This document shows, in pieces, positions 1 to 64,000 of a DNA stretch of 64,000 bases. The notes under the pieces are model-generated. The model was not told the DNA's origin. It did not search any database and worked only from the letters and a program-made list of their open reading frames with translations. The position numbers and the translations under genes are program-made. How positions within the stretch are numbered: the first letter of the stretch is position 1; the number at the start of each line of letters is the position of its first letter. The DNA lies in NCBI GenBank assembly GCA_051362555.1, contig CM120648.1, forward strand, positions 1,403,721-1,467,720, in the 5' to 3' direction. This stretch comes from Lingula anatina. Its lineage: Eukaryota > Animalia > Brachiopoda.

Positions 1-857
1 CCAGAGCGGATGAATGTTAGTGCTAGGTGTGTTGGCTAATTCGTGGCTTTTATGGTTAATATGGGCGTTAGTGCTAAAAGATCTGCGGGTGGTGTTAGTA
101 AATACCTAATCTGTTTATAAGGCCTGTTTTCTATGGACACAACAATTTACTAACTTGTTTGAATGAGGACATCCGTAGAATTCTGTATGATACTTCAGAA
201 GCCTTATTACACATTTATTTACATTTATTTTATTACTCATTGTGTACTTCTTTTTTTAAAAAATGTTAAGTCTGTAATGAGACTGATTACCAGGTGCTTG
301 GCTGAATATAGGTCACAAAGGGAGGAGTCATTTGATGATTGAATAAAGATTTTTAATATATCTGTTTACTTTTTGCTGTGCGCATGTTGCTTGCTTGAAT
401 TCCTTGACAGATAAAATTATAATTTAAATGTGTCTTTTTTGCAAGTGAGAAAGTAAACCAGTTTGCCTCTATTTTTTTTCCTAATTGCTCACTGTTTTCA
501 GCCACATGATTTCCAATATTGCTTAAGTTAATACTAACAAGCAGATGATTACATACTATTGTGAGCCTAGTAAACCTCCAGATCTTTTTTGACAATCTTT
601 TTGAGATTTTGTCAACAGTATATTGTTTTAAGAGACAATTTAATCAGTCTTGTGTAAATTTTGTGAGTTGCTGCCAGTAATACAAGAAAACTTATTTTGG
701 CAGACAGTGGTCTCCTTTTGAATTTGGCTGCAACATTGATTCTTTCAAACCCAATTTTGTTCTACGAATGATAAAATTAATATTATTGCATGACACGATT
801 CATCGTATTGTATGACACGTGATTTCATGACGGCCCAAATGGCTTTAGAACTTCAGC

Positions 858-1040
858 CAGTGCATTCAGAACAGCCAACTAACAGATCTGCGGATCAACT
901 ATGAAGACCCACTAAAAAGCCTGTCCCTCAATTCACAATTAAACACTGAATAGATTCTTTGGGCGATTACGCAACAAGCACTCAGTGGGTCGGCCATATT
1001 TGATCCCCGGATCCGTTAGTCTGTTGTTATGAATGCACTC
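858..1040. mobile_element. MITE family B (TIR GAGYGCATTC), Harbinger/Tourist-like
   Basis: Imperfect TIRs gtgcattcagaacagc...gtctgttgttatgaatgcac. Homologous to 22161-22568. Confidence 0.65.
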
Positions 1041-1090
1041 GGCAACACAGTATCATGTCTGGGCTAACACTTTCGTTGCATCTTTTCCAG

Positions 1091-4000
1091 CGAACGTTAC
1101 CCCTCCTCAGTTATGTACGGGATTTTGTCCCTCTGAGATGATTTTCCAGCCTGTGCATCGGCCGGTTGCCCAGCAACAGAATCGCAGACATCATGAGGAA
1201 AAGGTGAGGTGGATCAATTTTTTCTTCATCTTTGCTGAAACTTCAATTATATCCTTTAACTTGAAAACAATTTGCCATACATGATTATCATTCACAGATT
1301 CATATTTAACTGTCAGGATTTTCATCTTTTTTTTTCAATCGCAGACTTCATTGGGCAATGGCATTGAGTTTCAGGCCTCCACATCGAATAGTTTCAGCCC
1401 AGACACATCTAGTTCTGGGTTCCTGACTCTTCCAAGCCATAGTAAGACATCCAGTAGGGTAAGTATAATAAATGAATAAGTAAATAAATAATAATAATAA
1501 ATAATAATAATAATAATTGTTGTTTAGCTAAAATATTAAAAAATTTATTTAGCAGGCTATTAAATTTTTTGTGATATACAACTTGTTTAGCAAGTGAGCT
1601 TATGATTTTGGACCAAAAGTTGACTTTGGACATCTTTTTTGAGATGGGTCTCAGCAGCCTTTTCTCAATAATGTAATGGACTGTACGGTGGGGGAATCCG
1701 ATTTACTGCCCATCTCGAGAATATCTTTTTCAGTGGCTGATAAGATTAAGTCTAACATATTAGGTCTAACCAGCTTGATTGCAATTGTGATTTTAATTCT
1801 GTTGAATCATTGTACTTAATCGGAATTCAAACTTCCAAACTCTCCAACCTTTAGTTACATGCACGTCAGTGGTAAAATTAGTATCATTTTCAGTATCGAT
1901 TTGGTATAGCCAATGTACCAATTTCAATATTTTCAGTATCCATTTGGTATAGCCAATGTACCAATTTCAATATTTTCAGTATCCATTCGGTATAGCCAAT
2001 GTACCAAAGTTGGGTAATAAGGTGCTTAAAGGGTCTTCTAAGGGAACAGAAAGTACCAGCGTGTCCACGGACTTCTTACTAGAGAGTGACGGAAGTACTC
2101 CGATGTCAGAGTCTGCCCAGACAAAGGTTGGTGGACATTTTGGTGTGAATGAATCTGTGGCACCACTGAGTGAGGAATAGCATGAAGGAGTGTGGTACCT
2201 TTGGCTGAGTGAGGAATGGCAGGAATGAGTGTGGTACCTTTTGGCTGAGTGTTTTATAGAGATATTGGCAGCTAAATAGCCGGGCTATTACATGAGATGG
2301 TCCCCTACCTGTAACTCAAATAATCAGCTTCAAATGAACTTTTAGAGAGATTGTGAATGGGAGAAAAACCCTCCAACATGGCATAGTGACATGACATCAC
2401 CTGATTAGGTCGCCAATTTTGCTAACAGCTTTTATTTTCTTCATTTCCGCTTCAATTTATTATATGATTGTATCTTTATCATAGGAGTCGTCGGGAGACT
2501 CTGGAACAGTGTTAAAACTTGCGGAGGACCCCCCATGGATCTCAGCTGTTCCCTGGAATAAGGACACCATGATGCGTTACCAGTTACAACCCAAAAGGCT
2601 CAAGTCTGTGCTTAAATCAGATCGTGTTACCATGGAAACTGTCCTGCAGCCGGAACTGATGACGTCGCAGTTCCACCAGTTACTGGAGGATTTGGAGAAC
2701 AAAATTGCCGAAGTATGGAATATTTATGCTACAAATTTCTTGCCCCTCATATCTTTAAAAACTAGCAGAGATATGCCCATAGTGTTGCCCCCATACTACA
2801 AATGCAACAATGATAACACATTTCAAGGAAAAACAATAGGTCTATTGTCTAAAAAATCACAGGAGTCGCTATTTCTGAAGAAAGAGAGAGAGGGGGGGAG
2901 GAGGGAGTGGATTTTTTCTATAAAGCAAGTTTACTTGATATTGTACGTTTTTCATATTTGTCAGAATAGATTCCATTCACTAATAACAATTCAGAGCAGT
3001 TTCTTTGATTATGCTTGTAATATTGTTGCTTCCGGGAAATTCCCTTGAAACATTCGTGCTTTCAAGAAATGTCCTCGAACTTGGGCAGCTCACAACAGTT
3101 GTTAAATTTTCTATTGCTGCTTTCAGGAACTACCCCCGTCCTCTGCCTCCTCACAGTTGTATAATTGTTCTTTTTTTTCTGCTTACAGGAAATGTCCCTG
3201 TCGTCCGACAGCTCTTCTCAGGGAGAGACGAAGGGGCAAGCCAGCAAGCTGTGCTACGTCGACTGTAACAGTGAGACGCACGACCACGGCGTCTCCAACG
3301 TGATGCCCGAGACGGAGGCCATGAGCGACAGCACCGACAGCAACAATTCCAAAGGAATGGTCCACGTGCAGAAGCCGCGCAAGAGTTGTTCCCACCGCCG
3401 GTCCAACACCGTGCAGACACCGCAGCAGCAGCAGCAGCAACAGCAGCAGCGCCTCGCGGAAACTAAAGAGGCTTTGGAGCAGGACCAAAGGGAGCACGGA
3501 GAACAAGGAGAGGATCAGCTGCCCGAGAACGACGAGAAAGATTCGAGCTCAAAAAGTGACGATGGAGAGAAGAGCATGTCGGAAGGATCAAGCATCGATA
3601 AAAACTCTTGCGACAAAATGGACGGTGCGCAATCCGAGAATTCGAAGGCGGAGAGCGATAAGGCGGTGTCCAGCGATTTGACGCCCAGCGATGCTCGAAG
3701 TAATGAAGAAGAGCAGAACAGCTCTCTGAAGGAATCGGACCATTCCTCCGGCGTTGAAAACACAAACGGCAAAGACCCCACTGAAGCCGTCATGGACGAC
3801 GTAATGTCCCAGTTGTTTGTTCCCTTAAAAGCTCGCTTCCCGTGCAAGCAAAAGATTGACCCAGTTTCTCCATGGCTCAAAGATTTCCAGTTCACAGAAT
3901 CCGCAGCCAAGGAGTATCAAATGGACATGAAAACTTTAGAAGAGGTACTGGCGAAGGACAGCTTACAAATGAAGCAGTTTGTTCAGCCCGCTATGATCGG

Positions 4001-4229
4001 GGCGCAGTTTGCCGAGTTAAGGGTAAGATTAGAACAAGGCAACTCCACCTCTGAATCTCCGAGTGCCGATGCCAGGAAAGAAGAATCCACTGCGGAGAAG
4101 AACCCAGGAAGTCCGTTCGGGAACCTGTTCTACCCGATTCTAACCCAGATGGGCAGCGACGGAGACGCCGTGGGCTCGCAGTGCGCCATGTCCGTGGGAA
4201 GTGACGGCACGGACGGAAAGGGGACTTAG
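1091..4229 (+). CDS. per: Period circadian protein, 3' part (last 4 coding exons; 5' part lies outside the window)
   Basis: Exons 1091-1203, 1345-1458, 2485-2712 and 3189-4229 have AG/GT boundaries and join in frame. Exon 3 encodes EDPPWISAVPWNKDTMMRYQLQPKRLKSVLKSDR..LQP..QF..L, which matches from memory the PER C-terminal CRY-binding domain (vertebrate DPIW..MMTYQLP.R.LE.VLKEDRE.L..LQP). It follows a Ser-rich region. PAS domains are not in the window. Confidence 0.8.
1888..2007 (+). repeat. 43-bp tandem repeat (~2.7 copies)
   Basis: tttcagtatccatttggtatagccaatgtaccaatttcaatat repeated. Confidence 0.85.
2155..2252 (+). repeat. ~37-bp degenerate tandem repeat x3
   Basis: tgtggtacctttggctgagtgaggaa repeated. 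Confidence 0.6.
2735..2870 (+). mobile_element. Fragment of the H2 HINE family in the last per intron
   Basis: catatctttaaaaactagcagagatatgccc...catttcaaggaaaaacaataggtctattgtctaaaaaatcacaggag aligns with 61900-62040. Confidence 0.7.
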
Positions 4230-5435
4230 CGACTTGTGTGGTCGCAAAAATTAAAAATAAGAAAGAAAGAAAACTAAAGTGAAATTAGGAATACTCTGTA
4301 AAAATGGTCATTTGTAAATGAACGGGCTGGCGTGCATTTAAATGACGAGACGGCAAAAAAGAAAGAATTTTGAAAGCAGTGTTTTGCATGCAAGTGTACG
4401 TGGAAAAGAAGAAGGAAAGTTAATATTTTTCGGCCTGATAATTTGACATTTAACGTAACGTTTCTCTCGAAACCTCTTTTTGTATGCTTGCCAAGAATGG
4501 ACGACAAAAATAAATGACCAAGATAAAGGTAATTGCTAAACTTCTGGGTCCATTAAAAATTTTGTGTCCAGTTGATATGTATTTTTTTCGTAATTTATAA
4601 AAAGTTGGTATACTGTAAGTATGTCGCTGGGAAAACGTTATTTAAAAAAAGCCATGAGAATGAAAAAACGTTGTGGAGGTAGCCCAGCTTGTTGGTTTGT
4701 ACCTATACTTTCTCTCTGGTAGAGATTGTACCTTCTCTCTTCTCGGGTAGAGGTCTGCACTTTCTCATAACGAGAAGTAAAACTGTTTCATATTTACGAA
4801 AGGACAATATGGGTAACTTGAGTACTAGAAAGCATGGTGCTGACCAGAATGTTGATAGGTAAACGAGTGAAAGAAAAAAATAACAACCCAGGCATATTAA
4901 ATATAGACCATTTGTGATCGATTTTGTAATATGTATTATTTAATAAGTAAAATGTAACACGGTATAGTTATGATATAGTGGTCTTTTTTTCCATCCAAAA
5001 ATTAGACGGACATCTTCAGCGATCGCTGGCCGCAGTGTTTTAACAATGACAGGACAATAGATGGCGTTGTGGTCAGTTGGAGGTTATATACGGACTTCTA
5101 CTCCCTCCTCCCCCCCCCCCCAAATTATTGTTTTTCCATCGTTTTCAGGATGGACAATGACGTCATTCTAACTTTTGTATGGAAAAATTGAACAGTTTAT
5201 GCAATTTTGATTTTACGTTCAGAGGAACTTATTCCGAAAATCGCATAGCTTGTTTCTAAGTCGTTTAAAATTTTATGAACTCTATAAATAAAATTCCTTA
5301 TTGTTCCTTGGTCGTTTTATATTTTATGAATGTTTAAATAAACCCCCAAAAGCTTACAACTTTGTCTGAGTTTTTCAAGGTAAAAAGAATACTGAGAAGT
5401 AAAAAGCTTTTAGCCTGTTGATATTTACACCCATG

Positions 5436-6136
5436 AAACGAGGCCGACGGTCTATAGCAATCTGTAAAACGCAGTTAAAGCCTAGATTACATTTGAAGTG
5501 CAATGCCCGCACGGTGTACGTATACTGCCTGTATTATAAATTCCCTTTTCGTACGGCGTCTGAGCGGAGGTAGACGATAGCCGTACGTTTTTCTTTTTTC
5601 AAAATCGTAAGTAGCTATGGCGAATACGTTTATATAACGCGCGAGAGCCGTGCCATTTCTCCAACATTATTACCTCGAGGTCACGTGGGGAAGATCGTAT
5701 TTCAATTGAAAAATGATCGTCCGGAGCCCTTTCAATCTCGGTGCAGTTGCCGCACATCTTTTGTCCGGCTTCTTGAAGTCGTTGCAGCCCCTTACGTTTT
5801 TTTTTTTTCAACCTTGCGTTCAGATTAAGAAAAACTACAATTTTACATTTATGCAAATGAATTATACAAAAGAAAGGTACAACTCCTTGATTACACTGAC
5901 ATTTAAACATCTAAACTATTTTTGTGCCTCCGAAACCAACAAATAAGGAAGGGAAAGAGACCAATAACCGGTTCAAACATTATCACGATCACCGCAAGTC
6001 CACCGAACAATGCCTGTGCAGGAACTGCGCAATGCCATCTGCGGGCTTCCGGCCTGGCTTCAAGGTCATGTGGGATCTGGAGAAATGACACGGCGACCAT
6101 TTGTAATGTGGACATTAACGCGCGATTAACGATGAC

Positions 6137-6168
<32 letters not shown>

Positions 6169-6230
6169 ACGGACAAATCGCATACAATTTCATCGCACGG
6201 CGCCCGTGGCAACTTTAGTCGGCTATAATT
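5436..6230 (-). mobile_element. Possible HINE/Helitron-like element between per and ATAD3
   Basis: A CpG-rich island in AT-rich DNA. On -, it starts ttatagccgac and ends gctata + short hairpin + cgttt. Confidence 0.35.
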
Positions 6231-6620
6231 TTTAACGGACTAACGATTCTTTATCTAAGTCATTTCGCAAAGAAGACCCAAAAGTTCTGCAAATTAGGTT
6301 CCCGTAAATGAAATTGCTACAATTATGTGATTGGAAGTTTTAAGTTTCGAACATGACATGGGTCAAATCATATATTAAATGGTGGGAAAACATTGATACA
6401 TTAGACTATTTATGCATTACACTGAGAAGGATTGGCCGACCCCCCACTCAAGTGAACAAATCGTAAGCATACTTTTACTCTGTTCAGTCCGTCGCCCCCC
6501 CCCCCCCCCCCCCATTCTCTCAACACCTCAGCCGAAATGTTAGAATTTTCCCTTATAGTAAAGAGACGATTGTTCTTCTTTTTCCTTACAAAATTGAACT
6601 ATTTCGGGAACCAATCCTTA

Positions 6621-6729
6621 GACTGGGTTCCCAGCCCTGGGTCGGTCCATCTGGAACGATCTATCTCCCTGGGGAGTCTCACTAAATACTGTCAACTTAA
6701 CCGGCTTAAATATCTGTGGGAATGGTCCC
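6621..6729. mobile_element. MITE family A, internally deleted/rearranged copy
   Basis: TTA on both sides. Shares ctccctggggagtctcacta..ccggcttaaat with the other copies. Confidence 0.7.
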
Positions 6730-7654
6730 TTAGTCTAGTGCTTTACCAGTTCCTCTGTCCCCCATATTAAATCTTTGCTTTTGCCGTATAGCAGGCTAAG
6801 CCTCGGTCGATTGCATCCCGACTTGATTCCACAAATGTTACTCCATAAAACAAAATCCAAATACTCTTAAGAATGCTTTAATGTCAAGGCAGCAGTTGAT
6901 GTAATTTCTTCACAATTAATAAACTTAAAAGTACTACATTCATTTAAATTACAAATAACACCCAGCAACCGTGACTTTCTGTCATCACAAAACGTTACTT
7001 TCTGAACGTACAAATGAATAGAATAATAATTTCTTCTCATTAGTAGTCATGCTGTGCCCTTTTTTTATCACTTCGAACATAACCAGAAAAGCGTCATGAA
7101 TCAAGCACAATTCTTCCAGTAATAGCCATTACAATGGGTGGCGATTTACAAATAACTAGAAAATTAATGGTGTCATTCATTTTTATGTTCTGATACGCCA
7201 ACCCTACCCTTCCAATGTGTGTGGGTGTATTTTTCTCAATATATAAAATCAAACAATTTATTTTTCATTGTAAAGGAAGGAAACGTGTCCTGGTTTAAAG
7301 TGTCTATGAAAAACACGCATCAGATGACCTTAAGAAATAATGAAAACCTTAGGGTGAAAACGTCTCCCCACCCCCACCCAACACACACATATGATGTCTT
7401 CTAGCAAAAGATTTCGCCAAGCCTTTTTGTGATGAAATTTGGAAGCTGTCCTTTTTTTCTAGAGCATGAAATCCTGTAAAGGGAAAAATCCCCCTTCCTG
7501 TATTGAAAACAAAGGAGTCTTGGCAGTGAGCATTGTTCTTCCTCTCATAACACTTCGCATCTCCTTCAAATGCATCTGGCAGTTCACATTTCTGTACAGC
7601 ATTACAATAAAACTCCCCAACAATTACTTTAATTCAAACTAATTTGCCTAGACA

Positions 7655-8339
7655 TCATTGTGTGCTCTTTGGTGGTTTGATAGAAGTGGAAGCACTTTTC
7701 TGAGAGTGGAAAACGTCTGGCGCCGTGTCGTGCAGCGTCTCTTTCTCGTCGTTTTCTTTCCATTTCATCTTCTTGGCGTGATCTTCAATGACCTCCTGTA
7801 CACGTGCATCAATCATGGCCTCCGTCAGTACGCCTTCTTCTGATGCGTAGGCACTTGCCTGGAAGGGAAACATCCCATATTTGACATATTAGTGGGTATA
7901 CTCTTTGGGCGTGAATTAATTTGCTGGAGATGTCAACACCTTTCATCTTAACTGACAGGACACGTCACATCCAAAACCGTTGGGGAATTATTGGTTTATA
8001 AGAACTACACGAACTTTAAAAGTTGAAAGTTTCTAGTTTATGAGTCGATCCCAAGATTAGATGGAGACTGCTGAATTTCATTTGTGATGGTAAAATGAAG
8101 CATTTACGACTAGAAAATGTTTTACAAGAAATTTATTTTTTCAACAGTTATGAAATACTATGGCGATTACTGTAGAATTGCTAAAATTTACTGGAATACT
8201 GATTTCATTTGCTATATAAAGGTCTAACGGGTATTGTGCTCTTTACATAGAAATATTTCATCATCATGTGATAGTTTTTTTTTTTAATCTAGTTTTTACA
8301 CCCATACTTTGCAATATTATTATTGAGGTTTAAAATTAC

Positions 8340-8378
<39 letters not shown>

Positions 8379-11300
8379 TTTACCTGCCAGGCCACTCCCA
8401 GTTTACTAATTTCTCTCCCAGATAAGCCATCAGTGATCCTTGCTATTTCAGAACATTTGGCAGTGTAGTCAAACTGGTCCACCTTTAACCTCCTGGAATA
8501 TATCAGAATAAAAACTGGTCACCATTTGTGAAACTGTGCACAAAAGATATATCAATGACTACCAATGTTGGTAGCCTAAAATTATGAAAAGGGTGTTATT
8601 CTGTTGGTTCATAATTTTTTCTTGTTTTAAAGGTAATTGCAAAAATGATAAGAGGGGACAAGGGGCAAATACCCCACTTTGAGTTACATATATGTCTAGT
8701 CTTTGCAACTAAACCTGACCAAGTTCCATCATTTAGTTTAAAATAGCAGAACTTAATTAAAGAAATACAAAAGAGAAACATCTCACTTCCTGAAAAAAGA
8801 TGTTTGATATTTTATATTTTCTGTCCTTTTCTTTTATATTATACCAGGAACTAGTATAGGTGGTTTATACATGCCCTATAGGGAATTTCCACTAGGTTCA
8901 TATGTAACTTTAATCACTTTTCACGTTAACTGGTCTTCTACTCACTTCTTTCCTTCTGATGCTGGTTTCAGCACAAACTTGTCAAAGTAATGCCGCACCA
9001 TGCGTTCTCTCTCCTCCAGCGTGGGCAGGTCAAAGTTCACCATTTCGTCAATACGGTCATTTATTGCCCAATCAAACTGTTCTGGCTGGTTGCTGGCAAG
9101 TACTAACATGAATCTGAAAGGCACGAAGGCAACTTAAATTCGAAAAGAAGTACTACACAGGCATGAAAAGCTTGAAGTGATTTTTGGTAGAAAAGTAGGT
9201 CACCATCACACACAACCTTGTTTCAAATTAAAAATAAAATATAAAAAGTGAAAAAAAGCACCAAAATCTACCATGGCCTGTCTGAACCACACTGAGTAAA
9301 TACATACTTTAAGAAAACTATTAGTTCACAAGAGTTATACCATAGTGTTAATGGGACAATTGCAGATATTAACTGAATAACACCAGAGTGGTGAAAAATA
9401 ACATAAAAAATTGAGCTCTTCAGCAAACAGATGAATTGAGCGATCAACTTGTAAATAACTACACTTGGTCTATTAATCTAGGAAATTATTTTAAAATTTA
9501 GTTAAAGTCATAATAATTCTTCGTTTTGGCCAAAAATTGGATTTTCCCGGAAAAAACGGCAATTTTCCCGTACTAACCAATGGTCAACGACCCCATTCCT
9601 GCATTCAAAGTTAATCCAGGGTTTTTTTCCTAAACGTACGGTTTTTTGTTAAAATCTCTTAAGAGATTTTAACTGACGGAGCTCTCTCTGACATCGCATA
9701 GTCACTGTTGACCTACTTAAAACCGCGGGAAAAGCAGACAACAACAACACTATATAAGATTCATTAGATATATTCGTCTTTTTGTTAAAAATACATTAAT
9801 ATTCACAATGTGTGCCATTCTGGGCTTTTCGTTATCCGACGCACTGTACAAAAACTCGCAACTTATGTCTGCGTCTGCATTAATGCGTTTCGCGCCATAT
9901 GTTATTTTGGTCTCGAATGAACGCGAGAATCCGCGTGACACCATTACGTCATTAGCAACGAATGCCTTGATGACCGGGAAGAAAAGGCATCGAAAGCCCT
10001 ATTGACAAGCACAGATTTTAGTATTACTACAATAACGGCCGTTTTAGTGGTAAAATACAATAGAATATATTTCCATGCGTTGTTTACAATGTATTTCATG
10101 CGGAATTTTGAATCTCAAAGGAAGAGTTATTATTGCTTTAACTACAGGCAGTGGTCTTTTTTTCACCATTCTGTATATCAGTATTTAGTCAGCTTAGCCC
10201 TGACACACATAAACAGAAAATAGCACAAGGCATGCCTCTAAAAACCTGGATTTTGGGGAAAAAAAGTTCTGTTGAAACTCTTACTTGTGAGACTGTTCAC
10301 CAGTCCTGTAGAGAAAAGCGTTCAGCGTGGCCCGAAGATCTTCGCTGATTTTCTCCTGGAATATCAATAGTATCACTCATTAAAATTAATAGAATCATCA
10401 TTCTAAATTATCCCAATGGCATCTCTATTTCAACTCTTTGTGTTAATTTTCTTTTTTTGTGCAAATGAAGTACTGTAACGAGAGAGAGAGAGAGAGAGAG
10501 TGAGAGAGGTGTAGGGAGAGGAGGGGAGGATGCAGGAGCCAGTGCATATATTTGATATCTACCTGACTCCTTTTCCGTAGGAATGCATCTGCCTCGTCAA
10601 CAAACAGGAGAAGTCTGAAAAACAGAAGAAACTTTATATTTGAAAAATTGTGATAACTTAATTAGTTGCCTGGAATAATACTCAGTTACAAAAGAAGTAT
10701 GGTAAAAACTTGAAATTTCAGTCGATCTTGAAAATTTTGTCAGATGATGATTCTCCACCAATGTAAATTTTTTTCATCTTGAAAATTTCATCAAACTTGA
10801 CAATGGACCTCTCGCTAATTTTGAAAAGTTTGTTACCTAATATGGCCAACAGATTCATGCATTTAAAGATATAAATTAATTTTAAAGTGAGGAAAATTTT
10901 ACTGTAAAAGGTCAACATCTGATATATTAAACAACTTACATATTCATTTTGGAATGAAATTCCAAATAAATGCGACTTATAAAACCACTCCTCAACAAAT
11001 ACTATAAACACCTTCGTAGCCCAGATTAAAAAAAGAGCTAATATTAAGCACATTTTCCAAGTAAACACAATATTAGTGATCACTGCAAATTATTATCAGG
11101 CCTCAAACATGGAAAATCTAAACTCTACAAGCCCTGTAGGTGTTAAGACAGAGTTCTCACCTTGACAAGATGACAACCTTTGTTCACAGGTAGATAGCTC
11201 TTCAACAATGTCATTACATATTATTCATGGACTTAAGCCCTGTAGAACTTTTTTTTTTGGTCTTTTTGGTCTCTCAGATTCATTATTCTAGAACTTTCCA

Positions 11301-11791
11301 GCAACCAGGCTTAGCAATTTGATTGGGTAATTGACGAAATGGTGAACTTTGACCTGCCTTCACTGGAGGAGAGAGAAAGCTAATGTGGCATTTTTTTTTT
11401 TACATAAAATATTATTTTCAGTGTTTTCTGAATTGATTTGTGAAGAGGGCTGCTTTAATTTCTCAAGGATACCAGGCTATAAACCCATCATTTACAGTTT
11501 CCTTGATTTTAGTCAGAATACTCACCCTCTCCTGCTTGTTTGTGCCCAGTCGAAAACCTTGTGCATGGCGGTGACTCCCTCCCGCCCCATGGGGGCTACA
11601 TCGCCGCCTGTCATGATGGCGTAGTCCATTCCTGAGTGAGAGGCCAAGCTCTGAAATGTGAGAAGTGAATCAGAATTTATTTGTTCATTTTTTAACTTAT
11701 AATATTTAGAATACACTTCTCCACCTTTTTATAACATTTTGAAAATGTTTAATTTGGAATAAATAAATAAATAAATGAATGAATGAATGAA

Positions 11792-11826
<35 letters not shown>

Positions 11827-14800
11827 ATATTGCTCTAACCTTAGCAAACATTGTTTTACCAGTGCCTGGAGGACCATAGAAAAGAATGTTTCTGTAGAAA
11901 CCCTTGTTCTTTTTCGTGTGTTTTGTAGCAATAGCTATCTGTCTAAGTTTCTCTTCTAAATCAGGCTGAAAAGAGATTGAAGTAGTAAAAAAGAGAATTT
12001 ATGGTTTTGCTTAAGATAAAAAAACTTGTTGTAAGTTGACACTAAACAAGGCAGCAAAGCTGTCAAATGTACAGACAAAAAGCAGGAAATTACAAAATAG
12101 GCTACTGTCAATTCTGATGCAAAAGTACATTATGTTAAACTGCAAATTCAACATCAAATTTTAATTATGCTCAACAGGTAATACCAATGTAAGTAAAATG
12201 TGTAACAAACATAAGGCTTCAGGCCCATGGGAGTTCAAGTTCACCCTTTGAAAATGTAAAACTTCCAGAGAAAGAAGTCAATTTGACTGCTTTTCCAACT
12301 CAGGCTACATTTTAGTCCTGTATTTCTTTTTTGAAAGTTTGGCAATCATAAGTAACATGGTTTTCCCAAAATGGTCATCATGGCAGCAGCACCTAAAATT
12401 GTGTTTTCTTCTATTCTGATGCAATATTACATAATGGTTACCAGCATAATGACCATCAATTTTTAATAATAAAATATACGTATCCTGGATTTTCAGAAAA
12501 TGTGAAAGCATGGGTCTTCAAGCCTGTGGAACATCAAAGTCACACCTTGAAAATGCCAATATGTGAAAAATTAAATTTTCACAAAAAAACTGTTTAACTG
12601 GCAGATTGCATTGCCTACTGAAGCTATATTTTAGTCCCATGTTTCTTTCCTGTAAGTTTGAGAACAGTAAGTGACATGGTTTTTCTTAAATGGTCATCAT
12701 GGGAGCAGAGCCCAAAATAGGTTTTTTCAAATGTTGATGCACTATTACATAATGTTTAACAGCATAATAACCATCAATTTTTAATAATAAAATATGAGTA
12801 TCATGGATATTCAGAAAATGTGACTAGCAAAGGTCTTCAGGCCCATGGAACTTCAAAGTCACAACTTGAAAATGCCAAAATGTAAACAAGACAGCACTGT
12901 TCTGAAATGTTTTTTTTTTTTCATTTTTAACAATTTTTTAACATAAAACAAAATTAACAGTTTACTGCCATTTTTATATGATCAACTAAAAAATTAATGA
13001 GATGGGAAAAATATCAATAGAGCAGTGTTAAATGTCCAATCTCTTCCATTCTGAGATTCTGAACATAGTGAATGATTGAATCTGACAAACTGCAATGATA
13101 TAAGTTTATTTCCATTTTTGAAACTTTATTACACAATACACCATAACAAATTAACCATCATTTTTACAAAATCAACTAACAATGTTGTAAAGATGCAGGA
13201 AATGTCAAACAAACACTTTTAATATCTTATTAATTAAATAATGAAACTGTTAACATGCCTAAGAATTGAATCTGAGGAAATGTGAAAAAACAACATAACT
13301 TCTAAAATAATGGCCCGATTATGCTGATCTTTTAACTCAACCTGCGTTTTAGTAAGATAGATTACTTCTGTGAGTTTCATGACAACAGGCCTATCAGTTT
13401 TCCTTGGAAAGTGTTTACAGTGTTGCATATATGCTGAAAAGTGAAAAATAAAGCATAACTTCTACAATAATGACCCAATCATGCTGATTTTCAAACTTGA
13501 CCTGCGTTTTATGAATATTCATCAGCTCTGTAAATATAAAGCCAAAAAGTAAAACTGCCTTCCACTTATCGTGTTTACAATGAAAGTGCACAGCGCCGAC
13601 AACGGCGATGACGGGGACGACAGACGCAGGTGATGGCAATATGTACAGACACATCTATATATATTTACTGTACTGTTTGAGAACAGTAAGTGACATGGTT
13701 TTTATTCTTAAATGGTCATCATGGGAGCAGTGCCCAAAATAGGTTTTTTTCAAATTTTGATGCAATATTACATAATGTTTAACAGCATGATGACCATCAA
13801 TTTTTAATAATAAAATATGAGTATCATGGATATTCAGAAAATGTGACTAGCAAAGGTCTTCAGGCCCATGGAACTTCAAAGTCACAACTTGAAAATGCCA
13901 AAATGTAAACAAGACAGCACTGTTCTGAAATGTTTTTTTTTTCCATTTTTAACAATTTTTAACATAAAATAAAATTAACAGTTTACTGCCATTTTTATAT
14001 GATCAACTAAGAAAATTGATGAGATGGGAAAAATATCAACAGAGCAGTGTTAAATGTCCAATTTCTTCCATTCTGAGATTCTGAACATAGTGAATGATTG
14101 AATCTGACAAACTGCAATGATATGAGTTTATTTCCATTTTTGAAACTTTATTACACAATACACGATAACAAGTTTACCATCATTTTTACAAAATCAACTA
14201 ACAATGTTGTAAAGATGCAGGAAATGTCAAACAAAAACTTTAACGTATCTTATTAGTTTAATAATGAGACTGTAATCATGCCTAAGAATTGAATCTGAGG
14301 AAAAGTGAAAAATATGCTGAAAAGTGAAAAAACAACATAACTTCTACAATAATGGCCCGATCATGCTGATTTTCGAACTTGACCTGCGTTTTATGAATGT
14401 TCATCAGCTCTGTAAATATAAAGCCAAAAAGTAAAACTGCCCTCCACTTATCGTGTTTACAAGGAAAGTGCACGGCGACGGCATTGGCATCGGCATCGCC
14501 ATCGGCATCGGCATCGGCGACGGCGACGACAGCCGCAGGTGATGGCAATATGTACAGACACATCTGTGTCTGTACATAAAAATGAAACAGACTGAGCTTT
14601 TATCAAATACAAGTAAATGACATAAAAACCAACTCACCTTTAGTATAATCCCTTGCACTGCATCTTGGGGCTTGGCAAACAGCCGTTTTGTTGTCTGTAA
14701 AATTACAATCAAAAATGAAATTGTGCACAGTGAACTTTTGGAAATGCATTTTAAAAGTTAGCCTATGACATATCTTGAACTCATAAAAAAGGTAATAATT

Positions 14801-17800
14801 TGAAAATAGATAGCAATAAACAAACCATTGAAGAAGAAATGACTTTTTATCAGTGAAAGACTAAATAAACTACTCACTGTTATGGGATGCTTCAATGTTT
14901 CAAACACGGACAGTCTTGATGTGTCTCTGACTAGAGAAGGTTTGCCGAGCCGAGCCTCTATAAACCTCGCCCCAACCCCTGTACCATACTTAGCAGTGTA
15001 CACTCCCACTGCTAGCAATGTCAAACCAGCCGCCTGGGGAAATATAGAGTAAAGGTCTCAACGCACCATTAATTATAAATATTGTTATGATTCAAATTAA
15101 CTATCTAAAAAGCATCATATCCCTAAAAAACAATAAATAAATTAAATAAAAAAAAGAATATTTTAAAAATTGGCATACATCTCCCACGCAAGGGATCTCT
15201 CGTGTGCATCTGCAACATCTTTTCTCTTTGACATTGTGGTTTTAACTTTACTTACTGTAGCTGATACTTTGTCCCAGTCTGATATAAAGGCTTGAAACCC
15301 TGACCCTAGGACTGAACCAGCAGTTCTGAAAGTGAGGAATCAGACATTTTCTATGAATTAAAAATCTCTTATTGCTTGGTGTAGGCCCTTATTTAAATAC
15401 ATATATAAAAAAATATACTTCAGTTTGAAGTTCATGGCATTTATTTGTTAAGTTCTTGTTCGTTTTTTCAAAAAGCAACAAAACTTCATTATCAAACTTC
15501 CTTACTTTATAGATTCTAAAACTGTCGTCCTTAATTCTGCCGCTTTAAGTTTTTCCTTTTCCATTATAATGTCTTTGTTTTCTCGGTCCACTTTGGCTCT
15601 TCCTCGTAATTCTGCCTCAAGTTTCATCATCTCGTACTTGTGCCGTAGTTCTGCCTCGTGCTCTATTGTGGCTAGAAATTAAAGTATTATCAATTATTTC
15701 ACCCTGTCAGCTGTTTCAAGTTTGGATTCTGATCAATGATAATATTGTTCATTAGCAATTTTTTGTATTGATACTTTAAATATACTTTTGAATGATGCGT
15801 TAATTTTAAGAACACCTGAAAGAAATAAATTTCTTATTAGTAATACATAAAATAAATATCAGTAGAATAATTTATTATTTTGATCCAACTTATCAGCATT
15901 ACTATAAAATGAGAAAAAAAACTTTTCTGTACTTCGTATCATGTTTATGCTCAGCTGTCAAAACAAAAACTGTTTAATAATCTAATATAAAGAAAACTCT
16001 AGCCATTACACAAGTAAAAACTTATAAACTTTCCTACTCACATCTCCTCATTGCCTCCTGTTTCTGAACAGACTCTTCTTGTGACCTCAGCTGTTGCTCC
16101 TGCATCTTTTGCTACAAAATTGAGAGAAAAATACAGACTTCTAGCTGACTGAAGGGAACATCTGCCTTCCCCTCCCTCTCTGTCTCTCTTTCACACACAC
16201 ACGCACGCACGCACGCACACACACACACACACAATTCACTTAAAATAATTACCACTAAAAGGTTAAATTTTACAAACATTACACATGTACATACAATATA
16301 TAAATAATAATTATAGACAAAAAATCAATTATAATTACAATATAAATATTAAAATTGATTGTGACATGGTCCTTCCTTCAATATTATCAATATCAGAAGA
16401 TGAATCTTTTTTAAACAGAAGTAAAAGATTGATTTATTTCAAACTCAAATACTTAGAATACTACACCTGTTGCACGAGCTGATCATCGTAACGTCGACGT
16501 GACAAAAGATCTTCATATTCTGCTCGCGCTTTCTGCTGTTTTGCTTGTTCGCCTAGAGTCTTTCTCCTCTCCTCCTCACTGATACGTATCTGGTCTCCTT
16601 TCATCTGCTCAATGGCTGCTTCATATTCCTACACAATACAAATTATATTAACTATGTAAACTATAAATGGCAGCGAGGCATTCCTTAGAAATCCAAACTG
16701 TAAACTAATAATAATTTAATAATTTATTCAGGTAATATACATATAAGACGATGAATAAGATATTAAGGAAGGTCATATTTTTCATTTGTACTGATGGACC
16801 AAGACTCACCTTTATCTTTGCCTGGTGTTCTATTTGCAGTGTTTGTTCTTGCATCTTGGTGATTTCCAAGGCTTCCTTGGCATGTTCTAAAATAATGACA
16901 AAAAGCTTTATCATGTTATGTAGTAAACGTGTCTAACAATTTTATATGCTCAATTTTTTTTTTTGCATATATGACGGACTAGTGTGGCATAATTAAGTCC
17001 TTTAATGGTGGTTTTAGATTCACTAACCAAAAAGGTAGCAGTTATATAAGTGCTCATTCCTAATATAACTATCATTCTATGTAGACCAATACAACTCTGT
17101 GGGAATGGTCGCTGAATGCAATCAGATTAACACCCTTCCCTATTTCCAACATACTTGTATATATTCGCCAGCTTTTTCTGTATACTACTCAACACCAAAA
17201 GGTGGTGTGTCAATCTGTTAATCTGATTGCATTCAGCCAGAGTTGGACTGGTCTGCATAGAACAACATTTTCACTGGGAATGGGCCCCTGAGTGTGGCAT
17301 GTGATTGCATTCAGCCAGAGTTGGACTGATCTGCATAGAACAATATTCTCACTGGGAATGGGCCCCTGAGTGTGGCATGTGATTGCATTCAGCCAGAGTT
17401 GGACTGGTCTGCATAGAACAACATTCTCACTGGGAATGGGCCCCCGAGTATGTTACTGGAAGAATTTTTCAAATGTACAATGCAAAGCAGATAAACATCT
17501 TTATTTTTCCATCTGGGAAGTCTTCAAGCATGTATGGGGATAATTGATAACATAAAAGTCATGGCAGACACGAGCAATATAACCCAAGTCCAGGTTCTAT
17601 GTCATTTTATGTTTTATTTTATTGTCCTGAGAATGTAATGACCTTCACACAGCTTCAAGTTCACACGTTGTTAATGAGCCCAGTCCTTTAAAGCCGCTGA
17701 TTTTTCACATCGAGCATTATAACTATCATCCCATCATTTAATTCCATGAACTCAAAGGTGTGACCACTTCTTTAAAGCACCATTTTGCTCATTTAAGAGT

Positions 17801-18167
17801 AAAATGACACCTTTGCCAAAGATTGCGTCACTTACATTGAGAGGAGTACGATTTGTCCAAGAAAATATACTTCCCTAGCAACGATACTTAATCAAAACCA
17901 CAAGGAGCGAGCTGTACCGAAAGCAACACAGCCGGTGAAGCTTTTTACGCCATGAAATAACTTACTTGAAGCTTCTAGTTCTTTTGCGGCTTTCGCTGCT
18001 CGCTCCAGAGCCGCCGAATCGAACCTGTATGCTTCCATCTTCTTTTGGTATTCCTTATCCAAATCTCCCTTGTCGCCTCCCCCACCTGGAGGAGGGGGTG
18101 GTGCCAGAGGGATCTCAGGAAATCCTGACGGGGTCGACGATTTACCTCCTCCAAATAACCACGACAT
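7655..18167 (-). CDS. ATAD3: ATPase family AAA domain-containing protein 3 (mitochondrial), complete, 15 exons, ~604 aa
   Basis: Exons: 18167-17966, 16886-16810, 16628-16467, 16111-16042, 15671-15506, 15325-15256, 15033-14878, 14694-14638, 11965-11840, 11650-11526, 10614-10563, 10355-10285, 9113-8946, 8492-8384, 7858-7655. All are GT-AG and in frame (1815 nt). Motifs: N-terminal [23 protein letters not shown], Walker [24 protein letters not shown], Walker [34 protein letters not shown]. Confidence 0.97.
12044..14582 (-). mobile_element. Helentron/HINE-like non-autonomous rolling-circle element in ATAD3 intron 8, with internal duplications
   Basis: On -, it starts T-run + palindrome ATGTACAGACACAGATGTGTCTGTACAT, followed by a (GCCGAT/GTCGCC)n microsatellite. 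It ends with subTIR TGTCTGTACAT + hairpin GACAGC-TTT-GCTGCC + TTGTTT. It contains ~300-bp repeats and a ~1020-bp direct duplication (12661 vs 13680). Confidence 0.75.
17050..17450. mobile_element. Family C-related MITE with its right end triplicated (78-bp unit x3)
   Basis: gctgaatgcaatcag...ctgattgcattcagc core. The unit gattgcattcagccagagttggactggtctgcatagaacaacattctcactgggaatgggccc repeats at ~17225, ~17303 and ~17381. Confidence 0.65.
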
Positions 18168-18214
18168 TTTTGGTTACTTATAGATTAGCTACAAGTTCGC
18201 CGTGTGCTATGTAA

Positions 18215-18256
18215 CTCACGTGTAGCAAACAACGGAAGTTACTGTTGCGCATGCGT
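18215..18256. promoter_or_regulatory. ATAD3 proximal promoter motifs: E-box CACGTG, ETS/GABP CGGAAGT, NRF1-like TGCGCATGCG
   Basis: The motifs lie at 18217-18222, 18233-18239 and 18246-18255, 50-90 bp upstream of the ATAD3 ATG. Confidence 0.55.
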
Positions 18257-19469
18257 TTTTGTTGCGGACTGCAAGACAAACCGCAACCAAGTTTATAACG
18301 CACTTTCTTGTTCACATTAAGAAATTCTATAGTTGGAGATGTTGGTGATTTTAATATACAGACACTGTGTGTCTGCTCACCGTATTTGTACTCTATGCCA
18401 AGCCATGCTTTTTTTTTTACTTTAAGCTACTTGAAAGTAATAATAATAACATTTATAGCATAAGCTCGGTTTCTGGAAACTTTTTCACTTCATTTATAGG
18501 AACAGTAAAGTTTATCACCATCTAGCCACTTAAGGAGGCTTGCCATTTACTTAAACTGATTGCATTCAGCAAGAGTTTGAACAGAATACCCAGTATGACA
18601 GTTTCATAGGAAAAATTAAAATGCGCCAAAAATTAAATATACAAGGCAGTTTTGAATTGATATCAAACTTTTTTTATTACTATCATAATGCACAAAACAT
18701 ACATATTATACTACTCCTGATAGTAAAGATTTTCTAATACAAATTTCAATGTGCAATCTACATTTCAAATGAACAAGAAAGATATAAGCAAAACTCTGAA
18801 AGATTATAGCAATTTACAACAATAAAATTGTTAAAAATCTATACATGAAATGGGTCCATGTAACTCCCAAGCTACTTCACTGGTCAGATGATACCATGAC
18901 AACTGTATCCATGGTAACTTGACCCATGTATATTTCAATAACTGGTGACTATACCACATATTATAATAATTATATCAAAGTGATGACAAAATGATTTTGG
19001 TGAATACAATGCTGATATTGTGGATTCCTGTTATAATTATATATAAGACTATAATCAGACAATGAAAATGCTAAAACTCACAATCATGAAGTTAAAATAA
19101 TGGTTAAATGTTTTGGCAACAAACTGCTCTGTCTCATCTTGGCAAAAGCAACACCTATGGGTAAATAAGCAAATCAACACCCAATGCTCGTACTAGAACT
19201 ACATTACAAGCAACTCATCCCAAACACTAATCATGATGCATTCCAATCCACCAAAGCTAATGGTCAATAAAATAATGAAAAGGAAGACAACCTTGGGAGC
19301 CGATTTTTACAAGAGCTTTTTTCGGTACTTTCTTTCATTTGAAAGTATATGCCACTGTTCACTTCAAACTTAAAAAAAAGGCAATGGAGTAATGGAATCT
19401 ACAGTACAAGACCCATATAACCAGTAGTGTCTCTTTGTGTAATCAAATCAGAACCCAAGGATTTTTAAA

Positions 19470-19504
<35 letters not shown>

Positions 19505-20720
19505 GCATCATTAACAAATGACATAACAAAGAGAATCATTACACGAAAAGGATAAAAATGAAGTCAAAAAAGTTTCAAGGCCACCATGTTACCTTAGCAG
19601 CTTAAAAGGTAGTACAAGGTAAAGCAAAAATTCTAAAAATGGTTCTAACACAACAAATACACACATTAAATCACAACAATATGACAATATGAATTTCATG
19701 ATTCTGTGGCTAAACTGATGATTTTTTCTTTTTGTCAATTAAACAGCTGTTTCGCAATGATTTTATGTTGATTTTCTGGATTTTATCTCTTCTTAGCAGA
19801 TGAAAAAGAGAGAACTGAGAGAAACTTAAAGCAAAATAAAGCATCTTATTAACTATAACAAAGGATAATTAAATTAGCACAAGCATCATTTACATATGGG
19901 CATGTTTTCTGAGGTTTTCAATGGATGTTTAAATGGAATATGATTGCTAATGGTTGGTGATTTGCCAAAGGCATTAATACTTAAATCTTTATCAGTTTCC
20001 ATGGCAACCTTCTGCATTTCAAAACACAAACACTATCTTTTTCAAAAATAGTTGCGACTTCTTTCCAAATTTCAAGTCTCAAATATTTAAAGATTATTTT
20101 TCCAGAATAAAATAATATCATAATCCCCTTGAAAAGTTTTAAAACTGAATTAAAACTAAACCGCCAGCACTTCATAGTGGGAGATACAAAAATGAATTTT
20201 GGATCCTTTTTAGAGAAGTCTGTGAAACATTCTTGGCAAATTTTGCCATCCTCGAATTTTCAATAAAATCTTCACCCTATAAGCATATAAAATTAGATGT
20301 ACACAAAAAAGGATAATATCAATAAAATCCCTATAAAATTCTTCAAATAATTTGTACAAAAATACTATCATGATGAAGCATCTACAATGGCATCTTAACC
20401 TCAAAAATTTACAGCGTGCTGACTCAAGCAAAAACATGAAAAAAAAAAAATTCTACTTAAAAATTTCACTGTACATCATTCCTTTCCCCTTTTATCAAAA
20501 TTGCTAAAAAAAAAAAAAAAAAAAAATTTAAGGGACAAAAATCAAGCCACAGCTTCAACTCTTCAGTCACTATTGCCTTACAATAAATCTGTGATTCAAC
20601 GACTGAAAATGCTGCCAAAATGTTGAACTTCCGCCTCTACAGCAACCTAGAAAAGTTGTTTAAAACATGGTTGTATACACGTTGCCATAGCATCCGTTGT
20701 CATGGAGACAGGCATTTTAA

Positions 20721-22902
20721 CTAGGAGGCATCTGCTGTGGCACCCTCTTCCATTTTTTCATCGCCTTTCTTTTCCGTTTCCTCAACGGGAGCAGGGTTCT
20801 TTTTGGGCCTACCACGGCCTTTTCCTGGTGTTTTGGCAGCCTAGGAGAAGAAAATTTGAGATTATTTATTCCTAATCACTTGCAGATTTTCAAATTCAAA
20901 ATTTCAAAAAGCCAAGAACCAATTATTTGTGTTGCATGTTCCCATTATGTCCAGTTTGAGGAAGAGTCTGCTTCATGCATTAACCCATGATAATGAGATT
21001 TAACAATTTTTATTTTTTTTGCTTCACCAAATAAAATGGCTCTCGGCTCGAGGTTATTAAATCAAAAACTAAAAGAACAGACTTCATTAAAACCCAAAAT
21101 TTCTTCTAAATTTTGGAAGTCTGTCGGTGTAAACGAAAGCATTCACTCTGTCCTGTGAGTAGTCATCTAGATTTAGGGTGTATTCCCAGAGCTTTTAGAT
21201 CGATCTATCCCCGCGGGGAGTCTCACTACTGTCAGATAATCCGGCTTAAATGTCTGTCCCGCCTACTACAAGCTGTAAGGGTGTAATTAACTTTTGTGCC
21301 CGCTTGGCTGACAGCTATTTAGTGCGTACTCAAGGGAGTTAGGTCGATCTAAAGTAGATCGATCTAATCTCTGGGAATGGGGTCCTTGTGTCTATTAAGC
21401 TATATGACTTGTTTTCAGGTATCCCAGTATGAATCTGCACTTTCACATTACAACTGAGACATAGCAAGCAAACAGTGTACAAGTTTTTTTCCGTTAGCTG
21501 AAATCAAAGACTGTTGGTCTTTGCAAAGTGCTAAGATAACTTATTTGAATTTTAATATTAAAATAAATCAAAATATTTAAAAATAGGTCTAATAATGTTG
21601 ATTTCTTTTTCCTAATTCTGGCTTTAACCTTAATAAGGGCACCTAAAATAGGAATAAAAATTACAAAGGTGCCTTACCCCAGCTGGTTTGCCTGCCCCTC
21701 GGCCTTTCTTGGCAGGGGGTGGAGGAGGGGGTGCTCTGCCACTCCTGGAAGAGCGGGTCACACGCCCTGTGGAGGTATCTGTGAATCCCTCTGCCTTAAG
21801 GAGCTCTTTAGCTGGAAGAAAAAGATTCTTGTTATACAGTTTCTGACCCGAGGTGGGTCAGATTTCTGGACGGCCCAAAACAGATCTAAAAGATCTGGGT
21901 AAGTCTTGTACATATTTATTTTCATGCTTATGAAAAAAAAAAAAAAAAAAAAAAAAAACCCCAGGAGGGATCATCATATCAAGCCTTGAAAATCCACAAT
22001 GTGTCTGTACATAAAATCCAATTAAAAACTGAGAAATGGGATATTTCACATTTAAGATGATGATTAGCAAGTGTACTGGAATTCCTCCTAGAAGCAAATT
22101 TTGTGTTAATCCCTTAAGCCTAGAGCTTGTTGTAAATCAAGTGCACATTCCAAGTTTTGAGAGCGCATTCAGAACAGCGGACTAATAGATCATTCCCACA
22201 GATATTTAGATAGATCCATCCCCCTGGGGAGTCTCACTAGATTGTTGTCAGCTTAACTGGCTTAAATGTATGTCCCACCTACTAAAAGCTATAAGGGGGA
22301 CAATTTTTCGCGCTCGGCTCCCGGAAGCTGTCAGCAATTTAGCGGGAACCCCCAGGGAGTTAGGTCGATCCAGATGGATCGATCTAAATCTGTGGAAACC
22401 CAGTCTAATAGATCCGGAGATCAAATATGGCAACACACTAAAAAGCTTGCTGCTTCATTCCTGATAAGACACTGAAAAGATTCTCCACAGGGATTACGCA
22501 ACAAGCATTCAAGTGGTTGGGCCATATTTAATCGGCAGATAGGGAAGTCTGTTGTTTTGAATGCACTCTTTAGCGCTAATGACGCACAAAACGTACATTC
22601 TTCTTGATGCAATATGACATCAATTCGCTGCATCATTTGTAATAATTTGTAATAACGCAAATATACTTTTGAACTCAGCTCACCCTGCTTTTCCAAGAAC
22701 TGGAAAGAGATGAATTAGAAATCTTTTTTTAAATATGCTTCACTGAGGGCTTAATTCTCACCTTCAGCCATCACCTTATCAATGGTGCTACTGCGTTTGG
22801 TGGTTGGCCTGCTGTCTCTTTTGGCCTTTGTCTCCGTTCTAGTATCACCAAGCTTTTCTCCTCCCAGTAGGGCCTTGCCCTCCTGTAAATAAATAAATAA
22901 AC

Positions 22903-22944
<42 letters not shown>

Positions 22945-25900
22945 AAAAAAAAATCAAAATAATCCTAAAATTTTGCTTCATGGCATCTTTTTGAAAGGGA
23001 AAGGAGGGCAAGAGCGTTTAGGACAGGTAAGAGGAATGAAAAAAAATGGAAGAACCAGAAGAAGAAGAAGAAACTCTGGAGGAAGGGGTGGCAAATATAC
23101 AACACATGAAGAGACACCTTAGCTGTCTCCGCCATGGTGGTTTCCTTCTGCATGCGTGGTTTCTTAGCTGGGGGCTCAGCTTGGATTTCTTCAATTTTCT
23201 TCTGCTGTCCCCTGGTTTGTGCATCTTCGTCTGGTTTGCCAACAGAAGCCAAGATGGCTGCACCCTCCTGGAATGATAACGAAGAATCTGCCCTTTATAC
23301 TGTGATGATCTCAATCTGATGGACCCAGAGTGTCTCTGATTTTATTGCTACATCTTCAGAAATACTGACCATTGTGGTCGGACTCTGCCAAAAGTGACCA
23401 CAAGCAACACTTGATTGTTGAAATCCTGAAATTCAACCTCTTACATACTAAATATTTTATATTTCACACTTTATAAATTTCTAGATGCCAACTTTCCAAG
23501 TAAAGTATCACCTAATCATTTTTCTTTAATTCTACTTTAAAATTTTTTCTATCAGTGCTTTCTTCTAAATCTGCTGTTTTTAACATATTACAATTAAATT
23601 TGATTAATAGCCAATAAAAAGATCAGGCAAGAGTTTTCTACAAAAACCAATTTTCTAAGCCTATTAAGCTTCTGTTAAATAACATCGCCTCTGGTGTAAA
23701 AACTAGCAGTACTTCTAGAAAATATACCCTCTAATAATAATAATATCAAGCAACCGCCATCTTTCCTATAGAGACATACAGTAAGTGGGGGGGGGAATAC
23801 CTTTACAATTATTTACAAAATCGCTGCTACCAGAACCAAATGGCTAAAACATTATTCTACCTATCTCATCGGTACATTTACACTGAAACTCATTTCCCAC
23901 AATTTTTCAGTTTATCTAACAGTCATGAAGCTATAAATGCAGTTCATATAACATTAATGTAGTTAGCCATTGAGAAGGGCTACAGACTGGTATCTTAATT
24001 TTTTTTTTCGCTTGGGATGCAGTTTAGATTTTATCAACAAAAACTAAATTATCCCTTCCTTCAATAATTCTCTATTTTAGGGGCCATATCTCTTAACAAA
24101 ATACTAAGTTTAAAATGCTGTAAGTCGTTATTTTCTCAAAAAAAAAAAAAAAAAAGAAGGAATTTTTACTATTGTATTGCAAACAAAAAATTGAAAATTA
24201 GCTCGAAACCATATTGTAATCACTTCCTAAATTTCAAACCGGAGAAAGTGGTCATTAAATCCTTGGATGAGACCACTAATTAGGCTTGTTTATATGTCAT
24301 ATGTAACCTGTACAGCTATAAAGATTCTGATGATTGACTGGATAAAAGAAAAAAAAACATATATAGACTATGTCATTTACAAAAATGAAAATAAAATTAT
24401 ACAAAGATATATTGGTATTCCCCCACCTTGAAGATATCAAAGGCAATATTTCCCCTGCCCAGAGATAGCCATGCACCACAGCATAATAATAATAATAACT
24501 AGAGGATCAGAGAGGCGATACCGCCTCCGAATATTGTACCACCAGCTGGAGCAAGCGCATTCGTATAGACCCCCACATACACAAAATAAGGGGTGCAGCC
24601 ACCAGTCTTGTGCTTGACAAGCTGTAAAAATGCAATCAACAAGAATTTTCAAAATATGCAAAAAATATATATAACTAAAAATGGTGCAATCAAAGTTAAG
24701 TTCATTGTAAGGTAGGTCAAAGGTCAATTTCAAGGTCACAGTAAGATTGCCAGTATATGACTTCCTATTCAACTTCAATAGTAACTATGGACCTATCTCT
24801 GCCAGTTTTGGAGATAAAAGGGAAGCAAAATTTGCAAAGTTCAGTTCATGGTGAAAAGTAGGTCAAAGGTCAATGTCAAGGTCACAGTAAGATTGCCAGT
24901 ATATGACTTCCTATTCAACTTCAATAGTAACTATGGACCTATCTCTGCCAGTTTTGGAGATATAAGGGACTAAATGTTATAATTTTGGAGTTACCATAAT
25001 GTGCCATAAATTTCCTACAGAAAAAATTAATTAAAATAAAGAAAAGGTCATTTTGGTCAAAGTTCTTGAAATGGGAGGTTCTCTGAAGTTGCAGAAGTTT
25101 AAATTTGATAAAATAATGTCATTTTTGACCACAAGTTGTCTGCTTTGCCAAGCATTATGTTTTATTTTTCCGGAGTTCAAAATTTATTATCCATTACCGT
25201 ACTGCACATTTTTACGGAAGCCGACTGGTGCCATATGTTGAAAAAAAAAATTATCTCGAAATTTCGAGATAGCATTTTTTTTGTTCAAATTTCAAAATAC
25301 TATCTCGAAATTTCGAGATAAATTTTTTTGCTCAAATATCAAAATGCTATCTCGAAATTTCGAGATAATTTTTTTTTTGTTCAAATTTCAAAATGCTATC
25401 TCGAAATTTCGAGATAAAAATTTTTTTTGTTCAAATTTCAAAATAGTATCTCGAAATTTCGAGATAATTTTTTTTTCTACATATGGCACCAGTCGGCTTC
25501 CGTACATTTTCCTTTCACCACCAATATGTACTTTCTGATACAGCGTAACTCGAAAACCGTATGGAATACAAAAAAACCGAGACCACCTCCAGTGTTGGGC
25601 TTTACATGCTCTACAAAATGCAAAAAAGAATGGGTCTCTAGCATTAACGGTTCCCGAATTAGAGACAGTTTTCAGTTTCGGTATCTTATGGCTGCTACTC
25701 CTGTGAAAATGCACCGATTGACCCCAAATTCACGGAGATGAAAGATGACCTGAAGGGTAACACTTTCCAATAATATTATTGGTTAAGTCTGTGTGGCGTC
25801 TGAATAACAGGGCAAAAAAATTTTTTTTCGTAAAAAATTTCATTTTTTTGAAAATTTTGACCCATTTGACCTTGAAGTAAAAGTGAAAGGTCAAATCCGA

Positions 25901-28900
25901 GGGTATATTTGAAATCTACACATATGACTTTTGGAAAGCCGTCTATAGAAATTTTTCCCGTAACTCCTTCTGTAGGGTAGATAATTAGCATTTAATTTTG
26001 CCATTTTTAGACAAGGGTGCATTGCAATGAGTGCCACACCCAGACCCCAATACCGACAAAGCCCAAATTTTACGTGGAACGAGTTGAGATTATAGGTGAC
26101 CTAAATCCATGAGATGGGTACGGGGGCCCTTACCGTCTAGGAGGAGAAGCGGTAACGGTAACATGGCGGCGGAGCCGGCGGAACGGAACGGATGGGACCG
26201 AAACCATGTGTACCGCCAGCGCTAACGCTGGTGGTAAATTTTTTTGTTCAAATTTCAAAATAGTATCTCGAAATTTCGAGATAATTTTTTTTTCTACATA
26301 TGGCACCAGTGGGCTTCCGTACATTTTCCTTTCACCACCAATATGTACTTTTTGATACAGCGTAACTCAAAAACCGTATGGAATACAAAAAAACCGAGAC
26401 CACCTCCAGTGTTGGGCTTTACATGCTCTACAAAATGCAAAAAAGAATGGGTCTCTAGCATTAACGGTTCCCGAATTAGAGACAGTTTTCAGTTTCGGTA
26501 TCTTATGGCCGCTACTCCTGTGAAAATGCACCGATTGACCCCAAATTCACGGAGATGAAAGATGACCTGAAGGGTAACACTTTCCAATAATATTATTGGT
26601 TAAGTCTGTGTGGTGTCTGAATAACAGGGCAAAAAATTTTTTTTTCGTAAAAAATTTCATTTTTTTGAAAATTTTGGCCCATTTGACCTTGAAGTAAAGG
26701 TCAAAGGTCAAATCCGAGGGTATATTTGAAATCTACACATATGACTTTTGGAAAGCCGTCTGTAGAAAATTTTCCCGTAACTCCTTCCGTAGGGTAGATA
26801 ATTAGCATTTAATTTTGCCATTTTTGGACAAGGGTGCATTGCAATGAGTGCCACACCCAGACCCCAATACCGACAAAGCCCAAATTTTACGTGGAACGAG
26901 TTGAGATTATAGGTGACCTAAATCCATGAGATGGGTATGGGGGGCCTTACCGTCTAGGAGGAGAAGCGGTAACGGTAGCCGTCCGGCGGAGCCGGCGGAG
27001 CCGGCGGAGCCGGCGGAGCCGGCGGAGCCGGCGGAACGATCCGGACGAGACCGAAACCATGTGTACCGCCAGCGCTAACGCTGGTGGTACAATAATAGTA
27101 ATAATAGTTATTATAATAATATCTGGCAACTCGACAGTGCTTGGTTTGGCGATAACATTGGACAAATTGTTTAAAGCATTAGTCGATTTCCTTGGCATGC
27201 CTCTATCAAGTTATTATATTTGTTGATGTTATCTGAATGACCCAATCTTTCTAATAAGCATTTTTTAAAATTTCTTATCTAGTTATCTAGGACTTTATGA
27301 CACCTGAAGCACCTTTGGTAGCTCGTCTTTATAGGTAATTCCTATAGCCAACTTTCCCACCCCTTTGATGCTTTTAAAATTTTATTTCCAAAATATAATT
27401 AACCTTTTTTTTAAAGAATTAATGCAATCTTATGACACACAACAGTGAAAGTTGTGCACGACTCATAACTGCCCTTAAAACTCAGTGGTCTACCACCCAC
27501 AAATGGCTGCCATATTAATTTAGAGAATATCATGAATTGTAAAGTGGGATTATTTCAACTTCAGTGTGTTCTTGTTCACAATCAGAATGGAATAAAACCT
27601 ATTCCAGACACCATAATGATGTAATATTATAAAAATAACATAAATTATCAATAAAACAAAATGAAAATCTAATAAAATATTTATGAAAATTTATACTAAA
27701 AATTAATCTAAAATGTGAAAAAAAAATTAACATAAAAAAAATAAATAAATGAGGAAAAAAAATCTCAAACATAGGATCCCCCTCCCTACGATCATTCATG
27801 TGACAAAGCACGAACATTTCTGCACCTTCGCTGTTCCTGCTTTTTTCCGGGCAGACGGCCCTCGTTTGGGTGAGGGAGAAGCCTTTGTTGGTGACTTTTG
27901 GGACGGAGAAGGAGATTCTTCAACTTGTGTTTTTATTGTCGCATAACGATGATCACCCAAATTCGGCGATACAGGCTCTTCAGGTGCCTGGAACAGGGAA
28001 AGGGTACAGCCTTCAGACCCTAACATTTTTTTCTCCTCTTAAATATAGAGGATTCTAGCACAGGCCCTCCCTCCAGCTGTTTTTAGTTTGGTTCAAATTT
28101 TGGATTTTTGAACTACACCACAAAGTCTCTCAAATAAAACCTTTTAGAATGTCTGGAAAATTTGCAATAGTTTGGTTTTGTAATGTTTTTTTTTTCATGC
28201 CCTACTTTAATCAAAGTAATGCTAAAAAATGCACAATGCATTATGATATTGTTGATACTATTGCATACAGATAGGATTTCTATAGAATACAGCACCATCT
28301 GGTGGCTGTGACCCTAACTATTGAGAACTTTTGTATACAAAACACTAGAGCCCTCTATATGCCATAAACCTGACTAAAACATAAAGATACTATACAATAA
28401 GCTTAAAAGGTATACAACTACAGCCATATAATTTATATTTTGGCATGCCTAAGAAAGCAAATACAATAATACAAGACAAAATGGCAATGGGTAGATGATT
28501 TTTTTTACCCAACACTATATTTTTTCTTTCTGTAAATGATTAAATAAAAAGTAATTTCTGAAAATCTTTTCAATTTTTGAGAATTTGTTCAAACCTTTAA
28601 AATTTTTACCAATATACAAGTACAAAATTCACAACATGCTGAGAATGTAATCCAGCCCAAGCTCAGCAGCAAAATGTAGGTATAAATTGTGAGGATTAGT
28701 TTACAAGACAACTTTTTGTTATTTTTGGGATCACACATAACCATGTTATTAGAAAAATCATGTTAAGAAACATCAAACTGTGCACTGTCTTATTTTTCCT
28801 ATTTTTATTTATTAGTCCAAGTCCAACACAAATCCCGGTTCAAACCCCTTCTAGAGACCATGAATAAATAAATAAATATTAAAAAACAAAACAATTGTGC

Positions 28901-31417
28901 ATCAACAAAAACTACAGAAAGCAAAGCAAATGTAATATATCTCCACAGAGACACTCAAACTGAAGTTGTCACATTAAAGATAATCTTTCAGTTGTCTTTT
29001 TTTGGTGGTTCTAAGTCAATCTTGGGGGGGGGGGGGAGGTGTGGCTCAGCAATCGGAGAAAAAAGTCACTGACAGTGGCATCAATAAAGTTTTAAATTAT
29101 GATTTTTTTTACTGTATATTAATATCAATGTATTTCACTCTGAATTATTTTAAATAAAAAGAAAAAAAGGGTGATTTTTCTTAGGATATACTTTGGAAAC
29201 AATTTGTGGAATTCTTCCACTTTCCTCTCTTTCTCGGTAAGCTCTTTAATTGCTAAAAACAAATGTTTGACATTCTTTGTCATGAAATTTTACATTTTAA
29301 CAGATAAAATAAGATGCAAGAGCTTTTTGATTTTCTTTGGGAAATAAAAATGTTTTGTGGAGAAAAAAATAATAATCTGGAATAGGTGTTTCAATTCCAA
29401 AACTTACAAGGTCTTTCATCAAAAGTTAAAAGTCCAAATTCTTAACTGTCAAGTTTTATCATAACATATTAAGCCACACTGGTAATGAAGTTACTAAAAA
29501 TCTGATTTAATTTCATAAAAGTTGGGTCTAATATAATTCTGCGTTAGGAAGACTTTCAAGATGTCCAGATCAGAAATAGTCCACAGTATAACTTCAGGGA
29601 CTCCTTTCACAAAAGAACTTTAGCCCAAAATACATCTTAACTTTAAGACAAACTTTTCACTTGGCCTAATTCAGTCAGAGATAAAATCAAAGTTATCCAT
29701 TTAAATTAAATTAAGTATTGGCCTTGTCTTTCCATGATCCCAACATTTCATTTCACTGCCGATTCTTCTTGGGTTAAAGTAGACTAAAATTTAAGTCTGA
29801 AAGTTAAGATTAATTTTTGGGCTAAAGTTCTTCTGGGAAATGGGGCACTTGCAAAAGATTTGAGTGTCTCTGTGGATGGCTAGTAGATATATTCACAGCA
29901 CAGCGTAATCACAACAATAACCTTTCTCTTGGCTCCGACATTCACTGCCATCACGGGAGTGGATTTTTGCTGTGGAGGGCGAACAACAGGGGGCGCTGGT
30001 TTTGGGGGTGAGGCAGAAGGGCCGGTTTGCTGCTGAAGGTTGACAACAATGGGAGCAGGGGGCTGTTTTGGTGGAGTAGAACGTGGTGGGGAAGACACAA
30101 CTATAGGGGGCGCTGTTGGTAGTTTGGTTGGCGTGATTTGAACTGGGGATTTTTTGGGCGAGACGGGTGGTGAGGAAGATGGCGGTTTTGAGATCACAAT
30201 AGTCTGAGTGATTGGAGGGCGAAGTGGAGGAGTCATGTGACTGGCTGCTGAGGGGAAGGCCGATGTTAACTGGGCCACCGTCACTGGCTTTTGTGCTGGG
30301 GGTGGGGTAGTCTGGACAACCGCTTTGGGAGGGGAGATTAAGGGGGGTGTGGCCAAAACCCCGGGGGGAGCAGCCATGGCCATTATCTTTGGCTGTAGTA
30401 GAGTGGGGGCGGGAGGAGCTCCAACCTAAAAATAACATAAAAGAAAAATGAAAATAAAAACAAGAAAGAAAATCAGATGTATGTATACCTTACCTCTCAA
30501 AACCTTTAAAAAAATATCCAAAATGATGTTCATCATAAAATCTTTTCCTGCTTGTTTCTATTTGAAATCTATAGTTTGATACATTCTGAAAAATCTACCA
30601 AACTAATAAGGGTATATAGAACGCTCATAATAAATCCTATAGAGGCAAACCTTGCATGCTCTAGGCAGACACATGCAAGTTCAAATCATCAGAAACCTAC
30701 AGTATTTCTCAATGGAAGGGACAGAATATTTGACTGACTTTGTCCTATATTAGTTGATTTTTTTATTTATTCAGTTTATTGCTTATGTTGATTAAACCAA
30801 TATCCTAACTAATAATCCATCTTTACATTCCATGAAAAAGCAAAGAGTATTATATGTAACTTGTCACTCTGCCAATCTACAGTAGCAAAACAATAAGTGA
30901 AACAATTACCTCTTTGGATAGATAACTATCAAATTCATTTTTTTTTTAAATTAAACATAAACACTTAATAAATATAATATATTTGCTGTTTGCCCAATGT
31001 CTTAGCTGAAAACATGGGAGTACTCCATTCAATTTCCATAAATCTGTATAGAATTAGCAGCCACAGCTTCTAGTTGTTAACCACAAGTTGCCTGCTTACC
31101 ACAAATAATCACCATCTGACCTCAGGAGAAAAAATTACTACTAACACTGATGTGTAGAGAGTCTATCTGGCATACTCTGTCATGACACCATCAACACAAC
31201 CAGGAAACTCTGGATGAGATGGTATTTTTGAAGACTGATGTCTATTTGCTGATACACCTTAAGAGAGGCCCAACTTTTTTCTCTTCCCATTAAAAATAGA
31301 AACTTGGAAAATAATATTTTTATGAACACCACCTCCAATATAAATGGTACACCTGTCTTTCAAATTGCACCTTTTCATTTCTCTCCCTCCTTCCCACCCC
31401 AAAACCACCACAAAAAA

Positions 31418-31449
<32 letters not shown>

Positions 31450-32980
31450 CACTTAATTAGTAAATGAGTAAAAAAAAAAGAAATAAAATTCCAAGCTATT
31501 CTATTACTCACCCCTTGTAACCAACCCTTTTCAAATACCCCCCCCCTTTCACTCCACCCCACCCCACCTCACCCCCACATATTAATTTTCAACCCACACC
31601 TTGGCAGTCCCTATCATGGTGTTGTCTCGTGGCATCTTGGGTTTGTCATCAGTTGCAGAGGCGGAAGCACTGCCTCCACTATTGTTCAAACCCTGCATGT
31701 TCAGCAACGACTCTTTACCCTGGGACTGGAGAAAGCTGATCCCTTCCTATAACAAAAAAGTATTATTCCAGATAAAAATTTCATTTGAAAAAAATCAAGG
31801 ATCCAGTTTTTAATAAAAGAATATAGGATCATGTTGAGTGCAGCAGCATATACAGTGTTTGTGTCTTGCCAGAGTATGCATGTTGGCAAAATAAGTAAGT
31901 CTCAGATGTGTATTCTACCTATTTTAACATGGTACCTGTCCATGTGATATGTAGACCAAATATATTTGAACTAGTCAGTCTGGGCCAAGAAAACCTGCAA
32001 GTGTCTTTGCTTCAGTAAATACTTGAACAAACAAAGGTCAGTAGAAGCAAGAGATCGAATGTCTTTCAGGAGGGACAAACATCACAATTATTGACCAGTT
32101 GAACTCTTTCTATTGTTGTAGACTTGGCTGTCCTGTACGCCACTAAGATGAATTCATTTTCATAAAATTCAACATATTATTGGATGATAATAAATGAAAG
32201 AAGTTTATAGCAATTGGCAGATGTATGAAAAACGACTCATTTTTGTTGTAAAATAGATTCTGATTCTCAGTAACAAGATTTTTTAAAAATATTGCATGCA
32301 AATTATACAGCAATGTTGTAAGGAGAGATACAAGGATTATAATGACACTCAATATTGAAGATAATTAAGGCATATACAGGTTGGCTTTATAAATGCCAGG
32401 TAGGGCTCGAAGAGTAATAAATGCGAAGAAATCCTGATATGGTTTGGAAAGGGTTAATATGACTGAAAATTTAACAAATAAAACTTTTTTATACAAAAGG
32501 AAATAAAAATACATAATCTATAGAGTAAAAAGCCGTGGTTATCAAGCACCATTACAAAAAATATCTGAAATGATCTCAGTGAATGGTAAAAAGATCGATA
32601 GTTAACTTATCCACTTAGTAATACGGCAACTTGACCTTCTTGAAGTCGCCATCTTGAATCAAATCAACAATTTTCAATCATTTATTATCGATCCACATTT
32701 CATAGCTAAGGCCTAAAACCTCACGCTTATGATACTTTATTCAGTCAAGAACCACCAGGACTAAAATTTGACTCTTAAATATCGATATTTTTTGAAAAAA
32801 TAAAATTTCCGCACAGGCAGGGGTTGGCGAAAACACGTTCAACTTTGTACTACCGGCTTTGGACAAAGATGCGCATTTTTAGAGTCATGTATCTTTTGAG
32901 AAAAAACATGGATTTTAACCAACCTTTGCAGTTTGCTGCATGGTATTGTCTCTTGTTAGTTGGGGTGCACCGTCTGCCAT
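20721..32980 (-). CDS. Unrecognised basic, low-complexity AT-hook protein with four internal RxxTMxxTAKEG-type repeats (core isoform ~242 aa)
   Basis: Exons: 32980-32924 (Kozak caccATGG; MADGAPQLTRDNTMQQTAK), 31746-31600, 23267-23118, 22882-22762, 21811-21678, 20840-20721 (TAG). They join in frame. There is a C-terminal AT-hook (TPGKGRGRPKK) followed by an acidic tail (HMGA-like end), and an NLS-like PPAKKPR. Confidence 0.8.
21176..21385 (+). mobile_element. MITE family A (~215 bp, subterminal TAGATCGATCTA palindromes), Harbinger/Tourist-like
   Basis: Near-identical to 62581-62796 and 63152-63366. Family members have TTA/TAA flanks. Confidence 0.85.
22161..22568. mobile_element. MITE family B, interrupted by a family A MITE (22186-22405, TAA TSD)
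   Basis: gagcgcattcagaacagc...gttgttttgaatgcactc. The nested insert is flanked by TAA at 22183-22185 and 22406-22408. Confidence 0.8.
24499..27090 (-). mobile_element. Helentron/HINE-like element (family H2) with 146-bp internal repeats, a nested MITE and an ~817-bp duplication
   Basis: 5' hairpin GTACCACCAGCG..CGCTGGCGGTAC, (GGCTCCGCC)n microsatellite, 3' subTIR GCTGGTGGTAC + hairpin GAGGCG-GTAT-CGCCTC + CTAG. It sits inside an (AAT)n tract and is homologous to 60405-62308. Confidence 0.85.
25215..25502. mobile_element. Tc1/mariner-like MITE (TA TSD) with internal palindromic TATCTCGAAATTTCGAGATA repeats
   Basis: ta|cggaagccgactggtgccatatg ... catatggcaccagtcggcttccg|ta, with five ~49-bp units. 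Confidence 0.8.
27796..30425 (-). CDS. Alternative exons of the AT-hook gene: Pro-rich exon (30425-29922) and SP-rich/basic exon (27987-27796) ending KCSCFVT*
   Basis: Both exons have polypyrimidine-AG acceptors in phase 0. The first is a 504-nt open GC-rich frame ending AAG|gttatt. The second either reads to TGA at 27796 or could splice at AAG|gtgcag (27826). Confidence 0.65.
29596..29848. mobile_element. Degenerate MITE with ~60-bp imperfect TIRs
   Basis: aagaactttagcccaaaa..tcttaactttaagac versus gtctgaaagttaaga..tttgggctaaagttctt. Confidence 0.55.
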
Positions 32981-34802
32981 GGTGAACCTTTTTTACCGCC
33001 TTAATCTGTGAATGTAATGACCCCTCAAAATGCAACTCCGACACGAGGTCCCCTGATCTGGGAGTACGCGAAGCTTGATCATGTGAGCAAATGCTGCAGC
33101 CCGATTGGACATTTTGGTCTTGAAAACGAGGCCATCTCAGAGTTCGGCAAAATGACGTCATACGGCGCGTCAATGAACACGTTGCGATTTGTTTTGGTTT
33201 GTTTTTGATCTGTGTTTTGCATAAAACAACGATTGAAATATTTTCTTGATAAAAAATCGGTCGTTTCACTGTTTGGCACACATCAAACTTTTGTTTGTTT
33301 CGTGTGTCAATGTAATTACAATCAATTTACATTCAAAATAAATGATTTTTATTTTTCATAACATTAATTATTTCTTTAATAAATAATTATAGTGTTTTTA
33401 AAAACTATACATTTTTAATATTATTTTAATATGTTGCTTCATACTCGAGTTTGTTTATTTTACTGCATCCTAAATTCTGATTATTCATGACAACTGTAAA
33501 ATAAACTAACTGTGATTTTTTTGCTTTACATTTCATGTCAGAAGATCATAAGATCATAAATTTATTCAGCCATTAATATATAAATATAAAAATTCATATA
33601 GAAATTGGACTGCTATTCGGGTTATAAATTATAAAATTCCATTTTTGTTGTTAAAGGTTCGAAGGTTCAAACAATAAATTTATTCTGAAGCATGCCATTT
33701 GATGTATAAAAGGTAAAGGAAGAAAGGGCAGGACCACTCCACTTAATCACATTTAGAGAAATGTATTCCAATAGACTGACTTGTCACTTTCTTGTGCCTC
33801 CTTCATTGAAACACAGACATTTTTAGACATGGTTAGTAGGAACAAAGTATTTTACCAAATACAAAACCACAAAAAATTGCTTTTTTATAATTTTTTTTTG
33901 CTTTGATATCAACTTAAAAAAAGATGGGAACCTAACAGTGTGTATTTCTATCTTTTTTTTTTACTAAATAGAATTAAAAATTAAAACTTCACTAAAATAT
34001 CAAGACGCAAAACATCACTGGACAAATGCACATTCCCAAATTATCCTTTGTTGAGGGGTTATTTTCTTTGAATCCAAACAAACTTTCACAGTTCCATTTC
34101 TCAATACATTTTATAATTTCAAAAGGTTTGTGAAAAGTAACATTGTACTCTTTAATACTTTTCTAGCATTAATTAATAAATTATTGATGAAGAAAGTATA
34201 TTTATGACAATTTCCCCATTTTAAAGTTTGTACTTGTAACTGTTTTTCATCCAGCAATCTGAGATTGATATGCTGTTTAAATCATCATCAGAAACCTAGC
34301 AATCTCTTACAATACTCTTTTTATAGGGCTAATAAATATTATTGGGCCATCATCAGACCTTCATTGTTTGTCATTTAATGAAACAAAAGTGTCTCTTGAA
34401 AATTCAAATAGTAACAATGTCTTATATAACAATTTTCACAATTCTTGTGTTACTTTCAATTTAATGCTTCACCTGTATCTTTAACCTTTCCTTCAAGACA
34501 AATAAATGCAATGCATTTTTTTACAATTAAATAACTATTGTTTCAATAACATTTATTTATTTATTTTTATGTAGAATTTAGCCATTAGATTATTCTTATT
34601 TCAGTACATTTATACCAGCCATTTTGCTAGTACCAGCTGGCGCCTAAGCTGCAAAAAATAAACATTATTTTTGTTTACTTATCTATCTATCTATCTAACT
34701 ATCTAACTCTCTTGTACACTGTCCCACCCTACCTGTATCAAGAAATCTTTAGGCAAAATAAATTTTTGGTGTACCTTTTTTTATTCCTTTGGAATATGTA
34801 GT

Positions 34803-34844
<42 letters not shown>

Positions 34845-36340
34845 ATATTGTCATAAACAACAAACATTGTTTTTCCATTATTTATTTAACCCTCTTTGTG
34901 GAATGTGACTGTCATGCAAGCAAAATAATGGGAACAGCTTCACTAATGTTGAAAAGAAAATACAAATAAATCAATAAATTAATAATATTTGTAAAGGCAA
35001 TCTATTAAAAGAATTCTCCTAGGGATATACTGTCTAAAATATATTTCAATTTCATTGTGGTAAAGGGAAATTTTTTCCTACTCAAGAATCTTTGCTTGAC
35101 TTGTCCCTGCATCTGGATAAGATGTCTAATTACATTTTTAATTTCATAAGTTAGTTTACAATGACACACTGGCTGGTCAAATAGAACAACATAACCTTCT
35201 GGACCTTCACCTACATGGCTTTGTTTTACACATGGCAATGACATGGTGTTTTGAATGGGGGCCCTGTACCATGTATAATATATACATTGTGATCTGCCAT
35301 GAAAACTGAGAAGATAGTAACCACACTAGGTATGCTTCAGACAAACTTTTACTTAACATGATTTAATGAGTTTTATTGTTTTTAAGATCTGAATTGTGGA
35401 AATAACCTTTAAATTCTGTATAATTGAAAGATATAAACTTGACTACCAGTATTGGGGATTTTCAAACGTGTGGTGAGTTCCTTAAACTAAATACCCGCAA
35501 ATAATCAAGTAAGAAAATGAATTACACCAATTAACATAAATTGCTCAATATTGAGTAAAAAATTCACCATCAAAGCCAGTTCTGAAGCTAGTTTGCTATA
35601 ACAGCAATTTTATTTTGGACCAACCAGATGCTACAGATTTTTTTTCTTGAGGCAAAAAAAAAAAAAAAAAAAAATCTGTTTTCAAAGACAACCAATCAGA
35701 TGTTGATCTGCACATTTTTTTTTAAATTGGTTAAAACAAAAATATGTAGGCTAGACCCCCAGTATGGAAGAGAAATACATGTAGACCACAGTTAGCTGTA
35801 AATCCCAGCAATTCACAACTTTTCATTTGATCTGTAATGGAACACAGTGTTCACAATTTGTTCAACAATGTCAAATCTGATATCATTAAGTCATTTGTGC
35901 CACTGTCACTGTTAACTTCTGTATAAAAAGCCCCATTCAACTTACTGAATTGTCTAAGATGATCACACCCTTACGCAACAGTCTATCTTTCCTGTGCCCA
36001 TGACAACACAAGTACGATAAAGACTTAGCAGCATTAGTTAAAACACAGTCTTCAACTGATGATATTCTGCAAGAGACAATGCAATCAACAGGCTCATCAG
36101 TGTGGGAATGCATTTCTAGTTGCAATTTTTCTTTCACCATCTGTGCGCCAATGTGTATACAACACTTGTCAAAAGATGGGTTGGTAAAAAACACTGAAAC
36201 ATTGCTTGATGAGCATACCGTATCCCATAATGCAACATGGTACATATACATTAAAAATTTCCCTGCAGTGTGAAAATTTCGCACTGCATTTCTGTTGTTT
36301 TGAGGTCAATTTGATACGCTTGTCCAATAAAACACTATTG

Positions 36341-37016
36341 TTATCTTTTAGCGCCAAGCTGTGATTTCATGCCCGTTATTTGCGTAACAACGTCCTTATG
36401 CATTGGTCCACACTTGGAGAGGACAAAGTTGAGCTCCTCCTCATTTCTCTGTTGAAATGCTATCTCAGCTGCTTCCTTCAACTGACTAAAAAATAAGGCA
36501 ACAAGACATCATTAATTAAACTAACCTTAAATGGTTGTACTAAAACATCATGAAACTAAGTTTTTTGGGTTCAAGTCAACAATATATTTGGAAACTGTAA
36601 AAAAAAAGAAACTTAAAAACATTTGGATGAAAAGCTATATCCACCCCCACCCCCCTCCCCCCCCCAAAAAAAAAAAAAAATCTTAACCTAAATATAGGGT
36701 GAATTCAATAGTATATAGGTTTTTGTATCTTTAAGGATTCAACATTCATTGCTTCTGCTGTCAGAAAATAAATAATGCTGAGCTTTGAAATTAAAACAAA
36801 TTAACCTCTGTCTTTGACTAAAAATTTTGATAATAACAACAATGATACTAGGGTACACAATAATTTTTTTCAATTGTAAACTTGTCTATTAAACTTTTTT
36901 CAAGAAACTGTTATTTGGATTAATTATGTACTTTTGTTTTACTCCACAAACTTCAGAATTTCACTCTGGGAATGAATCTAATGAAAAGATGTTTTCAGTT
37001 TTCAATGTTCTGCTCT

Positions 37017-37053
<37 letters not shown>

Positions 37054-38128
37054 AAAGTTGAGAGAGAGAGAGAAAGAGAGAATAAAAGGGGTGAGAGAGA
37101 GCGAGAACCTGAGAAAAAGAATCTCCTTTGGCACAAAAACAGAAACTTTGATAACATAAGAAGAAAACATGATAAAAAGATTTATTATATAAAAATGAAG
37201 TGGAAAATATTGGAGATTACATGATAATTTTAACCTACCCCACTCGAACATGACACTTGACTTTGTTCTCTGGCGCCACTCTGGTGAGATATTTGGTGGC
37301 CTCGAAACGATTGTGATTTTCCATACACACCTCTATGAATGGCTGCAATTAATTTCACAATTTCACTAAAACTATCTCTATAACTCTTACATATATATCA
37401 GGATAGCAGCAACTGCTTTTTGTAATTAAAAACAAAACTTTTTTCCTTAACAAATGTGAAAATTTTAAGGAAGCAAATCTTTCTTTTTAAAATATTTTAC
37501 TTTACCCGAAATATATCCCTACCTGTTCATTAATTTAAAGGGATAACAACTGTTCTTTTTGGAAAAAAAAAGAATGGATGTCGTGGGTTAAACAACAATT
37601 TCCCCATACTTACCAATGATTAAAGAATTCCACCCTGAACTTCAGAGATAACTTGAAACTTAGTGTAGAGGTACATGTAAGTTTTAACTTATCTCTGAAG
37701 CTCAGGGTGAGGAATCCACTCCTCAATGCAGATTTCAGAATAATTGTGATAAATACTGTTTTGGTGGTAAAATTTAATTAACAATATTTTCTATGTGTTG
37801 TATACAAAGTAATTATTGTGAAATATGAATCTCAAACGAAGAGTTGTTATCCCTTTAAAGTCAACTCTTTACAATTCAAAGGAAACTGTTACTGCATTCT
37901 GTCTGTATAAAAGTTAAAATAGTATGGCTGATATTCATGTAAAACTCATGTTAAATATCATTTTTCTATGTAAAAAATCATTCAATTTGTTTCTTCATAA
38001 CTTAAAACATTTTATTTTTACCTCATAACCAATAGGTGACTTCTTAGTTTTGCTAAACCTATCGAGTTCCATCCAATCCCCTGCCTCCGCCAGTGCCCGG
38101 ATCTTTAACCACCAGAATCTGAAGTTTA

Positions 38129-38171
<43 letters not shown>

Positions 38172-39764
38172 GTAATGATAATAATAATAATAAGCACTGG
38201 TGGTATAAATAAATAGAGGAGTTACATTTGTACATTTATATTACATGAATTTCTTGGGTGACAGGTGTTTACAGTTAACGTAATAAAAAATGACATTATC
38301 AGCTGTCATAACAATAACAGATATACTGTTAATTTCAGAAAATTAAGCACCTGCCACGAAGAAAAGTTAAGCATACATGGCCAGGTGTAAGTTGGAGCTT
38401 TTGTCTCCACTGAATACCTTGGGCTCTAGTACGTCTTTTCAAACTTTTGGGGTAGGAATCTGTATACAATTTTACAAAATAATAAAAAAAAAAACAAACT
38501 TTTAGCCTTTCAGTAACATAATATTAAGATGTTAATTCTTTGCCACTAATTCCGACCAAATGCCACCATTTAGTTTCAAAAAGCACAACTTTAAAAATGC
38601 CAAAAGGGTATCATCTTATATTTCCCCTGAAAACAGTAGTAAAAACAGATCAGATATTTTCTCCTTTTTTTTCTGTGTTATACATGTGCAGTTAAGTGTC
38701 ATACTTAAAAGAACTGGAGAGATAGATAAATGGGTAATATGAAGCAGGTGCAGTTTAAGAACTTTTTTTAGCTGATCAAGTGTTTAATTTGGTTTATCCT
38801 TTGACATGTTGACTTTACTCAATTCATATGAGACTAGCAGAAGTGGTATTTATGTGTCACAAGGAACCTACGCTTGCTTCACATGTAACTTTAAGGCGAA
38901 AATTTAGTAAACTCCAAAGGATAAATGTTCACCAGTCCACTTAAAAATGGTTACTATGGGTTCATTCCCATTGAAACTATCCGTCCAACTCCCTGGGGAC
39001 TCTCGCTGAATGCAATCAGCTTAACAGATTTAAACAACTCTTGTTTCAACTCATATAATCCCCAACTTTCTGTTATTCTACTCAATGCCAGGAGAAGGTG
39101 TGTTAATCTGTTACAGGGGCAGATCCAGAGACATTTTCTGACAGCCCTATAAATTATCTTTGTTGATCCATCCTCCATTTTTGACCGTCTTCCAACAGAA
39201 AAAATTAGATAACCGTCAATTTAAACTTGAAAATCTGACCGTCATCCGGAAGACCCTGAAGCAGCCTAAATCAGCCCCTGTGTTAAACTAATTGCATTCA
39301 GCGATAGCCCCCATGTACGAAGACCAAGAGTATCAATGGGAATTAGCCCTATAACTCTAAACCTGTTTTCATTTTTATCGAGGCACAGAGTTTCTTGGAC
39401 AATTCAGACATGATAAAAGGTTGTCTGATGAGTTTGCCATTTAGTGACAGAGTTCCAAATAAGTGGAAGGGTCCAGGAGGCCACTCAGGCCAATGACACT
39501 TTGGCTCCAACAAAGTCAGAAATCTGCCTACAGTTGAAAAAATCTCACCCTGTGTCTGGGGAAAGGTCAAACTATCGTGCCTCGTAAGAGAACAATGTCA
39601 AGTTTAATTTCTTAAGAAGCAACTTAATTTTTAAAAACAAACTTTTTACAGTTAGGCAACTTGGTGAAAAGATATAATTCACTGATACACAAATGACAAT
39701 GAAAATATAAGATAAACATATTTTAAAAATGTACACCGTTTCTCTTAATTGCATATAAACTGAG

Positions 39765-39796
<32 letters not shown>

Positions 39797-42381
39797 CAAT
39801 GTTATGGAATGATTTGATTAAAATTCTGTAAGTGAAACAAGTATATTTTAATTTAACAATTTATAAAAACATTTATAATAACAAAAGGATTAAGTACATA
39901 TTTTATGATTTTTAAAGTTTCAATAAAAAAATTAACAAAACCAGTAGGATGATAGCTAGATATCCAGAAATAAGATGTTATAAATGAAACTAATTCAAAA
40001 CATGTTCATATGCATAGTAGGTACCTTGAAAAAATTTAAGGAGTGGACTGAAATTCTATTGTTCTTGTTTTTCTTTTATTTGTCCTGTCATTTATGATTT
40101 ACATAGTATGTAAATCAACAAGTGGGCCCCTTGTTGCCTAACATATCCAAATCTCATCTCACAGTTAGGCAACAATGCTCTGCGATTGCAACCATCACAG
40201 CTGTAGCAACCCATTGAATGGCATACAGCATTGGGTGAGAGTCACAACTGTCACAATCACAACTACACCATCTCTTGGAAATGTTAGCAAGGGGTTAATT
40301 TCAATGTTTTTAACACATATCACACCTGTTCAGATAGAGGGGCTTTTGAATTAATCATAATATTCCAAAGTGAAAGACATAAGGTAACAAAGAGATAAAC
40401 AGATTTTTAGACTACACTGCAAGACAACAATACCATATTGGAAAATGAATTATTAATGGCAACAATATGAATGTGGGCTAAAATATTCATGCATTTATAT
40501 CAAATTTCAAAATGGTGAGAAAAATTCAAAGAACTGTATTTATTTACTTATTATTCTTTGGTTCTTTTCTTTGAACACTCAACAAACCTAAGAATTTGGT
40601 TTCTTGCTTTGAAGTTAGTTGAATTATTCTTAGAATAGTCAAAATAAGGTCAAAAATATTAGAACTGGATACAGTATTATCAAGGTGGCTCCAGGGAAGC
40701 AAATGCAGTGCAATGCTTGGTAGTTTGCAAAAATTAGTGGGTCTCGACTAAAAATTATATTTCCCTTTTTTGAATATGACAGCAAATGAAACCAGCTTTT
40801 CATACTTTCTTTTTTAAAATGAAGTTCTTTCTCTTCTTTCCAAGGAATGGAAAGACTGTTACTTTCTACTTGATGTTTTTCTAAAGTAGTTTTTCTTTCA
40901 AATAAGAAAAAAAGCTTATTATTTTTCTTTTTTTCAAGGCATAAACCAACTTTTTCTTTTCTTTCTTTTTATTTTAAGTGTGGGAAGGGGGGTATACCCC
41001 TTCGACTTTCAAAACTACTCACCTCCTATCTGGAACCTTAAATTCCTTCTTCAGCGTCTCGGCTAACTTGTGGTTGTTCTCCTTCACCAACTGGTACATA
41101 GTGCGATGTAGGGACAGGTTCAGATACGGCTTGTTCAGCTCCTCCTCCATCTTACGCTGGTATTTTAGAAGTTTTACTTGTTCCTCTGTTACCTAGAAAA
41201 ATATCTGCGTATGTAATACTATATAATTCAAACATAATTGCAACGAAGACATATATTACAAACATTTGGACAGAAAAGTGGTATTCTGGGAGGCCTTCTG
41301 TATTTTGGGGTTGCTTATGTTGCCAAATAAAAAGTAGTAAAAGTTTTCACTTTCTAACAGCCAAAAGTATGATTTTTTCTCTTCTGTTTATTCACCTATT
41401 AATTTACAAATTTATTCAGTCATTTCTATATGGTCCATATGTATTTACCACTTCTATATTTTCTGTTCATTATTTTTTCTTTCTTTCTTTCAGCATCAAT
41501 CAATCAATCAATCAACTCCACCTACCTTAGCTGCCCACTCATTTCTGGCTTTATTATAGCACTCCATGGCGGCCATTAGGCAGTCTATGCGGGACTCTAG
41601 GCGCTGAAATAAAGACATGTACCCACTGAGCTGGAATTGTATGTTGAAGAGTTTTACACTTTAACCATTTTATAATGAACTTTCTGCAAACCCATCTCAC
41701 TCTCAGTCTTTAAACAATAACAGTTACATTTTCAAAAGGCGTTTAATTTTCTGAGCACGTTTTTCAAAATGTATTATTCACCATTTATTTGTACTTAGTT
41801 TCCATGAACTCAACTGAGCATTTTTAATGAACTTCAGACTCCAAATATTTTAACAATAACACTTACTATAATTAAATTGATTATTATTTTCTAACACCAG
41901 GCTCACTGCAGCATTTGCACTGCAGCCAACTTGCCATGTGCAATGATAAAATTTGTTCATTCTGAAATTCAAGACAAGCTGACAAATGTGCATCCTGGCA
42001 CTTACCTCCTCTGTGTAGCACTCTTTGACCCTGCAGTCCCCTTCTTCCTGGAAATTGTCCTCCTGGTAATAGAGATCTTGCAGGTTCTTCAGGTTCTCTT
42101 GGCGACAATACTGGAATTATTTACAATATATTTCATGAAAAGATCAACTGCATGTCTTGCATTTTGTCTAGGCTTTTTCTCTTCTATTTATTACCTTCAT
42201 TATCATTGTTATTATTATTTTTATTATTATTTATTTTTTTTTTCTTTTCTCTGGATTGAAAAGATCCATTTAGACCCCAAAAACTTTGTAAAGCAGGCTG
42301 ACGTCATTTATCTGGCATTAAATAAACCTACTAGTATATCTTGTACTATGTAACTGATCTGAGTTTTGATTATCACATAAC

Positions 42382-42421
<40 letters not shown>

Positions 42422-45400
42422 TGTAAATATAAAGCATGTGCCACTGGCATGTTCCTGATGGTCATGTAGAAATCTCCTAAACTCATCTTCTCCTTAAGGT
42501 TCAGTATCACCATATACACTGAAAATATACGATTTTAATATGTGATTTAATTAACACAAGCACACATACATGTATATTCAACATTACTCACTTTTTTCTA
42601 ATAATGAACAAGTTCCTTGGGTTATCTACCGACATAATCTGAAAGTCATGGTTGGACATTAATTAAGCAGGGGGAAGGAACAATGGTTCTGCCTTCCTCT
42701 TCAGTTGGAAGGGATAAATTTTGGGAATCTAGGATGCAATTTGGGACTTGTAACAGTGTCTGCTGGTACACATAAATCATGCTACCAGCCTATACTGTTA
42801 AAGACAGGGCCAGTTTATCTGCTTACTCAGGTGTGTGTCTCTACTTTCTATCAATTCAGACAGGGCCAGATAGACTGGGTTCCCATACTTAGATCGATCC
42901 ATCTGGATCGACGTAACTCCCTGGGGGTTCACGCTTAATTGCTATCAGCTCAAGAGGCTTATATGTCTGTCACGCCTACCGAATCAGCTAGGGTGAAGAT
43001 AATTACCTTCTAACAGTTTTACTAGGCGTGACAGACGTTTAAGCTGGCTAGTTTGATAGCAACTTAGTGAGACTTCCCAGGGAGATAGATCGATCCAAAT
43101 ATCTTAGGAAATGGTCCCTTAGAGCGCATTCTCAACGAATTAAGCCAGGCTTTACAAAGCCGGTGACCTAAAAATGGCGGACGTACATGAAAGAAAAACC
43201 GCCTAATCTTTTAATAGTCTCTCCGCCTCCCCACACGTCGTCCCTGCGGGGTACAGTAATTAAATCGCGTCTCCGTTCGCCATGCGGAAGCTACCTGAGA
43301 AATATTAAGTGCGCATGCTCATCAGTTAAACTCATGGTGAAGAAAGCATGGCGGCTGAAGGCGATCGAAGGAAAAAAGCTCTTCTGTTCTATTATCTTTG
43401 AAAACAGAGACGAAAAAGGAATAATTTGGCCCGTAGAGCAGCAATGAATCGACTATCTATGGAGATAATATCACCAGAGATATTCACGGAAATATTAATG
43501 TTCGGAGCCGAGATTTAATTACTGTACCCCGCAGGGACGACGTGTGGGGAGGCGTGTGAGAGGCGGAGAGACTATTAAAAGATTAGGCGGTTTTTCTTTC
43601 ATGTACGTCCGCCATTTTTAGGTCACCGGCTTTGTAAAGCCTGGCTTAATTCGTTGAGAATGCGCTCTTAGTCTACCAACTTAAGTACTGGGTTATGTGT
43701 CTCCCCTTTTTATTGGCTTAGACTGTCAGTTAGTTTTCAAACCTAAACTACTGTATGTGTCTCCCCTTTTCTACTGGCTTAGCCAGGCAATAAATTTACT
43801 TACTCAAGTCTGTGTCTCCGCTCTCTATTGCCTTAGACAAGGCAAGTTGTTCTTTCTTCATCTTCATCAGCAAGGGAACCTGCTCTGCAGCACGGGGTTC
43901 ATAGTCCAACAGCTGATAATGAGGATGAAAAGACTGTGAACATACACCAAATATGCAATTTGTCATTTTACTACCAAATCAAAGCTCAACTATCTGAGTA
44001 TAAGGGTGCTTTCCCAGAGATTTAGATCGATCTAAAGATTAAGATTTAGATCGACCTAACTCCCTGGGGGTTCACGCTAAATTGCAGTCAGCCGAGCGGG
44101 CACCATAGTTAATTACCCCCTTACAGCTTTTAGTAGGCGGGACAGACGCTTAATCCGGCCAAGCTGACAGTAATCTAGTGAGACTCCCCACAGGGATAGA
44201 TCGATCTAAAAATCTATGGAAATGGGGTGTAAGTAGTTCTAAAGAGAGCAAAATGGAGAAAAAAAATCTGAAAAGAAATAAACTAACAGTAAAATTACAT
44301 CTGATTCACCAAAAGAAAAGCACATAATGCTGTGGCAACGTGCCGCCTGCTTTGAATGTATTTACTATGTATATCTATTGTAGAAATAAATCTGTTCAAA
44401 AAAAAAAAAAAAAGAAAGAAAAAGAAAAAAGGCAAGGACATACTCCAAAATGGCTTCCAAATTTATGATGGCATTAACTTACAATTTACCTTAAAATGAA
44501 TCAATACACATTAATTGGCCTTTTTATTTCTAAAAACCAAAAGAAACAGCAGATGACTTATGAGTAAATACCAACCTTGAGGGTTATTGCTTAGAAGAGG
44601 AAAATGGTTGTCAGATAATCATTTTGAAATTCATTTTATTAGGAGAAACAAATAGAGAATACTGCAGAAGTAAGAGGACTAAATGGACAGAAGGAAAAGA
44701 AACTAAAATTTCAATTTTTTCCATTATATGTACCCTTGTTGCCAGCTCAGGTCTGCCCACATCCAAAGCTTTATTAGCAATTTCAGAATACGAAACACCA
44801 GGAGTGTCGCCCAACTTCTGAGATATAGAACGCGCTATGGCCTCATCCTCAACGCCAGTTTGTTCAACCTGAAACACACAAGTTTATACACTATGTATCA
44901 GATATTTAGTTTTCTCCAAATCATTCCAAATCAATTTTTTTCTATAGTTTACATGTGCTGAGTATATCTAAGGGTCATGCAAAATCTTTACAGGAAAACA
45001 ACTTAAGACAGCCAATTAAGACTCTGGTGCTGGTGACACGATAGTTAAATCTTAAAATAATCTTGGCTACAAAAACAAGAATTTTTGATATTTATTAAGA
45101 ATTTTATTTCTTATACATAAACCCCCTCACAAATATGCTAAATTAGTAAAACCATATATTTTGTTCAGCACTAATATCCAAATAACAGAGTACCCTTCCC
45201 TCTCTTTCAATAGAGTTACAAATATGGATCACAAACCTTATAACAAGCCCAGTGCGCCATGATACGACTGGCGCCATCTGCCTCAGGTATCTTGAGATAC
45301 TGACAAATCCTCACTGCCAGGGGGTAGTGGCGCCGCACCACCAGTCTGTCTATTAGCACCGGTAAGGTCAATGATTGCAATCTGGTCAGGTCAAAGTCAA

Positions 45401-48400
45401 TAAAGGTCATGCTTGAAAAATAGATCTTACCTTGATAATTCTAAAATTAAAAAACAACAATAACAACAACAACAAAATAACATCTAATTGAAACTTAATA
45501 AAATAGGTAAATTATCTAAGTTTTTTTTTTTTCAAAAATGTTAACAAAGTTATGTTTTCTTGGTAACTGCACAACAGTATTTTAATTTTAATTTAGTTAA
45601 AAACAAAAATGAATCAGATTCAATTAAAATGTAAAGTGATACGTGTAAGAAGAAGCAGTTTTATTTTGCTAACCTTATTTCATGTTAAAAATAACCTCCT
45701 ATATCCCTTACTCTTTTCAATTAAATTTTAAATCATTTTTTGTTATTTTACAACACTGTTAAGTCATTAATTAAGGATACTGTGTGTAGGTTAGAGGTAG
45801 ACCCACAGTGTAATCTCTAACTGCATTCAGCACTCTCAGCATCTGACACATGTTCACAAAGGTTTCTGGTCTCACGTCTGTCAGGAAACATTTTCCAAAT
45901 GACGCTGCCTGTAAGAGAAAATAAATAAAATGGTTTACAGTACAAAATTAACTTTTAGGTCAATGCTACATAAAAAAATGTACAGCTGTACTATCTGGAA
46001 AAAGTGTGTCAAAAGAGTTTCAGATTCATATTTGAAGTCATTTCAGAATGCAGCATTTTCAAGATGTGAAGAAAAGAAATTTAAAATTATTTTCATGGTA
46101 GATTTAGTCTGTCTTTACTGATTCTAGGCAAACATGCCATGAACATCTAAGCATTTTACTACAAATAAATCTTTCAATAGCCACTTGCACCCCATTTCCA
46201 TAGATTAGATCGACCTACTTTAGATCGACCTAACTCCCTGGGGGTTCACGCTAAATAGCTGTCAGCCGGGCGGACACGAAAGTTAATTACCCCCTTACAG
46301 CTTGTAGTAGGCGGGACAGACATTTAAGTCGGATTATCTGAAAGTAATCTAGTGAGACTCCCCGCGGGGATAGATCGATCTAAAATCTATGGGAATAGAG
46401 CCTTATACTTTTAGCTTACTCTGAGCAGTGCCTTCTGACTCTTGGGCTCATACTCATAACCAGCGCCCTCTATACATTGTTCAACTGCCAAGTCCAACTT
46501 GTCCTTGATCATTCTGATGTATTCGTCTGCTCGCTGACTTCCTTTCTAAATAAAACAAAAAGATAGCAGTTAAGCTAGTTTCATTTAAAATTCACACAAA
46601 AATTTATTATATGATTTGAAAGTACTGAGAGGTGATTAAGACAAAGTTCATTTTAGCAAGGAGTTTCTGCAAGAAACCATGTATTTGATAAGGTCTTGAA
46701 ATAATATAAAAGAAACTCAGAAGTGTTTGCCAGTAATTTATTATTTTTCTAAATAAAAACCTGATTAAATACCCCCTTGCAATTCGATAATATTCAAACT
46801 CTGTGAAATGCCTCGTTAACAAATGAATTAATTATTTCAAATTACAATGAATAATGTTACCACACTTTCTGTGAGGCACAAAATCTGAATTAATAACATG
46901 GCCATCCAAGAACAAGATTCACGACTCACCCCAAACTCCCTAGAAGCTTCATATAACATGGCACCAGGAGCCATAGAACCAATCTTGAAGATTTCTTCAA
47001 CAACAGCTGGAATTAAAAAAATAATACACTAAAATATTTTTAAAAATACAATTTGGATTGCTTTGTGCAGAGAACTGGAAACGAAAATGGCAAAAACAAA
47101 GTAATTTGCTAAAAATAATTAATTCTTAAAAAGTTTCATAATTTAACTTGGTATCCAAAATTTTCAACAATCAACTCAGCATTGTGTTTCTTTGTAGATT
47201 GAAAATTTTCTCTTTCTCCTTCTTAGCTCTTTTACAGGTGTCTCTCTCTCTCTAACTGATAAACTTACGTGGAACTCTCTGTAAAAATTCATGTGTATCA
47301 TTCCCTATGATTCTGAGCCCATCTATTTCCTGCACCAAAGTCACTGGAGTATCATAGCTGTATGTAGAAACAGTTAAGGATTCCCATGCTTTACAGTCTA
47401 AATATCTTTATAGATAATACAAACATTTTAAAATGGTTTTTAATGAAGTCATGCCAAAGAATATTAGGTAATTTTTTCACAGATTGATTTCCGCAAATTC
47501 GGACATCAGCATTCCTCTGACAAAAATATGAAATGTCAATGTCATCAAAACATGTAATTTTTTTCACACATCAATATAATAGTACAATAAATATTTAGCA
47601 TTATCTATTACTGTTGTAACTCCTTGATCTAACTTAAAGGTAACTGACTTTTTTGCCTAAAACGTATGACATTAAACACTTCAACCGACTACCATAAGAA
47701 TCTAATAACATGTAGAGTTTTAACATGTCAATAAAGATTTTATAAAATCAGTAAAGGATATTTCACCCAATCTTTAGAAGGTCCTACCATCAGGAGCAGG
47801 TTTAGCTCTGCCCAGTAACTTACTATAGAACCTGTACCACACCTGAAAAGAAGGTAAGTTGTCTGTTGAGATAGCATACTTCACTATTAGACAGTGTCAA
47901 GTTGGCTTTGACAAAAATGTCTTAGTTTTAAAGTCAGAATTAGGAGCACAAACACATTAGCTCTTATTTCTTATTTTTGTCTATAAATAATAGATTTTAA
48001 GTGTAAAAAGAACACTGCAAAGTATATTGATTGCAACATGTATTGAAATGTGTGGTATTGTATTTGCACTTTTGTGTATTCAGTGACATAAATATTGTAA
48101 ATGACTTTGATAAAATATAAATAAATAAATAAATAAATAAAATAATAGGCACTCACCAACAAAGTTGTGTGGGTCTCACTGCACTTTTAGTATTAAATTC
48201 ACAGTAAACTTTCTGCAACAGAAAATATATTTAATCACTTCTTTAAAATGAAAAATAAAGCAGTTTCAATTGCAGAGAAAAATAATAAATAGAATGCAAA
48301 TTTGGGATTTTTATTGACAAAATGGCATGCTTGTAGAGGTGGGATGGGGTAGACTTTTTTGAGAGAAAAAAGCAGCCATCCCTAGTCATTCTACCCCCAC

Positions 48401-51289
48401 CTTACCCCAGGGGGAGAGGGGGTCTGGCCTTGTAATTTTGAGAGAAAGAAACACCCTTCCTATCCCCTTCTACTCCCACCCCACCCTCCCCAGCCCAACT
48501 TTTAAATATTAACTTTGGAACATGACATCAGCAGCCATACAGCACAATGACAAGACTGTTACAATGTATCTTCTCACCTGTAAATCAGCAGAGCCGATCC
48601 ACAGGAGCCCTGTGTTTGTAAACAGAGCCAGGTATTTATTGTTGAAGGACACTGACATCTCTATAAATGACTCCACTGAGATACTCACTTCTACTGTCTG
48701 AAATGATGGTAGGAAAAATTCTAATTTTTAAAGCAATTGTAAGACACTTAATAATAAAAATTCAAAGTAATTTTGAAGAAGTCAAGTTTTAAGTTATGTT
48801 TCAAGTTTCACAGGTGTTCTAGTTTACAAGTTGGTTGTTGGCATGACCGAGTATCTGTAACCTTCACCTGCTGTTGATATTGTCCTCCATGGTCCAGTAA
48901 AAACAATTCATTCTCCTTTGCCACCAGAGCTCTGGTCTGTCTGTCCTGGTTAATGATGGCCCAACTACTGGGAGGAGCTTGGAGACCTGTCAGTTAAAAC
49001 ACGTGTAGAGCATAAGACATGAAAAATAATAATTTTCTTGGAGTAATTAAAAAAGGAGAGGCCATTACAGGATTAAGTGGTCTCCCTTTCATGTAGGTCT
49101 GCCATATTTAAGCTGTGGACCAGTTAGCACTGGGATCTTCTCATTCTGAGAACGACATGTGTTATTTACCTGGCACCTCAGCCAGTCTTCTTACTCTGGG
49201 GTCTTCAATATTATTACATACAAATATCCTGTATGTGCTGGTCAGTACAGCAATCCCCGTAGTATTGGCTGTCTGGAATATCTTCACTTCCAGCACCTTG
49301 GTGTCCTTGACCTCCTGTAAACAAAGAAGGCAGCAAATGCTGTCAAATGTACAGACATAAAGGAGATCATGAGGATGACAGGGGATAAATTAGCCTTAGG
49401 GTTTTTGGTCAGTTATGATGCAATGTGACAAAATGCTAAAAAGCATGATCACCACCACTAGGTTCACTAACAATTAAAAAATTTATTAATATAAAAAATG
49501 CAACAGAAATGCAATAACTGGTCAATACATAAATTTACAGATTTAATTTTTGTTTGTTTGTTTCACTGTCAAAAGCTTTCGATGAAAATAATATCAGTGG
49601 GTAAAAAAAATAATTTTCTGAAAATCACAATGGAGCAGAATGATTGTGTGTCAGTTAATCTCTGACCAACTTACTGTTCCCAGGCTGAAGGTTCTCTTGA
49701 AATTTCCAAATATGTCATAGACCAGTACACTGCCATCATCCTGTACGCAAAGAAGATCTTCCGTGTTTGACCAACCAAGCTGAATAACACGACCACTGTT
49801 CCACTGAAAAAGAAAAAAAAAAACTCAGAAATTTAATTACCTAATTAATTATGATATCCAATTTAAAAAAGAAATAGTTGTCATTTTTGCTACTGAAAAA
49901 TAATATCTTCTGTTATGAACCGGTCTGAGAATTTTTAATGTTCCACACATTGTATAATTTCATTTTGTGACATACTTCCAGTAATTTTGTTCAAATTTGT
50001 TTCCAATTATCTGATTAGTAGTTTCAAAGTTGTTTCATATTTCACTAGTCCCCTGCCAAATTTACTGGTCAATTGCCACTGAGCAGAGGCTAACACAGCA
50101 TATGTCTTAGGCTGTGTTCAGATAAAAAATTGTTGGTCCAGCAGGATTGATCCATCTCTGTGGGGTTTCTCCTGAATTCTCCTGAATTGTCTAGGGCCAT
50201 CCCTTCCAAAAGCTAGGAAATGTAATTACATCCTAGCTTCTGGAGGTGGCAGTCCAGACAATTTAGCTGTTTAGATTGAGTGCAAGAATCCCTAAAGAGA
50301 TACACTGTAGGTTGATCTTGCTAGATTGGTGACTTTTAATCTGAACACAGCCATACTCACAGTGAACCTGGTGATTTCTCTTCCAGCAGCAGAATAGATA
50401 TATACTGTGGGTTTGATGTTTCCTTGCACTTTGGCTACTAATTTACTCTCATCCTGGATCAGGGCTGGAAAAAAAAGACCGAAAAATACTCTTATGCCTA
50501 CATAAAAACTGGTTAAGCCATATTAGTCCACTTATATCAAATTGTTACTTTAGGGTCTAAAATAAGTAGAATCTGCTTATATTTTGAAACAGGCACAGTC
50601 TTCCATTTACTTTAACAGCTACTTTTTTCGGAATGGCTCCCAGTGATTTTGTATTTCCTGTGCTTCAGGAAAGCTGGGCCTGTCATACTGAATAAATTAA
50701 CTTAAACTTGATACATCCCCAGTGACTCTGTCAATCATTTCTACCTATAGGACCTCCATATGGTGCCGTGGCGACATTATACTTGTACAAGTCCTGCATC
50801 CATTCCATCTGATACAGCTCTGTTTTCCTGATGAAACAACAGCATAGGCATTAAAATTCAAGTATGTTAGATGTGACAGTGTTTTAGGTGTGACGGAAAT
50901 ACTTGAATGAATTATATTCAACAGCATTAATTTTGTAATAAATTATGAGGCTGCACCATTGGGAAATTATTGTTGGATGATTATTACATTATGGAACCAT
51001 CCCCTGTGTTGCTTTTAACTGTTTTAATCCTGGTAATATCACATATAAATGCCAGGAATTATTAGGGAGGGGGGGGGGCGGATGGGGGGGGGCAACATCA
51101 ACAGAAACAAAACAAGAAAATGCAGCTGGCCCGCTTAGCTAAAAAAGAATCATCACCTCTGTTGCCAATAAAATTATAATGACATTTAAATGCACGACAC
51201 TTTATTGCAGTATAAAGCGTCTGCCAGCACGGGACATACCTGTAAAAGACTTCCCCTAAGGGATTCCAGTCCGCAGTAGCCAGCGCCAT
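36341..51289 (-). CDS. VPS16: Vacuolar protein sorting-associated protein 16 (HOPS/CORVET core), complete, 23 exons, ~832 aa
   Basis: Exons: 51289-51240, 50827-50745, 50464-50361, 49803-49675, 49314-49170, 48986-48868, 48697-48578, 48212-48157, 47842-47762, 47363-47269, 47006-46930, 46545-46420, 45908-45781, 45381-45237, 44868-44734, 43912-43804, 42518-42421, 42110-42006, 41603-41526, 41192-41023, 38118-38022, 37342-37239, 36485-36341 (2499 nt, in frame). Motifs: [84 protein letters not shown]. Confidence 0.97.
37539..37854. mobile_element. Kolobok-like MITE (AG...CT termini, TTAA TSD)
   Basis: ttaa|agggataacaact ... agttgttatccct|ttaa, with a central hairpin ccctgaacttcagagataa...ttatctctgaagctcaggg. 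Confidence 0.75.
38958..39349. mobile_element. MITE family C, TIR GGGYTMATTCCCATTGA, TAT TSD
   Basis: TAT at 38955-38957 and 39350-39352. Internal inverted repeat gctgaatgcaatcag/aattgcattcagc. Confidence 0.75.
42873..43118 (-). mobile_element. MITE family A copy
   Basis: Reverse-complement homology to 22186-22405. Confidence 0.8.
43122..43667. mobile_element. Long-TIR (~145 bp) non-autonomous PIF/Harbinger-like element, TTA TSD
   Basis: Almost perfect inverted repeats gagcgcattctcaacgaattaagcc.../...ggcttaattcgttgagaatgcgctc. TTA at 43119-43121 and 43668-43670. Confidence 0.9.
44004..44229. mobile_element. MITE family A copy (TAA TSD)
   Basis: TAA at 44001-44003 and 44230-44232. The core is reverse-complementary to 62581-62796. 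Confidence 0.85.
45382..45780 (-). other. U12-type GT-AG intron (VPS16 intron 13)
   Basis: 5' site GTATCCTT. There is no clear polypyrimidine tract and only a degenerate branch-like ACCTTTAT/CTTTGAC before the AG. The frame is restored (LTYTQ|LQSLT). Confidence 0.8.
46188..46402 (-). mobile_element. MITE family A copy
   Basis: Near-exact reverse complement of 63152-63366. Confidence 0.85.
47364..47761 (-). other. U12-type AT-AC intron (VPS16 intron 9)
   Basis: 5' site ATATCCTTT, branch point TCCTTAAC (plus strand 47373-47380), and terminal AC. Splicing it restores the frame (DWVK|YSYDTP). Confidence 0.95.
50110..50352. mobile_element. Tourist-like MITE, TIR GGCTGTGTTCAGAT
   Basis: 14-bp perfect TIR with TTA/ATA flanks. 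It ends 8 nt from the VPS16 exon 3 donor. Confidence 0.7.
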
Positions 51290-51480
51290 GTTTTCAGCTT
51301 GTCATGTGACTTCCTTGTCGTATCGGTGCATTATCATTTCCATTTCAGACTTAAAGAGGAAGAGGTACAAACGAACTTTGTCAAACAAAAAATATGTTAC
51401 AAAGCATTTCTTTCATTTCAAGATAAGAAGATACAAAACAAGATGTAAAGAAGACATACAACTGGTTTTTAAGCAGGTGA
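51290..51480. promoter_or_regulatory. Probable bidirectional promoter VPS16(-)/PI3K(+), with an M-box/CLEAR-like GTCATGTGAC and an ETS ACTTCC
   Basis: GTCATGTGAC is at 51301-51310, 12 nt from the VPS16 ATG. A strong + strand donor CAG|GTGAGT near 51476 has no intervening + gene before the PI3K acceptor at 59790. Confidence 0.5.
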
Positions 51481-54400
51481 GTTTGGGTTCAGGCTTTAAA
51501 ACTAACTTGCCCTAATTTTGAATGTAAATTGGGTCACACAATTTCGTTCTCTCGGAAGTTTTCAGGAAGACTTTATTTGAAGTTTTTAAAGTCTAGTTAC
51601 TATGTAAATGTTTCTTTGTTTCTCCACATATAAGGAAATTCTTTTTGGATATTATGTAGAATTTATTTATTCATCAGCTGTTGAACGGGGTGAGTTATTT
51701 GACGACTCTTCAGTCTCAATTTTATTTTATTTTTTTTTTTCGTGCATTATTTGTATTACAAATTCAGTCTTATCAGTCTTTACTCGCGCGTTGAGGAACG
51801 GGATACTTAAACATTTGAATCACAAAAAACAGTTTTACTCCCATGCAAAATTAACACAAACTGATGCTCTGAATTCAAATTTCAAATTCTGCATGCATCT
51901 ATATTTTGCAAAGATACCTCCAGCTGTTTGGGACGTTACCCCCCATGTTACCCCCCCCCCCCCTCCACCCACTGCAACATTGAAGATGACCCAAAGTCTC
52001 GCAACTTAGCATAAAAGCAAGCCAGATTGTGTTAGATTTTTAGGAGATTGGGGTCACATATAATGGCATAGTATATCTATTTTTCATGGTGTTTTTCTTG
52101 CGGTTTTCTTTTACATTCAGTAGAATGAATAATGTGCACAATACTATTTATACATGTATAGTAAGTTCAGTTTTTCATGTTAGTCTGTATTGCTTTCTTA
52201 GAAAATCTACAGTTTCACTTTGATGCATGTATTCGTGAAAAGTTTAGCCTGTGGCTTTGTTATCTCAGTAAAACGGCCTGTTGTTTGGCTTCTTTGACTT
52301 TCGACCACAAAGCCTGACTTAAGACCACAAAGTCCAGTTCTGAAGCCAGTGAAGCAAGACAAAACATTTTAACCTGGTCCTTGTGATATCATACTTTCTA
52401 TCTAGTCAGAGAGTGGTTATTTCTGTTAATTACTTAGTGTTGGAAAAAGGAGAAATTGACTGTTAAAATGATGACATAGTAGTTTGTAAAGATTTCTTTT
52501 CTGAAGTAAATTATCACAGTAGGTAGTTATTCATGTATCTTTTAATTCAGACGCATATTGGCTAGGATCACATGAATGTGGGCTAGAACATTTAATTGTT
52601 TGGAAAGCTGTTGAGTTGTTTGTTTATGCTTGTACCCCGATAAACAATCATTTGGGACCTGAATGAATCCAGGTCAGTCAGTTAAGTTATAGATATAGGA
52701 TAACATGGTCAAGGATAAACCTGTGATCTAGAAATAATAAGGTTATCATTATATATTTATCAAACTGAAATATCAAACTCAATAAAATGTGCTGAAAATG
52801 TCGCCATAAATCTCATTTGTCTTATAACTTAAATGCAAATGTCTAACTCAGTTTATCTGGTTGAAAATAATATAAAGCTTAAAACTTGTATTTGTTGTTG
52901 GACAGATTGTCAGTGTTGTTCAAACTATTTCAAAGATTTAGCATTTTAAAGCAAAAAATATGCTAGATTGAACATTTAACATACTATAGTACCTTGGCTA
53001 AAATATGTATATAAGCGGTACGATCAAAGGAAGTTATATAGGTCACTTATGCAATTATTGTTTTCCCAGGGACTTAACTCTCTTTACACTGACTTTCCCT
53101 GTCAACCAAGGTCTAATGACTAAAATTTTTTCCAAAAAATTATTCTCCAATGATTTGGTATTGAGCTTCTTATGCCAGTCTAATGGCCTTAATCTTTTCA
53201 GGTGATGTTTTGACTTTGACTCGCGAGGTGCTCTATTTTAAGATGAAAGTGAAATCATATATTTAAATTATAATGTTTTTCTTTTTCTTTGTGGTGCATT
53301 TTATACAGATTTTTAACCTTGTGCAACAAACCTTTATTACATTGCATTAGTTTAGTCAAGTAGTTATTGAAGCAAGGGTGGGGGGGGGGGTGTCATCCTG
53401 TCAACTGAGTTAACCAGATTACGATCTCCAATTAGGAGTCTAAACATGTCTTTGGTCAGGTTAAGTATGTGTGTCCTTACAGATCAACAAAGGAGGTTTT
53501 GTGTTGTAAACAACACTGTGGCATCATCTCAGGTGGGGCAATTACTCTCTAAATAGAAGCAAAACTGATGATTACATAACCCAAACAGTGCCTGGATATT
53601 TACACCTCAAAATGATTACTGTTTATTCAAAATGTTTGGAGTTGACACTTTATTTTGTATCAGTCATTTGTAAATTTTTGTTTACAACTGAAAGGAGATA
53701 TCTTGAAAATGAAAACAATATGGTGAATAAGAGAAGTGTTTGAAATTTGTAAGACATGAGATAATATGTGTGGAAAGAAATGTTTTCAAGATATTTTTTG
53801 TGCTTTAATACAAGGTTGCAATATTTTTGCATATTTACTATCTTGGACAAGGGAAAACTTTTTTGTGTTAACTGTTAATTTCTGACTTATGATGAGACTT
53901 TTTAGAAGGGATGGAGGATGTCTCTAAGCTAGGACCCCAAAATGTAGAAAATTTATTTAAAAAATTGATATGGTATGAAAATATGGAGATAGTATTACTA
54001 TATATATCTATAAGCGATACTGATTCAGACGTTAAAAAGGCTACACCTAGCTATAAATACACCATTTATTCCAGACATATTGATTCCAGTATCGTTTTAT
54101 AACAGATCATTTCAAACATTTGGTGCTTGACATGTTTGATGAGTAAACAAAGTTGTTGTTTTTACCTAAGATCTAATAAACAGAAAGATTGGACACTCGG
54201 CGATTCTTCAAAGGGTAATCCGATTAACTGTGGAAAGACGTTCGTACGGCGGAAGTAGTCAGTCGCGTTGTGATCGTGCGCAGGTAGAGCTCTGTTGCAT
54301 GTGGGCGATTTCAAGGTAGGTAAATTACCTCTTTTAGTCTTGTAGTTTCTCTGAGAATGTATGTGCAGAAGGGAAAACTAACAGGGTTCACTTGTGTGTA

Positions 54401-54659
54401 AAATATGCAATATTTTGGAGCAGATATTATCGTGAAAATTTGCCTTCAATCCGTTGTTGCATTCAAATTAGCAATATGGCGACAGACAAGCGAGTTTGAA
54501 TGCTTTGTTACCTAAGGTCTAACACGGGGAGTTTAACTTTATGTACGTTGGTTTTTATATTACTGATGACTGAATAACACTGTCGTTTTATTGGTTGATA
54601 ATTTAATTTATAGTAGCTTCGTTTTCTATGAAAATTTAAACAATACTTCGGGCAATAAA

Positions 54660-55237
54660 GCAAAATGGCGGTGCTGATCATAATCGCCGGGGTTAAAATG
54701 CACAGCCGAACACGAAAGTGGATCTAAACAATGCGTTGGCAGTTTAACTTTGTCCATCTAAAAAAGTAGTGGAAGGTCGTAGGGTCAAACTTAGCTAAAA
54801 TTTAGCTTTTTTTCTTAGGAATATTTAACGGTAAAAATGACAATAACACAAGATGGCGGCGACTTTTGTTATCGATGGGCTTCAAATGCACAGCCGAACA
54901 CGAAATTAGATCTGTACTATGCATTGGCAGTTAAACTGTGTTCATCTAAAAAAGTAGAAGAAGGTCGTAGGGTCAAACTTAGCTAAACTTAAGCTTTTTT
55001 CGTTAGGAATATTTAACGGTAAAGATGACAATAAAACAAGATGGCGGCGACTTTTGTTATCGATGGGCTTCAAATGCACAGCCGAACACGAAATTAGATC
55101 TGTACTATGCATTGGCAGTTAACCTGTGTTCATCTAAAAAAGTAGTGGAAGGTCGTAGGGTCAAACTTAGCTCAAATTTAGTTTTTTTTCTTAGAAATAT
55201 TTATCGGTAAAGATGACAATAAAACAAGATGGCGGGG
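54660..55237 (+). repeat. ~189-bp tandem repeat x3 inside the TIR element
   Basis: The unit aagatggcggcgacttttgttatcgatggg...gacaataaaac recurs at ~54662, ~54850, ~55038 and ~55226. Confidence 0.85.
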
Positions 55238-55347
55238 ACTACAACTGGTGATATTTTTATCCAGGATTTATACCTAAGTAATGAGAAGATTGCGTGAAAA
55301 TGTGCCTCACATCCTTATTATTTTTTTTTGTTTTGTTTTGTTTTCAG

Positions 55348-56090
55348 ATGCCATTAAAATGGGTCAAGGCCCGCAGGAGAAAAAATAAAGAGCAAAATCT
55401 GGCAGCAAAATCAAAAGGTAAGCTTTCTGGTCTATAACTAGAACTTTTTAGTTTATGGAGTTGAAAGTAAAATGTCTTACATACATGGGCACTATCAATC
55501 TGTCCCTTGTGTGTCATGCTCAGTAAGATATTTCCACTGTACCGACAACATTATTACAAGTATCGGATTTCCACTGTACCAACAACATTATTACCAGTAT
55601 CGGATACAAAAAGGCAGGTGCAATCACCACAGTGGATTGAGTGGAATTATACAAATGACAAATAATAAGAGACTAGCACATGTCAGAACCTTTTTAACAG
55701 TAAAATATTATTTTATTATTTCGGGTGAATGTCATAATGCAAGTGTTGCAGATGATTTAGATGCACCACTGTCAAGTTTGCAAAGTGATTGTAAACAATC
55801 AAAAAGACACACAGATGTATTAAATAAGCAAAATGGTAAGCTGCCCGAAATTAAATATTTAATTTTTGCTCGATAGTTTTACAAGTGCACGAAAAGCTAG
55901 GTCAGTGTTGTCCGTACCGTGGATTTTAACATAACATGAGCAATTAACACGTCAGCATCTTTTTAACTGTGTCATAATATTTTTTCAGATATATGTTGCA
56001 ATGGAAGTGATTCTGATGACGACGTACCTCTGTCAAGTTAACTCGGTGCTACTCAAGAACCTGACAGGCACATTGATATTTCAGCAAATG
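55348..56090 (+). pseudogene. Decayed spliced gene fragment inside the TIR element
   Basis: Exon-like blocks ~55348-55417 (cag/gtaag), ~55725-55834 (acceptor cgg instead of cag; donor gtaag) and 55989 onwards (cag). They encode ..ADDLDAPLSSL.. and ..DSDDDVPLSS* with an in-frame stop. Confidence 0.5.
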
Positions 56091-57656
56091 GACCACCTTG
56101 AAACTAGCCATATGTTGTTCTTCATGAAAAACAAATATATCACTATAAATTGTCTCCCTTCTGTAAACTCTGAAGTTTAGTTTCTGACAAGTCTAGGTTG
56201 GAATTAGTCAGTAGTGCTCTTAACAATAGATAAATATTATCATCACGTGCATAATTTTTATTGAATGAGATATTAATGTTGAAACAAGTCAAAATAGGGG
56301 GAAAATGCTATAATTCTTTGTCATGTGAAACTAGTACTCCTAAATAAATTACCTATCTGTTGTGATTGTGTAACAGTCAGTGGTATCTAAAGGTGTTAAC
56401 ATTTTTATTTGCATTTCAATATCTGTGCCTTATTAAATCTATAATAAAATGCGTATGAACAGAATATGACTTGTATTATGTTACTATATCAGCCAGAAAT
56501 GAATGATCAGTTTTAAATGCTAAATCTGATGAAATATTGATAATTTTTAGCAATCATCTTTTATTTAGTCATTTTTAGTGAGATGGCAAACAAAATTGTT
56601 ACACATATTATTCTTCCAATACATTCTGTGGAAGATGTTCAAAAGACATTTGTTTCAAAACAGATTTTGCAGAGTTTAAAAATATGTGCATGATTATGAA
56701 GTCGCAAGGAAACTATATTGCATGTGTTCTTTATAAATATGAAAAAACGAGTTTACTTTTATTGATTGTCAGTATAAAGATATGTCTTACCTTTCACTAT
56801 CATTATGAAGTAGGTACCCAAATTAGTGTTTGTGAAAGTGAAATTAAAAACTACTTTTTCTTAAAGGATTTTTTTTTCAGTCCTTTTTGTTTCACTGATT
56901 TGCTACGAATATTCTGGTGAATTTGAATTGATTATGCTCTAAAAGAATGACCGCTAATAGTGACAAAGTTTTACAAACATGCATAACAGATCAAGTTTCT
57001 GTTTTGGTGTAGCTTCACCATTCAGTTTCTCCCAGTGATTAGCATGACCTTATTGTCCAAAACGGCATCGAATATCACTATCTGTTACGTTGATGATCTC
57101 GTCACGTTTCCGGCTATATCTCCACGTTGAGTCAATTTCTATAAAATGGCAGCTTTTGTTACAGGGAGTGCGCTATTGGGTATTGCCTCCTCTGAATATA
57201 AAGTATTAAGACAACTACGAAATGTAAACAAACTGTACATCTTTAGAACTTTTTAATAAAAAAAAAAACTCGTGTGCCATTGCTTATCCAATATGGCGGA
57301 TCTACTTGACGACGATGTGGCGTCCGCGAGAATGCACGAGAAATCACGCTATTCGCTAAACACGGGTTAGGTACAATGGGGATTAAAATTAAGCCCGGCT
57401 ATCAAAACAACTTAAGGGGAACAATAGAGCAATGTTTACCCGTACGAACGTCTGGTCAAAGGGAAAATGCCGCTGTCCAATCTTTCTGTTTATTAGATCT
57501 TAGTTTTTACCAACCATTGCGACTAGGCAGTGGATGGGAATGGGATTGTTAGTCGCTAAACTGCTAAACTGTGTTTGAAATGTTATACCTTGTAGTTAAA
57601 TATGTCAGAAAGACAACAGTGACTGCTTTGCTTGTGGTGTTGATCTCTCTCTCTCC

Positions 57657-57709
<53 letters not shown>

Positions 57710-59863
57710 CCAATGTTTTATCATTATTGGTAAAACAATGTTCCAATTTATGCTATTAGTGTTATATAGTTTTAAACAGCATGACTTGTGATTATTCATT
57801 TTATTACAAACTGAATGGACAGATACTGGTTAATAGGTCAAGTTTATAATCTGAAATTTGAAGAAGGTGCAGATTAAAAGTCTTGTGTACAGCTGACTGG
57901 GCAAATAATTAATTTTTTTAGCATGTGCATTTCATTTAAATTGTGCAGAAAACTGGTAGTCATTGGTGATTTGTGTGAGCTACATGGAATGTGCACAGCT
58001 GTACTCTTGCTTGTTTGATAAAAAATGGATTAAGGCTGGATGTAGATAATCTGTGACAAACAGGCATGCTTGCGCGCATGCACACACATATTCACACGCA
58101 CAGGTATCGTTTATATAAAGTGTTTGGCCTAAATACCTGTATTTTAACCTAGACTATGTTAAATACACTGTAATCAGGGGACCAGATAAGGATTATGGAG
58201 GGCTAATCACTTGGACTGATAAATCGTGAACCTATTGTTATAGGTAGATACATTAACCCCGAGTTTATTAATTACGTGTTGTTATTTCATTTTGGGTGTT
58301 TACACTTGTTTCCATTAACGCTAATCTATTTCGCTCCAAGTGACATCATTCTTCCATAATTGTAATCAAGGAGGAATGTCCACAGCATGAGTCGAAATGT
58401 TTAAATCAAGTCTGGGTCAATTTCATTTAAAGAACTTCAGTCCAAAAATTTGTCTTCATTATAGGCCAAAATTCTTGATGTCTTCGGTGAACTGAAATGT
58501 TTAGTCGCAGATCTGTTTTAAAACAATAAAGAAATGCTTCAGACCAGTTATTATTTGATTAGATTACTATCAATATATGTAAAACTGAATTGGACCAAAT
58601 AGTTTTCGGTCCAACAGCATTGGCAAGTTCTGTACTAACGTCAGCTGGATTGTAACAGATATGCCCCATTGGCTGCTAGTGTGAATGCCCCTCTGGCTGT
58701 ATCAGCGTGACCCACGGACTGATAAAGTGATAAGGTTTTGACAGTAAATTTGGAAACTTTAATTTTGGATATCTATATGGCAGTCGGTATGTGTACCACC
58801 TTTCTGTTTGCAGTCCTGTTCTTTTGCTTTATTTTCTTATGTATGGACTAGTTAGCCTCTAGGTTCAGTATATATGCTTAGTGTAATTTAAAATTCGTCA
58901 AGAATTTTATTTTACACTTCATGTTTTTTACTGCACTCATTTCATTGGTGTTTTTCTTTTCTGGATATTGTAAGACAGTAGAATTGTTGGAGCTTGACAT
59001 ATTTAAATATTATGTAGTATAGTTGCATATTATATTATATATATTAATTCAGTTTTTCCCACTGAAATGCAGTTGGTTCAAAAAGCGATCACAAAAATGA
59101 TGAATGAACTAAAGACAGAAGGCTTGCCTAGAATATTCTTATCTTTATTAATTTAAAACACAGTAAGGGAACAAATTGTTGGGTCAAACTAATGACACAT
59201 TTGCTTGGAATGAGGAGGGAAAACTAATTAAATGTGACCATTTTGAGGAATTTTTTAATGTAACTAAACCACAAAAATTCAGTTAATGCAACAAGATATA
59301 ATTGCAAAGGGTTTCATTTTTTCCTCTTTGTAATCAAATGTCAAAAATTCAGGACGTAAGACAAGATACGCTAAGTAGGGCAGGTGATAATGGATGTTTG
59401 TCAAAATAAGATGTATATGATTCCAGTAATCTAGAAGGAAGTAAAAAGCAGGCATAGGGCAATGTTTGGAGGGGTGGAGAAAAAAAAAGAACATTGTTGG
59501 GTATTAGAAACTTAAAAGGCTCGTTTAACTAGATTGCAGTTTAATGGAAGTAAGTCACTGATTTAGTCATCACTGTAGCCACCTCTCTGTTAAATATAGG
59601 CCTAGCAAAAATCAGGGTAATTACCCAAATTGGCACAACTTTGGCTAGGCGTGGCAAGTGTTGTTATAGCTGTCATGTAAAGGTCGCCATTACAGTTGTT
59701 TTAAATTCTGAGTAGCAAATATGGGAACTGAAATTATCCTGTTCTGACAGCTTGATTATATCATGAAAATGTTTATCCTTTTTGCTCCAGATGTGCAGTG
59801 AAGTTGTCCATCTATAACCCCGCGTGAGCAGTGAGAGATGGAAGTGTAGGTGGCAGCAGCAGC

Positions 59864-60099
59864 ATGGGTCCTTACCAGTTGGATTACTGGTCCACGGAGA
59901 ACTCCAACCCTTGTATTAATGTGGACTGCCTGCTGCCCACTGGGCTCCTAGTACCCCTCCTGGTCTACAAAGATGCCACGTTGGAGCAGATTAAACAGGT
60001 AGGGGGTATCTCTGACACCTCCCCCTCCCCCCCCCCCCCTCCTCCTCCAAAAAGAGAAAAAGAAGTGAGATATGTAGATATGTTATATCATTCAGTTAA

Positions 60100-60159
<60 letters not shown>

Positions 60160-60386
60160 ATGTGATGCAAATTATGGTTTTCTGAGTAGTACCTATAATT
60201 ATTACCATCATGAAGGACACAAGGTCTTCACTCTCTATGGTTCTTTATTGTTTATGTGAAGAAATGATATTGAGCTTTGTCTCTCCCTAGGAATTATGGA
60301 AGGAAGCACAGAAGCTCCCCCTGTATGGGAAGCTAGAGGGCATCAATGAGTATCTCTTCATGTGTATTAACCAGACGGCGGAACAG
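59864..60386 (+). CDS. Class I phosphoinositide 3-kinase catalytic subunit (p110 beta/delta-like), first two coding exons; continues beyond the window
   Basis: Exons 59864-59998 and 60291-60386 give MGPYQLDYWS..INVDCLLPTGLLVPLLVYKDATLEQIKQ|ELWKEAQKLPLYGKL...YLFMCINQTAEQ, the adaptor (p85)-binding domain of class IA p110. Acceptor at 59790. A likely non-coding first exon ends near 51476 (aagcag|gtgagt). Confidence 0.9.
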
Positions 60387-60404
60387 GTAATGACAGCATC
60401 ATTA

Positions 60405-62308
60405 GTACCACCAGCGTATACGCTGGTGGTACTCATGGTTTTAGTCCCGACCCGTCTCGTACAGCTCCGCCGGCTCCGCCGGCTCCTGCGGCTCCGCAGT
60501 CGGGCGCCGGAAACAAGTCACCGTTACTGCTTCTCCTCCTAGACCGCCAGGACCTGTGTCCCCATCTCTTGGATTTAGGTCACATATAATCTCAACTTGA
60601 ACACCCTGTTTTTTTTTATCTCTGTCGGTGCATTGGCCTGGGCGTGACACTTGTTGAAACGCACCCTTGTCAAAATTTTTGAAAATTCAAGGCTAAATAT
60701 CTCCCAAACCAAAGGAATTATGGGAAAAATTACTACAGAAGTCTGACCGAAACTCATATGTGGAGATTCCAAATATGCCCTTGGATTTGACTTTTGACCT
60801 TTTTTCAAGGTCAAACAAGCCAAAATTTTCTAAAAAATGGGAATTTTCTGCAAAAAAATATTTGTTTGTGCTATTTTTTGGAAACTACACAGATCTAAGC
60901 TCTCCTGTTACAGTGAGGGGTTACAATTGGGGACTCCTTTCATCTTTGGGAGTTTGGGGTCAATCGGTGCATTTTCACGGGAGAAGCAGCCATTAGATCC
61001 CGAAACTGAAAACTTGTTTTTATTCTGGAATGGTAAATGCCAGAAACCTTTTGTTCATAGCATTTTGTAGAACTTGTCAAGTGCAATACTGGAGGTGGTG
61101 TCCATTTTTTTGTTTTCGATATGGTTAAGGCATTGCGCTATATCAAAAATTACAACATTGCAATATTCAGTGGGGAAAATGATAAATATTCCAAAATTAG
61201 CAGAGATATGCCCATAGTTACTATTGAACTTGAGTAAGAAGTCATATACTGGTAATCTAACTGTGACCTTGAAATTGACCTTTGACCTACATTTCATGAT
61301 GAACTGCACTTTGAAGTTTTCTGATCTTTATATCTCCAAAACTGGCAAAGATACGCCCATAGTTACTATTGAACTTGAATAGGAAGTTATATACTGTTAA
61401 TCTAACTGTGACCTTTAAATTGACATTTGACCTACTTTTCACCATGAACTGAACTTTGCAAATTTTCCAGCCCTTATAACTCCAAAACTGGCAGAGATAC
61501 ACCCATAGTTACTGTTAAACATGAATAGGAAGTCATATACTGGCATTCTTATTGTGACCTTGAAATTGACCTTTGACCTACTTTTCAACATGAACTGAAC
61601 TTTGCAAATTTTCTATCCCTTATATCTCGAAAACTGGCAGAGATAGGTCCAAAGTTACTATTGAACTTGAATAGAAAGTCATAAACTGGCAATCTTACTG
61701 TGACCTTGAAATTGACCTTTGACCTACTATTTATGTTGAACTGCACTTTGCATGTTTCCTGGCCTTCATATCTCCAACATTGGTAAAGAAATGCCCATAG
61801 CTACTATTGAACCTTTATAGGAAGTCATATACTGTGGCCTTGAAATTGACCTTTGACCTACCTTTTTACCACAAACTGAACTCTGCATATTTTCGTGCCC
61901 TTCATATCTTCAAAACTAGCAGAGATCTGCTCAGTGTTGTCCCTAGGTTTTCTCTTTTGTCAGCATACCGGTATATGCAATACTGATAATGCATTTCAAG
62001 GAAAACCAATAGGCCTATTGTCTAGAAAATCACAAGAGTGATCAGTGTTAGGAAAATATAGGTCAATTTGAACATCTCCTTGATTGGACCATTTTAACTG
62101 TTATGTTTTTTTGATTTTTTTTTTTTTTTTTGTGCATATTTTGAGAACTCTTGTTTATTGCATTTTATAGAGCTTGTCAAGCACAAGACTGGTGGTGGTG
62201 TCCAATTTTTTTTTATTATTTTTTTGGGGGGGGGGTGTCCTTACGAATGTGCTTACTCCAGCTGGTGGTACAATATCCAGAGGCGGTATCGCCTCTCTGA
62301 TCCTCTAG
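60405..62308 (+). mobile_element. Helentron/HINE-like element (family H2) in a PI3K intron, ~5 x 146-bp units
   Basis: gtaccaccagcgtatacgctggtggtac at the 5' end, ccggctccg repeats, a tandem array at ~61195-61925, and 3' gaggcggtatcgcctc...ctag|ttt. Confidence 0.85.
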
Positions 62309-62580
62309 TTTTATGATTAATATTGACATTATTGATATTATTGACATCAATATTTTATGTCTGTAAAGGCATTTATCAAATTTTGTGGAATAAAATCAAA
62401 TTTCCTTGAAAATTCAGCTAGATTTTCGATTATTGTCAGGCATAGATATCATAAAACAAGTCTTGTGATTATGAACAATTTTGAACAGGCAGATATATAT
62501 TAAAGGATATTTTTGTGGACATAGTGTCAGAGCACACACATACAGGATCATGCATGCATCCTCACATAGTCTTGTATTTA

Positions 62581-62796
62581 GGGCTGTATTCCCAGAGCTT
62601 TTAGATCGATCTATCCCCGCGGGGAGTCTCACTAGATTACTGTCAGATAATCCGGCTTAAATGTCCGTCCCACCCACTACAAGCTGTAAGGGGGTAATTA
62701 ACTTTCGTGTGCGTTCGGCTGACAGCTATTTAGCATGAACCCCCAGGGAGTTAGGTCGATCTAAAGTAGATCGATCTAATCTCTGGAAATGGGGTC
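62581..62796 (+). mobile_element. MITE family A copy
   Basis: gggctgtattcccagagcttttagatcgatcta...tagatcgatctaatctctggaaatggggtc. Confidence 0.85.
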
Positions 62797-62857
62797 TAGG
62801 ATCACATGCATAAATGTGTTCACAGACCAGTACTATTGCATTCACCTCTCTCCCTGA

Positions 62858-62883
62858 CTCTCTCTCTCTCTCTCTCTCTCTCA

Positions 62884-62926
<43 letters not shown>
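62858..62926. repeat. Compound (CT)n(CA)n microsatellite (one of many: AG at 8346, 37019, 57645, 60103; AAT at 1484, 38129, 42382; AAAT at 11758; AT at 22905)
   Basis: Directly visible simple repeats. Confidence 0.95.
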
Positions 62927-62928
<2 letters not shown>

Positions 62929-63151
62929 TGGTAGCAAAATTCCAGCCTGGAGATAATAGAAACAGAAACCTAGTTATCAGTCCTTAACAAAGTTTTCCAA
63001 CAGATTTACCCTAAAAGCAAGTGACATGCCCACTTCCCTTATCAGGTCTCCATGTTGACACACATGTTTATAATACTAATACAAATACACTTCACTTCAT
63101 AAGAAGTAACTGAAAACCTGCACCCCTTATATATCTGACTGCTCCGTCTTA

Positions 63152-63366
63152 GGCTGTCTTCCCAGGGCTTTTAGATCGATCTGTCCCTGCGGGGAGTCTC
63201 ACTAGATTACTGTCAGATAATCCGGCTTAAATGTCCGTCCCGCCTGCTACAAGCTGTAAGGGGGTAATTAACTTTCGTGTCTGCCCGGCTGACAACTATT
63301 TAGCGTGAACCCCCAGGGAGTTAGGTCGATCTAAAGTAGATCGATCTAATCTCTGGAAATGGGGTC
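63152..63366 (+). mobile_element. MITE family A copy (TTA TSD)
   Basis: TTA at 63149-63151 and 63367-63369. Confidence 0.85.
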
Positions 63367-64000
63367 TTAGTCTCGGGGGCCTTTTCACATCAGTTTTAAA
63401 TAAAAGCTATTTGCAGACCAGGTGGCATGATTTTTTACCCTTGGTTAAATATAGTGAGATACAGTGGGGATTCCTCTGGAAAAGTCTGTTTGAGTTATTT
63501 TGTTGACTAATTAGGAATTAATTCATGTTTAAGTTTGGTCTGGTAAGAACCGGTGCTTAGATCTGGCTGTCTTTTCTTTTTGTCTTTAAAATTTATATTT
63601 GAAATGGAGTGCATGGGTAAATACCAGACCATCCTCATAGATTATTCAGAAAAAAATGTACAGCACAAAATTAATGCATATTTCAAGATTAAATAGTTCA
63701 AGGGATCAAGAAAAAAAACTACTAGTACTAAGCTGGATGGACAATATTTATGAGTGACTTCATGAATGAAATTTTAGAAAGAAAAAACAATGGGAACAAC
63801 AAGCATACATTACTTCTGTCTTGCCAATCAGGATTGTGTACTTTAGATTAGTAGGTAATTCTGTGGAATGCTGACAGCATTGTTTTCCCTACCACAGATT
63901 GTTATTAAATTACAGTTACAGGAGAAGAAAAATAGATGCCAGACATTATAAAGTCCATGTTGAAAAAAAGTTGTGGAGTTGACAAATTCTTTATTTAAAA

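What the first reader, a model, noticed from the sequence alone, without database searches (positions are those of the whole stretch)
2530..4034. Period gene with a tandemly duplicated CRY-binding (Period_C) domain
Seen: PPWISAVPWNKDTMMRYQLQPKRLKSVLKSDRVTMETVLQPELMTSQFHQLLEDLE (2530-2697) and SPWLKDFQFTESAAKEYQMDMKTLEEVLAKDSLQMKQFVQPAMIGAQFAELRVRLE (3867-4034) align without gaps, 17/56 identical. The identities fall on the PW, YQ, L..VL..D, QP and QF..L positions. A ~230-aa acidic/Ser/polyQ linker separates them. Established: this pattern is the PER C-terminal CRY-binding domain, normally one copy per PER. Inference: a bivalent PER could bind two cryptochromes, or two different CRY types, which would be an unusual clock architecture. 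The high divergence with conserved core residues suggests an old duplication kept under selection.
Basis: partly seen in the sequence, partly recalled or inferred. Interest (0 to 1): 0.85.

Follow-up and report, generated by a model that had tools for sequence, protein, structure and literature searches.

The report
Doubled cryptochrome-binding domain in shellfish Period
The Period clock protein of this brachiopod carries two expressed copies of the domain that grips cryptochrome in mammals, a doubling also found in snails, clams and a ribbon worm but not in the arthropod or chordate proteins examined, so each Period molecule in these animals likely offers two cryptochrome docking sites instead of one.

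Summary
Observation confirmed. The window holds the 3' end of Lingula anatina period. Both repeats pass Pfam Period_C's cut-off (48 and 34.5 bits), are spliced into one mRNA in 4 of 4 RNA runs, and copy 2 is under purifying selection (9 silent, 0 replacement differences). It is not a Lingula oddity. Two copies occur in PER of 14 named genera (bivalves, gastropods, a nemertean, Lingula), plus a decayed second copy in Babylonia. None of 163 single-domain PERs lacking the linker motif (mostly arthropod and chordate) has a second copy. All 29 two-copy proteins share a near-invariant Ser/Thr linker motif, pointing to one old duplication. Both copies keep the residues matching PER2 W1139 and D1167 and lack the vertebrate zinc clasp. 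Copy 1 has turned basic at helix 3 in 16 of 16 species; copy 2 keeps the outgroup charge. Two mCRY sites is the likeliest reading, but binding is untested; 'two CRY types' is poorly supported. Annelids and cephalopods were not sampled. Not found in 9 literature searches; one paper reports a single domain in bivalves. No earlier scan note on this.

The parts
1091..1203 (+). per coding exon (P0001 residues 620/621-657)
   Evidence: junction 1203/1345 read in 4 of 4 runs, and reads run on upstream of 1090 into an exon outside the window
1345..1458 (+). per coding exon (residues 658-695)
1980..2126 (+). per coding exon (residues 696-744)
   Evidence: donor junction 2126/2485 read in 4 of 4 runs; the 1458/1980 joint itself was not listed, so the acceptor rests on P0001 and read depth
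2046..2090 (+). Ser/Thr-acidic-hydrophobic motif upstream of copy 1; likely the counterpart of the motif before the single domain in arthropods and amphioxus, marking copy 1 as the ancestral position
   Evidence: side-by-side listing (judged by eye); conservation
2485..2712 (+). per coding exon, phase 0-0 (residues 745-820), holding Period_C copy 1
2530..2697 (+). Period_C / CRY-binding-domain core, copy 1 (W762 = PER2 W1139, D790 = PER2 D1167); basic helix-3 segment, net charge +4
   Evidence: Pfam 48 bits; hits PER2 CBD chains 6of7_B, 4u8h_B, 4ct0_B
3189..4229 (+). last coding exon (residues 821-1166 and stop): acidic/Ser/polyQ linker, linker motif, copy 2, tail
3669..3740 (+). near-invariant linker motif S-x-L-T-P-S-D-x-R-S-x-E-E-x(2-3)-S-S-L-K-E-S-D (residues 981-1004); candidate phosphorylation cluster
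   Evidence: 9 of the 38 invariant columns of alignment A2 fall here; a mollusc-only profile scores Lingula, Lineus and Tubulanus 39-43 bits and every protein outside this group 6 bits or less
3789..3827 (+). conserved F/L-x-x-L-F-V-P-L helix just before copy 2
   Evidence: F1030 invariant; listing; predicted helix 1017-1029
3867..4034 (+). Period_C / CRY-binding-domain core, copy 2 (W1049, D1077); neutral/acidic helix-3 segment, net charge -1
   Evidence: Pfam 34.5 bits; 4 silent and 0 replacement differences in diverged samples; helices 1048-51, 1057-62, 1070-82, 1088-1103 at block pLDDT about 54-75
4230..5300 (+). 3' untranslated region; AATAAA at 5287 and 5337; end approximate
   Evidence: read depth

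Best explanation
This PER carries two expressed, conserved copies of the C-terminal CRY-binding domain, likely from one duplication before brachiopods, nemerteans and molluscs split, and each copy likely acts as a separate docking site for the repressor-type cryptochrome (mCRY/CRY2). Shown: two Period_C cores in one spliced reading frame; purifying selection on copy 2; the same layout in 14 named genera; the W1139- and D1167-equivalent anchors in both copies; no zinc clasp. Inferred: each core wraps one mCRY as PER2's domain does. Two cores cannot share one CRY surface, so a PER monomer could load two mCRYs, or capture one more efficiently, and shield them from FBXL3-type turnover. The sites are probably unequal. 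Copy 2 keeps the outgroup-like neutral/acidic helix 3 that faces CRY's basic C-terminal helix and is the better candidate for the strong site; copy 1 has become Lys/Arg-rich there and is probably weaker or doubles as a nuclear-import signal. The invariant Ser/Thr motif 50-70 residues before copy 2 is likely a phosphorylation switch that tunes access or stability.
For: domain identity; splicing; 3768-4034: 9 silent, 0 replacement differences, P 4e-7 against neutrality; core alone 4 and 0, P 0.0013; 29 two-copy proteins, all with the linker motif; best second hit 1.5 bits or less in all others. W 16/16 in both copies, Y 15/16 in both, L1164-equivalent 15/16 and 16/16, D1167-equivalent 15/16 in both; 21/21 in outgroups; mollusc-only profiles assign Lingula and Lineus copy 1 to copy 1 and copy 2 to copy 2; leave-one-out 27 of 28 correct; helix-3 segment charge +3.75 in copy 1, -0.69 in copy 2, -0.76 in outgroups; copy 1 higher in 16 of 16. 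Nangle et al. 2014 (PMC4157330): W1139 is buried in CRY, D1167 salt-bridges to CRY Arg501, and PER2 competes with FBXL3. Lingula has an mCRY (Bullo et al. supplement; Deppisch et al.). Tubulanus keeps only copy 2 in 3 of 3 isoforms, consistent with copy 2 being sufficient.
Against: No binding was tested or modelled with any CRY. Alone, copy 2 matches the solved PER2 domain only weakly (E 0.81, below unrelated ApcE hits). Neither Lingula copy has the CxxC zinc clasp whose loss weakens mammalian binding, though the arthropod and amphioxus PERs listed lack it too. In krill, PER-CRY2 synergy was seen but no dimer in co-immunoprecipitation (PMC5735174), so even the single protostome domain is not a proven strong binder. 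The domain tree does not resolve Lingula or Lineus copies, and AU tests reject neither one origin nor a Lingula-only duplication. Purifying selection covers the tail too (11 silent, 2 replacement), so it is not specific to copy 2. The charge contrast was noticed after the fact and species are not independent.
Confidence: 0.5

Rival explanations
1. Division of labour: copy 2 is the only real mCRY site, and copy 1 has been co-opted for another partner (importin through its Lys/Arg cluster, light-sensing dCRY/L-Cry, or another clock protein).
For: Copy 1 is consistently basic where outgroups are neutral or acidic; molluscan copy 1 forms its own well-supported long-stem clade (99/99); Tubulanus models have lost copy 1 only; Lingula and molluscs have both mCRY and dCRY; Bullo et al. 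doubt that dTIM binds PER in molluscs and annelids, which leaves room for another light-input route.
Against: Copy 1 keeps the same W, Y, L, D anchors as copy 2. In Lingula, copy 1 is the better match to arthropod and chordate domains (52.6 vs 42.7 and 25.5 vs 14.0 bits) and to solved PER2. Across insects Period_C tracks mCRY, not dCRY.
Confidence: 0.27
2. Alternative or composite sites: PER still binds one mCRY at a time, through whichever copy is exposed or with halves of both copies, and the linker motif switches between two states.
For: The PER2 domain has separable N-terminal (W1139) and C-terminal (helix 3) modules; the linker is long and predicted disordered (pLDDT under 50 for most of 826-1019); the linker motif is more conserved than either core (block conservation 0.72 vs 0.37-0.50).
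Against: Both halves are conserved in both copies, which a split site would not require.
Confidence: 0.13
3. Neither copy binds a cryptochrome in these animals; the cores are kept for another role such as self-association or binding CLOCK/BMAL or a WD40 protein.
For: No zinc clasp; no PER-CRY2 dimer detected by co-IP in krill; the mammalian domain region also binds WDR5 (search listing and abstract start only).
Against: The conserved positions are the CRY-contacting ones of PER2, and the domain is missing in Drosophila, which has lost mCRY.
Confidence: 0.07
4. Independent duplications in brachiopods, nemerteans and molluscs rather than one ancient event. This concerns origin only and is compatible with any of the mechanisms above.
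For: The domain tree leaves Lingula and Lineus copies unplaced, and a Lingula copy 1 + copy 2 clade is not rejected (p-AU 0.57).
Against: The same linker motif and the same LFVP-type helix sit in the same order between the copies in all three phyla; mollusc-only profiles assign the Lingula and Lineus copies by position; the basic-copy-1 pattern is shared.
Confidence: 0.05

Closest known systems
Mammalian PER1/PER2 C-terminal CRY-binding domain (Pfam PF12114 Period_C; PDB 4U8H, 4CT0, 6OF7; Nangle et al. 2014, PMC4157330)
   Same: Same core: PxW, YQ, L-x-x-V-L-x-x-D and QP, with the 28-residue spacing between the W1139 and D1167 equivalents kept in both copies; short helices without a globular core.
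   Different: Two copies 217-435 residues apart instead of one (spacing; two rows there anchor on a neighbouring W); no CxxC zinc clasp; basic helix 3 in copy 1; a lineage-specific linker motif between the copies.
Arthropod PER with Period_C (bee, ant, moth, horseshoe crab, krill EsPER; PMC5735174)
   Same: Protostome-type core without zinc clasp, ending in a Q-L-x-x-L helix; presumed partner is mCRY/CRY2.
   Different: Single copy in every arthropod PER examined; no linker motif.
Molluscan PER as described in print (Bathymodiolus, PMC7351958; Crassostrea, PMC5224872; nudibranchs, PMC6180908)
   Same: Same orthologous gene; Mizuhopecten and Tritonia PERs are among the proteins analysed here.
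   Different: The passages read describe one Period_C or only PAS domains. Pfam alone reports just one stretch for Mizuhopecten (58 aa, copy 1, the length that paper quotes), whereas a clade profile finds both copies at 76-77 bits.
Amphioxus PER (Branchiostoma)
   Same: Single domain followed by a short SSxKESD match to the end of the linker motif.
   Different: No second copy; the motif match is only 6 bits and may be chance.

Membership tests
PERIOD (PER) clock proteins | PAS-B/PAC domain of PER type | tested here: met
   PAS_11 and PAS_3 on P0001; the best fold matches are Drosophila and mouse PER PAS structures
PERIOD (PER) clock proteins | PAS-A domain upstream | not tested
   Lies outside the window and no genome is held; P0001 shows only PAS-B. 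Two-copy orthologues as a profile match full PER PAS-A/B structures. An unchecked AI note places a PAS-A exon about 19 kb upstream.
PERIOD (PER) clock proteins | Orthology to named PERs | tested here: met
   Named 'period circadian protein homolog 3' by NCBI; the best relatives that carry a family name are period proteins
Pfam PF12114 Period_C | Score above the 25-bit gathering cut-off, each copy on its own | tested here: met
   48.0 and 34.5 bits
Mammalian PER2-type CRY-binding domain | Trp1139 anchor and Asp1167 salt-bridge residue | tested here: met
   W762/D790 and W1049/D1077; W 16/16 and D 15/16 in each copy across species; numbering checked against the two residues named in PMC4157330
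Mammalian PER2-type CRY-binding domain | Hydrophobic face of helix 3 (PER2 1171-1174) | tested here: met
   L1171 position is L/I/M/V or L/M/T in the two copies, M in both Lingula copies; position 1174 judged from the alignment only
Mammalian PER2-type CRY-binding domain | CxxC intermolecular zinc finger | tested here: not met
   Absent within 110 residues of the anchor W in both Lingula copies; 1 of 32 lophotrochozoan copies, 0 of 8 arthropod/amphioxus and 2 of 2 vertebrate-type domains have it
Mammalian PER2-type CRY-binding domain | Physical binding to mCRY and competition with FBXL3 | not testable with these tools
Recent tandem exon duplication or assembly artefact | High DNA identity between copies, or no spliced transcript | tested here: not met
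   46% DNA identity with saturated third positions; spliced reads; same layout in 14 named genera

The most novel reading that the evidence does not exclude
An overlooked, roughly Cambrian-age rewiring of the clock repressor in molluscs, brachiopods and ribbon worms: PER became two-handed, with an acidic canonical site for the repressor cryptochrome and a basic second site for a different partner (a light-sensing cryptochrome or importin), gated by an invariant phospho-motif between them. This could stand in for the weakened PER-TIM link reported for these animals and could let one PER support two complexes, which is relevant to shellfish clocks that run at both daily and tidal periods.
Probability: 0.2. 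Interest if true: 0.85.

Novelty: new variant of a known kind. Interest (0 to 1): 0.62.

Why it matters
Models of mollusc and other lophotrochozoan clocks are drawn by analogy with fly and mouse and assume one PER-CRY contact. A conserved second CRY-binding domain, a systematic charge split between the copies and an invariant linker motif give three precise, mutable handles on how the repressor complex is built in a large animal group with circadian, circatidal and lunar timing. It also corrects domain annotation: Pfam alone shows both copies in only 11 of 16 two-copy proteins, so published cross-species comparisons of 'the' Period_C domain may have compared different copies.

Tried and rejected
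Whole genome: none held, so the upstream exons and Lingula CRY genes could not be read. Word-index homologue searches: searches gave only P0001 and P0002; one search gave 90 proteins, nearly all insect PERs. AU tests on the short domain (29 of the 55 rows, quick tree) rejected none of four groupings, including an almost certainly false Haliotis copy 1 + copy 2 clade, so they carry no weight. Copy 1 with copy 2 co-fold: no verdict, score 0.00, alignment not used; no evidence either way. PER with cryptochrome co-fold: not run, since no animal CRY sequence came from any call. ESM Atlas: one Period_C cluster at 0.77, a lead only. Foldseek of the full model reports only the PAS domain. No RNA holder was listed by index; raw-read runs of the same species label were laid instead (6 of 9 distinct runs plus X5, i.e. 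X1, X2, X4, X5, X7, X8, X9). Rejected: assembly artefact or recent exon duplication; Lingula-only novelty; read-through into the intron after copy 1 as a main isoform (the intron reads at 2736-2866 have loose ends on both sides, like a dispersed repeat); ApcE hits to copy 2 as chance. Supplement of PMC9498864 could not be read; sequence cells in the PMC7351958 supplement are cut at 400 characters, so the Bathymodiolus C-terminus was not seen; figures are not held, so a domain cartoon showing two copies could have been missed.
Full report
Observation. The two quoted peptides lie at the stated coordinates and align without gaps at 17/56 identity. The match is far above chance: BLASTP E 2e-8; score 86 against a maximum of 59 in 2000 shuffles. 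DNA identity is 46% with saturated third positions, so this is neither a recent duplication nor an assembly echo. Each copy passes the Pfam Period_C cut-off alone: 48.0 and 34.5 bits against 25. Copy 1 finds the three solved PER2 CRY-binding-domain chains; copy 2 alone finds one only weakly, E 0.81.

Gene and expression. The last exon is 100% identical to P0001, Lingula anatina 'period circadian protein homolog 3', 1166 aa, which has a PER-type PAS-B and two Period_C stretches. Five window exons map to residues 621-1166. RNA reads from 4 of 4 runs join 2712 to 3189 (13, 6, 11 and 18 reads), cover copy 2 at similar depth to copy 1, and show no listed skipping joint. Runs X7-X9 carry the same species label but differ from the window at several percent of sites. 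Over 3741-4226 they show 21 silent and 2 replacement differences; over 3768-4034, 9 and 0 (P 4e-7 against neutrality; two of the nine are polymorphic within those runs); over the core, 4 and 0. The tail after copy 2 is constrained too (11 and 2), so this shows a functional reading frame, not a special constraint on copy 2.

Distribution. A phmmer search of 1.84 billion representatives with P0001 gave 713 hits, of which the best 150 were returned. A local profile trained on one best domain per protein, excluding Lingula copy 2, found two copies in 15 of 238 stored proteins, one in 160 and none in 63, mostly fragments. On the final 268 proteins, isoforms included, 29 have two copies, 171 one and 68 none. 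Names were looked up for 30 representatives. Two clear copies: Lingula; bivalves Potamilus, Mactra, Pinctada, Mizuhopecten, Saccostrea, Mya, Sinonovacula; gastropods Plakobranchus, Nucella, Haliotis, Tritonia, Patella; the nemertean Lineus; and unnamed P0099 and P0108. Babylonia has a decayed second copy (19 bits with the clade profile). Exceptions: Tubulanus has only copy 2 in 3 of 3 isoforms; the Mytilus coruscus model (1087 aa) stops right after the motif that precedes copy 2, and other mytilid PERs are listed at 1214-1257 aa, so it is probably cut short; P0100 and P0106 end before the linker; Gigantopelta is listed as partial. Among proteins without the linker motif, plus amphioxus, the best second hit is 1.5 bits. 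Many outgroup proteins are unnamed and were called arthropod- or vertebrate-like from the PAS tree, and many insect rows are redundant isoforms. No named annelid, cephalopod, phoronid or flatworm PER was retrieved, so the clade boundary is open. Pfam on its own shows two stretches in 10 of 15 other two-copy proteins, one in 4 and none in Lineus.

One origin. All 29 two-copy proteins carry the same linker motif. It supplies 9 of the 38 invariant columns of a 20-protein alignment, and a mollusc-only profile scores it at 39-43 bits in Lingula, Lineus and Tubulanus and at 6 bits or less in any protein outside the group. An LFVP-type helix precedes copy 2 in all three phyla. Mollusc-only profiles assign Lingula and Lineus copies by position and Tubulanus to copy 2; leave-one-out is right in 27 of 28. 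In the domain tree 13 of 14 molluscan-group copy 1 rows plus Mytilus form a 99/99 clade, while Lingula, Lineus and most copy 2 forks are unresolved, and AU tests reject nothing. The single origin outside molluscs therefore rests on the linker and the profiles, not on the tree. The motif that precedes the single domain in arthropods and amphioxus appears to sit before copy 1 (by eye), so copy 1 probably holds the ancestral position. The linker motif weakly matches that upstream motif in three bivalves (2-6 bits), which hints that the duplicated unit included it.

Mechanism. In mouse, the PER2 domain is an extended chain of helices; W1139 is buried in a CRY cleft, D1167 salt-bridges to Arg501 on CRY's C-terminal helix, a CxxC motif shares a zinc with CRY, and binding excludes FBXL3 (Nangle et al. 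2014, PMC4157330; parts 1-3 of 6 read). Both copies keep W (16/16 each), Y (15/16 each), the L1164 position (15/16, 16/16) and D (15/16 each). Neither Lingula copy has the CxxC, which among the outgroups listed is seen only in the vertebrate-type ones. AlphaFold2 models both cores as helical islands of moderate confidence in a disordered C-terminal half (mean pLDDT 45). The copies differ systematically: the segment between the conserved Y and D has net charge +3.75 in copy 1, -0.69 in copy 2 and -0.76 in 21 single-copy outgroups, with copy 1 higher in 16 of 16 species (found after the fact, species not independent). Against reading copy 1 as degenerate, in Lingula it is the better match to outgroup profiles. 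The expected partner is mCRY: Lingula has mCRY, dCRY and dTIM, hymenopteran PERs keep Period_C though that group lost dTIM and dCRY, and Drosophila has lost both mCRY and Period_C (P0087). I put two unequal mCRY sites at 0.5, a re-purposed copy 1 at 0.27, a one-at-a-time switch at 0.13 and no CRY binding at 0.07. Every binding step is inferred. That the linker motif is phosphorylated (a TP site and S-x-x-E sites) rests on recalled kinase consensus rules, not on a call.

Prior knowledge. Nine searches (one search was for the structure papers) returned no paper describing two Period_C domains in its listing, and the passages read did not either. Mat et al. 2020 (PMC7351958; passages and supplement search) report one Period_C in Bathymodiolus, 137 aa, against 58 aa in Mizuhopecten. 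Pfam's single stretch for Mizuhopecten here is 58 aa and is copy 1, while copy-2 hits often span 130-160 aa, so that comparison may be between different copies (inference; the Bathymodiolus C-terminus was not visible). Perrigault and Tran (PMC5224872, passages) and the nudibranch paper (PMC6180908, passages) mention only N-terminal domains. Bullo et al. 2025 (PMC12049834; passages and supplements) include Lingula and many molluscan PERs without noting this in the passages seen, and question dTIM-PER binding in molluscs and annelids. Also seen as passages: the Hemiptera preprint, Deppisch et al., the Mytilus preprint, the krill paper; abstract and outline only: PMC11645128. Subscription papers on razor clam, abalone or pond-snail period genes and all figures were out of reach, and automatic database annotations probably show two hits for some proteins, so I put 'not described in print' at about 65%. 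The scan's own notes hold nothing on this; one unchecked note on the same gene supplied the 'mirage' wording for a repeat noticed in passing.

Verdict. Real, expressed, conserved and clade-wide; a new variant of the PER-CRY module with an untested but directly testable mechanism. Interest 0.62.

Noticed in passing
window 1886-2007 (+): A 43-bp tandem repeat, 2.8 copies, 97% matches, spanning the intron end and the start of the per exon at 1980, so the splice acceptor is present three times. P0001 and read depth indicate that only the last is used. It resembles the 'mirage' repeat that an earlier AI note describes at the PAS-A exon of the same gene.
   Followed up: partly
window 3669-3740 (+): The linker motif is more conserved than either CRY-binding core and has no Pfam family of its own; a 6-bit partial match follows the single domain in amphioxus PER.
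   Followed up: partly
window about 4113-4145 (+): A second F-x-x-L-F motif in the PER tail, also seen after copy 2 in Pinctada, Saccostrea, Haliotis, Sinonovacula and P0108 (6 of 16 proteins); it resembles the helix before copy 2.
   Followed up: no
window 2736-2866: Reads with loose ends on both sides pile up inside the intron between the two copies, like a dispersed repeat transcribed elsewhere; a similar pile lies at about 860-1020.
   Followed up: no
window 2156-2251: 39-bp tandem repeat (about 2.2 copies) just after the donor at 2126.
   Followed up: no
window 14761-18173 (-): Exons of an ATAD3 AAA-ATPase gene (Pfam ATAD3_N, three hits above cut-off).
   Followed up: no
window 41022-49389 (-): Exons of a Vps16 gene (Pfam Vps16_C and Vps16_N).
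   Followed up: no
window 59828-60539 (+): Start of a class I PI3-kinase catalytic subunit gene (Pfam PI3K_p85B at 60291-60539).
   Followed up: no
window 29883-30489 (-): Overlapping long open frames, one Pro/Ser/Thr-rich (181 aa), with no Pfam hit.
   Followed up: no
P0001 N-terminus (outside the window): The database model holds PAS-B but no PAS-A, so it probably starts too far downstream.
   Followed up: no
P0105, P0252, P0253 (Tubulanus polymorphus): These PER models keep the motif before copy 1 and the linker motif but lack the copy-1 core: a natural deletion or a missed exon.
   Followed up: partly
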